Source: Lytechinus pictus | Taxonomy: Eukaryota | Length of the DNA stretch: 62,000 bases | Direction of reading: 5' to 3' | Assembly: GCF_037042905.1 (NCBI RefSeq) | Contig: NC_087245.1 | Coordinates: 1,612,001 to 1,674,000, forward strand | Part shown: in pieces, positions 1-62,000 of the stretch | Layout of the letters: every line of letters starts with the position of its first letter | How positions within the stretch are numbered: position 1 is the first letter of the stretch | Notes under the pieces: generated by a model | What the model was told of the DNA's origin: nothing | The model's database searches: none | What the model saw: the letters and a program-made list of their open reading frames with translations, nothing else | Program-made: the position numbers and the translations under genes

Positions 1-310
1 TGATGCTGTAGAATATTATGAACTCGTTATTCTTGTATTTACTTGATGACACACCTCATGTCATTCGGGTGAACTGTGTTTTTCAATAGGGCAATGACGA
101 TTGAAGGTCACCAAGTCCACCCCCCACCCCAAAAAAAAAGAAGGCTGATATTAATTGACAGTGAAATAAATTGTGCTCCAGTTATGGAAAAAAATATGTA
201 GGAAAGATATACATACATATATATTCAAATGAAAGGAAATCAGATCTTCATGGTTGCTCAGAGTAATAATAGTCTTTTTTATATTGCACCATTTCCTATT
301 TCTTTTGCAG

Positions 311-3300
311 TGTGCAAGTTGCCGTCAGGAAGCTAATTACTTCTGCTGCTGGAACACTAGCTATTGTAGTTATAATTGTCAGGAGCGTCATTGGCAAAAG
401 CATGAGAAGAAGTGTCAGCAGAAATCTGGGAATTTCCCATTTGCCCCTTCTGCAGCTGTGGTAAGTTCAATTCCTGAGAGTTTTTCTCATGAGCGTTCGA
501 CTTATTTGAATCAATTAAGATGCTATGAGATGTGTGATTTAACCCTGAATAGACTGGGCTATTTTGATGCCTACATGTAAGAAGAGCCCCCCTTATGATC
601 TTGGTCATCGATCGCGACGAAAATAAGCATGCGCGTTACCCATGGCATAATCTATAAAACTAAGATCAAATTCTGCGAAAAATGTTATTGCAAATTAATT
701 ATGCTAATTTATGCATAAAATCAATTAACTAAATAATGCCCCTAAAATGCTAATTTTTGGTTCACACTCTTTATAGGAATCTGATCAAATGTACTTTAAA
801 AAGATTTCAACATCACATTTATTTTCTTATGTATTTCATTGTTTTCTAAATTTCTTATGCATTTCTTTGTTTTTTTACTTTTTGTTTTTTATTGTTTTTT
901 CAATGGAAATTGTTGGGGACTTTGTTTTGACCATAAACAAGATGAAATCAATTGATTTTAATTAGTAAAAGAAAAAATAATGATACATTTTTTAATTTTG
1001 GATAAAAATACTGTTTGCATTGGATTTGTACACAAATTCACGTTTTTGAGCAATTTTTGGTCTGCATGCACTTACAAAATGGTGCGTAATTTTAGAACCG
1101 CGTACCCGGGGATCACAATTTGGTCTCAAAAGTGGCGCGAGACTTGAAAGCAAATAGTCAGCGATGCGGTCAAAAAAATTTGTGCAGCGAATTTATCACG
1201 AAAAATGTCTTATTAGGGTTAAAATGAAGCTTGTTTTTTCTTGATTTTTTTTCATTACCTGAATATATTGAAATATTTTATAATGAAAACTGAGTGAAAT
1301 CTGATGACGTTGGTTTATTAAATGCACACCTGGGGAGTATTTCATCAACATTTTTTGTCTGACAATTTGTCAGGTCTGAAAATTTCCCTTGATTTGGATT
1401 GGCACAGTTCCCATGGTCATTGTCAGATAAAACAGGACTTGTCGCATAAAACGTCTGACAAGTCTTTTTATGAAATGCTCACCAGAGCTCTGTTAATTCT
1501 AGCTCCTATGAACATGAAATAATAGCGGTCGTAAGCATATATCTTCATTCATTCATTTGATTTTATTCAGGATCCCTATGACCCCTATCGAAAGAAGAAA
1601 AAGAAGAAGAAGAGGGCAAGAGAGGAAGAACAGGCCTGGCTGAAAGAGTATGGTTTTGGTGGTGAAGAAAGCGACGATGACCCAACATGGGAACCTGACC
1701 CAGAGGTATAAATCATCTTTATCCCCCGGGGGGTGGGGCGTCATTGTGGAATGTGCATCATCCACATGTATGAATAAACATAAAAAAGGGGGCTTGGGTG
1801 GTTCACCAGTCAGGAAACACATGTGTTGCAGTAACGATATAAACATTCTTTTCAGAGAAAGGGCATCAAATTCAGTGATATCAAGAAAAGGAAGATCTGT
1901 AGAAAGAGTAAGAAATTGATAGACCCAGTCACAACAAAAAGATCCTATCCCTTTGTGAAATGACATGAAAATACACAGGGCAAGGTCACAGGTGAGAAAA
2001 GGTAGCCTATGCAGGGGACTGCAAAGGAAATCAAATGATGTCAAGCTTGCAATTATAGGAACAGAAGAAAATAAAATACATTTACCATTCTTTTAATCAA
2101 CAAACAATATGCTCTCTGCAGGATTATCCAACTATGGTTGCGCGGAAGAAAAAATATACACTTCCTACAAGCAATACTAACAGTAACCTTAATGCCTTGA
2201 GGAAGCCCAATCCTGGCCAGTACATTCCCAATCGCTCGTGGACACTGCCACCAGGAAGTGTCGCATCTCATCAAAATGTGAAGATGGCATCCATGACCTC
2301 TCCAATGGGAACCCAGCAAGTCAATCCTGCATCAAAGATAATCACACAGACACCCTCTAAGGTGGTAAGTTTTGTATTCCTACTAATATATCTCTGGTAC
2401 AGACCCATGTACCTCCTTTTTATATCTCCCGCCAAACAAAGTTTGATGATTGTCAGTGGTTTGCGCATTTGCAATAAATATTGGTATACCTGTTGTCCAC
2501 AAAAACTTATTTTTGTTGCATAAATAGCATAATTGTGGAAAATCCTGTTTTTTTTTTAAATGTTGAAGAATGGGATTATATAGAAAATGTTTCGGACAGG
2601 GTTTGTGCTGATTTTTAGCGTGATCGTGAAAATGGCAGCCAATATTTTGAGCTTTCTAAATTCAGTCATCAAAATTGCAGTCTTTTTAAAGCTCAGTAAA
2701 GCTCCTGAATTTCATTTTCTTGTCTAGGTATATACATGTACTTTTTTTCAAAATTCTCATTGAATATAAGAAAGTGATAAGGATGATATTTTTTTCTTAT
2801 TATTCCATGATTTCTTGATTTAATTCCTTATGTATTATTATTTATTTACTTCTTGTATTTTAGTATTTTTCAGTGAAATATGTTGGCGATGATATTTATA
2901 TCATAACAAGCATGAAATTAATCAATAATCATAGAATAAAGAATAATCACCTATTCATAAAATAGATTGAAAGATTGTTTGAACCTAAAATCATGTTATT
3001 GTCAAATTTGTTAGTCCAACACCCAATTACAAAATTTTAAGTAAATTTTGAACCATGTGCACTGCACAGACTTACAAGCAAATGAAGTCTCAAAAGATGA
3101 GCAAGATTGACAAGTCCATTGCAGCTTGTGAATATTAAAAGGTCAAGGATCACAACAGAAATGTATTGATTCCCTCATCAATTCACTTCATTTTATTCAA
3201 ACATTTAACAATTAATTTGATAAATATGCCCAGTGGCCTGGGAACGAGGGGGTGGTGGTTTGTAAAGAAAAATCTAACAAGCCCCCCCCCCCCTAAAAAA

Positions 3301-4675
3301 TAGGTTTCAGTTGTGAATAAGGGAGAATTTCATTAAATTTAAATAAAAGGTTCCCCTGTACCAATCTACCGAGCACCCCGTCTATGAAAACATCAGCAAA
3401 TGCTTACAACAACAAGCCAAGAGAAAAAAAAATCCTTTATGCATAATTTCCAGCAGAAACTTTGCTTTTTTTGCAGCTAGAAATGCCTTGAGTCTGCTAT
3501 CAGTATGTCTTTCAAGCAATCTTTTTCTATATCTATAGATGAGTGCAAATGACAAGCAACAGAAAGTGCCTGTATGCTATGCATACAGATTTAATTAAGC
3601 CTTTGCTTGGTGTCCGTCTTGTTTTTTATTGCTCTAACATGAAGCAATTGCTATTATTTATTTATGTGGCTCATTAACCCATGCATACAGCCATTATCAT
3701 GTCTAATGATGACTGTAATCCCTGTTTCAAACTTAATGCCCCCAGTGTCTAAAACATGTAGATTCAGAGAAACAAAAGTGGATAAACCAAGTGTCTCCTG
3801 TTAGATAATTCTGTCACAGTTGTGTATATATAATTAAACAATGGGTTAAATCATGATTTAACACCTTTGCTAAAATTTGCTGTATTGTTAAGTCAATGTT
3901 TTACTTTTCTGTACAGATGTACATGCCACCAGTGCAACAGAATGGGCCACAAGTCATCGGCCAGAATGCTTCTACGGGGCAAGTTGTAATCAACTCTCAT
4001 CAGAAACCTGTGAATTTTATTCCTGGTCCAAGGAATGATCTGTCTAAGCAACCTAATGTAGTTTATGTTGGGACTAGCAAACCAGGGATACAGATGGCAT
4101 ACCCTACTACCAACCTCACCATGCAGGCCAATCCTGGTATCAGCGGTGGAATACAAAATCATGGCACTCCTAACATGCCTTTCAAATTACAGATGGGATC
4201 AAACAAGTTGCCCATGTCTTCATTGGTCCAAGCACTTGGGCAGCCCGTGCAGCAGGGTAGCAAGTTCTTCATACAGGTCACACCCGGACAGCAAGGCGGC
4301 AATGGCAAGACGGTCAAAGTCTCGCAGATGCCACAACAACCTCTTCAAACTGGCAATATGCCCATCATTCTCAATAATGTGATTGGGGGGTTACCTCAGG
4401 GACAAATTGCCCCTGCTGCGATTGTGAGTGAGAATGTTTTACAGAATATTCAGCCTGTTGGTGGGAAAAAAAGTGTTGTAACGGTTCCAAGGTTGGCTCC
4501 TGGTTCAGCACCAAGTCCAAAGCAGATCGTCATCACTGTACCTAATGCCACAAATACTGCTGTAAGCTCCATCAGTGTACCGTCTGTTGCTCCTGTAGTT
4601 GTTGATAGTAAACCAGTTGGAGGAAATATTCCTCCTGGAATTAAAATGCAAGTGACTTCAACCAAGAATTCTTAA
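311..4675 (+). CDS. ZMYND8: ZMYND8/RACK7-like MYND zinc-finger protein, last four coding exons (5' partial): join(311..460,1571..1705,2122..2364,3917..4675)
   Basis: Exon 311-460 encodes CASCRQEANYFCCWNTSYCSYNCQERHWQKHEKKC, with the CCWNTSYC signature of the ZMYND8/ZMYND11 MYND finger. The HWxxHxxxC spacing and a long tail after the MYND favour ZMYND8. All exons have ag/gt boundaries and phase 0 (150, 135, 243 bp); the last ends at TAA 4673-4675. Exon 2 is DPYDPYRKKKKKKKRAREEEQAWLKEYGFGGEESDDDPTWEPDPE, and the last exon is Q/P/G low complexity. Confidence 0.8.
543..1218. mobile_element. piggyBac-like non-autonomous element (MITE) in ZMYND8-like intron
   Basis: TTAA at 539-542 and 1219-1222. 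Termini read CCCTGAATAGAC and (reverse complement) CCCTAATAAGAC. TTAA TSD with CCY..RGG ends is the piggyBac signature. Confidence 0.7.
1330..1485. mobile_element. Short MITE, family A copy 1
   Basis: TIR CTGGGGAGTATTTCAT ... ATGAAATGCTCACCAG. Homologous to 31491-31652 and 49388-49565. Confidence 0.75.
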
Positions 4676-5108
4676 ATGCACCTTGTAGGGACGCAAGCTA
4701 AGTTGTGGAGTTATATTCAATTTCTTACTTATCACATTTCAGACGTCATAAAATGGCAGCTATTATGTTCATAATGATAATATGAGAAAGGGGTCATGAC
4801 TTGAAACTCATTGAAATGACTGAGGGAAAAAAAAGACTTCACAAACAGCATTAATCCGAATGAGTGTGCATAAAATGGGAAAGTTTATTATTGCAAAATC
4901 AAACATCCTTTTCACATATAAAGAATGAAAGGGGTCATTTCCTACATTCATTATTATATTGATGCTGAAAATGAAATTCTCAATTTGTCAATGTTTCAGC
5001 TTAATGATGTAGTGTGAACATATGTTTTTGTCACATTTAATTTTTATATTTTACATTAGCCAACAATATGGGTTTTTTGTCATATACTTTATAACATCTT
5101 TATAACAT

Positions 5109-5385
5109 CTTGGCCTCGTCTTACAAAGAGTTGCGATTGATCCGATCAACCTCAAATATGGATGGCTAGCAACATCAACGTCTAAAACACAGATTTGTTC
5201 AAAATAATTTCTAGATATGATGTATATTCATACATTCATTGTTCTCTTGAAGATTCAGTGTAATTCACTTTGTTACTAACAAGATTGTGCAAATTTCCTG
5301 TAGAAAAAATTATGGTAAGGATGGATTTCCATACAGTTGAGATTGATTGGATCAGTCATAACTCTTTGTGTAAGATGGGGCCCAG
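5109..5385. mobile_element. MITE (~280 bp) downstream of the ZMYND8-like stop
   Basis: Imperfect ~50-bp TIRs: CTTGGCCTCGTCTTACAAAGAGTTGCGATTGATCCGATCAA ... TTGATTGGATCAGTCATAACTCTTTGTGTAAGATGGGGCCCAG. Confidence 0.7.
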
Positions 5386-5863
5386 ATATCCATTAGGGCA
5401 CTATCTTGTTTATGTTTGTAGGAATGTCATTGTTATTAAATTGTGTATGAAATTCAATTAGGCACATAATTCAGCTTTTGAGAGTTTTTCAAAATCTAGA
5501 AAATTTTTATTTTTTTCCTTCAAATTTCTGTTTGACCATGCCGGATTACCCCCATATAGCACCGAAGCAATGATAACTTTGCATCTCAGCATTTTTTAAG
5601 CATTCTTTGGCGGAGCATGATGACAATCATCCACAACCAAAATTTGGTTGGAATTTGTCTGATTGGACCCAAGATGTGGCCATATACCTAGCTGCTTTGA
5701 AATCTGTGTAACAAGGCCTGGTTCCAAACGGTTATGAACCAGGCCGATTTCCACTGATTTCAATTTCATTTGGACATATCTTGGACTACCATGTTTGGAG
5801 GTTTTCCACCATTGCTCGAACAAAGTATTGGCATGAAAATGCTGAATTGCACCTAAAGAAAAT

Positions 5864-6155
5864 TCTCTCTTCCTCTTCTTCCTTCCCCCCCTCTTCCTCT
5901 CTCTTTTTTTTTCTTTTCGTCCTTTCTCCTTCTTCCTCTTTTTCTTCTCTTGTTTCCCCCTCCTTCTCTCTTTTCTTTTTCTCTTCCTTTTCCCCTTCCT
6001 CTCTTTTTTTTCTTCTGTTTTCTCCCTCTTCCTCTCTCTTTTTTTTTCTTCTCTTCTTTCCCCCTCTTCCTCTCTTTTTTCGTCTCTTCCTTCCCCTTCT
6101 TCCTCTCTTTTTTCTTCTCTTGTTTTTTCTTCTTTCCTTTCCCCCTTTTCCTCTT
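5864..6155. repeat. Polypyrimidine (CT-rich) low-complexity tract
   Basis: About 290 bp almost entirely C/T on the + strand. It produces the spurious F/S/L-rich and K/R/E-rich ORFs. Confidence 0.9.
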
Positions 6156-6341
6156 ACAATTATATAAAACATTAACAGTGGCATAATTGACTATTTGTCC
6201 ACAAGGTTATGAACACTAAAGTTTAGATAAAACTATATGAATAGTTTTCATCATTCAGAGAAAATAGTGATGTAGATGATTTTTGTCTCACCTGCATAGC
6301 AGAGTGAGACTATAGGCTCCGCTTTTCCGACGGCGGCGGCG

Positions 6342-7570
6342 CACAATGGGCCGGGGCGAAACAAAAGTGCGCCAAAAGTCATTTTGGGCAATTTCAGATT
6401 TTTAATTTTTGTCATGCCCAGCTGAAAGATAACACTTTGAAGAATACTTCAGCAAAATATTTCATTCTGGAATTTGCATAAAGGTTGTTAATTTCATACC
6501 TCAAATCGTAAAATGTGACATATTGCGAAATGTCGCGTATATGACAACCTAGTTGAAAAACAGGTTATTTCACAGGAGGTTTTTCTTGTAGGAATCTGAA
6601 ATGGCTCCCACATAATCCTGATATATTCTTTTTTCGTGTGAAAGGGTTCAAAGTAGATAAAAGACATCTTTCAGGAGGTTTATAGGATGATTATTTCTCG
6701 AAATAGGCTGAAAATCCTTGTTTTTTGCATTTACATAAGAAACGTTTGGATTTCCGTGTATTTCCGTCTAAATTCTATAAGCATCATTTTTTCCGATGTC
6801 TAAGCTTTAAGTCGATACTAAATTTAGCTGCCCGTTTTTGCCCGTTTTCATGTTAGAGCCGATTTTACTTGACACAACACCCCCAAAACCTGCTAAAAAA
6901 CGGTAATTTTTATACCGCGCAGTCATCGTAGCGCACCGTATGGGTGTACATTGCCGTTCGCTTTTGCAGGCGAGGAAGATTCCCCTTCCATTCCATGAAA
7001 ATGACAAAAAATCCGGGCATAATATAAATAAAATAAAGGTTGCTAACGCAAATGAGGGCTATACCCACAACTCTTCCAGAGATAAAACTTACTTGTAGAA
7101 TAATTTCAGCCAAAAACCCTCCTCATAGTAATACATTCGTGGTGTTATATACTCTGCGTTTTACACAAGTCAACATAGCTTGATAAAGCACGGTTAATAT
7201 TTTTCAGATTTTAAAGTTGTTTTTAATATAAATCTAATTAATGATAATTTTGATGCCATAAAATTATTTTTGACATCTCATACACACTTTTTAGGCATGC
7301 GAGAAGCATAAACCAACATTCACTCTGGTCAATCTTAAACTAGTACATAACACAAAGTTTATATACTACACATTGTTTAGCGTAATCTGTCTTTTCACAG
7401 ACAGGTTTTAAGTAGCCAATCAAAATTTGGTATCAAGGTGACGTCATATCGGCTTTAAATTATGTTCAGTCGATTCTACGCCCAAAATTACCCATAATCA
7501 ACATGTTAAAGTAAAAATCTAACACGGAATATAATTTTGACGCACTTTCAACTCATTCTGGCCCACTGTG
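6342..7570. mobile_element. Transib-like non-autonomous DNA transposon nested in the HINE
   Basis: Ends CACAATGGGCC and (reverse complement) CACAGTGGGCC, with a second shared block AAAGTGCG(C/T)CAAAA. The 5-bp GC-rich TSD is CGGCG (6337-6341) / CTGCG (7571-7575). CAC termini plus a 5-bp TSD match Transib. No transposase ORF. Confidence 0.75.
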
Positions 7571-7979
7571 CTGCGGGGCGTCAACACCAAATCTTAACCA
7601 AAGGTTAAGTTTTTTAAATGACTGCATAACTTAGAAAGTATATGGACCTAGTTCATGAAACTTGGCCATAAGGTTAATCAAGTATTACTGAACATCCTGC
7701 CTGAGTTTCATGTCACATGACCAAGGTCAAAGGTCATTTAGGGTCAATGAACTTTGGCCAAATTGGGGGTATCTGTTGAATTACCATCATAACTTTGAAA
7801 GTTTATGGATCTGATTCATGAAACTTAGACATAATAGTAATCAAGTATCACTGAACATCCTTTGCAAATTTCAGGTCACATGACCAAGGTCAATGGTCAT
7901 TTAGGGTCAATAAACTTTGGCCAAATTGGGGGTATTTGTTGAATTACCATCATAACTTTGAAAGTATATTGGTATAGTT

Positions 7980-8054
7980 ATATATCTGTAAAGCGCTTAG
8001 ACACGTCGTTCCGATGTATTAAGCGCTATATAAAAAACGGATTATTATTATTAT
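7980..8054 (+). mobile_element. Very short 3' end of an L2-type LINE/SINE inserted in a HINE repeat unit
   Basis: TGTAAAGCGCTTAGA...TAAGCGCTATATAAA followed by an (ATT)n tail. TSD TATAGTT at 7973-7979 and 8055-8061. Confidence 0.65.
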
Positions 8055-10585
8055 TATAGTTCATAAAACTTGGACATAAGAGTAATCAAGTATCACTGAA
8101 CATCCTGTGTGCATTTCAGGTCACATGACAAAGGTCAATGAACTTTGGCCGTAATGGGGGTATCTGTTGAATTACCATCATAACTTTGAAAGTTTATGGA
8201 TCTGACTCATGAAACTTGGACATAAGAGTAATCAAGTATCACTAAACATCCTGTGCGAGTTTCAGGTCACATGACCAAGGTCAAAGGTCAATGGATATTG
8301 GCCATGTTGGGGGTATTTGTTGAATTACCATCATAACTATGTAAGTATATTGGTCTAGTTCATAAAACTTGGACATAAGAGTTGTCAAGTATCACTGAAC
8401 ATCTCATGCGAGTTTCAGGTCACATGACCAAAGTCATAGGTCATTTAAGGTCATTGAACTTTGGCCATTTTAGAGGTAATTATTAGATTGCTGTCATAAC
8501 TTTCAAAGTTTATAGATATAGTGTATAAAATGTGGATATAGGGGTAATCAAGTATCACTGACAAGTTTTAGGTCACATGATCAAGGTCCAATGTCAATGA
8601 ATGTAATATTGTATCATTATATGAATGGTGTTTTTCAAAGTCAGCACTGCTGCTATATTGAATCGCGTGATGCAGGTGAGACCGCCAGAGGCATTCCACT
8701 TGTTTTTCAATGCATGACTATTTTTGTCTTAACAAATCACCGGAATTTATGAATTTCTGTTTGAGAAGGGAAGATTTTTTCTTGTTGCAAACCCTTCAGA
8801 GGATAGGTAATTGAGATTATTTATTTCAATAATAGGAGGAATTCATATAAAGATATAGATATTTTCAGCTAAAACAGTGAAGAGAAAGATAGACTGTTGA
8901 CATTACAGACTTAAAAATATGTTCTCTTTTGATGGTAAAACAAGTTTTCCTATAGAAGAAAAGATGTTGATCACCTTTTTTAATTATGATTTGTAGTAAA
9001 TTACAAAATTGTTATCAATATACATTGAACACTCCATGAGTTACAAAAACTTTCACGAATATCTTGGGAATCAATTTTTGTTTTGTATAAAAAAAAAACA
9101 GGTTTTTGTACATTTTCGTTCGTATTTGGATTATGATAAAATTGCCTGTTCATAAAGTCATCTTCCTTTTCTGCATACTTCAGTTTAAGCTATGAAATGT
9201 TGTAAGGTGAAAATGGTAAGGAAAGAGGGAAAGGGAAAGAGAAACGAAATATTAGTGAACGGAAGGAAGAGGGAATGAATGAATGAATGATAGAAGATCG
9301 AGAGAAGTATTGTGAGAGAGAGAATGAACATTTTGATAGAGAATATAAGGAGGGAGGGGGTAAATTTTCAGATTCAGATTATCATTTATTTGGTATAACA
9401 TAAAATCAAGTTACAATAATTTATATAAACTTGATTTTATCTTGAATAAATGAGGAAAGATTACAATGATACAATTACAGTGAATAAAGAGATAAATGAA
9501 CAGTTGTAGAGGGGATGAATGAATGTGAGAAAAAGAGAGATGAGAAAGTAAAACAATAAAAGTGAAGAGAGTTAGAGAAGATAGAAAGAAATGAGCAGTA
9601 AGAGAAAGGGATGGATGATAGGGGAATGAGAGTGAAATAAGAGTGGGCCTGGAGAGGGGTGAGATAGTGAGAAATAAACAGAGAAAGAAATATTATGTAA
9701 AGAGCCTGCAAGATATATGGAAATGATGATAGAGTGAAAAAATAAAATTGAGATTAAATATATAGAAACAGATATCTAAAAATGATAAGTGTAAAACAGA
9801 GAATTCTTGAACAAATCTTAGGTGAGATCAGTGAGAATGAATTCATGAGTCGAGCAAGATTCTGATCAAAACACTTGAAAGATGGAGATCCAAGGGAAAG
9901 AGAATAAGAATGAGCAATAACATAAGGCAGAGAAAATATAAATTAGTCTCATTGATAATTGATGTAAATTCCACTCTCATCTCTGACAATGCATTGGCAC
10001 TGTACTCTTCCAATAACGCGTGTTACGTAACAGACAAGCCTGTTTCTGAAAATTGAGCCCATTTACGTCCCACTGGGATAGCGGCAAACTGACGGTGATA
10101 CATCGCTTGATCGAACGCCACGCGCCGACTGAATCTGTCGCCTTTGTCTTCGGCGAAGATGAGTACAGTGGATTAAAGTTGATGCTTAGCTGAAATCTGG
10201 ATGAAAAAAAAAACATAAGAGGTTGTTTTACTACATATGAGAACTGATGTTTTGGAGCCGTTCAAGTGGCGATTTAATCTTCCCTCTATCAGTCTCTTTT
10301 GCGATTTCAAATTTTCTATTTTTTTATTCACTTCACTCTTCATCTCTTTCAATCTTACAGGTCACTGTCGGTCTTGATCTGTCCATGTATCTTACTCTTA
10401 AATCGATATTATATAACCTTTCACCGTAGTTAGAACTGTAGGTCCATGCTTAGACCCCCTTTCCCTTGTTTACTATTGATGAGGAGATAACATTTGGAGC
10501 ATTTGAGATCATGGGCATCACTTTTCCCCCCAACATTTACTATTTCGTTTCCAAAAAATGTGTGTACCAGTTCATTCGATTTTAA

Positions 10586-11183
10586 AGGTCAAGTCCACCC
10601 CAGATAAATGTGGATCTGAATAGAGAAAATCAAACAAGCATTTCGCTGAAAATTTAATCAAAATCGGATGTAAAACAAGAAAGTTATGGCATTTTAAAGT
10701 TTCGCTTATTTTTCACAAAACAGTGATATGCATAACTCAGTGACATGCAAATGAGTCAATCGATGATGTCCATCACTCACTATTTCTCTTGTTTTTTTTA
10801 TTGTTTGAATTATACAATATTACATTTTTTTACAGATTTGACAATAAGGACCAACTTGACTGAACCATATAGCATTAAACAGTGTTAATTCCACATGTTC
10901 AGAGAGGAATTAATCGTTGTTTGACTTGACAATGAGGAGAAGATTAGAATATTTCATATTTCATACAATTAAATACAAAGGAAATAGTGAGTGGATTACG
11001 TCATCAGTCTCCTCATTTGCATACCCACCAGGATGTGCATATCATACTGTTTTGTGAAATTAGGCGAAACTTTAAAATGTCATAACTTTCTTATTTTACA
11101 TCCGATTTTGATGAAATTTTCAGTGTTATGCTTGTTGAATTTGTCTCTTTTTATTAAAATCAACTTTTGGTTGGAGATGGCAC
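10586..11183. mobile_element. Kolobok-like MITE, family K copy 1 (right end degenerate)
   Basis: TTAA|AGGTCAAGTCCACCCC start, long subterminal IRs (TCAAAATCGGATGTAAAA / TTTTACATCCGATTTTGA), homologous to 42501-43095. Confidence 0.7.
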
Positions 11184-12121
11184 TCATCCCCTCGCCTCAA
11201 GAACCTGGCTTCGTAATCAGATCTGGCTATCGCTTTTGTATGTTCTTAAACAACTAAGGACAAAACCTGCATATAGCAATAGCAATATGCTTGGGCACTT
11301 AATTTGTTTTGTTATTGCCCCTTTAATATATATCTGCGGTAAATATAAGTCCGATTTCAATGTTTTATTCTAATAGTTACTTCGGACAACTCTCTGACAT
11401 TATACGCTTTCAGGCTTAGCTACCCCCCCCCCCCCCCCCCCTCTTTCAAAAAATCTACATCAACAAATAAAGAACACGATCGCCCATTTATTCTTTGATT
11501 TCCAAAACAAAGGATGTTAAATCGATATCCTCAAGTTGCTTCGAGAAACCATTTTAAGTCCATCTTTAGTACCTTTGGCTGGCGCGTGGCAATTGAGAAA
11601 AAAATCTTAAATGATAAAGATTGAGGAGAAAATCAGCCAAGGAACTCGTATTGGTTAACAATAGCCCAGTGAAAGTGGAAGACCGGATTATTTAAAGTAG
11701 GCACGCGTCTTCACTAATCTGGTTAAAATGAGTTGTTACAGTGTACCTCATAGCTGAACGCGTTCATTCTTTAACGAGATTCATTCAATCTGTATCAGGG
11801 TTTTAAAGAACGAGTGCTGAAATCGCATTACTGTTGCCGTTTTGTAAAGTTGTGAATCACTGCTTTGTTTTCATTCATTGTCGACTTTTATGTTCCAAAA
11901 TTAAAATTAGTATGATTCAAATTAAGCTCCTCATATCTTGATGGATAGAGAAATGTTCGTTTATTAGAATAGTCAGCAAGCACATGCAACAATTCATTAA
12001 CCTTACACATCTTTTTCAACAGTTCAAGATATTTCGTTCCGCTTTTTACGAACATGACAAAGTGAGGGTGACACCCAACGCAAATATTATATTTTCATTT
12101 GTGAATTTGAATATATTGGTA

Positions 12122-12363
12122 CGATGCAAAACTCCGGTGTTGATTTAACGCCAGCCCGGAATCTATATATGTCCAAACCAGATAAGTGTTAAACAACACC
12201 GGTTTTGGTGTTAGTCTTACACCAGATAGGTGTTTATACACCACCAATTAGTATCAAAACAGCATCGGTTTGATTCCAAACTGGTGTTGTTTCAATACTT
12301 CTCTGGTGTGGACATATATAGATTCCGAGCTGGTGTTAAATCAACACCGGAGTTTTTGCAGTG
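12122..12363. mobile_element. CACTA/EnSpm-like palindromic MITE
   Basis: Near-perfect hairpin TGCAAAACTCCGGTGTTGATTTAAC...GTTAAATCAACACCGGAGTTTTTGCAGTG. The right end reads CACTGCAAAAA; the left end is degenerate. Confidence 0.7.
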
Positions 12364-12744
12364 TAATATTTTTGTATGTCTATAGACATACAATATATAC
12401 AATAAATGGTATAGGGCCTATTAGCGATTCGGAACTACAGAATGTATAGGGACTATTCACTTATGATTATCTTTTTAACCCAGCAAATGAAAATACGGGA
12501 TAATATGACAGCTTCTATGATGTATCAAAATTGAATATTCAAGTTTTCCCTCCCATTAAAAAGAAAAAACCTGTTAACATAATCGACGCTAAAAGACTAT
12601 ATCTTAGGCCTACTCTTTATAATAGTGTTGCAATATTACACCTTCCCACAAAATATTGATCTCGAAGGGTCATGGATGGTTGTGATGGTGCTGTGGCGGT
12701 AATTCATTATGCTTGGCTACTAGTGGCGATCAGAAACCAAATGA

Positions 12745-13046
12745 GAAGGGTAAAATAACGATCCGGGGAGTGAAGCTGACCAGGGATGCCTCGATGGGTT
12801 GAGAATACCCTAACTGTCAAACAAGAAGCTAGTCGATAACCGTTTAACATTTTAACTACCCGGGCCATTGTGGCGCCAGAAAGGGCACCACTACCTTTCA
12901 TGGCGTGGCTGAGAGAATACAAATGTGAAATTAAAGAAAATTAGGCCTACATTTTTTGCTCACGGGCATAGGTGCCGCGGACAGGGATCGAACCCCCCGG
13001 ACTTTCCATGTATTACCAGGCGCCTATAGACCACTCGGCCACCTCC
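12745..13046 (-). mobile_element. tRNA-derived SINE
   Basis: Minus strand has A box TGGCCGAGTGG and B box GGTTCGATCCC, followed by a non-tRNA body (GGCACCTATGCCCGTGAGCAA...). The 3' boundary is approximate. Confidence 0.65.
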
Positions 13047-13789
13047 ATTTCAATCAGTTAATCGATCACGATCCAAGAAGCAATTTACAAAAGATGTTCT
13101 AAAGCGGGATAATGATTCTGGGCCGGGTGGCAGTGATACCGCCACTTCAAAGTAGAAGGGTTTTTGTTTTAAATGATGGTAGACTGTTTTACCCATGAAA
13201 ATCACATTTAAATTCTGGTATTTGTTGTTATTATGTCCAAGTTTGGCTTTTATCGATGTGGAAAAAAAAAGATATTCAGTAGCCTCTGCAAGGGTAACGT
13301 ATAGATTACTGGTGACGAAACGTTTTGACAAATTTAGTGTGTTGCTTGCTCGAACAAATCTGAGGGCTCTTGGATTACGATTTTCCCCTCTTGCTTTAAT
13401 TCTGTAGGTAATAATAAAAATAGGACTGATGCCCACACCCCCTTAAACAATTCCAGCGATCGAAACCCTTAATTAATCGTGATACGAAGCGATGACCAGT
13501 AGCTGTGGATGATGTTCTGAGACGTTACGCAAGGTCGTGATATATCCGGCTACGAGACAACAAACTCTTCCTTCGCACTCCATCTCCCCCTCGTATCACT
13601 CACTACCCAAATCACTTCGAAAAATTAAATACATTGGATAAGAATGTTCATTGGACGTAAGATTAGACTGAAAGGTTTATAAAGATTCAGTTGCAAATAC
13701 TATGCAATCATGATATGAAAATCACTAGGTTCTTCAAACCTGGTATGTTTACAGTTTATACGATGAACTCCAACATCGTTAATAAATAA

Positions 13790-14460
13790 CAACAATAATA
13801 ATGATTATGATGATGATGTTTATAGAGATAATAATGATATTGATAATAACAATAATGGTTATATGCGCTATACACTTAAGTATCACAGCGTTTACAAATT
13901 ATTGTCAGACATAGAATATATAACTAAATGTTAAGTAATTAAAATATGAATATATAAAATTGTGTTCATGTACATTAAATTGAATCACCTATTTGTATTC
14001 TCAGCTGTGCCAGGTGAGACCTGGTGGCCTCTTGCTTGCTGCTCCGTTTACAAACCATTTAAGGCACATCATTCACAGAAGCTCTAGTATAGCACTTGCG
14101 GCCACCAGACCCCAGATGGGTTAGCCAGTCAAACCAAACAGTGATAGCAAAAATTAACAAAACAATACATGAATGAATATGTTATACTAGGTATTTGGAA
14201 AAAGATATGACTTGAGTTGTCGTTTGAAAGATGCTAATTTTTTATGGTCGGTGTTTTCCGGATGGTAGAGGGGAGTGTATTCCAAAGTCTAGATCCGGCT
14301 ATACTAAAACGTTTTTCTGCTATGGAGAGGTTTATTCTAGGTATAACGAGTTTGGTGGTGTCATTCATGGAACGTACGTAGAGTACGAGCAGGTGTGTAA
14401 TGAGCAATTGTGCTTACAAGATAAGAAGGACCAGTACTTTTAACCAATTTGTAAATGTAT
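13790..14460 (-). mobile_element. L2-type LINE 3' fragment (degenerate)
   Basis: Minus-strand translation ...KLVIPRINLSIAEKRFSIAGSRLWNTLPSTIRKT...FKRQLKSYLFP resembles the L2/CR1 ORF2 C-terminus. The 3' stem TGTAAACGCTG...TAGCGCATATAA and (ATT)n-like tail lie at ~13790-13895. Confidence 0.7.
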
Positions 14461-16589
14461 AATAATAATAATAATAATAATGATAATAATGCCAATGCTA
14501 ATAATAATAATCGATATCATCACTATTTGATATCATTGCCATATTATTCGGATCGTCATTAAACTGGTCGATAACTATTTCATGAGTATCCTGGAAACAT
14601 TCGGTGGTAATTATGATGAGCATCTCAAGTAACTTCAAAATAATGTAATCTCACTATACACATCAAATCAAAATAAGACTGTTGACGTATAGTGCCAATC
14701 GGCATCGTCCGGGTACGGTTTATTTTTCAGAGTTCATAAATGGTAGTAAAAACTGGTTTTAAAATCGCAAGTAATTTCTTAGGACGCGACAGTGTTTTCC
14801 CGCTAAGTGCTAAAAAAGACTTGAAAGTGTTTTTAACACAAATGCAAGAGTCTTCAGCGCTTGCCACTCAGTGAGACATTCCTTTCCACGATTTATGACA
14901 CATGGCCTATTTGATATAAAATCATGTAACAGTCCAATGGACATTACAATGTTATGTTTTGAATGTAAACTGGTCCAGAAAGCACTTTCCAATAATTGGA
15001 TGTGCGTGCACTTACTCCGAGCCTCTAATTATCTTGGTACGAAGGGCATATATAATATATATGTATTTCACAAAGCGACTCGGCAAACAAAATTCGCCTC
15101 GTTACGTAATACTTTAATTGCATTCGGTATATCCACTCTCTCGTATCGCGCCATATCACCTTCGCAGTATATTGCAACTTTCCCCCTTTTGTCTTATCAT
15201 CTCGTCCTAGCCAGCTTTTGATGGTGATGGGTAGTCAAGATTGGCGGAATATAAAGGATATTAAGAAAAGGGTGAAATATAGCCTCATCTGAGGGGAGAA
15301 CTAATCAACATTGTGAGAAGAGGTTGAGAGATGAGGAATGATGATGAAAGGTGAAGGAAAGGATCGAAGAAATCAACTGATGATTATAGAAAGACGAAAT
15401 CAAGTGAAAGTTATAATAGTAGATGAAACTAACTAAAATCTGAATAAATATGCATGTGTAATAATGTGTTTGGATAGCATGGTTTTGATAACCACAATAA
15501 AGTAACGTTCATAAACGAAAATTTCATTAAAAAAATACTAAAATAATATACCAAATTATAGTGGCTCCTTCTTTGAAAGGGTTCGAAGAAATGACAGTAA
15601 CGAAGGAAAGTAATAAAAGAGTGTTGAATAAGAATGTTATAGAATAACAGTGTATCACTCTGTCAGATAAATGTTTGACAAGCGGGCAGACAACCAAAAG
15701 GATAGTACACCCCAAATGTTTCAAGAGGGGGGGGGAGCGAAACAAAGAAAGAAGAAGAAATACGAGCACTGAGAGAGAGAAAAGACGACATTTATTTTTC
15801 AGTCGACCGCCATTTTATGCTGATAATGGAGATTGATATATTCTCTTGTTGTAAATCACGTAATATCTCAGAAAACGATTTAATCTTGGTTTTCATGAAG
15901 ATGAAACTGAATTATTAATGCAATGGTATACCGCCATATCGGGGAGTGGATGATGGATGTGATGATCTGAACAATTATAGCATTAGCACAATTATGAAAG
16001 TTGTTCAGGATTCTGACAAAAAAGAAGAAAATTTAAAAGGCGCAAGCGTTTGAAATATTTACGATATTCTTGGTATAACTTTGTCATCGCAGTGTTTGGA
16101 ACCATTATCTAATCACGCTAATTGGAAATTCAGGATGAGGAACATTGAGGAAAATCTTCTAAAAAATCAGTTTCTCCGGAGAATTTCAATATTTTGTCTA
16201 TGTAGCATGAAAAAGAAAATATGATGAAGGCATGTCATCTTATTACTAATTACATTATAGGTGTTCGAGGTAAAGTAAAGTTTCAGTCCATGTTGGACGG
16301 ACGAGTGATAAAAATAAATCAGACGTTACGACATTTACGAAAACATTAAAACAGCTAACACAGTCATGCCAGTATTGACGGGATTAGGGAGCTTCGATAA
16401 AGACAAATCTGTATCTTATTTTGCATGCACATACTACATTATAAAATAAGGAGAGATGAGCATTGCAAAGATAAAAAGAGAAACTAAAGATAACAGAGGT
16501 AGAGAGGGGGAGGGGGAGTCGCGGTGCTAAAGCTTCAAGACAAAGAATAAACCTTTTGGGGAAAAACTTGATATCCAACCACGTTCACT

Positions 16590-16900
16590 TCCACATCTGT
16601 GTTTCATTATACACGATAGATATAGGTCTACATAATTATAGTTGTGAAAAACTGAAATAATCGCATGTGATTGGCTCGGAGTACATTGCGCCATAGAAAC
16701 GCTTGAAGGTTGTTCCTGATGACACTCTCACAAGCAATCGCAAGGCGGGCGGATCTTTCTTCTGGTCCAGTGCACAGTCCCCTTTGCTTGAGAAATTGAC
16801 CAATGAACAAGCGGTCAGCGGCTAGCTGTTCATCTGCCACTCCCCTGGCATGTTACACATGAAATGTTTGACCGATAGGCTGAAAAAAGAAAGCAGATGC
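16590..16900 (+). promoter_or_regulatory. Candidate promoter/enhancer of the SNAG zinc-finger gene
   Basis: GC-richer island with ATTGG (16670), CCAAT (16800), GGCGGGCGG (16744), an RFX-like half site CCATAGAAAC (16691-16700), and CATCTG/CAGATG E-boxes (16594, 16831, 16894). A strong donor AAG|GTGAGT follows at 17340/17341. Confidence 0.4.
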
Positions 16901-19900
16901 CTTGTATCGACCAGTGCGCATCCACTCTTCAAAGCAGCCTCATATCGGCACATCGTCATTGAGAGGAAAATCATCTCATATTTTGTTCGTCAACAAAAAA
17001 TAATTCAAAAGTTTTTATTCGTTCTTACGTTTTCGAAAAGAAAAAGTTAGCATAACCCCATATGCTTACGAACTTTAAATTGAAATTTGTTTTATCAAAA
17101 TTTGTAAATTCATACTTTCCATCATCGAACTTTGAAGTTCAACATTTACATCTTCAAACTTGAAATCACAGTTATCAATACTGTTGCCGAGTTGGAAAAG
17201 GGTGAACTACACCAATATTGTCTACTTCTAAACCATTTATCCCGTTTACGAAAGGAAGGTCATTTTCCATTTTCGTCATCAGCTGCGTCATTTCATCTTT
17301 ACTTCGGCTGAACTTGAAATACTTATAATAAGGTGAAAAGGTGAGTGTAACTTTGTTTTCTCGTAAAATTTATAATTGAAATGTTGTTTTCTCTACCTTT
17401 ATTTAAAGTAAATGACAAGTGCTATATTCTCGCGCATTGTTTTAGTTTGCATATTAATTCTAACATTCATTTCGATGTTTCTACTATGTACGCCCATTTC
17501 TAAGAATTTTCTACGCTCTGATGATCATGATGATCAATCAATTATTTCTAATTACAATGTATTCAGATGCCTTTTTTATGGTTGATAGAGAACACATAAT
17601 AAATATGTTGGGACATTTTTCACGCAACATTTAATCTGCTTTATTCAGACATGTCCAAGAAAATCGTTTTTTTTTTCATCATAAACCTTCACATTCACTA
17701 CTCAGACCAACTAATATCAATAAGAACAAAATGGACCCAAAAACTGTTCGCAATTAGGCCAACCAATTTTCCTATACGGCATCTCAGACTGAGAAGCCTT
17801 TCTCTTCCTTCGGAAAAAACTTCCGTTTTGTTCGATTGGGAAATTTGCTTTGAAAACACCATTTTAGACACAAAGACTTTGTAAGATGGAAGGAGTGTAA
17901 TCCTATCTCATCCTATCTCATCGATAGCCTTTGAAGAAAAGGAAGCCCCAGCTTGTAGACCGTAAGCAACCACCTGCTACAGGCGGCCAGAGCTGAGGGG
18001 CATGGGGGATTGTTCTCTTCGCTATTTGTTGACAAGATCGTTGGATGCGCACAGCATGCGACTGAAAGCTCGGCTTTTGTTGTCCGAATTGCCTCCGTTT
18101 TGGTTTTAGTCAGCCGAGGATATCTTAAAGGTTTTAAGGTATTCATTCAAGAGGGTTTCATCTATCAGAATTTTAGGTGGCTGAAGGGTCTGAAGTCATG
18201 AAATCTCTCCCTTATAATTTCGATGACGTCATTTAAGTATGTTTAGTCAGCCAAAAAGATCACTTGGGTTTTCATATATGTAAACTACCTTTCAAGCTCA
18301 TTACTATAGTTGATATCGTGAGATCAGTTTACCTAAGTCGTTTACTTTTCATTTTATTATGTATTTATATGTTTAGTGTTTCGGTATCATGATGTCCATA
18401 AGAACGTGAAGAAAATTTTTGATGTTGTTATTTTAATCATTATTTCAACATCTCATCAATATTCATCAGATTTGTTATCATCCCACAAAATATTATTATA
18501 CCAAACTATTCAAGTGAGGCCATGATTTCTTTTACAGTTATTGTCAACTTCAAACATTTCATCTTTTAAGATTATTTTGGTATATGAGTGTGGTTCTTAG
18601 AAATGCTCGTTTCCCCCTAAAACAATAATATTTCAATAATGTCAAGTCATTTCTTTCACTTCATTATCTTGAGTAACGGCTAAAAATATGTTGTTATTTT
18701 TGACATTGTTGAGTATATTTCTGAAACCTTGGCTTATCCGCCTTTTTAAATAAAATCATTCTTTGATAAAAAATGCAAGATTAACTTTGGAGTGAATCTC
18801 CCGCTCAAAAGCTCAGTATCTTATATACTAACGATCGCAAGGCATTGATTTTCTATCATTTTGAATGCACATTATCATAAATACGATTAGTTCATTGGTA
18901 TAGTGATCTTAATTCAATGTCATTCCCTAGTCATCTCTCAATGACCTGAAAGGGATGTTTAAAAGTTTTGTACATCGATAACAATTATGTAATGAAATCC
19001 CTAAATATTTCTTTCATTCTTTTATTCTGAAAATACGAAATCTATAATTTTTTCCACACTCTGTGCATTTATTCTTGTTGGAAATGAATTTTGTGAACGA
19101 ATCATTATGCACACCATTTTCTTAAAACAAGACACAGTGATTTAGAAATATACCACGTATTCATGCTTGAATTTACGATGAAGTTAAGAAGGACATTGCC
19201 TTTTTCATCATCATGATTTTGTGAGAATACGGTCTTGGTTTTTTCACAGCAAAATTAATGGATAAAATGATAAAACCGTGCCTATGATTTTATTTTGAAA
19301 AAAAATGCGAACAATATTAACGATATAAGCATCGATGTAAATCCCGATGAAACAAAGTCAACCTCTTTTTTTTTTTTTTTTTTTTTTGGGGGGGGTATTG
19401 TATCAGAAATAAATTTGCTTATCGGAATTGGTTTTCCTGATGCCGAAAGTTGCACATGCAGAACTAAACATTTCTCAGCAATTTATTCATGCACGTATAT
19501 GCATACTACAATTTCAATAAATTTTAGTATTCTGATAACCTATAACATTAAATTAGCACAAAAAAATACATGAACATGTATACAACGATTGAAGAATGAA
19601 CATAAGCGAAGCTTCAGCGAAACAAGATTTTGTTATTTAGATGAAATACATCACAATTTCCTATCATTCACGATTGTTTTTCTGTCCAGGCGTTACTAGT
19701 AATTCAAAAGAGTTCCTTCTTTCCTGACCGGTTGAGTCTAATTTGCGTAATTCAAAATTTATATATCTGCAAATAGATCAAATATATCCCTTCATTTTTT
19801 TAAACCGAAATTGAATGATAATTCTATCTTACTATTTCATCCACATATAATCGCTGGACAATTTCATGTTCAATGTATTTCTTTTTTTTAGAAATGCAAC

Positions 19901-22263
19901 ATGCATAATCAATAGGTATATTCAAGTTTTTTGAGCTGGGAAGATTGATTGATGCTACCTATCAAAGGTTATACTTTAAAATATGTGCGACAATCTGACC
20001 TCTCTGTGTTTTTAATCAAATAATTTTCACTTGATCTATTTCTGACATCTTAAAAACTTTGAAATGAAATCTGTATATTTCTAGACGAAAGTTGAAAAAT
20101 ATCACTTTATTTGAATTGTTTGCCCACCGGTGATAAGCCGCTACCGGTTTAGATTCTTATTTTCTTTCGTTACAATGGATCTTCATATTGTTGACCAAAC
20201 ACTACACTACTTCCTCCCTTTGGAACAATCAAATGTATTGTTCACTTCATAAGTGTTTTCATATATCCATAAGAAAAGCTTTCAATCTCTTTGGAATGTC
20301 GATGTTTTGCTTGATGATACGCCAGAAAAAAAAGACAGCTTTGCCCCTCTTTCCAATTTCCAAATGTCAATACTCGAAAATGCAAAACTCAGCCGTACCG
20401 ACAACTTCTTCAAACACTCAGACCTGCACATCAGGCATATAAGTCTTAAAGTTGTATTCTAGAGAAGTTTGCAGATGATGGTACTATTGTTACACTTTGT
20501 TTGAGCGCCACAAAATCTCGACACTTTCTTAAGACTGTGTGGCCTTTACATAGTCGATCAAGTTATTTCATGGGAACTCACGAATGCGTTTGTCTGCAGA
20601 CCCTCCGCGGTGCAAATCTTTTCTCTTTCGATACTCTTAGATGGGAGTAAACTGTGAAGAAGTGGGCTTAGGTATAAGTCTGCGATTCACCAAAACAACT
20701 CATTCTTTTAAAAGTAAAATAACAGAAGAGATAAAAGAATGAAAATCTCCAACCTGTCTTTTATTTAGAAAGCTTCTTCAGTTTCTTTTTGCAAAAAAAG
20801 TCAAACCTGCAAATACTTCGCCTTTGTTTGTTGTGAAAGGCTTGTACTTTCACTGTGCTACAAAAAACACTTTGTAAACATGGCTCTGCATTTGTTTAAA
20901 CAAGAAACTTTTCAAGTAGTCTTCTTTTTATATTGTCTGCGCAATCGACTTGATCAAACATATTTTTGGGTATTAGCAACATGACGCGAATAATTGTAAA
21001 AGGCACAACATCTATCGAGAAGATGGGGCGAGACAATTTTTTTTTTAATTTATCGTTCTTCGTTTTTTTCTTCTGTAGACCTATCTAAATTGAAGAAATA
21101 AAGCAGAAAATAGATGGATATTGGCATTTATTCAAGAGTAATGTGAACAAGGGTTCCATTATCAGTTTAAGTATTCATTCTAAATTCCAAGGATTTTTAA
21201 ATGAATTCAGATCGGCTGTGAAAAGTGGCCAACAGATTATTTGAATCAGATTTATACCTTGTGGATTTCATTACAAAGCTAACAATAGAATTTTAAAATG
21301 TATATTTTTTCACATTCAAAAGTTAGTACTAGAGATTAAAAATAATTCAAAAAGGCCTATTAGGCTGGTCAGAAGGCCTATTCCAAGTCGATGTGGTTTC
21401 ATTTTAAATCCCTGAACTTAATAGAGTGTTGAATTATTCAATATATTGTCCTTGATGCTATGACCCTTAATGCTTCGAAGAAAAGCTTTAAAAAATGTGT
21501 ATATATAATTTAAAATACCTAGGAAAAACTTTAAAGAAACTATCCTGCAAGTAATTGTATTTCTTTCTCGTTCTTTTGATTCTTATTCGTTGATTCATTT
21601 CATATCATTTTGATGCCAGTAAGAATTTTTATTAATGATAATATAATTATCATTCTCCGAGCATTGATTCCTCTAAAATTAACTGCAAGCTTTATTTTTA
21701 CAGGCACTGGCATATACTTGTGAATAACGTTTGAATAATACTTTGCGTCATAATATATTTTGCATCCATTTCAATTATATATGAAACATCGAATTTGGAT
21801 TTACAATGTAATCATTTTATATTCAAATGTTGGACTTGATTATACCTGGAATTACCCATGCTTTGCAGTAAATTTCTGTTGTAATCTATGAACAAAATGG
21901 TAAGACTTTGAAATTATATTCGTTTAAGACATGCAGCTTTATACCAGCGTATTATCAGGTAATTATGCATGATTATGAAACTAACACAATATTGATGCTT
22001 GACAATAAATACAAAATCCTTGATGAATTAGGAATATCTTTATACACAACCTGTCTTTATACAGATTCAAAACGATTCTTCAATCGGACTGGTATATCTG
22101 ACTTGCGGTGTTGACCTAGCCTGTCGCGGCGCCACGAGGATATAGGCGTGAACTACATCATCCACAACGCCGAGGAGGAGCAGCAATCCAACCGGTTGAC
22201 CTGTTACACCCAACCGAGAAGTCATTGATTGACTCCCCGCAAATCTCCCGTCCATTCTTGACC

Positions 22264-25200
22264 ATGCCCCGTGCATTTCTTGTCAAACACAAGCGAGCTC
22301 GAGTGGATAGCATAGCGGATGAGCTGTTAGCTCGTCATGAAATGGTCCATGGTGGTAAGAAGTTTACCTACTATCATAATGATAAAATTATTATTCGTTT
22401 TTATTATGTCTTGTATAATTATAACGCATGTGGTGTGTTCCATTTCTTTCCCTTTTAACGATGTATAAATCTTCTACGTTTCTTTTCTCTTCTCTTAGCT
22501 ATCTTCGTATATACTTCCTACCTCTTTTTTCTCATCTCTTTCCTCTTTGTGTGTGTATAATCATCTTCTTTCAATTGCATAATTTTAGTTCATGCTCATG
22601 CCGCTTTTGATTTATATAAATAGTTTCCCTTTATCAACAACATCATAATTACCATGACAGTCACCATTATTTAAACTATTCTCCCTTTCAACAATTATTT
22701 AAATATGTTAATAATCAATACTGAAAAAATTAGTAAATAAGATTATGAAACAATGAAGAAGCGAAATAAGTAAGGAAGACCAGTAAACTCATACATGTAC
22801 CTAAATGTTTCATATGTGGTTTATCATTTTTATTTTCATTTATATATTTATTTATTACATTGCTTCATTCTTTAATAATCTTATTTACTCATTATTTTTC
22901 GTTGTTGATCATAATCATATTTAAAATAATTGTAAAAGGGAGAATATTTTGCATATTATGTAAAAAAAAACTTTTTCTGAGGGCGGACACTTTTAAGCGA
23001 TTTTACATGTTCCTTTTATGCGTTGCGATTGTAATATTTTCCCCACTAACATGGCTTAAAGAATTAAGTATCAGTATCAATATAATGCCTTCCTATTTTT
23101 TTGTTTGCCTTAGTATCGGTAATGTTCTCTTATATTATCTTAATTACGGTGTTGTTCATCTACACATATCTATTAAACATTTTTACATAATCAAAGATGC
23201 TTGGGACCATTATCAGTCTGGTGCGTCTATTAGAAAAAAAAGTTCATTTCTACTAACTGACTAAGCGCAAAAATAAATTCTCACATCAGAATTCTTGTAC
23301 TTTTCTTTGACTCGGTTGTAAACAAATAAAAATATTATGAACTGCCATGACGTTTAATACTGTAAATTTAATTATGAAAGTGATGAAAATATGGGATATT
23401 TTCCCCATCCTTAGCACCAAAACAATCATAGCATACTTGCAAACGTCCATTGTGACAGTTTAAAATAAGACATTTACATCGAAAAAAATAATATAAAAAC
23501 GAAATATTTTTACCTTGTGAACGACTGAACCCAACTGGATATATTCGTATTGTTATTATTATTATTGTTATCATTATAATAAATATTATTATTATTATTA
23601 TCATACTATAATTTTGTATTCTCATTATATTCCTAACATTACATTCGATAATCTTTTTGAATTTAAGAATAGCCTGCTCTATATTGTCGTTTGTTTAAAT
23701 ATTTATTTTGTTCTTACAGATGAAGAGGGGATGCACATGAGGGGTCCTGATCAAGGATTCTCTTCGTCACACTTCGGCCAAAACATATATCCGGAAGGTC
23801 TGTCAAAGCGTGAGCTTAACGCCATAGAGATGGATATGGAAGCACGAGGATTGAAAAATATTCACCCTGCTTACACACTAGCTCCTGGTTTATATCCTCC
23901 AACACCACCACTCCTTCGCATGTCCACTGGTTCAGCCTTTGAGAAAGTTCACCCTGGAGTACCCATGACGGAGAATCTTGGAATGGGATATGGTCCTCTA
24001 CCTGGTAGTATAGACCCACAACGTTTGGTTCTTAACCCTTGGTTGGCTAGTTACCACGAGATCACGGGTCATAACATTCTTCGTGATCGTCTCTTGAGCC
24101 ATCCTGGTTACCTCATTGCAGATCCTAAATGCGGACTTTATCAAGTGCCACCTCGCGGTTATGCGTCAAAGCCTCTCGATGAACCTCTGAATCTTAAGAT
24201 TCGTGAGCAGTCACATGAAGAACAAGTAGATGAGCATGAAGAATTCTGTAGAATTTCCAAGAAATCTCATCCAGAAGATATGTTATCCTTAAAGAAACAC
24301 TCTCTGGGAGGGCCAGTCAGACTTCCTGGAGCAGGATCTGCAGATGATGAATACCCGCGATATCATCAGATGTCTTCAACAACTGCCATTCATCCATCAT
24401 CCTACCCGTTTATTGGTATTCCATATGGTCATCTCCTGGCCCATAAGTATTCTGGTGGCTTCGGCCTAAAGCCACTCGATCGCAATCAATATCCGAGCCG
24501 TAGAGGACGACCAGGGGTGGAAATGTCCCCGCCAACAGCATCCCATGCGCCACCACAGCCTGACATTGAAAATCCACCAATATGCAATGTGAAGCCAACA
24601 TTTAACGAACAGGAAGAAAGCAGCGATTCTGCTTCACCTTTAACGAATGCATATGAGAGTCCAACTATCCTAAATCAACCACGTTTCCCTGTTTCTCAAA
24701 CAAGCATTGAAGATGACGATAGTGGTGATCAGTCACCTTCTTCACCAACCGGTGGGAAGCGACTCACCAGGCAACCCATTTTGGGAGTAGAGTATATCCA
24801 AAACGGCATCGATAACGAACTCCACCATGACGCAGACAGCATCCAGGACTCAGAACAACAATTTCTCCTGCAAGACTCCGAAGAACAGTATCTTCTGCAG
24901 GATGGACTAAATCCCATCTCAGAGGGCGATAAAAAGACTGACAGCGAGTCCAACATGGATGACAGAGCCATCCTTCCCCTGATTCCAAAATACACAGGAG
25001 AGACTAAAGGTCGAAGGGCAAACAGTGCAAAGACACCTCAACCCCGGAAGTACATATGTGACGTTTGTGGCAAGGGGTTCAGCAGAAGCAACACATTAGT
25101 CACTCACAAGGTGAGACAAATAATGTTTACTAACTTTACTCTTACAGAAACAAATAATAAATGTTTCTCTCTCTCTCTCTTTCTATTTCTCTCTCATTCA

Positions 25201-28200
25201 ACCATTATTGATAATCGATATTCCGTAAAATCAAATTAAATCCTAATAGGCCTACGTACGGATTTCGAAGTGTTTCATACGATATTAAAAATGTTATCTT
25301 CGTATGTATGATTTGGCTATGGTTTATTGTGGTTTCATTGCATTTATATCCTTGCAGTGAACTCTTTTTTTTCTCAAAACTTTGTGTAACCTTCTTTCAA
25401 TATACACCTTATATTATGAATATCACGCATTTACTCGAAGTAACAAGATTGAGATAAGCTTTATTACATCAAGCTGAGAAGGACATTGCACTCCACTTCA
25501 AGATTTCGATATCTTTGTAAGATTTAGCTCATTCTGTGATCTCTCTTTATTTGATTTCTTCATGTTTTGATCTTCACAGCGGCAGCTGTGCACAACAATA
25601 TAATCCGCATTCAATAGTATGATCCATGAACAAAATTATCTTAAGTCTCTACACTCAGTCCGACACTTATTACCACTTTCCCAGTATCATCTCATTTCAC
25701 TTGTCTTACACAAAGAGATGAAGACAAAAAACCTTCTTAAAATCATCTCCTTTTCGCTGGAGAGAGCTGTTTGCTCAATGCCAGGTGGGGTTGTGTTTGA
25801 ATCCATCTCTCTTTTTTGTTCAGTCTTGCCTTTACGAAGTGACAAAAGCTCGACAGCTTGGGATTATTACGTAAGAATGAAACGCCGTGTTTTCTGTTCA
25901 GGGAATCAATAGGGGTTGTGCTTATCCTCCAGACCAGTGTGTCCACGCGCCAAATATCGATTTGAATGGATGATGATGTAGAGAATAAAAGAGGAGCACG
26001 CGAACCAATAAAATGATGCTCAGAATCCCTCTGGATATAATGTACAAAGGATTGTCTGTCGAAGATTTCACGAATGTTCACACTGCCACTCTTTTCTTCG
26101 CAGCAATTACACCTTTTCAATATCAAGGAAGTATCGCATAAAAAAAAAAAAAAAGTTATTCGTTTTTATTACACCTAGTAAAGAAGACAAAAGAAACATG
26201 CAGGTTTTGATTTATATGACGTTATGGAACATAATATAGGTAAACATAACATATTTAAGGATTCATTCATTTGCGTGTATATACATGTACATGACTGTGC
26301 ATGACATAGTTAAAATGTAATAATAATCAAATTGGCGATTTTAAGAACCAGTTATTTCTTATCATCGAATATTGAAGTTATTTGTAAAAGTGAATTTATC
26401 ACTTCCTCTATAAAATAACAAATTAATGCAAGCTTATTTGCATTTTAAGTGAAATATATGTACATTGAATAAATGATTCAGCTACCTAAGGTTTTCTTTT
26501 CAATATCGATGCAATATTAGACCAATTATACCAGACATACATGGAAGAACAACCGCCGTAATTACCCTTGCAATTCTCGTCAGTCTCCTCCGTCTTGATA
26601 AGCGCCGAGGTTCCGGTATAAAATGAACCGGTGACTACGGGTTGTATCGATTTCTTTCTTTATGAGCGAAAGGGCAGTTAGGTCCATGGTTAAAAGAAAG
26701 CGCTGTCGTGTTATCATCCTCACTTTGTTATACCGTCGATCATTGTCTTTTTTTTACTTCCGTATTAACCAAAATTAATGGAATGTAAAAGAATGCACGA
26801 TGTTTTTATGATATTCCAGCTAGGCTGTAAGAAGGGTTTAATTAGAAGGCCCAGGGGGGCCACTTACATTGACGAGTGGATACCATGCGCGACCAAAAAA
26901 ACACGTAAAAAGGATGTCTTTTTCACGATAGGGCACGTTACGTACGTAACGTGATAAGGGTGTCAAAAACACAAAAATAATGAAAAAAGGGTATCTATTT
27001 CGCTAGGAAAATTGCGTGTTTAGGGTCGAATTCGCGGGGATGATAAAACAAAATTAAAATGTTTTATAAAGGATGTCCTTTTTGCCCCAACACTTCGTGT
27101 TTAGAGTCCGATTTGCGCGAGGTGTAGAAGGTGGGGTCGTACTAAACCAAATAAGGTAAAGCCGACGACCGAAGGACCCGTAACAATAAAACATTTTTGT
27201 TTAGGGGTTCATTCAGGGAACATTTGCCAAGAGTAACGTTTTGTTACCAATATTTGTTAAGGGTATGGTTTCACACGCCAATACTTGTTAAGGGGCGCAT
27301 TTTCAGAATATATGGAAATTACGTGTTTAGGGTGCTTTTCGAGACCCCATGGTCGCGCATGGTATCCACTCGTGAATGGAAGTGGCCCCCACCCCCCCCC
27401 CCGGGTTAGAAGGATACATAATTATTTTTGGCGAAGTAACGTTACGTATCAATCATGTATGTAAGCAATGGAGTACAGCCCTGGACAGGCACTGACAGGG
27501 GCAAAAATGGCCCTAAAGGAAGGGGATGTAACTTCAATTGTGCTTCACATTCATCATTTATTGGGTCATTCACTTTTAATATCAACTACACTGAATGAGA
27601 TTTCTTAAAGAAGAAGTATTCTCATAGCATCTTATTAGCACAATGATTATGTTCACAACATTAGCTTATATATTTTCAACTCTTCATATTGATTCTCTGT
27701 TCGTTCAGCTGTTTAACTTTCTATCATTACACTGATGACCAAGATGCTTATCATTCTCCATCTGATAAAGCACAAAGGGGTTTCAGATACTCAATTTCTT
27801 TTGATAAATCTCCACTCGTTCCCTTATCTTGTTTGATATAATTCACATTTGAAACCTCCAATTATCGATCGTTCTTACTTTGAATAATTTAAATGGATTT
27901 CCCCCCCCCCCCCCCCATTCTTACAGCGCATCCATACAGGAGATAAACCCTTCGCTTGTGAACTATGCGGAAGAGCGTTCCGACAACCCGGGAACCTTAC
28001 CCGACATCGCCTGACCCATACTACGGTCAAACCTTACGTGTGCACGCAGTGTGGAAAGGTAAAAAAAAAATGCAAATTCAAATCATTTCACTTATATGCC
28101 TCATTAATTTTCATATTACATTTACAATTATGAAACAGTTAGTATAACCTTCCTACTTTTAACATGCTTTATGAAACGGGGCCAAAGAGTGGAAATTAAA

Positions 28201-31200
28201 AGGTGAATTTAATCATTTTCCTCTTAGAGAGCATTCGAAATTCAATTATGTTTAATCCAATAAACAAATGAATAAGTGTGATAGCTGATGAGAAAATAGA
28301 CAATTCAAAATTAATATTCATTTAAAAAAAAAGACCATTACTTCCGGAAATCTTGTTTAAAAGCTTTTGCTGGTCTTTACCCAGTTGTTACGCAACCTGT
28401 TAGTAAACTTTATACGAAAGTTCCTTTATTTCATTGGTTTGAAACAGTCAATATTCAGTTATTGGAAATATTCATTTTAAGAATATTGTATGCGAATCCA
28501 TTGTAATGTATTCATGATGCTGTGGAAATAAGTCCTTAATGAAAATGCAATTAATGGTCCAAGAAAATTATCAACGGAAAATAAAGTAAAATATATGTGC
28601 TGTAATTGCTACTGTGATTCTATTCAGCCTAAGCATTTGTGTTTGTTTTCTGTTTTTATTATAAAATAACAGGCGTTCAACCGAGCATCGAATCTTCACA
28701 CTCACATGAGAACCCATACCAACTACAAACCATTCGTGTGTCAGTACTGTGGCAAGGGATTTCATCAGAAGATTGATATGAAGATTCATTCCTATACACA
28801 CACTGGTAAGAATATTATTTATAACGATCCACCTAAGACACAAACACACACACACACATCTACCCCACAAATAACAGCGCACACACACACCCCACCCCCC
28901 ACAAATAACAACACACACACACACCCACAAATAACAACATACACACCAGCGGCGTACCCAGGATTTTCCAAAAGGGGGGCAATTTTTTTGGAGGATATTT
29001 GGAGAAAATTTGACAAGCAAATAAAAAAAAAAAAAAAAAAAGGTCTTCGACCACCAATAAAGGACATTTCGTATTAGAAAAAAAATTGACAAGCAAAAAA
29101 AAAAAAAAGGTTTTCAAGTTTTCATTTTGATTATCAAAAGGGGGGGGGGCGTCCCCTGGATCAGTTGTGCCTCGTCAGGGGGGTAGGGGTACGTCCCCTG
29201 CATGAGTTGTGACTCGTCAGGGGGCAGTCTGTCCCCCTTAGGTACGCTAGTGACACACCCCCATAAATAACACACACACACACACACACCTACCCCCACA
29301 AATAACAACACACAAGCCCACACCCACAAATAACACACACAACCACACATACCCCCACAAATAACAACACACAAGCCCACACCCACAAATAACAACGCAC
29401 ACAACCACCCCCACAAATAACAACACACAAGCAAGAAACGGACGACATCCTCAACCTTTTCTAAACTCATCCCTAAAAATCTCAAAGCTCATGTCAGTTT
29501 TTTATTTTAAGTACTCGAATAGGATACTTCAAAGTGAACTTTTGGAAACGCAAACTGTTTTAATTTTCCATATTCGTCCATAGATACCTTCTTCTATTGT
29601 ATCGTGGTGTTTTGTGTATCTGTTGTTGTTTTATTAGAAGTACTTTACTTTTTTAATAAGAATTTGGCATACGCTGCATGGATTTGTTTAGTTTATTTCG
29701 AATTGAAACCCAAGCCCTGGCTGATGCCTCTCCCGTTTATGTATATAAAGATATTTTGATGACGCAGAAGTTTGCAACAGAAAACAAGGAGAGTCAAAAC
29801 CAGTTATAGACCTATGGATTTTCAGTGATGCTGTATTTCCATGTTATCAAATAGCAGTAATGAACTTCTGTATAAGTTAATATTTCTTGCAGTATTGATC
29901 AGATCTAAGATGTAATTAAGAAATTCTAAAATCATGATTATTAATGTGTATTTAAAGATGTTCTTGCAGTCTGTATCTTTCTTTGTGGTGAATTTATTAT
30001 ATACGGTTATCAAATAGAATCGCTGCATGGATTTGAAAGAGAAATAAACGAAGCCATTCCCACAGCGCTTAATAGGATTAAAAATTCAAATGACTATTTT
30101 GCATTCACTTATATATTCTTACTGAAGGTAGGATGATTACAGTCACGATACTGTTTAATTTCCTCAAAAGTTAACGTCAAAAATCAGTTACGAAAAGAAC
30201 CAAAAGTCGGAATAAAATTTCGGAAAATGCAAATTAATATCAAAGAAAAATCTGTCAAGTTTATTTTGAAAAATCTTTACCTTATTCTTTTTTTTTTTGG
30301 TCATCTCTATTTTCCCTTGGCAGGTGAAAAACCGCACAAGTGCAAGAAATGTGGGCGTGGCTTCAAGCAGTTGACCCACTTGACCTACCATATGCGCACG
30401 CATTCGGAGGTCAAGATGTATACATGCGCCTACTGTGGGAAGGGTTTCAACCAGAAAGGAAATCTACAGGCACACATCTACCGACATACTGGTAAATTAA
30501 CCTCATGAAAATCAAATATATTCAGAAATTGCTAAATATTTGCATATATGGGTTATCCAAACATTGGGAATATCGGGTTCCAAAAACCTTAAGTTTTGCG
30601 TTAATTTAAGCTTTCAATCCATGCAGGCGATAGTCCATTTCAAGCACTTTTTTCAAGATTTATAGTTTACGGCCTATATCCAACAAAATATATAGTCTCG
30701 TTGTTTCCACAGGCATTATCTATTTTACCTTGTGCATCACATATTTTGTTATCAATAAGAACGATTTATGCTTTATATACACAGTGTTTGTTATCAGTTA
30801 TGCCATTGAATATATGTTATGTATGTAAGTTGTATTATTTTCTGTTGTAATGAATAAATAGATGAATACGAATAAAATACAACTTGTCAACATTAGCTCA
30901 CAATAATAATATTTCCTCGGATCTAAATAGAACTGAAGGGGAAAAAATCTTACAAAAACTTTAAAAATAGTAGTTAATCATGATCATGGACATAGACGGT
31001 ATCAGTGGTATGAACAATAAACAATTCGATTTTATATCGAATTTCATACATATACAAGTAATACAACATTAATGTTGACCGCTTCATTTTTCTCCTTACT
31101 TACAGGTGAGCGTCCTTACCGCTGTGAAGTTTGCAACAAAGGTTTCACATTGGCGAGTACTCTTAATACTCACCGCCGCACACACGCCGATAAAAAGCCG

Positions 31201-31302
31201 TTTGCTTGTCAGTACTGCGGTAAAGATTTTTACCAACGTAATGCCTTGAAAAGTCATCTTTTAGCATCTCACCCATACACTGATGGAGAAAGCTTATTAT
31301 AG
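22264..31302 (+). CDS. SNAG-domain C2H2 zinc-finger repressor, Gfi/senseless- and Fezf-related, 8 fingers, 703 aa: join(22264..22354,23720..25110,27927..28058,28673..28805,30324..30491,31106..31302)
   Basis: ACCATG start with the SNAG motif MPRAFLVK. The six exons have GT-AG boundaries and phases 1,0,0,1,1 and total 2112 nt. Fingers: [104 protein letters not shown]. Stop TAG at 31300-31302. Confidence 0.9.
26850..27405. mobile_element. Non-autonomous DNA transposon (CCC..GGG termini, 8-bp TSD) in coding intron 2 of the SNAG-ZF gene
   Basis: TIR CCC(A/G)GGGGGG..GCCACTT..ACGAGTGGATACCATGCGCGACCA. Perfect TSD TTAGAAGG at 26842-26849 and 27406-27413. Superfamily not assigned. Confidence 0.8.
28840..29430. 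repeat. CA-rich minisatellite (CCCACAAATAACAACACAC units) interrupted by a MITE
   Basis: Repeated ACCCACAAATAACAACACAC motifs on both sides of 28947-29252. Confidence 0.8.
28947..29252. mobile_element. hAT-like MITE
   Basis: Termini CAGCGGCGTACC ... GGTACGCTAGTG. The TSD is obscured by the CA-rich host repeat. Confidence 0.55.
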
Positions 31303-31490
31303 GCATCCTTCTCTTATACGATTTGTATTGTTTTATATAGAATTGAGCAAAGACCCGACAACTCGTGTCTTATTATTTATATTGAAATCATCTTTCTTTT
31401 CAATTTTTAAGCCAGAATTTGGAATACGTTTTATTGCAAAGTATATACCCGGAAAATGGTTTCAAAGAATTTTATTTAGATATTATTGTT

Positions 31491-31652
31491 CAGGGATACG
31501 TTTCATCAACATTTTTGTCTAACATGTTGTCAGATCTGACAACTTGCATTGATTCTGATTGGCTGACAAGCACTGTTACCATAGTAACTGTCGAAAAAAC
31601 AGGACTTGTCGGATAAAACTTAAGACAAGTTATTTCATGACACGCTCACCAG
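31491..31652. mobile_element. Short MITE, family A copy 2 (probable 3' UTR of the SNAG-ZF gene)
   Basis: CAGGGATACGTTTCAT ... ATGACACGCTCACCAG. Homologous to 1330-1485. An AATAAA lies downstream at 32171. Confidence 0.75.
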
Positions 31653-32981
31653 GTGTTTGACGAACTGACATACGGTCATACTACTCAAAACTTGATGATT
31701 TACGATATTTTTTTTCAAAATATGATTGCAAATATTTCAATAATCATTTACAGCTCTGTACGACAAATACAGTATGTCGATTTTAGTGCTTAATATTCTC
31801 ATAACCAACTTGGACAGGTATTTGAATGATTTAATTCCTCTCTAAAAGTATGTTTCCATCCAATCTACCTGTAAGATATCATATATTATTTGCCTTTACC
31901 TAACATCATGTATTATTCATTATTTTGCTGATGTTAAATACTTAATACTTTTAATCGTTTTTTATAATATTGTTATTATTTATGTTAAAGCCATGTAGAT
32001 ATATTCTTATCTGTGAATTCCAAGGTTATGTGTGAATCATAATGTGCAATATATTAGTAGCATAGATAATCAATACTCATCTTTTCTCATTTTTACAATA
32101 AGCCTTGAATGAACAACTACTAAAATGTAAATACCTATCAAACTTGTTCCATGTATTCAAATTATGTGAAAATAAATTCATGTAAATTTCAGAGAGAACA
32201 TGCATGTTTAAAATTATGTTGATGGTAAAGGTGCACCATGCGGTGCCTTTAAGAAGGAATAAGAATATAAGAAGGAAACATTGTATAAAACAAGATTATC
32301 CAAAAGTTAAAAATATATGATTTTCGCATGTCAAAAAGTGAAAAGGTAATGCTCAATTTTATGTAATGGTATCGTTTTTTTTTTTTTTCATCCTATAATT
32401 ATTGTCAATTATAATTTATCATCAAATTATACTCTAACGTGGTTAACATTTTTGCCATATTATTTGAACAAGTTTTATTGAAATATATGGTAAGTTAGGG
32501 ATTATGAATCTCCCTTGATATTTTAGCCAATAAATTGTCCTATCTAACTCACCCAATGGAACAAGTGTATATTTATCATTAGGGCATATCATTGTTCCCA
32601 TTTGCTATATTGTATTGGACATGTGTATGTATTTATGTATACGTGCGCTTGTGGGGGCAATAGGGATGTTAGGGTGACTGGAAGTGTGTGTGTTTTTAAG
32701 GTCAAATCCACTTCTAAAATATCAATAGAGAAAAATAAAACAAGCGTAATGCTGAAAATTTCATCAAAATCGGATGTAATATAAGAAAGTTAAGACATTT
32801 TAAAGTTTCGCTTATTTTTCACAAAACAGTTATATGCAGAATACAGTAATATAAAAATGAGAGGGTCGATGATGTCCCTCTCATTGTTTAATTAAACAAC
32901 ATTTCAATTTTTAAATATTTGACAATAAGGAAACATACGAAGCCCCAAACCGGACATTTTTGACATCAAAAAAAAAAAAAA

Positions 32982-33430
32982 AATTATCACGTACGTACGC
33001 AGTATTATTACGTACGTACGTAATATTATTACGTACGTACGCAGTATTATTACGTACGTACGTGATAATTATTACGTACGTACGTGATAATTATTACGTA
33101 CGTACGTGATAATTATTACGTACGTACGCAGTATTATTACGTACGTACGCAGTATTATTACGTACGTACGTGATAATTATTACGTACGTACGCAGTATTA
33201 TCACGTACGTACGCAGTATTATTACGTACGTACGTGATAATTATTACGTACGTACGCAGTATTATTACGTACGTACGCAGTATTATTACGTACGTACGTG
33301 ATAATTATTACGTACGTACGCAGTATTATCACGTACGTACGCAGTATTATTACGTACGTACGTGATAATTATTACGTACGTACGCAGTATTATCACGTAC
33401 GTACGCAGTATTTATTACGTACGTACGTAA
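32982..33430 (+). repeat. Tandem array of 21/22-bp units (CAGTATTATTACGTACGTACG / TGATAATTATTACGTACGTACG), left arm
   Basis: About 21 units read directly from the sequence. Confidence 0.95.
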
Positions 33431-33911
33431 TGTTATCTCCCAAAAGGTCATACATGAATTCAAATACCGGTAGTTACTGAAATCTGATCACGCTAGCGCG
33501 AAGCCCGCAGGCTTTAAATTTTTATGTGGGCCTACAATAGGCCTTCTGCTTTGATTGTTCCCGCATAGAATTTCCCTTTAAATACCAGCCTCTTCAAATA
33601 GTTTTTCTTTTTTTAAACACCTATACATCTTCACTTAATTTACATCAATTAATACCATATCATATTCAAATTTAAGCAGAGAACGAAGCAATTTCAAAAG
33701 GGTGGTAAAATAATAGGGGCTCATCCCAGTGTCGCGTGTGGGTACATTTTTGAAAAAAACTGTCTCGCCAAAACACTAACATAATAGGCCTTTAATTGTC
33801 CTTTCCCCAATGTGTTTCTAGCAGTTTCTGAAAGGAATGGTTTAATTGAAAACACAGCCTGATGACGAGAACAAATGAATGGTTATCATATGAATATTGT
33901 GGGTTATATAG

Positions 33912-36900
33912 CAGGGACCTGGGAACTCGCGGGGGTGCTGGGGGTGCTGAAGCACCCCCAAATTTTTCCTGGGGGTGCTGCGTGTATTATTTTCCATAGG
34001 CAGCACCCCCACGAAATCAGGTTCCCTTTGTATTTTTTATATATGTTATAATGTACATAATTATCACATCCGACAATCGCAAATCATATACAACGTCTTT
34101 CACATATTCCAATAACATCCCTCCTATAACATGTAACGCGACTCAATCAAGCTCCGGCACGCCGATACAGACGTAGTCGCGCGCGATACGTGATCTTTTT
34201 TTTTTCTTTCAATCTTTATTGATCAAAAAATAAATCACAGTACAAATCAAACAAATCAACAAGCTATTTACATGATTAAACAGAGCAGCACTTACGTACA
34301 TGTAGGTATGTACTTGTCAAGACAGATTCATAAAACAAATTAGATATCAAATCTCCACTTTTTAAAATGTACAGGTAATTTACCATTTTTCTTCGCCAAA
34401 ACATATTCAATATCCTTAATACCTTTGATACGAGCTTTTAATTCCACAATATTGGGGTTTTTGTTATTAAATTTACAAAAGTGAACATAGTATTTGAAAG
34501 CAAGGAAAATGAATGTTAGAAAATTATCACCTTGAATACCAAAAACCTTTACAAAGGGGGAAAGGACAATATTCGAATGTTGTTTTTGGTTTATTATAGA
34601 TAAAAGATCATCCCATACAATGTTAACCACCGGACAATCACAAAATATATGTACAATTGTTTCAGGGTCTCTTTTACAGAATGAACAGTTTGGGGAATCT
34701 TTTCTCTTGATTTTAAATAAAAATGCATTAAGGGCAATTGTCTTATGAAACACCTTGAAATAAAATGATCTGAGGCGGCTATCAATAGTACTCTTAAAAT
34801 TCAGCATATGTATTTTCTCCCAGTCTACTTTGTCGTTAGAAGGGCACGACTCTTCCCAAAAGGAAATACAATTATCTGGGAGACATTGATCGAAAAATAT
34901 CGAGTATGCATAACTGCTAACTTTCCTTTTCTCTAATAATTTATCTACAACTTCGGAATTGATATCTAACCATGGACCAGGAATATTTTGTAATAGAAAA
35001 TTAAATTTTCTTCTATCTTTTGCTGAAATTTCAAAGTCGAGAACTAACTCTTCAAATAACTTGTAACCTGGATGGGGTGGATTAAAGAGATCACTTATAA
35101 AAACTATGCCCTTATTAAACCAATTTCCATAAAAGAAAAATTGTTTAGATTTGGATCTGACATTTCTATTAAACCAAATACAATGTGAATAACCCAAATA
35201 CAAATAATCATAACCAAACTCTTTTCTGGAAGCTTTATCTCTAAACAAGTACCAGGTCCGGATTGAGTCTGCAAGTAGGGAACAATTTAAATTATTCAAA
35301 ATTTGTTCAGGTGCATGGGCCTTCCACAAAATGTCCCTCATTGCATTAAATTTGTCTAAAAAGGAAACTTCAATTAATTTCCATCCACTATTGTAGTTAT
35401 CATTTAACAAAAATTTTACCCAAATCATTTTCTGAGCCAATGAAAATGTATAGGGATCAACCATCTTGAGCCCACAGGCAGAAAAGTCATTACAAAAATA
35501 TTTCCTCTTTACTCTGTCCCTGCCTCCATTCCAAATAAATCTGTAAAATAAAGTATTTAGATCTTTAAAAAATTTGCTTGGAATTTTAATACACAAAACA
35601 GATAGTAAATACAGCAACTGAGGCATTAATAAAGTTTTAATAACACAGATTTTTCCAACAAAAGACAAATTTCTTGAGCGCCAACAATTCAATTAATATA
35701 TTCTCTATCTGCCTCAGTTTAGGAACATAGTTAAGACTATACAGTGAATTAAAATTCAACGAGAATTGAATACCCAATGTTTTGAAAGAATTATCTCTCC
35801 ATGTTAGACCTCTTTCAGCAAATGGGAAATCTTGACAACCTTTTTTCCTTCCTATCCAGATAGCTTCTGACTTAGATAAGTTAAGCCTACACCCTGAACT
35901 ACTAGCAAATTTATCAAGCACTTGAATTGTTATATTAAAAGATTCCAAGGAACCATCCAAAAAACAAGTTGAATCATCCGCCATCAATGAAATTTTCACT
36001 TCTTCATTTTGGATTGGAATACCTTTGATAATGTCATTTTGTCTCACAGCTAAAGCCATTGTTTCAATTACAAGTAAAAAAAGATAGGGGGAAATTGGGC
36101 ACCCTTGGAATATGCCTCTTTCCATATTAATTACCTTAGTTAAAAATCCATTATTCATAACATAACTTTTCCTCTCGCAATAAATGTTTTTTACCCACTT
36201 AATAAATTTTGGATAACCATTATAGTTTACACACTACCATGACTACTCGATAGCAGAGAGGGACAAGGGTGTGGTTGGACTTGAAACTTAGAGGGTTTTA
36301 TGTCGAATCAAGTGTGGGCGAGCCCGACCGCCCGTGTTTTGTATAAAGAATTACAATTCAGACAATAAAAATCAAATTTCAGTCTTTTTCGCCCTGCCCC
36401 ATGGCCCTGGGAAGCGGGGGTGTTGGGGGTGAAGCACCCCAAAATGTGGGGGTGCTGCATGTGTTATTTTCCATAGGCAACACCTCCTGGAAATCTAGTG
36501 GTAAGTTGATGAATGACAGAAATGTAATGAAAATGAACGACGTTTTGTAGACCCCACCCCCTTAAGAATTTTCCGACACAGTACTTAAAATAGTGTTTAA
36601 ATTCACCCTTTTTCAAATCGGAATATCAAATATTTTCTGCTCGTGCTTCGCGCTCGCATTATTGATTTTTATAATAAAAACAAAGTATTTACAACGCCCA
36701 GATACTAAAGGGCTAACTCTAAACACGCGCACGCATGTTTATTCAGATACGCAGCTTGTTTTGGGGCTACTCCGGGCTGAAAATATTTATATCAAATACA
36801 ATTTTATGAAAATCTGATAACAAATAGTTATGTTATTTAATTCTAAAGTTTAGCAATAGTTTATGAAAATGGTGATATGCATGTCGTCATGAATATTAAA

Positions 36901-38566
36901 TAGGTGGGTTGACATGTGCGGAAATCTCTTCCCAAAGGTAGAGGGACCAGGGCCTGCATGGAAAATTTGACAAGCATAAAAAAAAGAAAAAAAAGTTTTT
37001 CACCCAAAATGTAAGGTCATTTAGTCCAAAAGCTATTATTTCGATTGTGAAGTGATGTATTTTTCTCCATGAAAGACCAAAAATAGTAGGGGGGCATTTG
37101 ATATTGTGTCCCCCTACTATTTTTGGTAGGGGGACACGTCCCCCTGTCCCCTCTGGGATTTCCGCCCTTGCGGGTTGAAGATATCACATCCCCACTATCC
37201 TGTTTCTTGTGTTATTACATGGAATCAAAATTGTTTAATTTTTTCATACCAGTGTGAATGATATGTCTCCCTTATAATGAAATAAGTTGCAGCAAAGAAT
37301 ATCTAATAGACTAAATCAGTTGTCAATTCAACTGTTTTTTGGTTCTTGAAGGGAAAATATCAAATAAACCTAATTTTATATAATAAAATACAAAAGAACA
37401 ATTGGGGATATGACATCATCAGTTTGCTCACTGAATATTAATGAAGACATGCTTAAAACTGTTTCACCGGAATAATGCTAATCTTTAAAATGCAATAACT
37501 TTGATATTCCTTGTCGGATTTTGATCAAATCTTTATTCTTATGTTCGCCTGATTTCTCTTTATCTGTTCAAACCATATTGCATTCAGTGTGGAGTTTCAG
37601 ATCAGAATATCAAAAATTTTCTGCTCGCGCTTTGCGCTCACATTATTAATGTAAGAATATATCCAATTACCCATCATTTTCTTGATTTTCAAAACATGAA
37701 TAGAATGTCCCTATTATAGGTCTGAAATCTCAATTTTGTTTCCGCTCGCTCTTTGCGCTCGCATCAATTGTATAGTTATATACCTATCCTGTTCATGATT
37801 AGAAAAGTGCTTAAGATGTCCTGTTTTTAGGTCTGAAATCTCATTTTTAATTCCGCTCGCGCTTCGCGCTCGCATCAATTGTATATTTATATACCTATCC
37901 TGTTCTTGATTAGAAAAGTGCTTAGAATGTCTCGTTTTTTGGTCTGAAATCTCAATTTTGTTTCCGCTCGCGCTTCGCGCTCGCATCTTATCCTGTTCAT
38001 GATTGCAAAAAGTGCTTAGAATGTCCAGTATTTAGGTCGGAATGTCAATTTTTTCAGCTCGCGCTTCGCGCTCGCATTATTTGATTGGTGATATATGAAT
38101 CGTCTTAATGAGTATAACTGCAAACATTCCTTATAACACTTCCCTTTCGATCAGACCAGAGCGCGAATATCTGCTCGCACTGATCACGTTCGCAGTTATT
38201 ATTTGTTACATACGCATCTTGTTCAGGACCACAAACATTGCTCAAAATATTCAATTTTTCAGGACAAAATACATGAATTTCCCCCCAAAAAAATAGCTCG
38301 CGTTTCGATCGCGCTCGACTTATCTCATTATATATCTATGTTCTTTTATAAGAAGAAAGCTAAGAAGTGACTGTCATATATGTATATATATATATATATA
38401 TGTGTGTGGGGGGAGGATTGGTTGGTGTGTGTGTGGTGCCCTTAGAGGTGTGTGTGTGTGTGTAATTATGGAAAATTCAATTATTGTGTCCCGCGCGGCC
38501 GGCGCCCCCCCACCTTTGAGGAGAGATTTCAGCACCCCCACTGAAAAAATCGTTCCCAGGTCCCTG
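33912..38566. mobile_element. hAT-like non-autonomous element nested in the IS3EU-like element
   Basis: Perfect 15-bp TIR CAGGGACCTGGGAAC and perfect 8-bp TSD TTATATAG (33904-33911, 38567-38574). Internal GCTCGCGCTTCGCGCTCGCAT repeats at ~37600-38320. Confidence 0.85.
34195..36220 (-). mobile_element. 5'-truncated L1/Tx1-clade LINE (RT C-terminal part plus zinc-binding domain), frameshifted
   Basis: ORF 35637-36158 has RT motifs GIFQGCPISPYLF and SLMADD. ORF 34340-35692 has WRSRNLSFVGKICVIKTLL and CSFC..ETIVHIFCDC. Frameshift near 35690. AATAAA (plus-strand TTTATT 34215-34220) and a poly(A) tail at ~34195-34206. Confidence 0.9.
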
Positions 38567-38733
38567 TTATATAGGCCCTATAATCGATGAAAAGTCATGA
38601 TCATCACCAGCATGACTATGGTCCAACCATGGTCCCAGCTAGCAAGCCGGACGTTGGTTGGGCCATGCAATGCGGGGTGCCGATGTCGGCCACATTCGGC
38701 GAATATCGGATTCCATAGACCAATGAAAATTAG

Positions 38734-39036
38734 AATACTACGTACGTACGTAATAATACTGCGTACGTACGTAATAATACTGCGTACGTACGTAATAATT
38801 ATCACGTACGTACGTAATAATACTGCGTACGTACGTGATAATACTGCGTACGTACGTAATAATTATCACGTACGTACGTAATAATACTGCGTACGTACGT
38901 AATAATACTGCGTACGTACGTAATAATTATCACGTACGTACGTAATAATTATCACGTACGTACGCAATAATACTGCGTACGTACGTAATAATTATCACGT
39001 ACGTACGTAATAATACTACGTACGTACGTGATAATT
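38734..39036 (-). repeat. Tandem array of 21/22-bp ACGTACGTACG units, right arm (inverted)
   Basis: About 14 units, the reverse complement of the left-arm units. Confidence 0.95.
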
Positions 39037-41639
39037 TTTTTTTTTTGGTTGTCAAAAATGTCCGGTTTGGGGCTTCGTAGAAACACATGCTCAGGAAGGA
39101 ATAAAACTTTGTTTTATTAAAGAGAAAATTAGAATAATTCATATTTCAGGTAATAAAATACAAAAGAATCAGTGAGTGACGTCATCAGTCAGCTCATTTG
39201 CATACCGACCAGGATGTGCATATAACTGTTTTGTGAAATAAGTGAAACTTTAAAATGGCATAACTTTCTTACTTTACATCCGATTTTGATGAGAAATTTT
39301 CAGTGTTATGCTCGTTGTATTTTTCTCTTTTTATTCAAACAAACTTTTTTGGGGGTGGACTTGTCTTTTAAAATGGATGATCTTGGAAGTGAGTCAGCTA
39401 TATAATACTTGGATGAGTTTTAAAGTATTTGAGCCTGATTGTGTGTGTGGGTGTATGCGCGTGTGCTTGTTGATGCGGCGCGTGCATGCGGGTAGGGGTT
39501 GGATGGTGTGTGTGTGTTGGAATGACAAAGAGATTGTAGATGGAGTACAGAGTAGAACATATAGGAGTGGGGGAGGGAGAGCTGAACATTTTATGAAATT
39601 GATATTATGTAGGACTATATGTGTGTGTGCCCGTGTGTTTGTGAGAACTTGGCTATATGCAAGACAAAACATATACATGTTGTAATTGCAAGACACATAA
39701 TAAAGATGATGAGTGAGATGCAACTCTCTATGCTATGTAGTTCATTTTAATCACATGTAAGCTACTATGCTTACCTCATCATGCCTGTAAAGAAATACGT
39801 AACAGCTATTTTACTTGAAGACGCGATAGGTTATACATTCGATATAAATTAATACATAGAATACACAACAAAGTGGTTTTGTTACAAGAAAGTACAAGAA
39901 TATGGACCAGTTTATTCATTGTATATTAAAGTTTAAAAAGGGACTAATGTATTTTCAATAATAAAAAAACGAAGAGGAAGAAGAGTTAGTAGTAAGACGA
40001 CTGAGAAGAATATCCGAAAATCTTACCAGTAGTAAATTAGTAAATATGAGATTAGAGAGAGTGGTCTTGCTCAGACCTGGAAGGTTAAACATTATGTGCG
40101 TGAGAAAGGTCAAGAAATTTATTGATATCTGATCAAACATAATGTTATAACTTTCACGTGTTGATTATAAAACTTTGGTAAACATTATTATCATTAACAT
40201 CAATTAAGCATATTATGATAATCAAAGAAATTTATTGACATACTAAAATTCATATACTTCTGATACATCATACAATTATCAATATTCATTTTATTTTTTT
40301 AATAAATCAAATAGTTAATTAAGGTAGGACTGTTTTATTACATTTTAAACCACCTTATCGAAAAAATGAATGAATGAATGCTTTTACTACTTTCTATGGT
40401 AGAATTCAACTGAGCATGGTATTTTTTTTAATATCTAAAAAATAATAATTTTGTTTGTAGTGTCCTCTTCATATGTTCCTTTATATTTTTAATATTTTCA
40501 ACTTCTCGATGATATGTAGTGACATTATGAGATATATTCCATTACGATAGATGTAACATTTCGATTTTCCAAAATATACTCACACAAATAAAGAAATGAA
40601 AATCAAATCGGAGCAACCAGCTGGGGATTGGTAGACTTAGAAGCATTGTGAACATGCATTTTACCTAAATGCATTTTCAACAACGTATACTATTATGGTT
40701 TATATTTGAACGTTATTTAAGGTGCAAGCTGCAATTTTTTAAAATTATTTTTGGTCTCCCCTCCCCCCTCCCCCCCTCCTTCAACCAAGGGTCGTGGATT
40801 CAAATGCAAGCCATGATGTTAATTCCTTCAGCAATAAATTAAAAGGACTAGTGTGATCGTTAGCTATGATGATAGATGGCGCTCTTCCATAGTTCATAGC
40901 ATATCCATGGCTCCGGTTCATTCATTTCAATTTCAATTCAATTAAAAATTTATTTTCTTCCGATTGACATTACACAGGTTACATCCAATTTCAAATGAAA
41001 ATAAACAGATCCGTAATATAGTAATATAGCAATGAATGTAAATCCAATATATAATTTATGTACAAGGAAGAATGCGTAAAAACCCAGAGAGCAGGTGCTG
41101 GTGTAAGAGTATACAACTCAAGAGTAAGAGTAACAACTACTGAAAAACATACAACAACAATGTGTTGTCATAGTTTCGGATATGTAAGGCCCGGTGCAAG
41201 GCTGTCCATTAAACGATAATACTAGTATAAATGAGATATAACGTTGGAATTAAAAGTCAAATAAAAGCATTCAAAATTACTTTCAAACCTTAATTTTTAA
41301 TATTTACAACATCTGAAAGTGTTGGTACCACCCGATCAACTACAGGGTGTTTCTATAAAAAAAAAGTAGCCAAAGATCAGAGGTCAGCTTTATCAGGGAT
41401 ATATTACTTGTTCTCATGATTTCTATTCTACATAACTGAGTAACTCATTAACTTTGTTCGTACTGATTGACCTTTTGATTATTATTTTAAGTCAAAGCAA
41501 ATTTAGGATGTGGGTTGAATATTCATCCTTTCCGGTATGATCGCTCCGTTGCCGTTACCATGGTTACCGTGTTCTTCTAACGCGTAGTTAGGGTGAATGT
41601 CCATCTTATAAGATTATCACTTGTTCACTAATGTATGTT

Positions 41640-44491
41640 TCATATGTTATTATCATTACTCAATGCCTCTGATAGTCTGGTTGAACGCTTTCTACAACGA
41701 GCACAGTGGAGTGAACAACAGGTTGAACATACACCAATACAACAGAATATAAAAGCGATATATGACGTCAGAGCTTCCAGGCAAGCAAACACGATCATAC
41801 AAACCCCAATAGTCAATAGCTGCGACTGTAATGAATAATGAATAACATGAATAATTGATAATGAATACTGAATAATGATTAATGGATTATGAATAATGAA
41901 TTATGAATTAATCAACAATCAATATTAAATTTGAATGTGTGTTGAAATAATAAAAATGACCACCATTAACATCATTACTTACCTCATCAATTTCACTAGG
42001 ATCGCAAGGGTAATAAATGTATACTATCCCTCGACAGGAATTGGTCCAGTTGATCAACTGAGCAAAGTATGCACCCATGATCATAGTATATGCCATAGTA
42101 AAGAATGATATCAGTGATAGGATCATGTATGCACCAATCTGGAAGAATGATATACAGTAGATTGTCATAATAACAAATTAGGCCCATATTGGATGGTTTT
42201 AAATATAAGATCCACCTGATTATTTTGAATTAATGAATTGATCAATGAATTAATGCATTAAACATTAAAATGAATAAACGAATGATTTATATTCCGCCTG
42301 ATTATTTTAAATTAATGAATTGATCAATGAATTAATGCATATTATATCAATATACTGTTTTAAAACTAACCGTGTAGGAATTTAGAATGTCTGGATGAAA
42401 ATTTGTCATTCGATATTCTAAATAGCTATTCGAATGAAAGAGAAGCAATAACATGCAATGATTTAAAGATGAGATCCGTATTTTTATGTGACACGTTTAA
42501 AGGTCAAGTCCACGCCAGAAAAATGTTTACTTGAATAATTAGAGAAAAATCAAACTAGCATAACGCTGAAAATTACATCAAAATCGGATGTAAAATAAGA
42601 AAGTTATGACATTTTAAAGTTTCACTTATTTTTGACAAAATAGTGACATGCACGACTCAGTGACATGCAAATGAGACAGTCGATGATGTCCCTCACTCAC
42701 TATTTCTTTTGTGTTTTATTGTTTGAATTATACAATTTTTCATTTATTACAGATTTGACAATAATGACCAACTTGACTGAACCATATAATGTTAAAGTAA
42801 TGGTAATAGCACATAATTATTCAGGGACGAATTTATCGTTGTTTCACTTGACAATGGGGAGTTTCATATTTCATATAATGAAATACAACAGAAATAGTAA
42901 TGGATGACATCATCAGTCTCCTCATTTGCATACCGACCAGGATCTGCATATAACTATTTTGTGAAATTAAGCGAACTTTAAAAATGTCATAACTTTCCTA
43001 CTTTACATCCGATTTTAATGAAATTTTCAGTGTTATGCTTATTAAATTTTTCTATTTTGATTCAAATCAAGATTTTGTTGGGATGGACTTGTCCTTTAAT
43101 CAGTTTTAATGATACACTCTGATAATATGTCTTGGCTTCATTCCTTCTTCAATATAATTAATGCAATACCAAGGAAAACTTACTACGATTCTGTTCATAT
43201 CAAATGATAGAACGCCGACGGTGCCGCATGTAAATACCTAGGGCAAAGCATAAAAATGGCGAAACATACTTAGAATTATACTGGAAAAATATATTGAGAC
43301 ATGACTCGATGCGTGGGTAAATACTGTGGCGTCGTCCGGCTAAATTAATTACAAAAAGTGTATTTTTATTATGTTACCATGGAACTATCCATGATGTTAC
43401 AGTGGACATGGTGGACATCATTCAATAATAGTGACAAAATATATTCCTTTTTATTAAATTTATTTATTTATTTTGTATTATTTAAACAGGGTAACCCCAT
43501 CAGTCTAAAGGGGGCCCTGTATAACATAAAACAACGCAAAATGCAAGCATAAATACAATACAAATCACAATGAAAATATGATTATTTGTTTTCTGGAAAA
43601 AGTGCAGTGCCAAGAGTGATTAGGATGATGTATTTGACATAAAATGGTCATTAAAGGTAAATGGGCTCATGGTAGTTTTGGATCACAGAGTCCCGTCTTA
43701 GCTAAACTTAAATATATTTCTAAGATCATAGGCTTAGGCCTTTCTGAATACAAAATATTAAATCCAAAAACTAATATGGATCTTATTCATTGGCCCGTGT
43801 TCAGAGTTTCTATTTGCAGGCCTATACTATCCCAGGCCTTAAATTTTGTAATGTTTAGCGCCAAGGCCACGTCACAGGGTGCACTTTGATAAATGGGGGG
43901 GGGGGGGGGGGACTTAAAGGTTATACAACATTACCAAGGCCAATTAGAGTGGTATTGAGGTCAATCGACATAAATGACCTTGGGTGGCCTTCTAACCCTT
44001 GTTATTTCTCATTCTATGGTACGATAATGAAGTAAAGAATATCAAACATCATACGGTATAGATTGAAAGAGTACATTAATAGTATATGATAAACTAGGAT
44101 TTAGCATCCGGGATACCCTTCATTATTTTATGCATAGAGTTCAGACTTCTTAACATGGACAATATTATCCGGAGAGTCTTACCAGAACACCAATAGACAT
44201 ATTCACACAGAATGCTTCTATGGCTCCGTGTAGGATCAGCATCACACTACTCAACGTGATAATGGCCATGCTCCACAGGAGCTGCAAAGAACCGGTCAAA
44301 CGTCCCGACGTCCTACTATATTCCAGGAACAATCTCGGGCAGGGACAACACTTGTTCTTTGATGGCTTATCAAGGTTGTAAATGACAAACTTGGATGTGT
44401 CGTTGGTGATGATGGTCACTCCAGCACTGACCGTACTGCCCTCGAGGGAGACCTCATCAGCAGAGATGGGAATGTTTCTATTAGTCAGCAT
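41640..44491 (-). CDS. MS4A/CD20-like four-transmembrane protein, 234 aa: complement(join(41640..41825,41983..42138,43184..43237,44183..44491))
   Basis: Four phase-0 GT-AG exons (309, 54, 156, 186 nt). TM1 GSLQLLWSMAIITLSSVML, TM2 SIGVLVFTCGTVGV, TM3 IGAYMILSLISFFTMAYTMIMGA, a loop with two Cys, and TM4 IGVCMIVFACLEALTSYIAFIFCC followed by a Cys-rich tail. The G..Q in TM1 and LE...S...CC in TM4 are CD20-family hallmarks. The ATG lies directly after an acceptor, so an upstream exon is likely. Confidence 0.8.
42501..43095. mobile_element. Kolobok-like MITE, family K copy 3 (intact), in MS4A-like intron
   Basis: TTAA|AGGTCAAGTCCAC ... TGGACTTGTCCT|TTAA. RR..YY ends with a TTAA TSD match Kolobok. 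Confidence 0.8.
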
Positions 44492-45034
44492 CTGTAAGAA
44501 ATTCGACCAGATCAAAAAATATTGCGATCTCCTCTCTCATCTTTCAGCGCATGTGTGTGTGTTGATGAGGGTGTGGGGGTGTGTGTGTGTGTATGTCTGG
44601 TTGTCAATGCAATCGGATTGTTACTTGCAGGGGGCCCTTACAACAAGCTCTTGCTATTTGTTTTTTAATAAATGGTTGAAATAATAAATGAAAAGAAGAA
44701 CAAATTAAATTATTTTTATTCTAAGGGCTTTGCATTGCCTCCCCCTCCCACACGCATTTGCATTAATGGTTTTAATTCAGTAACATGCTTCGTTTTTATG
44801 GTTAACCATACATGCCATAGGGACCTCAATCTAAAACTATAGAGCTATATCAAATCAGATGCCTCTATATTGGTTCATGGGTTTGTTACACATTTTTGTA
44901 GCTATTAACATTTGGAACATTAAACGAAAGGTTAATGTCATTAATGTAAACTATGCACTAATTGTTTTTGTAAACATTTTAAACGCCATTACTCTGGGTG
45001 GAATATCACTCGGATTTAGTCATGGAATTAGATA

Positions 45035-47971
45035 AAGTCCAGGATAGGACCCATAGAAAGTTGACAAATCTGGAATCTGGATGATGCCACTCGTGTAACC
45101 TTGAGCATTTTCCGCAATATCCAATATGGCCGCCAAAATACGCAAATTACACATGAAAATCATAAAATTGTTCACACATTGGCTATGAAATGCATGATAT
45201 TGTGTGGTAGGAGTGAAATACTCTCTGAAAAAATAATTTTTGACAAAATATTTATTTTCCTGATATTCAAAATGGCCGCCATAGGCCATTGTATACTCTT
45301 ATGTACAATATGAATAGGGAAAACTAATTTTCACAAAAATTAGCACTAAACTGCAAAAAAATCGCGATGTATAAACGAAGTAATATATGCAAATCATCAT
45401 TGCTAACGAGATATATCATTTATTATGTCATATATGGGAACATTGCTGTATTTTGATATCTAAAATAGCCGCCACTGGCCCAAAGAGTATTATGTACAAT
45501 GGCAATGGCCGGGACCAAAAATGTGAGCACTAAAATGCATATTATTAACATAAACGAGTGGAATACTGACTAAATACATAATTGTTAATATGCCATTTAT
45601 GTGATAAATGCTGTATTTTGAAATTCAAAATGGCCGCCATAGGCCCTATATTTATCATGTACAATGCAGATGGAGAAACTAATTTTCACACGAGTAAGAA
45701 ACATAAAATGCATGTAATTGTGATCTACGAGTAAAATATTGTCTGACAACATGTTTTATAGCAAGACATATCATTTCTTTTGTCATGCATGAGATAAATG
45801 CTGTATTATGAAATTCAAAATGGCCCCTATAGGCCCTAACAGTATTATCTACAATGTGAATGGGGACATATAATTCTGTAAGAATTTGGATTTGCTTGAC
45901 TATGACATCCATATAATCCTGTTGTATGAGTAAAATGTTATTTGAAAACACATTTTTGTTTATAAATTATAGCATTTCTTCTGCCATATAGGTGATAAAT
46001 ACTGTATTTTGACATTCAAAATAACCTCTACAAGCCCTAACTAAATTATGTAACATGCGAATAGGGAAACTAATTTTCACAAGAGTGAGAATCATAAAAT
46101 GCATATAACTGTGATGTACGAAACATGATTTCTAACTTGTGTTTTTAATCGGACCATAATGTAGTAATCAAGGGAGTCGGCTTTGACAGGTCAATGGTCT
46201 TTCTGACTTCCTACATCCGCTACATTTTATTTTCATTTCTTTTATATTTCTACCATTTTTTATTGCTTATACTGTGATTTAAATTCTTTTACTCTTTTGT
46301 TGTTGTATACTTGTACATATGTTTGTTTGTTTTTAAAGGATGTCAAATAAATGAATTGAAAAAAAATTAAATAAAGAAATACATCACATATTTGTCGTAG
46401 AGGTAATAAATGCTGTACTTTGAAATCCGAAATGGCTGCCATAGGTCCTAAAAGTATTGTGTACATTGTAACATGGGACATATAATTTTGACAGAATTTG
46501 GCTTTGCTTGACTCTAAAAATTGCATATAATTGTGAATTGTGGTGTAAGGGTGAAATATTGTCTAAGACCATGGTTTCTAACGAGATACATCATAATGTT
46601 GTGTAATTAACGTGATAAATTCTGCATTTTTATAATGGAAAATGGCCACCATAAACCCTTATCGTATAATATACAATTTGGGTGGAGATAAATAATGTTC
46701 ACAAAAAGGGCATATGGCAGCCATTTTGAATGTAGAAATACCGTATTTATCACCTAAATTACACAAGATATGATATATTTTGTTATAAATCATGTTTTCA
46801 GACAATATTTCACTCATACATCACCATTTGGCCAAGCAAAGCCAAATTCTGTTGAAATGATTTGTTCCCATTCACATTGTGCATAATACCGTAAGGGCCT
46901 GTAGCGGTCATTTTGACTTTCAAATAACAATATTTATCACCTAACTGGCAGAATAAATGATATATTATAATAGAAATTATGCTTTCAGACAATATTTTAC
47001 TCATAGATCACTATTACGTGCATTTATGGTGCTCACTCCTGTGAATATTGGTTTCCCAGTTAGCATTGTACATAATACATTTAATGTCTATGGCGGCCAT
47101 TTTGAAAGTCAAAATACAGTATTTAACACAAACTTGAAATCTGAATGATATATTTCGTTAGAAAATACGTTTTTAGACAGTATCCCATTAATTTATCACA
47201 TATATATATGCATTTTAGTGCTCACTCTTGTGATTTCTTTGCTCCTCTTTCTCATTGTGCATAATACTTTTAGGGCATTTGGCAGCCATTTTAAATATCA
47301 AAATACAACATTCATCACATACATGGCATACTAATAATATATTTCGTTAAAAATTATGTTTTTATGCTAGTATTCCACTCGTTTAATCTTAATAATATGC
47401 ATTTTAGTGATCACTCTTGTGAATTTTTTGGCCCCCATTGCCATTGTACGCGATACTGTTTGGGCCAGTGGTGGCTATTTTAGATATCAAAATACAGCAA
47501 TGTTCCCATATATGACATAATAAATGATATATCTCCTTAGTAATGATGATTTGCATATACTGTATGACTTCGTTCATACATCGCGATTTTTTGCAGTTTA
47601 GTGCTCATTTTTGTGAAAATTAGTTTTCCCTATTCATATTGTACATAAGAGTATACAATGGCCTATGGCGGCCATTTTGAATATCAGGAAAATAAATATT
47701 TTGTCAAAATTATTTTTTCAGAGAGTCTTTCACTCCTGCCACACAATTTCATGCATTTCATAGCCAATGTGCGGTCAATTTTATGATTTTCATGGGTAAT
47801 TTGCATATTTTGGCGGCCATATTGGATTTTGCCAATTTGCGGAAAATGCTCAAGGTTACACGAGTGGCATCATTCAGATTCGTAATATCAGCACCCTCGA
47901 ATTGACAAGAAACCATAAAAAAATATTGTATATATAAAAAAACAAGGTTATGCCTCTTCTATCCTGGACTA
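45035..47971. mobile_element. Large foldback element (possibly Academ-like) with long inverted arms of AAAATGGCCGCCAT-containing repeats
   Basis: Termini (A/T)AGTCCAGGATAG with a 3-bp ATA on both flanks (45032-45034, 47972-47974). 45073-45500 is a close reverse complement of ~47460-47880, and weaker inverted homology extends inward. Confidence 0.75.
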
Positions 47972-49387
47972 ATATAAACTCGCTTATAGACCAATTCATA
48001 TTTAGGAAAAGGGTTAATTAAATGTTATACATGTATAAGGCGGTGACACATTGAGCGTCCATTTAAACGTGTTTGAATGTTCTTCCATTGAAGAGTAATT
48101 TTTAAAGTTGATATGAATCCCACCGCTGCCATCATTTTCGAAAATTATATTGTAGACTATTAGCTCTATTTGCGAGTTCGATCCAACACAGAACAAGTCC
48201 AGACATAAATGACACAGGAAAGATATATCTTGCAAGATTGAAGTCCAGTGCTCTACTGCTTTTTTGCAACTCAGAAATAATTAAGATATTATCAAACTAA
48301 GGAGTATTAACCAATCAAACTAAAGAGAATTGAAAATTTAAATTAAAACGTAAGAGTCCAATTCATAAAAAGGAAGAACTAGGATGGGGATGGATAAATG
48401 ATCAGGGTGATTAATGTAATTGAAGAATGTTTAAAATAAGAAACCAGACGTTAGAATGGAATGAATTAGCAAATCTGAATAGGAAAATAAAAAATGAAGA
48501 TGACGAGAGAAGTAGGATAAAGATGTGATGAATAAGAACATAAGAAGCTATACATGTAGAAAGCTTGCTAGAATAAGTACCAAACTGGATTGAATTTAAC
48601 ACCTAACTTAGCTTTAAGGAAAAGCTTTAAGGATTCCAAGCTTTTTCAAGCCCATGTCTTGTATATAAACTTCGTCATTGCATTCTTAAAATAGATAAAA
48701 CCCATTTCTAAACAAAACAACAAAGAAGTAATATATCTCTTCATGCTGTTTGAATTGATCTATTAGGCCTATATTTCACATAGATGTACACGTTCTTATA
48801 ATTTTCAAGAATAAAAACATTTATATTTATAAATAAATCTGTGATAAGAAAGATGAACGTGATATTAATTATTTATGCAATTTGACCCTTACCTTAGTTG
48901 AATATAGCCTTCACAGATTTTCTGCGCGACAAAAAAAAACCAATGCCAATTCAAATGCAATCTCTAGTTGATCCAATCTCGTGCGTCATTTTATTTACCA
49001 AATTACATGTAATTTTCACTAAACGCCATATACAACTACTATTCTACACTGTCTTCCATCATCGAAGTATTTTCCAGAACCATAATAGGCGACAGGTGGT
49101 TGTGTGTTAATGCATAATAATGACGTTATTATAATATGATATGCAGGATCAATATTTTTCCCATCCCACGGATTCCGAAAGCTATCAATACTAGGTCAAC
49201 AGAGGGTGTCTTGTGGAAATGAAAAAAAAAAACGAGTCCATTAAAACCATCTTGCATAATATAATGTGAAGGAGTTTTCCCCAGTTTCGTATCACAAATT
49301 TCTTTAGTATACATGTAGGCCCACATGAACCTGGGAAGCGGTGGTGATGTTGGCGTGAAGTTGATTGGATATCAATTATGCGAGAAT

Positions 49388-49565
49388 CTGGTGGGTGTTT
49401 CATGAAAGTTGTCAGCACTGACTAAATTGTCATTCAGTGCTGACAATGTCAATGAAATCCTTGGTTTTGATTGGCTGGAAAGCACTGGCCTCTGACTGTT
49501 ACTATGGTAACTGTCGGAAAAAGACAACTTGTCAGTGCTGACAACTTTCATGAAACGGTCCCCAG
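49388..49565. mobile_element. Short MITE, family A-related copy 3
   Basis: CTGGTGGGTGTTTCATGAAAGTTGTCAGCACTGAC ... GTCAGTGCTGACAACTTTCATGAAACGGTCCCCAG. Confidence 0.75.
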
Positions 49566-49726
49566 GTGAAAGTAATTACATTGGTCCAACGTGATTTTGT
49601 GATACGTTGCAAACATTTCATAAATGCTGATATGTCGACCCCGGATGTCGACGTTGGCGTGATGTAAGTTTAATGTCAGTTTGCCGACACACGCCGACAT
49701 CGGCTCAACGCCATTTGCTAGCTAGG

Positions 49727-49803
<77 letters not shown>

Positions 49804-49804
49804 T

Positions 49805-49843
<39 letters not shown>

Positions 49844-49885
49844 TATACTAATACCATTACTTCTACTACCACTACTACAACAACA

Positions 49886-49937
<52 letters not shown>

Positions 49938-49950
49938 GTAGTAGTAGTAC
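49727..49950. repeat. (TAC)n microsatellite
   Basis: Long, nearly pure TAC run with a degenerate middle and a short inverted (TAG)n end. Confidence 0.95.
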
Positions 49951-51599
49951 TCAACCCGTATTTATATCATGAAACCAAAGAACTAAATGAATCGAATAGA
50001 AGAAAATATTACAAAATTGAGCGTGGTAAAAAATAAATGTAAATTTTATTCGCATTATTCATGATACGTTTGCTGCGTTACAATTAATCATACAAAGATA
50101 CATGGCGTGACAATATTTCCACCACTTATTTCAGGAAGCATGTAAGGTTCGTTGGATGGCAAGGCTAAATATGGCGGGCCATGTTACAGCACATTTTGGT
50201 AAATTACCAAAATGTGCAATTTACCCGATTTACCGTACCAGGCCTCAGAACTTACTAAATGTCATACAGCAGCATTATTCTTTCTTTTCAATAGTTACTA
50301 AAGATTCTAAATATAACGATTGAAATTCAATTTTGAACATTATAACCAATTTATTTCTTTTAGTTTATGAGTACCGTTTAACAATATCAAAATTTCAATT
50401 ATAGTATCATCCGCACAACCAACATATACAATAGTTTGCATACATACGACAATAATAGTTTGAGTATTTCGGATTATAGAATGATACATGACAGACTAAA
50501 TGCATAAGCAATACTAAAAATATTCCTAATTGAAAATGATTTATATTTCACTAATCTATAATAAACAAAACATATGATACCAAGGTATAATTGATTACGT
50601 TATGTGTGTTATAATGTCTAAAGATATGAATAGTATAGAAAAACTTATATCTCAACACATCTAACAACTCCAGTCAACTTGACGCGGAAAGTACAAATGA
50701 TTATAATTATAGTAAATGTAGAACTGACCTGCAAAAGCAATAAATAGTAGAGATTGAATAACAACTTCTTAATTAGATTTCCTCAATTCAGTATGGTTAG
50801 TCGTGTGCCTCTATGCCAATTATTTTACTACAGTCTGTCAATTTTTTATACAATCGTGTCAATGTTGGTGTGAACATTTGATAAGTCAAATCTGACGAGA
50901 TTTGTATATCAATTATGTTTGAAAATGTATATTAAACACTTCAAATTAAAGCACGACCTACAATTCAGCATTTTTCCAAAGGAATGATTGCATATTGTAA
51001 AATATAGACATGTTTAATGACATTTCGATAAAAGTAATTTTAGAAATGATGATTAATAATACCAAAATCAGATATGTCTATCAATAATTGCCCGAAAAAA
51101 ACATATTTTTTAATAGATAAAAAAAAAGATTTCAGGAAATTATTGTTGAATGTTAGATAGTCTAAGATAAAAGTGAATTTCGTAATCATAATCTATTCAT
51201 TTAATTATTCATTTATTATTTAGTTATTTATTCATTTATTTATTATCATTATTTTTTTTTTTTTTTTATTTACCCGGGATAACCCCGTCAGTGAAATAGG
51301 CACTGCTTTTCTTGGGGGTCCTGTAAAAAATGACAAAGAACACTTTATCAAATAAGTTTATCTTATCACCATTCACCGTGAGCATTTTTACGTAAATAAC
51401 TGTTTAAAAATTGCTAGCATTTACGAAAAGCATTTGATTCGCTTTGTATCATACAGCATTCCGACAAAATGGAGTTCAAATTGTGCTCGAGATATTTGAA
51501 AAGCAAAAAAAAAAGGGTTACACTACAAAATGGATGTCCTTTTGGTTACATTTTTCGATTTTTCACACCTTCCAGAATACCTTGGGGGTGCTTCCTATG

Positions 51600-51838
51600 G
51601 AGAATAATAATAAATAATTATAATAATAATCATAATAATAATAATAATAATAATAAAGTATAATAACAATAGCTATTTTATATAGCCCTTTTCCCATAAT
51701 GGCCCAAAGCGCTTTACAGCATATTATTACACCGGTCGTCGGATCCTTGCATGTCCGCATACAATGTATGCACTTTCTACACTCCCTGGGGAGCATTCCA
51801 ACTAGAGTTCCAAGACTCAGTTGCTAGGCATTCTACAT
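51600..51838 (-). mobile_element. 3' part of a SINE/LINE with an L2-like tail
   Basis: Minus strand reads GGAATGCTCCCCAGGGAGTG ... CTGTAAAGCGCTTTGGGCC..GGGCTATATAAA followed by an (ATT)n tail. Confidence 0.55.
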
Positions 51839-51840
51839 AT

Positions 51841-53640
51841 AAAGTCTAGGAGATAGGGGGCTTTATTCAGAATTTTTGGTGGGGAAGGTTTGACAGGCCT
51901 ATCCGGGGTAAAATTGTGTGCTGATTCCAAAAATGTCACTCTTATTGACCGTACTCACGCCATTTTGGCCTATTTTTGACCAAAAATGACAATTTTGACC
52001 ACTCTTTGGAAAATGGTCCCTTAACAGATTGCTTTTGTAACCACATCCAATTGAAAGGGTCTACTCTAAGTAAAAAAGCACCCAGATTCCAGATAAAGTG
52101 GTCTCATTTGCCAAATCACAATATAAGTGGTCATTATGGCCAAGTGCTGACCAAAAATGACAATTTTCATCAATTTTTGGTCCGAAATGTGTTACAAATA
52201 TTGTTCAGAACTACGATTAGATGTCTTTAGAAATCCACATTTATTCTTAAAATGTGCACTGGATCATAACAATCAACCTCATGAGGGTCATTTTGGGTAC
52301 TTTAGACATAACTGACCATTCGCAGAGTTTTGCATTATGAACTGTTCAAATATGCAAGAAATTGAAGGCTTCAGCATAATTCATCTTCTTCCCTTATCAA
52401 ATGGGAATACATTCAAAGGTCTGTCTTGTGAAGAATTTTATGCTGATTCCAAATATATCAGTCTTAATGACCCTATTCAACAGCTTATGGTCATTCTAGC
52501 CGCTTATGGCCCTCACATTGACCAATAACATCAGTTCAACTTGTCCAAAAATACAATGTGACCAGAATCGTTAGGGTGTGCTGTGACACCTAACATTGGT
52601 GTATAAATACCTTAAATTGAACATCTCAAAAGTATTTCGACCTAATGTAATTTATTCCATCAGTGTTTACATATGAGGGTAATTTTGGGTACTTAAGACA
52701 TAACTGGCCATTCGCGCAGTTTTGCAGACTAAACTGTGCAAATAGGTAGGAATCTGAGGTCTTTGGTGTGTTTTATCCTGTTCCCTTATAAAATGGGAAT
52801 GCATTCGAAGGTCCATCTTGTGTATAATTTTATGCTGATTCAAATATATCAGTCTTAATGACCCTATTCAACAGCTTATGGTCATTTCGGCCACCTACGG
52901 CCCTCAAAATGACCCATAACATCAGTTCATTTTATCCAAAAATACTTCAATGTTATACCAGAATCATTACAAGGGTGTGCTGCGACACCTAACATTGGTG
53001 TATTAATCCTTTAAATTGAACATCTCATAAGTATTTTGACCTTATGTAATTTATTCCATTAGTATTGATGAGGGTCATTTTGTGTACTTTAGACAACTGA
53101 CCATTCGCACAGTTTTGCATAATAAACTGAGCAAATAGGTAAGAATTTGAGGTCTTCAGCGTGTTTTTCTCTTCTCTTATAAAATGGAAATGCATTTAAT
53201 GGTCTATCTTGTGTAGAATTGTATGCTTATTCCAAATATATCACTCTTAATGACCCTATTTTAAAGCTTATGTTTATTTTGGCCAATTTTCGGCCCCCAA
53301 AACGACCAATACCATGATACTTCAATTTATCCAAAAATACTTCGAATGTTATTAAATCGTTACAAGGTTGTGATGTGACACCTATGGTGTATTAATCCTT
53401 AAAATTGGGCATCCCCAAAGTATTTTGACCACCTTGGTAATTTTGGCCACGTTGACCCCTGCCCAATGTGTATACCAAATCAGCCTATAGCGAACATAGT
53501 GAGCAGACAATTCAGGATTGCGTTAATATTAGCATCAAATATAATAAATGGGAAAAGTGTGAAAGCTTTTGGGTTTAAAGCAATGCAACGATTCCATATA
53601 AACCAGTGGTATTGGCATAACTATTGGACCCTGTGACTAG
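51841..53640. repeat. Repeat element with three ~395-bp internal tandem units (probable non-autonomous transposon)
   Basis: The unit start ATGAGGGTCATTTTG..TACTT.AGACA recurs at ~52281, ~52673 and ~53068. Weak AGTC...GACTA termini. Confidence 0.65.
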
Positions 53641-53974
53641 TGACCACACATTATTTGATTGAAAATGTGCTCAAACGTTGCTTAATATCATTATCAGCGG
53701 GCCGGCTTTGCCCCCCCCCCCCCTGGACCCGCCAGTGTGTCGAATATTGCCTGAATGTTAATACCTGGAAAACTTCTGATCTCCGTTCTGCTCAACATAA
53801 CTCCCAGAAGATATACAAATTGGTGATATCCAATAATGGCTTGCTCTTAATACTCGATCATATATTTTAACATCACAAATATTGTGTTTCTCATTACTTC
53901 TGGTTTAGTTTCTTGGGTCAAATATCGATACTTGGAAATAAGGACCAGAATGTACCTTTATAAATATGCCTATA

Positions 53975-54150
53975 CCTGTAGCTCAGTCGGTAGGGCGGAG
54001 GTTTTGTATTCCCAATTGGTGTGCTAGTGCCCTTTGGTAAGGTATTTATATTCGTATTACCAGGTCCCCAGGAGAGAAACTTAAGCTATTCGGTCCTCTG
54101 GTTGCTTGCTTACAAGCATTCATGCTTTCTTAGCAATCAGGTAAAAAAAA
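53975..54150 (+). mobile_element. Degenerate tRNA-derived SINE
   Basis: A box TAGCTCAGTCGGTAG, B box deleted, body CTAGTGCCCTTTGGTAAGG..., A-rich end. Confidence 0.45.
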
Positions 54151-54230
54151 AATCACTACCATTTAATACATCAAGCCACTGGAATAATGTTGAAAATAAA
54201 GTCTAGGCCTACTGAACGTGCGTCATGATT

Positions 54231-57200
54231 TCAAATATCCCAGATGAACCAGCCTACTTGGCTCGGTGATAGGACTGCCGCAAAGCAACTTGTCGACACA
54301 GCAATGCCCCAAGGTTTAAAACCTACAGCCGTATTATCATTTGGAAGATAGGTCTCCGCAAGGAGTTCACCATGGTCTCCATAAACCTCCAGGAAAGCTC
54401 TGCGAGTACCCTGGATGTTATGATGAGATATAACCCATAGATTGCCTTCTTGGTCACAGGACACTCTACCAGTCGTTGAGAGAGCTATTACTCGACATGA
54501 ATTATCCGATGAAGCAATTACGACCCCATCGTCCTGTATAATGACAATCTTCCCATTCTCTGTTGAATTGATCCTCAGTTCCCCGTTTGATTTAATGCCA
54601 ACTACGGAGACTGCATCAATACGTGACCCATCACCTGAAGAAAGTCTAACGATTTTCGCGAGTTCTGAGTACAGCATCAAGACATTGTCCTCGGGATCTG
54701 TAGTGATAGCATCCACCACTCCATCATCCTCATGTATTGAGAACTTAATGTTTTGCTGTATGCCTCCACTCTCATAGATCTTAACCTTATTTCTTTTCGT
54801 CAGAGTGACGAAACGACCATCAGTCAGTGATGCCATATCTTTGGCTGAGATGTTAGCTGACCTTATTCTTTTGCTACTGCCATCTGACCAAAGGACTTCC
54901 GTGTGACCATTTTGATAATGAACCAATATGCTGTCATTCGTATACGGTGTCATTATTTTTATTCTACCGGATACCTGGGCACGGAGAGTGAGAAGAAGTC
55001 TGTGCTTGCGAACTTGGAGAACGCATTTCTCTTCACCTGCAAAATTGTGTGAGAAGAACAAAAAATATCAGAAAATGAAGTCAAATGCAGAAAGTACAAT
55101 TTCATGGATTTAACATTCATATAATGTGAAAAATGTATTTATATTTATTTCTTATTATTTATTTTGTCTTATTTATTTTATACTGCAGGGTAGGCCTGTT
55201 CAGTTCTTAAAACTGCTTTACAAAGGCGCCCTGCAGTTTAGAATACATGTCAAGATAACTATGAACAACAACAACAAACAACATCAAAAATACAAAATAC
55301 AAAATATCTAACATCAGAAACAATTAACACCAAAATATAGAGTGGGAAGTGACAATTTGAACATACATAGCATTGTAAATCAATGGAATATCATTTCGCT
55401 CTTTATCAATTCGTATGAAAGGCTTTGCATAATTTTTTAAAAACTAACAAGGAGGTACAAACTTGTAAATTTGAAGGAAGTGCATTAAATAATTTGGGTC
55501 CGACATATGCGAAATATTTTCTTTTATGTTCAATTCTAGCTTTGGGAAGCTGAAGGGGGCATCGTAAAGAAAACCGTGTCCTGTATTTCACGGGCCGTTT
55601 ACATACTAAAGGTTTTAAATAATTTGGAACTAAATCATTCATTATTTTATATACAAGAACACAATACTGATATTTTATACGCTGATCTACTGATTGCCAC
55701 TTCAGTGACTGCAACAAAGAAATTTGTGATGTATTATAATTTTTTTTCAAAAGCATTCTGGCATATTTATTTTGAAGTTTTTGTATCTTATCTAAATGTA
55801 TTTTTGCACTGCTTCCCCAAGATGTAATACAGTAATCAATGTTAAGGTAAAATCATAGAAAAGTACAGCTTCTTCATGATATCAAAGGACAGTAAGTGCT
55901 TAATCCGCCTTACACAACCTATTGCCGAGATATTTTACAAATGATATTAGTAATATGTTCGCACCAAGTCAAGCCCGGATCGAGCATGACACCTAAGTAT
56001 TTAATCTTTTTTACATTTTCTAATTGTATGTTCCTGAATTTCACTGACAAATGAGCACCCCTCAACTTTTTCTTTTGACCAAATACCATGGCTTTTGTTT
56101 TTTGCGGGTGTAAATGCATATTCTTTAAGTCTAGCCATTTACTTATTGAATCAAAATCATCTTGCAAATACTTTTGTACCTCCTTAATTGATTCACCGTG
56201 ATTAAAAATGGCGGTATCATCAGCATAAAGAGACATTTTAGAATGTACATGCAATTTCAAATTACACATGTCATTAATAAAAATACAAAATATCAATGGA
56301 CCCAGTATAGATCCTTGTGGACTCCTGATTTTATCTTCAAAAATTCACTGCGACAACTGTTAATCATTACAAATTGCCTTCTGTCTGTTAAATACGATTC
56401 CATCCAGTTGTATTCATTGCCAGTAATACCATAGTACTTAAGTTTTGCAAGTATAAAATTGTGAGGAATAACATCAAAAGCTTTGCGTAAGTCCAAGAAA
56501 ATACCACCAGTAACATGTTTTCGGTCCATTTTATCATACAAAAAGTCTGTAATCTCAGTTAGACAAGTGGCAGTAGAATAAGACGGTCTGAAGCCAGACT
56601 GACAATTTGCAAGTAGATCATTCACATTTAAGTACTTATACAATTGATCATGTATTGCTCTCTCTAGTATTTTGGACAGGACTGGAAGCACAGAAATTGG
56701 TCTATAATTGTCAATATCAAATGATCCTCCCTTATGTACAGGAGTAATTCTTGCTGTTTTGAAATCTTCTGGAATAACACTAGTTTGTAAAGTTGCATTA
56801 AATAAATGGGTTAAAGGGCCAGCTATACTCTCTGCTGCCAGCTTAAGAAACTTAGGGTGAATGCCATCTACTCCGACCGCTTTCGAACAATCAATATGTA
56901 ATAGTTCTTTCAAAACATACTCCTTTTTGATTGCATAAAATTTAAATTCACAATCTGGAATAAACAGAGTTTGTAAATTGTTTAATAAATCTTTCGAGAA
57001 ATTACCCGAAGCGGCTTGCAACCTTGAGCCGACTTCATTAAAGGCTTTGTTTAGAACGTGAGCTATTTCATTGTTAGGTATTTGATCATTATCTATTGTT
57101 AATTTAACATCATGACTCGTGGTTTTATTTTTCTTAGGTATAAGCTTCGATAAAATGTTCCAGTTCTTTTTTATGTCATTTTCGCAGTCCTTAAATTTGT

Positions 57201-60200
57201 CCTGATAATACTCCTTTTTCAAATTTTTAATCAAGTTATTAGCTCTGTTACGGGAAAACTGAAATTTATTCCACCAATAAATTAATCTTGTTTTTCTAAA
57301 TTGCTTTCGATAATAATCCCTTTCGCGTGCTAACACCAAAAAATCATCATTTATCCAAGGTACCCCTCTTTGTTTTTGCCGCACTGATATCACGGGGGCA
57401 TGCCTGTCACAAATGTCCAGGAGTGTGTTTTTAAAGTAGTGCCGCAATTTGTCAACGTCAGTCCCACAGGAATAAAACTCATGCCAATCAACTTTCCTTA
57501 CATCATCTTTAAATTTCTCACTGTCAAAGTACTTGAATGAACGACATTTAGTTATTTTCGGAGAAAGGGATTGATGTTTCCCTTTAATTGCAGTAAAAAT
57601 CACAGAGTGATCACTAAGTCCAGCTGACTGCACTCCTGACTTAATAATATTGTCAACAAGTGCATCAGAAATACATACCAAATCGATTACTGACTGGCTA
57701 TGTGGTGAAATTCTAGTGGGTTCAGATATAACCTGTGTCATTTGCATTGTAGTAAGGAGACTGGAAACTTTTCTAGAAAGATTATTTATGGTTTGCATAT
57801 TACAGTTAAATTATAATTAAATTAAATTATACATGCACAACAGCTTTGGCAACTATTTTTTTATTTAAATATTTTGTGAAAGAAACACAGCAAAAACTGT
57901 GGTGTTAACTGGTCACTGGCGTAAATGGAGGCCTGTACAAACACCCCCCCCCCCACTTTTTACGAAAGAAATGAAAACAAAATCACAAGAGATAATTGTT
58001 TTATTGGTGAAAATTCTTCCAAAAATACCGCTTTACAAATAAAATAATATTATTGAATCATAAAATGCAAATAAAGAGCCAGTTCACCATTTCCAAACGA
58101 AATACTTATGTCCTTATTATAACATTGAAGAGAAACCCCCGTTTCTTCCAATTCATCAATGTTGGGGTCTTTGGGAAGGGATTAAGATGGAATGTCAAAA
58201 ATTTGTTGAATGTAATCTCTAATAAAACCATTAAACCATCATGGGGTAAAAAAGATAATAATATTGGAGGGGTATTTGCCATATGGACATACAGTGGCGT
58301 AACTACGGGGGACATGGGGGGCACATCCCCCCCCCCCCCCCATCAGCTGACCAAAAAAAAAACGGGAAAAGGGGGAAAAGTAGAAAAGAGGGAGAAAGGA
58401 AGAGAAACGTAGTGGGAAAGAAGAAAATATTATTCATTAGAATGTTATATTATATTATAACTATGTTAAGTTACATTACATAAGAAACATTTTTATCATA
58501 ACTTTATGAAACATAATTTGCCCAGGGCCTATGTCTTCATTGTTCCTGGTGCTCGCATTGTCTGTTTAACGAGATATATAATCCTGTTGTACTAAAACAT
58601 CCCGTTTTCAAGTCAATATAAACCAAATATATTTCCTAGCACTTGAGTTATCATTGTTTTATGTAGTGACATATGCTTCTTTTTCATGACTCAAAAGTGA
58701 TTGCCCCATGTTAAGGTCTTCGTATATATGAAACATTTCCTGTCCGTGATTACGTTCGCATTAGTGGATTGGTGAGATATGTCTGCTCTTCATGAATTCC
58801 TAAAATCAGTCCTTAACATGTCCCTTCTTCTGATCTGAATATCAAAAATTTTCAGCTCGCGCTTCGCGCTCGCATCATTTGGTTAATGAAATACGTATGG
58901 TCCTAGTTAATTCCTACAAAGAAACCTTAGGATGCCCCACTTCAGGTCTGAATTATCTAAGTTTTCAGCTCGCGCTTCGCGCTCGCATTGTTAAGCGAGA
59001 CAGGTACCTATCATGATTACACAAATTTGATTATAATGTCCCTTTTTAGGTGTGAATATAAAAAAAATTCAGCTCGCGCTTCGCGCTCGCATTATTTGAT
59101 CAGTGAGATACATATCCGTTTAATGACATTGTCCTTAAAATGTCTATATTAGGTCACTCACTCAGTCATTCAAAAATTTTGCTGGTGCCCCCCCCCCCCC
59201 AATGCCGTGACCCACGGTCGCCACTGTGGACATATCAATGACAATTCCTTATCTAAAAACATGATTGCAAAAAAATGCCATAATATTTCAGTCATCCCCC
59301 CACCCATCAACACGGATTTACGCCAGTGTAACCGGTGTACATAGAGGACCACACCAGTTATTTTACACCGGTGTTGAATTGGTGGTGTTAAATTTTACAC
59401 CTATAGGTGTCATTACAACACCTTTGGTTGTTACATTTACACGCTTTGGTGTTATTTTTAATCTCTAGAGTGTAATTTTAACACCTCGGGGTGTGATCCT
59501 CTATTAACACCAACTGGTGTCAGTTTTAACACCGCAGTTTTTACAGTGAATGAATGAAGAGAACATTGGAAGGCGGAACTTAAATCAATTAAGGTTCCCC
59601 CGAGCTACGTACCATTTGGAAACCTTGGTGAGGCCGAACAAATGTCTGCCGGGATTCGAACGAGGGCCCTTTGCTTAGTACATCGGTGCCTTAAACCACT
59701 TGTCACAGATAGAGACGGATTAGTAGTGGATACGATTGACCATCAGATAAACAGATTTTCACCCCCACCAATACATACACACACACACACACACACGCAC
59801 AAATATGTGAAAGAAATGAATGAAGAAAACAATAATATATATATGTATATATTATATATGTATATATATATATATATACAATTGAGGCCAAAAATTTCCA
59901 CACATACCCATGGAATCAGTGAAATTTCTTCGTTTGCCAGACATAGTAAAATTTACTATAACTTCAGAAATATTAATACTACCATGACGAAATTGGTATC
60001 AAATGAAAGAGCGTATTAAGCTCTTTCACATGATTGGAATGCCGTTGGGATCAAAGTATATTTCAGGTTGAATTTTCTTTGAAGAAAACAAGTAATATTC
60101 ATGCCAAATGTATTCTATTGTTAGTTATTATGTTTTCAAACAACGTTTCATAGAAATATATAATAAATGTCAAATTTATGATTTATATTACATTTTCTAT

Positions 60201-60515
60201 CATGATCTGTCACCACTGAACAAAAATGTGAAATCTGAAATGTTTGTGTTGAGAAGTAACTAGCACAAATATTAAATGTTTCTGTCAAGTTTTTATTTTT
60301 AATTTGTATAAAATATGAAGATTTTGGGAGAAAAATGACACCTAAATATTTTTCACCTCCTGGTGACAAAGCAATGTGATGACATGACATACTCATTTTG
60401 ATATAGATACAATAAATTAAGATACAAGGTATAAGATACAATAAATTTCATGATGTTTGACAAGTGTCAGCTATTCTTTGAATTTCCCGGGTGTATGTAA
60501 ACTTCTGGCCTCAAC

Positions 60516-60563
<48 letters not shown>

Positions 60564-62000
60564 CCATTGTGCTAATAAGAAAATGCGCTCTTTCATGCCG
60601 AGTGTTGCATGTAGACAACAACACTACAATGTCTGTCGAGCGCAGAAAAACAAACTTTATTGAATGTAAAATTTTATTACCTGACTTCACAATAAAATAT
60701 CTGAAAGATGGCAGAACCTGAACACTTTTCAAAATATTCATTTTCTGGTGGGGTTCACTAACTTTTGAGCACCACTGTATTAATGCGTGGGTGTATGTGT
60801 GTGTTTCTTTATATACACTCCCCTTCTCTTTCTCATTCTCCTATCCATTTACATGATTTAAGTATTCTAATCGAAAGCAGAATTTATATTCTTCAATGAA
60901 AAATCTTAAGATATATCTTGGTAAAAATCTGCAATGGCTAGAAACTTTGAGATAAAGCTTTGATTACAAACTGATCGATTTGCCTGAAAGGCATTTCCAT
61001 TAAATAAAAAAGTATACATTCATGTAATCATTATTATGATCGAATTCGTACCTTGGCTATTAGCTTCTGGAATCTGAAACTGAAGGACGCCCACTTTAGG
61101 TACCTCAAAGACGGGTACCTCACTCTCAGAGAAGTGCAGAGACCCAACTCTAGTACATTGACGTCTTGCAGTTACATCAGAAGGAATTCGTTGGTCTGTA
61201 CCTTGACTTAGGCGTTTTGCCCAGTCCTTGTATTGAAGAACCACTTCTTTTGGGTCAGTACTATCTAAAAGTCCTTCAGCAAATTTTATTTCATCTGTGA
61301 CTTTGGAAACCGCTTCCCCTACAGGTATCAATATGTTATCTAGAGTCTTGTTAAGATCAATCCGATTGGTTTTGACCTCTGCCAAGAGATCATCTTTCCT
61401 ATGATTGATGATATCAGTAATACGTTCTAAATACGAATTGAAACGTACTTTGATTACTTCTGATATATTGTCAAGTCGTTCATTTCCTTCCGCTTGTTTA
61501 GCCGCATAGTCTCCACGAAAATTCTCAAAAGACTCCATCCATTCCGTTGCTTTACTCATCAATTTTACGATTTCTTCCACTTTTGCTGCGGAAGCTTTTT
61601 CCAAGTTCTTAATCAAGAATGTATGTTTCCCGTGATTGCAAAGGGCACACTCACTACAGATTAGCACGTTACATTTCTCACAGAAATATTTCTTTTCAGC
61701 GCCATGCTCCTTGCAGAATTCTTTCTTTGATTCAGAATCCTCATGGCGTTTAATTTCTTCGATGATCTTGTTAGCCAACAAATTTGGTCTCAGAGCTTCC
61801 GATCTATCATAATCATAACCTGTTTCTTGACGGCACATCGGGCACCTGATCCTATGATTAGGCCTATCGTATGTAATAGAATCATCTGAAGAATCTGAAT
61901 CTGCATTTGCCTCTATTGCCCGATTAATGCAGCTCTCACAAAAAGTATGCAAACATTTGAGGCATTTTGCATGTTCCAATCTGCAGTGACAGATAGCACA
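54231..62000 (-). CDS. TRIM E3 ubiquitin ligase (RING, B-box 2, coiled coil, C-terminal NHL-like beta-propeller), 5' partial: complement(join(54231..55036,61052..>62000))
   Basis: The window ends inside the RING: CAICHCRLEHAKCLKCLHTFCESC...CPMC. B-box CKEH..FCEKCNVLICSEC..NH..H, then a heptad-rich helix. Donor AAG|GTACGA at 61052 and acceptor TTTTGCAG| at 55036 are both phase 1. The last exon has propeller-like repeats (DAITTDPEDNVLM, VSCDQEGNLWV, KPWGIAVS). Confidence 0.85.
55135..57815 (-). mobile_element. 5'-truncated CR1/L2-group LINE (endonuclease end plus RT), frameshifted, in the TRIM intron
   Basis: ORF 56293-57798 has PTRIS..SVIDLV, SDHSVI, NYRPISVLPVLSKILE, QSGFR and FLDLRKAFD. ORF 55919-56296 has YADD. 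ORF 55406-55756 has GPKLFNALP. The 3' end is CAGGGCGCCTTTGTAAAGCAG..CCTACCCTG plus an (AATA)n tail. Confidence 0.9.
57914..59328. mobile_element. hAT-like element, middle layer
   Basis: TIR CACTGGCGTAAAT with 8-bp TSD TAACTGGT (57906-57913) / TAACCGGT (59329-59336). Confidence 0.75.
58292..59226. mobile_element. hAT-like element, inner layer
   Basis: TIR CAGTGGCG with perfect 8-bp TSD TGGACATA (58284-58291, 59227-59234). Internal GCTCGCGCTTCGCGCTCGCAT repeats. Confidence 0.85.
59594..59710 (-). mobile_element. tRNA-derived SINE fragment
   Basis: Minus strand has GTGACAAGTGGTTTAAGGCAC (A-box-like) and GTTCGAATCCC (B box). Confidence 0.5.
59879..60517. mobile_element. Tc1/mariner MITE inserted in a (TA)n tract
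   Basis: Ends CAATTGAGGCCAAAAATTTCCACACATACCC and (reverse complement) TAGTTGAGGCCAGAAGTTTACATACACCC, resembling Tc1 (Sleeping Beauty-type) TIRs, with TA flanks. Confidence 0.75.
60563..60777. mobile_element. Tc1-like solo end
   Basis: Reverse complement reads TA|CAGTGGTGCTCAAAAGTTAGTGAACCC. The partner end was not found and the left boundary is approximate. Confidence 0.5.

Follow-up and report, generated by a model that had tools for sequence, protein, structure and literature searches.

The closest described systems are the Transib transposons, in which an end consists of a heptamer, 23 bp and an A-rich nonamer within terminal inverted repeats of ~38 bp (PMC1131882). As far as the available part of that report goes, the sea urchin Strongylocentrotus purpuratus carries TransibN1_SP (Kapitonov and Jurka 2005), with symmetric 36-bp ends and CGNCG targets (PMC1131882, Fig. 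S4g), and the autonomous Transib1_SP, 4,132 bp long, with a 676-aa transposase and a CGGCG target duplication (PMC1131882); 12/23-type Transibs are described there from insects, namely Transib5, Transib2_AG and TransibN1-3_AG (PMC1131882). The HzTransib ends, in the excerpted account, bear little likeness to the nonamer, and the enzyme responds to nonamer position and prefers the 12RSS (PMC4840297). On the RAG side, the accessible sections describe AAA at nonamer positions 4-6 as the motif that RAG mainly reads (PMC12711392), RAGL enzymes as thought to read an A-rich stretch adjoining the heptamer (PMC7204232), and echinoid RAGL genes as having no TIRs found around them (PMC9885083). RSS-like Transib ends, GC-rich 5-bp targets, the sea-urchin end blocks discussed below and true 12/23 Transibs have all been in print since 2005. 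Among the literature titles on Transib in Lytechinus or on a RAG1 transposon in Lytechinus pictus, none concerns the present family, which may be catalogued in Repbase or Dfam.

The window, a 62,000-nt stretch of L. pictus DNA, contains at positions 6342-7570 a 1,229-bp element (Table 1), in which every motif named by an earlier note on this DNA can be read from the sequence, with the positions, spacings and flanks that it had claimed. Our reading, held with high confidence, is that this 1.23-kb element, which does not encode protein, belongs to an abundant Transib family of sea urchins, that it probably arose from a Transib1_SP-like element by internal deletion, and that a single-protein Transib transposase probably mobilised it in trans, with a putatively symmetric reading of its ends. 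Indeed, it has what is expected of a Transib: a 5-bp GC-rich duplication, terminal repeats of ~38 bp, ends in common with a Transib-DDE element, and no transposase of its own. The element holds no ORF of 150 aa, the longest ATG ORF being 57 aa, and tblastn of two Transib proteins against the window copy gave no match; it is thus non-autonomous, as had been claimed. Its arms form a 37-nt inverted repeat, 73% complementary, and at the left end CCAAAAGTC is identical to the 12-spaced tract ACAAAAGTG at 7/9 positions. Peculiar to this copy are its left heptamer CACAATG, a right nonamer that begins with T where the family has C, and a target duplication that matches at 4 of 5 positions.

Table 1. 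Features of the element and of its insertion site (positions in the window)
Feature	Position	Strand	Remark
Left part of a very abundant host repeat ending in a CGG tract; insertion site	6280..6341	+	from contig junctions
Left target-site duplication copy, CGGCG	6337..6341	+	from sequence
Left terminal inverted repeat: heptamer CACAATG, GGCC, variable segment, AAAGTGCGCCAAAA block, GTC	6342..6380	+	family heptamer CACAGTG
Left heptamer CACAATG	6342-6348	+	then 12 bp to ACAAAAGTG
ACAAAAGTG, A-tract 12 bp from left heptamer	6361..6369	+	overlaps the block common to both ends
Fourth A of the 12-spaced tract	6363	+	state of the young subfamily; C or T in L205, L206, C11 parent and TransibN1_SP
CCAAAAGTC, A-tract 23 bp from left heptamer	6372..6380	+	CG separates ACAAAAGTG from CCAAAAGTC
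5' part, homologous to left end of the transposase-bearing C11 fossil	6342..7038	+	element positions 1-697
Stretch homologous to DNA ~300 bp upstream of the C11 fossil coding region	7090..7204	+	73-76%, element positions ~749-863
3' part, homologous to DNA downstream of the C11 fossil coding region, to its right end	7304..7570	+	element positions 963-1229
Right terminal inverted repeat: CACAGTG, 23 bp, TCAAAATTA	7532..7570	-	family form CCAAAATTA; TTGAAAGTG at the 12 position
Right 23-spaced nonamer TCAAAATTA	7540-7532	-	from sequence
Right heptamer CACAGTG	7570-7564	-	from sequence
Right target-site duplication copy, CTGCG, one mismatch	7571..7575	+	4/5 match seen in 9/82 copies
Host repeat continuation, 146-163-bp units	7571..8602	+	direct-repeat families D1-D5; depth over 10^6

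The element is one of roughly 300 copies of a non-coding family, here family A, in the 812-Mb genome. A genome-wide search with end patterns allowing <=2 mismatches returned 270 left and 339 right ends and none in the reversed controls; among the 44 matches listed to the whole element, 35 cover essentially its full length, with 92-100% identity, 40 of the 543 candidates having been scored. Ends were tallied in 82 distinct near-full-length copies in the fetched loci, some segmental duplicates included, and since these copies were chosen by likeness to the window copy or by exact end patterns, the conservation of their ends is inflated. A perfect 5-bp target duplication flanks 67 of the 82, and a duplication with one mismatch, the state of the window copy (4/5), flanks 9/82; at 4, 6, 7 or 9 bp there is none (0/82), so that the 5-bp duplication claimed for this copy is borne out for the family. 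CGNCG is the target in 53 of the 67 perfect duplications. The copies differ from the family majority by 2.2-8.4%. The family heptamer is CACAGTG on both ends, found in 74/82 copies on the left, where CACAATG occurs in 1/82. Both ends carry CACAGTGGGCC and AAAGTGCGCCAAAA at the same positions, and these two shared blocks, searched as one pattern, mark 719 ends in the genome (control 0), a number that includes a second family, B. A search with an older copy, L206, gave no close sisters, the best full-length match being 76%.

Several other arrangements of family copies were seen. Long or unpaired copies, considered as possible autonomous copies (40 stretches, then 20), proved to be nested insertions, truncations or pieces inside another repeat; family B came to light in these stretches. 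At nine loci (L100, L101, L102, L109, L111, L114, L126, L127 and L131), a right-end fragment of the family is embedded in a different dispersed short repeat, and its flank is the same at every locus. At L051/L052, L022 and L108, family copies stand in tandem or beside a family-B copy, a few bases apart (a gap of 8 bp at each of L051 and L108), an arrangement suggestive of more than one insertion into a single CGG tract. A composite at L117:1312-3127 (G000:C3:70521312-70523127) has a right end on both sides, with arms 93% identical, CGGCG on both flanks and an inner left end that lacks its first two bases; this lone case hints, though weakly, at pairing of like ends; by a hand estimate from the duplication tally, target preference alone would make flanks match ~1 time in 6.

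The transposase-bearing parent lineage of the family can be located in the same genome. A short Transib motif, searched as DNA, was found at 7 places (control 0), and four of the seven are duplicates of one insertion on C11. At C11:197023-208991, a left and a right end, with CGCCG/CGCTG as flanks, enclose a frameshifted Transib transposase ORF, whose frame is 46-76% identical in pieces to a full-length Transib protein, P0021 (697 aa). The window element matches the left end of this fossil at 70-73% over positions 1-697 in three of the four duplicates and at 76% over 1-547 in the fourth; it matches the right end at 74% over 963-1229 in two duplicates and at 79% over 1062-1229 in the other two. 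This homology covers none of the coding region of the fossil. Matches to its 5' part, its upstream DNA and its 3' part without the coding region are the pattern of an internal-deletion derivative. At the same time, the fossil is much farther from the young copies than these are from one another; thus, it is a relative of the parent and not the source of the enzyme for the last burst. The earlier note had foreseen a Transib or RAG-like partner. Judged by these homologies, the partner is a plain Transib: the lineage homologous to both arms encodes, in its broken C11 copy, a Transib transposase, and the RAG-like half of the proposal falls away, as the ends of the RAG1L-RAG2L transposon of this genome differ. 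What is new here is the location of this lineage, which rules in a Transib and rules out a RAG-like element as parent, and the direction of the base change at the 12 position; the window element as it stands matters little, and these additions are local.

The sister family B is ~2.0 kb long (e.g. L162:7961-9956, and many other places), with the same end blocks and targets as family A, and it keeps the last 55 codons of a Transib transposase at 78-93% identity. Contigs C2, C7, C8, C15 and C17 carry broken transposase copies of the B lineage; these copies are ~91% identical to family B, as B copies are among themselves, and by age the B-lineage transposase is the best candidate for having driven the last burst. 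A related open stretch of 450 aa on C15, which belongs to the B lineage, gives E 1e-82 against HzTransib (6pqn) and E 4.5e-5 against RAG1L (6b40), and the D, D and E motifs of the transposase lineage align with those of HzTransib and are present in relatives as well. This Transib core (G000:C15:7470347-7471696, minus strand, L257) has the three catalytic motifs and lacks the N-terminal third; within the 30 kb fetched around it there is no terminal repeat. Two protein searches returned no intact full-length transposase among the candidates scored (94 of 172 and 64 of 126). Two metagenome contigs from another source (L246 and L247) carry family-B-like left ends, 78-79% identical to B over ~130 bp. 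A search with DUF1280 led to elements whose ends differ from those of family A and which we read as Chapaev-like, the family name being our own reading: a 9.1-kb intron-containing element in four copies ~99% identical (L147-L152 and L159; C7, C15 and C6 twice), with a RING, a GRP motif and DUF1280, ends CACGT...ACGTG, and 4-bp duplications on C7 and C15.

We propose the following for the movement of family A. By analogy with HzTransib biochemistry, a transposase dimer supplied in trans would bind both ends; as in HzTransib and RAG work, it would cut at the CAC heptamers by nick and hairpin and join the ends into a GC-rich CGNCG target cut with a stagger of 5 bp. Cut-and-paste mobility is suggested by HzTransib and by the dispersal of the copies, whose duplications differ. 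The ends would be read symmetrically, via heptamer-GGCC and the AAAGTGCGCCAAAA block at the same distance on both; conservation in families A and B and in TransibN1_SP suggests that these shared blocks are putative binding sites and that the middle segment is free to vary. The resemblance to a 12-RSS may have a simple origin: within the block, every end has a pair of A-tracts that lie 11 bp apart, and in the young subfamily a single C-to-A substitution in front of the first left tract would be enough to spell ACAAAA. The 12-spaced nonamer is then explained as a one-base variant.

The earlier note had read the left end as a 12-RSS and the right end as a 23-RSS, with the caveat that the repeat may be symmetric and the 12-bp site fortuitous. 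The caveat is the better reading. In each of 5 Transib end pairs, the left and the right end align best when unshifted (shuffle p below 0.0005 to 0.0095): over positions 14-36, 15-16/23 bases agree at offset 0 versus 8/23 at +11, and the window copy gives 15/23 at offset 0 (shuffle p 0.0015). The mark of a 12/23-type element, a conserved subterminal motif shifted by ~11 bp between the ends, is absent. Scored against the RSS nonamer, the left end matches at 6/9 at 12 and 6/9 at 23, and the right end at 3/9 at 12 and 5/9 at 23; the nonamer-like tracts are not divided between the ends, one at 12 and the other at 23, as the left end has both, and AAA occupies nonamer positions 4-6 in either register at each end. 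The 23-spaced CCAAAA is kept on the left in 80/82 copies. Structurally, the element is thus not of the 12/23 type, and the 12/23 RSS likeness of its ends is likely incidental. ACAAAA at the left 12 position is not peculiar to the window copy: the family carries it in 81/82 copies, so the earlier note's worry that a consensus might lack it is answered. The 12-position tract is instead ACTAAA in the C11 parent and ACCAAA in the older copies L205 and L206 and in TransibN1_SP. In an unrooted tree, the C11 parent and L205/L206 group apart from 12 young copies with support 0.98, and the fourth A looks derived, the outgroups for this polarity being few, namely a single C11 insertion, present as four duplicates, the two old copies, each without close sisters, and one published consensus; a C19 remnant with a gap in its left end was left out as an outgroup state. 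The RSS nonamer score of L206 is 6/9, equal to that of the young form.

Could the family nevertheless be heading to 12/23 asymmetry, each end having two A-tracts one helical turn apart, of which the transposase reads the near one at the left and the far one at the right? We consider this improbable, although several observations speak for it. ACAAAA is nearly fixed, and left ends have four As in both amplified families (GCAAAA in 26/26 family-B left ends) and in the two metagenome ends; family-A right ends have TTG before the near tract (TTGAAA, three As, in 102/107), family-B right ends have CCCAAA or TCCAAA in 24/25, and the right end of the C11 parent has lost its near tract (CTCGGA). The two left tracts are 7/9 identical to each other in families A and B, the two right tracts 4-5/9. 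True 12/23 Transib families exist in insects, going by what is available of PMC1131882, the excerpt of PMC4840297 gives HzTransib a preference for the 12RSS, and a GRP motif is present in 6/8 close transposase relatives. Four As on the left and mostly three on the right could be a real left-end preference. Yet families A and B alike retain, at either end, the far tract and the complete AAAGTGCGCCAAAA block, the 11-bp shift of TransibN1_AG is not seen, the parent and the old copies lack the fourth A, and one transposase-bearing B-lineage copy (L256) has a fourth A on its right end. A slight left-end preference for the near tract, as an incipient asymmetry, is accordingly a long shot, and so, in equal measure, is the idea that the clade represents a present-day stage on the way to the 12/23 rule, with the near tract strengthened on the left and the right end relying on the far tract. 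If this were true, a one-gene Transib would already read 12-like and 23-like sites without RAG2, asymmetry would have arisen via unequal use of a doubled site and not by an 11-bp insertion, and the ends of the clade would be a natural set for testing how spacer asymmetry arose.

It is still less likely, and in our view very unlikely, that the element is a substrate of this genome's RAG1L-RAG2L transposase instead of a Transib enzyme. Such a transposon does exist: a complete element of 13.57 kb is present in two copies, 99.99% identical and with different flanks (G000:C182:10626-24199, plus strand, and G000:C233:26181-12609, minus strand; L078-L085). Its frames are open, its heptamer has CAC, and its duplication is of 5 bp. 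It has an open 612-aa RAG1L core exon (6b40_A, E 4.5e-150) and, found by reading the element, a convergent kelch-PHD exon that matches RAG2L (6b40_M, E 2.8e-15); the duplication on C182 is CGGAG/CGGAG, and the C233 flanks do not match. But its ends are CACA(A/G)TGGCAAAT and not CACAGTGGGCC plus AAAGTGCGCCAAAA, and family A does not share their heptamer and A-rich TR2, lacking an A-rich stretch beside the heptamer such as the consulted part of PMC7204232 describes. A RAG1 family search of the genome gave 17 matches, those with a readable frame being of RAG1L type, and element DNA has no similarity to the DNA around any of the 17; both arms of the element are homologous to the Transib fossil. 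The ends of the RAG1L-RAG2L transposon match each other at 10/13 at an 11-bp shift, which is not significant in the 23-base offset test (p 0.38). This transposon is a different family, more notable than the window element. Least probable of all, and close to negligible, is that the window copy now serves the host at this locus, as a signal for recombination or as a regulatory site. CAC is kept in both heptamers, and sea urchins express RAG1L and RAG2L, as stated in the accessible part of PMC8355894; against this, the copy lies 3.3% from the majority, within the range of the 82 copies, carries changes of its own at each end and is itself inserted in another repeat.

The insertion site lies in that repeat. 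In contigs of all four runs (4/4), 6334-6341 is joined directly to 7577-7579 with the element absent, and there are loose ends at 6279-6280; because both flanks are repetitive, these junctions are uninformative on polymorphism of this site. The host-repeat motif lies within 60 bp of 20 of the 82 family copies. Elsewhere in the window, a host exon at 23521-25239 (+) has a 572-aa frame ending in a C2H2 finger below the Pfam cut-off, and host exons at 3857-4675 (+) and 54231-55067 (-) have two frames with no Pfam match. Frame pieces at 34340-36233 (-) and 56293-57810 (-) are, by motif reading, presumably of LINE-type reverse transcriptase. Short inverted-repeat structures at 5107-5387 and 5697-5763, with 33-nt arms 79-85% complementary, are probably small transposon remnants.

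Compared with known systems, family A stands nearest to TransibN1_SP, which is likewise short and non-autonomous and whose positions 1-11 (CACAGTGGGCC) and 23-36 (AAAGTGCGCCAAAA), in the published figure, are identical to both ends of family A. At the 12 position, either end of TransibN1_SP reads ACCAAAGTG, which differs from ACAAAAGTG by a single base; TransibN1_SP is perfectly symmetric and mostly ~0.9 kb as far as its description goes, whereas the window element is 1.23 kb and its 11-bp middle segment differs between the ends. We regard family A as a probable relative of TransibN1_SP, compared by ends alone, and do not place it as a member. Transib1_SP resembles the P0021 lineage in having a single Transib transposase of similar length, and the window element, its putative kin, differs from it in having no coding region. 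The insect 12/23-type Transibs, as far as they are documented in the text available, share with family A the CAC heptamer, A-rich tracts and 5-bp duplications, but one of their ends is the other shifted by ~11 bp (in TransibN1_AG, 16/21 matches at shift 11 and 10/21 unshifted, counted by eye), whereas the ends of family A align without a shift. HzTransib (Helicoverpa zea, PDB 6pqn) has 5-bp GC-rich targets like family A, and the sea-urchin clade transposase has DQK where HzTransib has DGK. The RAGL/ProtoRAG transposons, including PflRAGL-A with its asymmetric ends, also have a CAC heptamer and 5-bp duplications (PMC7204232, PMC10462144, in the portions at hand), but differ in coding for both RAG1L and RAG2L and in the A-rich TR2 that adjoins their heptamer; in that place family A, of one-gene Transib origin, has GGCC. 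Finally, the vertebrate 12/23 RSS resembles family A in CACAGTG on both ends and in the nonamer likeness of the left end at 12 (6/9) and the right end at 23 (5/9); unlike the vertebrate RSS, the left end of family A also scores 6/9 at 23, its spacers contain a conserved block, and it has no flanking coding segments.

Follow-up and report, generated by a model that had tools for sequence, protein, structure and literature searches.

An eight-finger SNAG zinc-finger gene of the sea urchin Lytechinus pictus belongs to a family separate from Gfi and Fezf

Is a gene that encodes an N-terminal SNAG motif and eight C2H2 fingers a Gfi, a Fezf, or neither? The question is raised by a locus on the forward strand of the window, a stretch of 62,000 nucleotides from the L. 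pictus genome (contig NC_087245.1, positions 1,612,001 to 1,674,000). A preliminary description, made from the DNA sequence, had presented the product as intermediate between Gfi and Fezf. The reading that best explains the data as a whole, to which we assign a probability of roughly 0.78, is that the gene is the urchin member of an ancient, single-copy-type family of transcription factors, which is related to Gfi and Fezf via fingers 3–5 and includes MNM-2 of C. elegans.

Gene structure and isoforms

The reading frame extends from the ATG at 22264 to the stop codon at 31302 and comprises six coding exons with GT-AG introns throughout (Table 1). The deduced product of 703 residues matches L. 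pictus XP_054749941.2 at every residue. Spliced contigs from run X1 contain the joints of all five introns. Those from run X15 contain the joints of the first three introns and the joint 28805-31106, which skips exon 5 and is also present in X1 (depth 18.6 versus 20.9 for inclusion). No exon coverage was observed in the 6% of reads examined from the raw RNA runs X19 and X20. The exon model, the identity to the database protein and the contigs thus confirm the claimed combination of SNAG and eight C2H2 fingers; the fingers are evenly spaced and form a C-terminal tandem array (aa 477–694).

In the contigs of both X1 and X15, 400–450 bases (approximately) of other origin precede position 22065 and indicate an upstream non-coding exon, which lies outside of 21900-31800. 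The segment 22065-22263 is free of ATG codons and contains an in-frame TAG at 22117, in the same exon as the start. MPRAFLVK is therefore the true N-terminus.

Skipping of exon 5 keeps the frame open and results in a six-finger isoform of 647 residues. Fingers 5 and 6 are likewise missing from the X2 isoform in each of L. pictus, L. variegatus and S. purpuratus. Exon 5 is a cassette exon, and its alternative use generates eight- and six-finger isoforms in three urchin species.

Table 1. Features of the eight-finger gene (positions in the window).
Feature	Position	Strand	Basis
5' UTR part of first coding exon	22065..22263	+	AG acceptor 22063-22064
Coding exon 1	22264..22354	+	GT donor; joint in X1 and X15
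SNAG motif, aa 1-9, extreme N-terminus (Pro2)	22264..22290	+	sequence; alignment of 10 proteins
Coding exon 2: long low-complexity region, then most of finger 1 (from 25057)	23720..25110	+	joints in contigs
Conserved S-A-F-x-x-V motif, aa 102-107	23932..23949	+	S102, A103, F104 and V107 invariant in 10/10
PLNLK, aa 186-190, resembling the CtBP-binding PxDLS motif (putative)	24184..24198	+	motif comparison
Coding exon 3: remainder of finger 1, all of finger 2, beginning of finger 3	27927..28058	+	joints in contigs
Coding exon 4: helix of finger 3, then finger 4; part common to Fezf/Gfi fingers 3-4	28673..28805	+	joints in contigs, finger-pair comparison
Coding exon 5: 168-nt cassette, phase 1-1, exactly fingers 5 and 6	30324..30491	+	inclusion and skip joints
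Coding exon 6: fingers 7-8, short conserved C-terminal tail, stop	31106..31302	+	joints in contigs

Relationship to Gfi and Fezf

Fingers 2–6 match those of six Fezf loci in 69–75 of 135 positions (51–56%) and those of seven Gfi loci in 62–65 (46–48%). For comparison, a criterion for Fezf membership stated in PMC2942887 is an identity of more than 75% over six fingers. The finger pair 3-4 shares 31–33 of 51 residues with the corresponding pair of Fezf and 28–29 with that of Gfi; the pair 4-5 shares 31–32 of 51 with pair 4-5 of Gfi. The scores of both Fezf comparisons and of three of the four Gfi comparisons exceed those of all 1578 background pairs, and the fourth Gfi comparison has a p-value of 0.0025. 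The earlier statements that fingers 3-4 track Fezf and that finger 4 with its linker tracks Gfi1 therefore describe a resemblance beyond chance. The Gfi finger-5 helix QSSNLITH, reported as absent, is indeed missing from all eight fingers, and none of the helices of fingers 1, 2, 5 and 6 of Gfi or Fezf occurs in this gene. The intron that follows finger 4 has a counterpart of identical place and phase at 59 of the 76 Gfi loci and at none of the 33 Fezf loci. A Fezf-box/eh1-like pattern, scored with an eh1-like pattern only, is absent.

In a phylogenetic tree of 40 rows, the eight-finger family (99/97), Gfi (100/99) and Fezf (100/96) form separate clades, and AU tests reject a grouping of the gene with Fezf (p 0.008) and with Gfi (p 0.013); long-branched poly-finger proteins served as outgroups in the trees, and Snail, Ovo, Insm, Prdm and MNM-2 were not among the rows. 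The gene thus does not nest inside Gfi or Fezf. In a smaller tree the family is again recovered (97/95), and the best topology unites Gfi with Fezf (80/77); neither the alternative family+Fezf (p 0.32) nor family+Gfi (p 0.21) is rejected. The term "intermediate" is consequently adequate for sequence similarity and goes no further.

Gfi1, Gfi1b, Senseless and PAG-3 share with the gene the SNAG motif, related fingers 3-4, the 4-5 linker and an intron that interrupts the array at the same position behind finger 4. In contrast, they possess six fingers and other helices in fingers 1, 2, 5 and 6, and they constitute a separate clade of separate genes in the same genomes. The SNAG motif does not tie the gene to Gfi, because non-bilaterian Fezf proteins also contain it, as stated in PMC2942887. 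Fezf1/2 and Earmuff are the most similar overall and are related in fingers 2–5, but have six fingers, a Fezf box in bilaterians and a finger region that, according to the same paper, is mostly intronless; they form a separate clade.

A group resembling the eight-finger family had been noted before. PMC2942887, citing Shimeld 2008, names the SNAG-bearing "Fezf-like" genes SpuFezli and NveFezf3/12/30, that is, one sea urchin and three Nematostella genes that lack the Fezf box and branch at the base of the Fezf tree. The eight-finger family agrees with this group in the SNAG motif, the missing Fezf box, a single gene in the urchin and three or more paralogues in Nematostella. It is fairly likely, judged by the match of the descriptions and not of sequences, that the urchin gene is SpuFezli, the "Fezf-like" gene noted in 2008/2010. 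A literature search on Gfi and Fez of urchins yielded no paper.

Two other assignments have to be weighed against the preferred one. The gene might be the Gfi or Fezf orthologue of the urchin, diverged and enlarged by two fingers; the likeness of fingers 3–5 to both families, the Gfi layout (SNAG plus six fingers) of the shorter isoform and the intron after finger 4 speak for it. This is highly improbable given the AU tests, the lack of the Gfi and Fezf helices and of the Fezf-box/eh1-like pattern, the presence of a canonical Fezf in S. purpuratus as well, and the identity of 83% with a Nematostella protein that is itself neither Gfi nor Fezf. More weight is due to the proposal, with odds somewhat below even, that the eight-finger family is an old Fezf paralogue, i.e. 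the "Fezf-like" sister of Fezf, and not equidistant from both. It would account for the higher identity to Fezf than to Gfi, for the additional resemblance of pairs 1-2 (29–31/51) and 7-8 (25–26/51) to Fezf pair 3-4, and for the basal position of the Fezf-like genes in the published tree. The union of Gfi and Fezf in the best small tree stands against it, as do three features that favour Gfi, namely finger 4, the linker belonging to it and the position of the intron. This proposal is compatible with the remainder of the best explanation.

Members of the family and MNM-2

Over the 219 residues of the finger array, 213 are identical in Diadema, 204 in Saccoglossus, 193 in Lingula, 185 in Acropora and 182 in Nematostella (83–84% for the two anthozoans). 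Orthologues range from anthozoans to echinoderms and include lophotrochozoan and hemichordate members; XP_011673663 of S. purpuratus and XP_048590527 of Nematostella are among them. Nematostella contains family genes 89609, 121619 and 179413 alongside Gfi 112378 and Fezf 230810, and Capitella contains family gene 177976 alongside the Gfi/Fezf genes 45287 and 181040. These orthologues, the trees and the separate Gfi and Fezf genes support the earlier proposal of a distinct, possibly ancient and poorly described Gfi/Fezf-related family. Since cnidarians and bilaterians diverged, the array has hardly changed, and the common ancestor of both groups probably already possessed SNAG and eight fingers.

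The protein-binding microarray (PBM) insert of C. elegans MNM-2 (C10A4.8) is identical to aa 475-555 (fingers 1–3) in 71 of 81 residues, counted by eye. All residues at positions -1, 2, 3 and 6 and the unusual linkers that follow fingers 2 and 3 are shared. In contrast to the urchin protein, MNM-2 has only three listed fingers, and the cloned insert ends right after finger 3; its membership follows from this by-eye match and not from a tree. In mnm-2 mutants, M3 differentiation and M2 axon guidance are defective, and the PBM motif M0381_1.02 is available. For one member of the family, a neuronal mutant phenotype and a measured DNA motif are therefore on record; with the earlier "Fezf-like" reports, this qualifies the label "poorly described", as the family is not wholly uncharacterised. 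The match also connects MNM-2, which had appeared to be restricted to worms, with "ZNF768-like" genes that have remained anonymous in urchins, acorn worms, brachiopods, annelids, molluscs and anemones. Three questions become directly testable: whether expression of the family labels a conserved type of neuron in existing single-cell atlases, which targets are bound, as a PBM motif exists, and how Gfi, Fezf and the eight-finger family originated.

A more far-reaching reading is tentative and less likely than not. It would comprise an unrecognised pan-eumetazoan family of neural SNAG repressors that stands as a third alongside Gfi and Fezf and acquired its eight fingers by repetition of a two-finger module. 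This family would have been lost in human and fly, MNM-2 would be its truncated relic, and the urchin cassette exon would switch between two DNA-binding arrays. Its loss in human and fly would explain why surveys based on human-fly-worm orthology missed the family. The modular origin is not established: in a 51-column tree of finger pairs, which is without resolved branches, the module grouping is not rejected (p 0.26), and self-similarity of the pairs is significant in one direction only.

Other candidates were rejected. Insect CG15269 and cnidarian ZNF845/CnZNF1 also carry several C2H2 fingers and have been discussed alongside Snail or Gfi; none of the five helices shown for the former and none of the five fingers shown (of six) for the latter match. 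Compared by eye with the rows displayed, the array does not have the five-finger helices typical of Snail/Scratch. Poly-finger KRAB-type proteins dominated the whole-array search, two ESM Atlas searches returned generic C2H2 clusters only, and the PDB yielded matches of a generic finger type, Gfi-1 (2kmk, E 2e-25) being one of 107 sequences. Exon 1 matched no Pfam family; its only matches, to TetR (E at least 0.17), were attributed to chance.

Motifs outside the fingers and proposed action

M1-P2-R3-A4-F5-L6 and K8 of the SNAG motif are invariant in 10/10 aligned echinoderm and hemichordate proteins; conservation counts are inflated, as the hits were gathered by shared words. Family members of Nematostella, Acropora, Stylophora, Actinia and Xenia have retained the motif. 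A SNAG-like start occurs in only 25 of 109 family proteins; the remaining records include many unnamed ORF calls, from which the first exon may be missing. The motif is also absent from named Lingula and Oculina records. Residue 4, reported to matter for cofactor binding, is Ala here; it is mostly Ser in Snail/Gfi-type motifs and Ala in several Snail/Scratch proteins. The SAFxxV-type pattern occurs in 36 of 109 family proteins, with cnidarian and lophotrochozoan members among them. PxDL-type motifs (CtBP consensus PXD/LSX; PMC2688512) occur in 12 of 109: further urchins and one brittle star have PLDLK or PLNLK at the same place, and sea stars and crinoids have PIDLS or PLDLS near aa 90.

The eight-finger product is probably a repressor. 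According to PMC5896174, SNAG acts as a mimic of the H3 tail within LSD1, and GFI1 loses its repressive activity with the P2A substitution. By analogy, it is likely that the SNAG peptide would plug the substrate cleft of LSD1 and bring CoREST/HDAC, possibly aided by CtBP, to the sites read by the fingers; the protein would therefore repress. As a molecular mechanism this would be ordinary. A role for the protein while particular neurons or neurosecretory cells differentiate has about an even chance.

Since all -1/2/3/6 residues match, fingers 1–3 or 1–4 very likely read an MNM-2-like site. A low-reliability guess with the recognition code is roughly 5'-nCA nAG GAA nWG-3' (fingers 4 to 1). Skipping of exon 5 would swap the fingers adjacent to this core (5-6 for 7-8) and could, with a probability near one half, alter the length of the site or the partners.

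It is rather unlikely that only fingers 1–4 read DNA and that 5–8 serve protein or RNA contacts, so that the splice choice affects partners and not sites. The three fingers of MNM-2, the restriction of a Capitella model and a Lingula isoform to fingers 1–4, and abalone proteins without fingers 5-6 would fit, but in fingers 5 and 6 no variation occurs at positions -1, 2, 3 and 6 across 84/84 eight-finger members, with canonical 28-residue spacing. With DNA binding as described, CtBP or the SAFxxV motif might instead be the main route, or the protein a context-dependent activator, SNAG being secondary. The distribution of both motifs, the missing or altered SNAG in Lingula, gastropod and some coral records and the replacement of lost SNAG motifs documented in Snail and Fezf are in line with this. 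Such a route is improbable, as SNAG hardly varies among echinoderms and hemichordates, is present in anthozoans and is encoded on its own small exon. The switch between eight and six fingers is a simple natural experiment on the specificity of a finger array.

Gene structure and the cassette exon

The stretch from 22264 to 31302 is a real, single gene, whose six coding exons (see the table) are separated by GT-AG introns and join to one frame of 703 residues beginning with MPRAFLVK. Its C-terminal part (residues 477-694) contains eight C2H2 fingers at a spacing of 28 residues, and the Pfam family zf-C2H2 was matched in every finger exon. The product is identical, letter for letter, to Lytechinus pictus XP_054749941.2, automatically named "zinc finger protein 768-like". 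Spliced contigs were found in two of four transcript runs (X1 and X15), and all five introns are seen in X1; exon coverage was absent from two raw-read runs, of which 6% of the reads were examined. The transcript contains an extra upstream exon outside 21900-31800. This non-coding first exon, approximately 400-450 nt long, lies upstream of 21900 and is spliced to 22065. Since an in-frame TAG occurs at 22117 and no ATG in 22065-22263, Met 22264 is the N-terminus, which is the placement required of the SNAG motif. The X15 contig appears to end near 32550, just beyond an AATAAA at 32529.

Features of the window by position
Feature	Position	Strand	Basis
Upstream neighbour, exons	233-580 and 3857-4675	+	Pfam and composition
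Coding exon 1	22264-22354	+	GT-AG bounds
Coding exon 2	23720-25110	+	GT-AG bounds
Coding exon 3	27927-28058	+	GT-AG bounds
Coding exon 4	28673-28805	+	GT-AG bounds
Coding exon 5	30324-30491	+	GT-AG bounds
Coding exon 6	31106-31302	+	GT-AG bounds
MITE-like element (intron 2)	26850-27405		
Its inverted arms, 41 nt	26855-26895 and 27350-27390		
Its flanking 8-bp direct repeat	26842-26849 and 27406-27413		
Broken ORFs resembling LINE reverse-transcriptase retrotransposon remnants	34340-36233 and 55406-57810	-	by eye
278-aa ORF resembling an NHL/beta-propeller repeat region	54231-55067	-	by eye

Exon 5 (168 nt, phase 1-1) codes for exactly fingers 5 and 6. X1 supports both forms, the joints for inclusion at a depth of 20.9 and the joint for skipping at 18.6; X15 contains the skip joint only. 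Skipping leaves fingers 1-4 joined to 7-8 by an intact linker, in a protein of 647 residues. Fingers 5-6 are likewise missing in the X2 isoforms of L. pictus, L. variegatus and S. purpuratus, and also in abalone records, where an isoform or a loss are both possible. This conserved finger-swapping exon and the link to MNM-2 are what the analysis adds.

Relationship to Gfi and Fezf

A degenerate finger-4 pattern yielded at least 119 metagenome loci; among the 119 matches listed, 76 were Gfi-type, 33 Fezf-type and 8 family members, with one other and one too short. The Fezf label is based on helices that the loci share with fly Q9VQ56 and with human entries, which we take to be Fezf. The Gfi label is based on helices that they share with proteins named GFI1B orthologues in PMC9172639. 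The local resemblances to Gfi and Fezf noted in the preliminary description are real: when finger pair 3-4 is compared with either family, it outscores every one of the 1578 background pairs, although this background, mostly vertebrate KRAB-type fingers, is an imperfect null. Over this pair the gene matches Gfi or Fezf in 28-33 of 51 residues, whereas the two are less alike (26/51). Over fingers 2-6, in register, 62-65 of 135 residues are identical to Gfi (7 loci) and 69-75 to Fezf (6 loci), compared to 63 between Gfi and Fezf. True Fezf orthologues are typically more than 75% identical (passages of PMC2942887).

The tree of 40 rows (21 family rows picked from 109, 8 Gfi, 4 Fezf, 7 outgroup) consists of three clades, namely the family (99/97), Gfi (100/99) and Fezf (100/96), which together are separated from long-branched outgroups at 98/97; the bootstrap was not fully settled. 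With a 19-row set, grouping of the gene with Fezf (p 0.008) or Gfi (p 0.013) was rejected; grouping of the whole family with Fezf (p 0.32) or Gfi (p 0.21) was not. Nematostella and Capitella both possess all three genes, and for C. elegans a table of PMC2889900 gives pag-3 as Gfi and Y38H8A.5 as Fez, mnm-2 being additional. The trees, the AU tests and the separate genes bear out the main inference, that the family is of ancient origin and distinct from both Gfi and Fezf.

The finger exons of locus L015 are laid out as in the gene. The gene has an intron after finger 4, and 59 of the 76 Gfi loci show a break with GT at the corresponding position, as against 0 of the 33 Fezf loci; these loci are not independent of each other, and the linker concerned is a common intron site. 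Locus L034 (match 1887-1922, minus strand) combines a Fezf-like finger 4 with other helices unlike those of Gfi, Fezf and the eight-finger family, and possibly represents a fourth related family. CG15269 (passages of PMC2688512 and PMC13607089) and ZNF845 were rejected as relatives, as no match was found among the five CG15269 helices and the five (of six) ZNF845 fingers compared.

Family members and MNM-2

A search with exons 6 and 4 (for exon 4, the best 120 of 224) gave 124 distinct proteins. Among the matches listed, 109 contain the gene's helices, 84 of them all eight fingers; the remaining 15 are unrelated poly-finger proteins. All five classes of echinoderms are represented among the named members, as are two hemichordates, many anthozoans and the genera Lingula, Owenia, Haliotis and Gigantopelta. 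Array identity over 219 residues is 204 for Saccoglossus, 193 for Lingula, 185 for Acropora and 182 for Nematostella. Positions -1, 3 and 6 of fingers 2, 4, 5 and 6 are invariant in 84/84 eight-finger members, a figure inflated by shared-word selection. A SNAG-like N-terminal motif occurs in 25 of the 109 proteins; because these include the anthozoans Nematostella, Acropora, Stylophora, Actinia and Xenia, we infer that SNAG and eight fingers are older than the cnidarian-bilaterian split.

In the finger datasets of PMC9172639, exact family motifs were found in Nematostella (models 89609, 121619 and 179413; 2515 and 34044 partial), Acropora, Capitella and C. elegans. By exact matching, the eight fully listed helix terms gave 0 matches in the human, Drosophila and Hydra rows of these datasets, which suggests losses in these lineages; such matching cannot prove absence. 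One Nemopilema match to a helix term comes from a protein with 13 fingers that is unrelated to the family.

In crinoids there is a second paralogue, with seven fingers (P0033, P0034). About three types of paralogue occur in stony corals and anemones (P0015, P0186, P0192, P0226), one of them near 1000 residues long; in the seven loci seen, the finger regions contain no introns. An octocoral member (P0229) retains fingers 3-8 only.

The worm protein in these datasets, whose fingers 1-3 correspond to those of the gene, was identified as C10A4.8 (mnm-2) and confirmed by the PBM clone table of PMC4434323, where its motif M0381_1.02 is experimental. An alignment by eye of the C10A4.8 insert with residues 475-555 of the gene shows 71 identities in 81 positions; every -1/2/3/6 residue and two unusual linkers are common to both. 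According to passages of PMC4314705 and PMC9453034, the mother cell that gives rise to the M2/M3 pharyngeal neurons expresses MNM-2, which remains present in M3; both M3 differentiation and the guidance signal from M3 to the M2 axon require it.

Passages of PMC2942887, citing Shimeld 2008, describe the "Fezf-like" genes SpuFezli and NveFezf3/12/30 as containing SNAG, having no Fezf box and being basal to Fezf. By description, this fits the eight-finger family, which was therefore probably noticed earlier. The label "poorly described" needs qualifying, as one worm member has been studied and a little-used name probably exists. A literature search, with most subscription papers outside its scope, found neither a link between mnm-2 and eight-finger genes nor a description of 8/6-finger splicing; the mnm-2 papers found all concern C. 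elegans by title, and the mnm-2 passages of three of them name no orthologue.

Proposed mode of action and neighbouring features

The gene is of the SNAG C2H2 repressor type, and repression itself would follow by analogy. Fingers 1-3/4 are the portion retained in every lineage and would probably read the core DNA site. The C2H2 finger code predicts approximately 5'-nCA nAG GAA nWG-3', such predictions being poor (median R2 0.21). A SNAG peptide occupies the LSD1 cleft as a mimic of the tail of histone H3, and with the P2A change GFI1 neither binds nor represses (passages of PMC5896174), so that recruitment of LSD1/CoREST, as in the preliminary description, together with HDAC would be the default reading. 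Against it stand the absence of SNAG from some family members and the Ala at SNAG residue 4, a position reported to be important (passages of PMC4507178); Ala is also found there in several Snail/Scratch proteins. A PLNLK/PLDLK/PIDLS motif may add CtBP. Conservation of the SAFxxV motif reaches corals. Echinoderms and hemichordates also share a further, nearly invariant motif at 24769-24804 (residues 381-392).

Finger pairs 1-2 and 7-8 likewise resemble the Fezf/Gfi pair 3-4, and exon 5 itself spans one unit of two fingers; this hints that the array may have grown by two-finger duplication, an origin that the pair tree did not resolve.

The upstream neighbour contains a ZMYND11/ZMYND8-type MYND finger (PF24324, E 4e-10), and its Q/P-rich exon has no Pfam match. 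The 278-aa ORF matches no Pfam family at E 0.1. The MITE-like element in intron 2 is high-copy, with very high contig depth. An 8-bp duplication is a hint of the hAT type, which is therefore suggested for this element.
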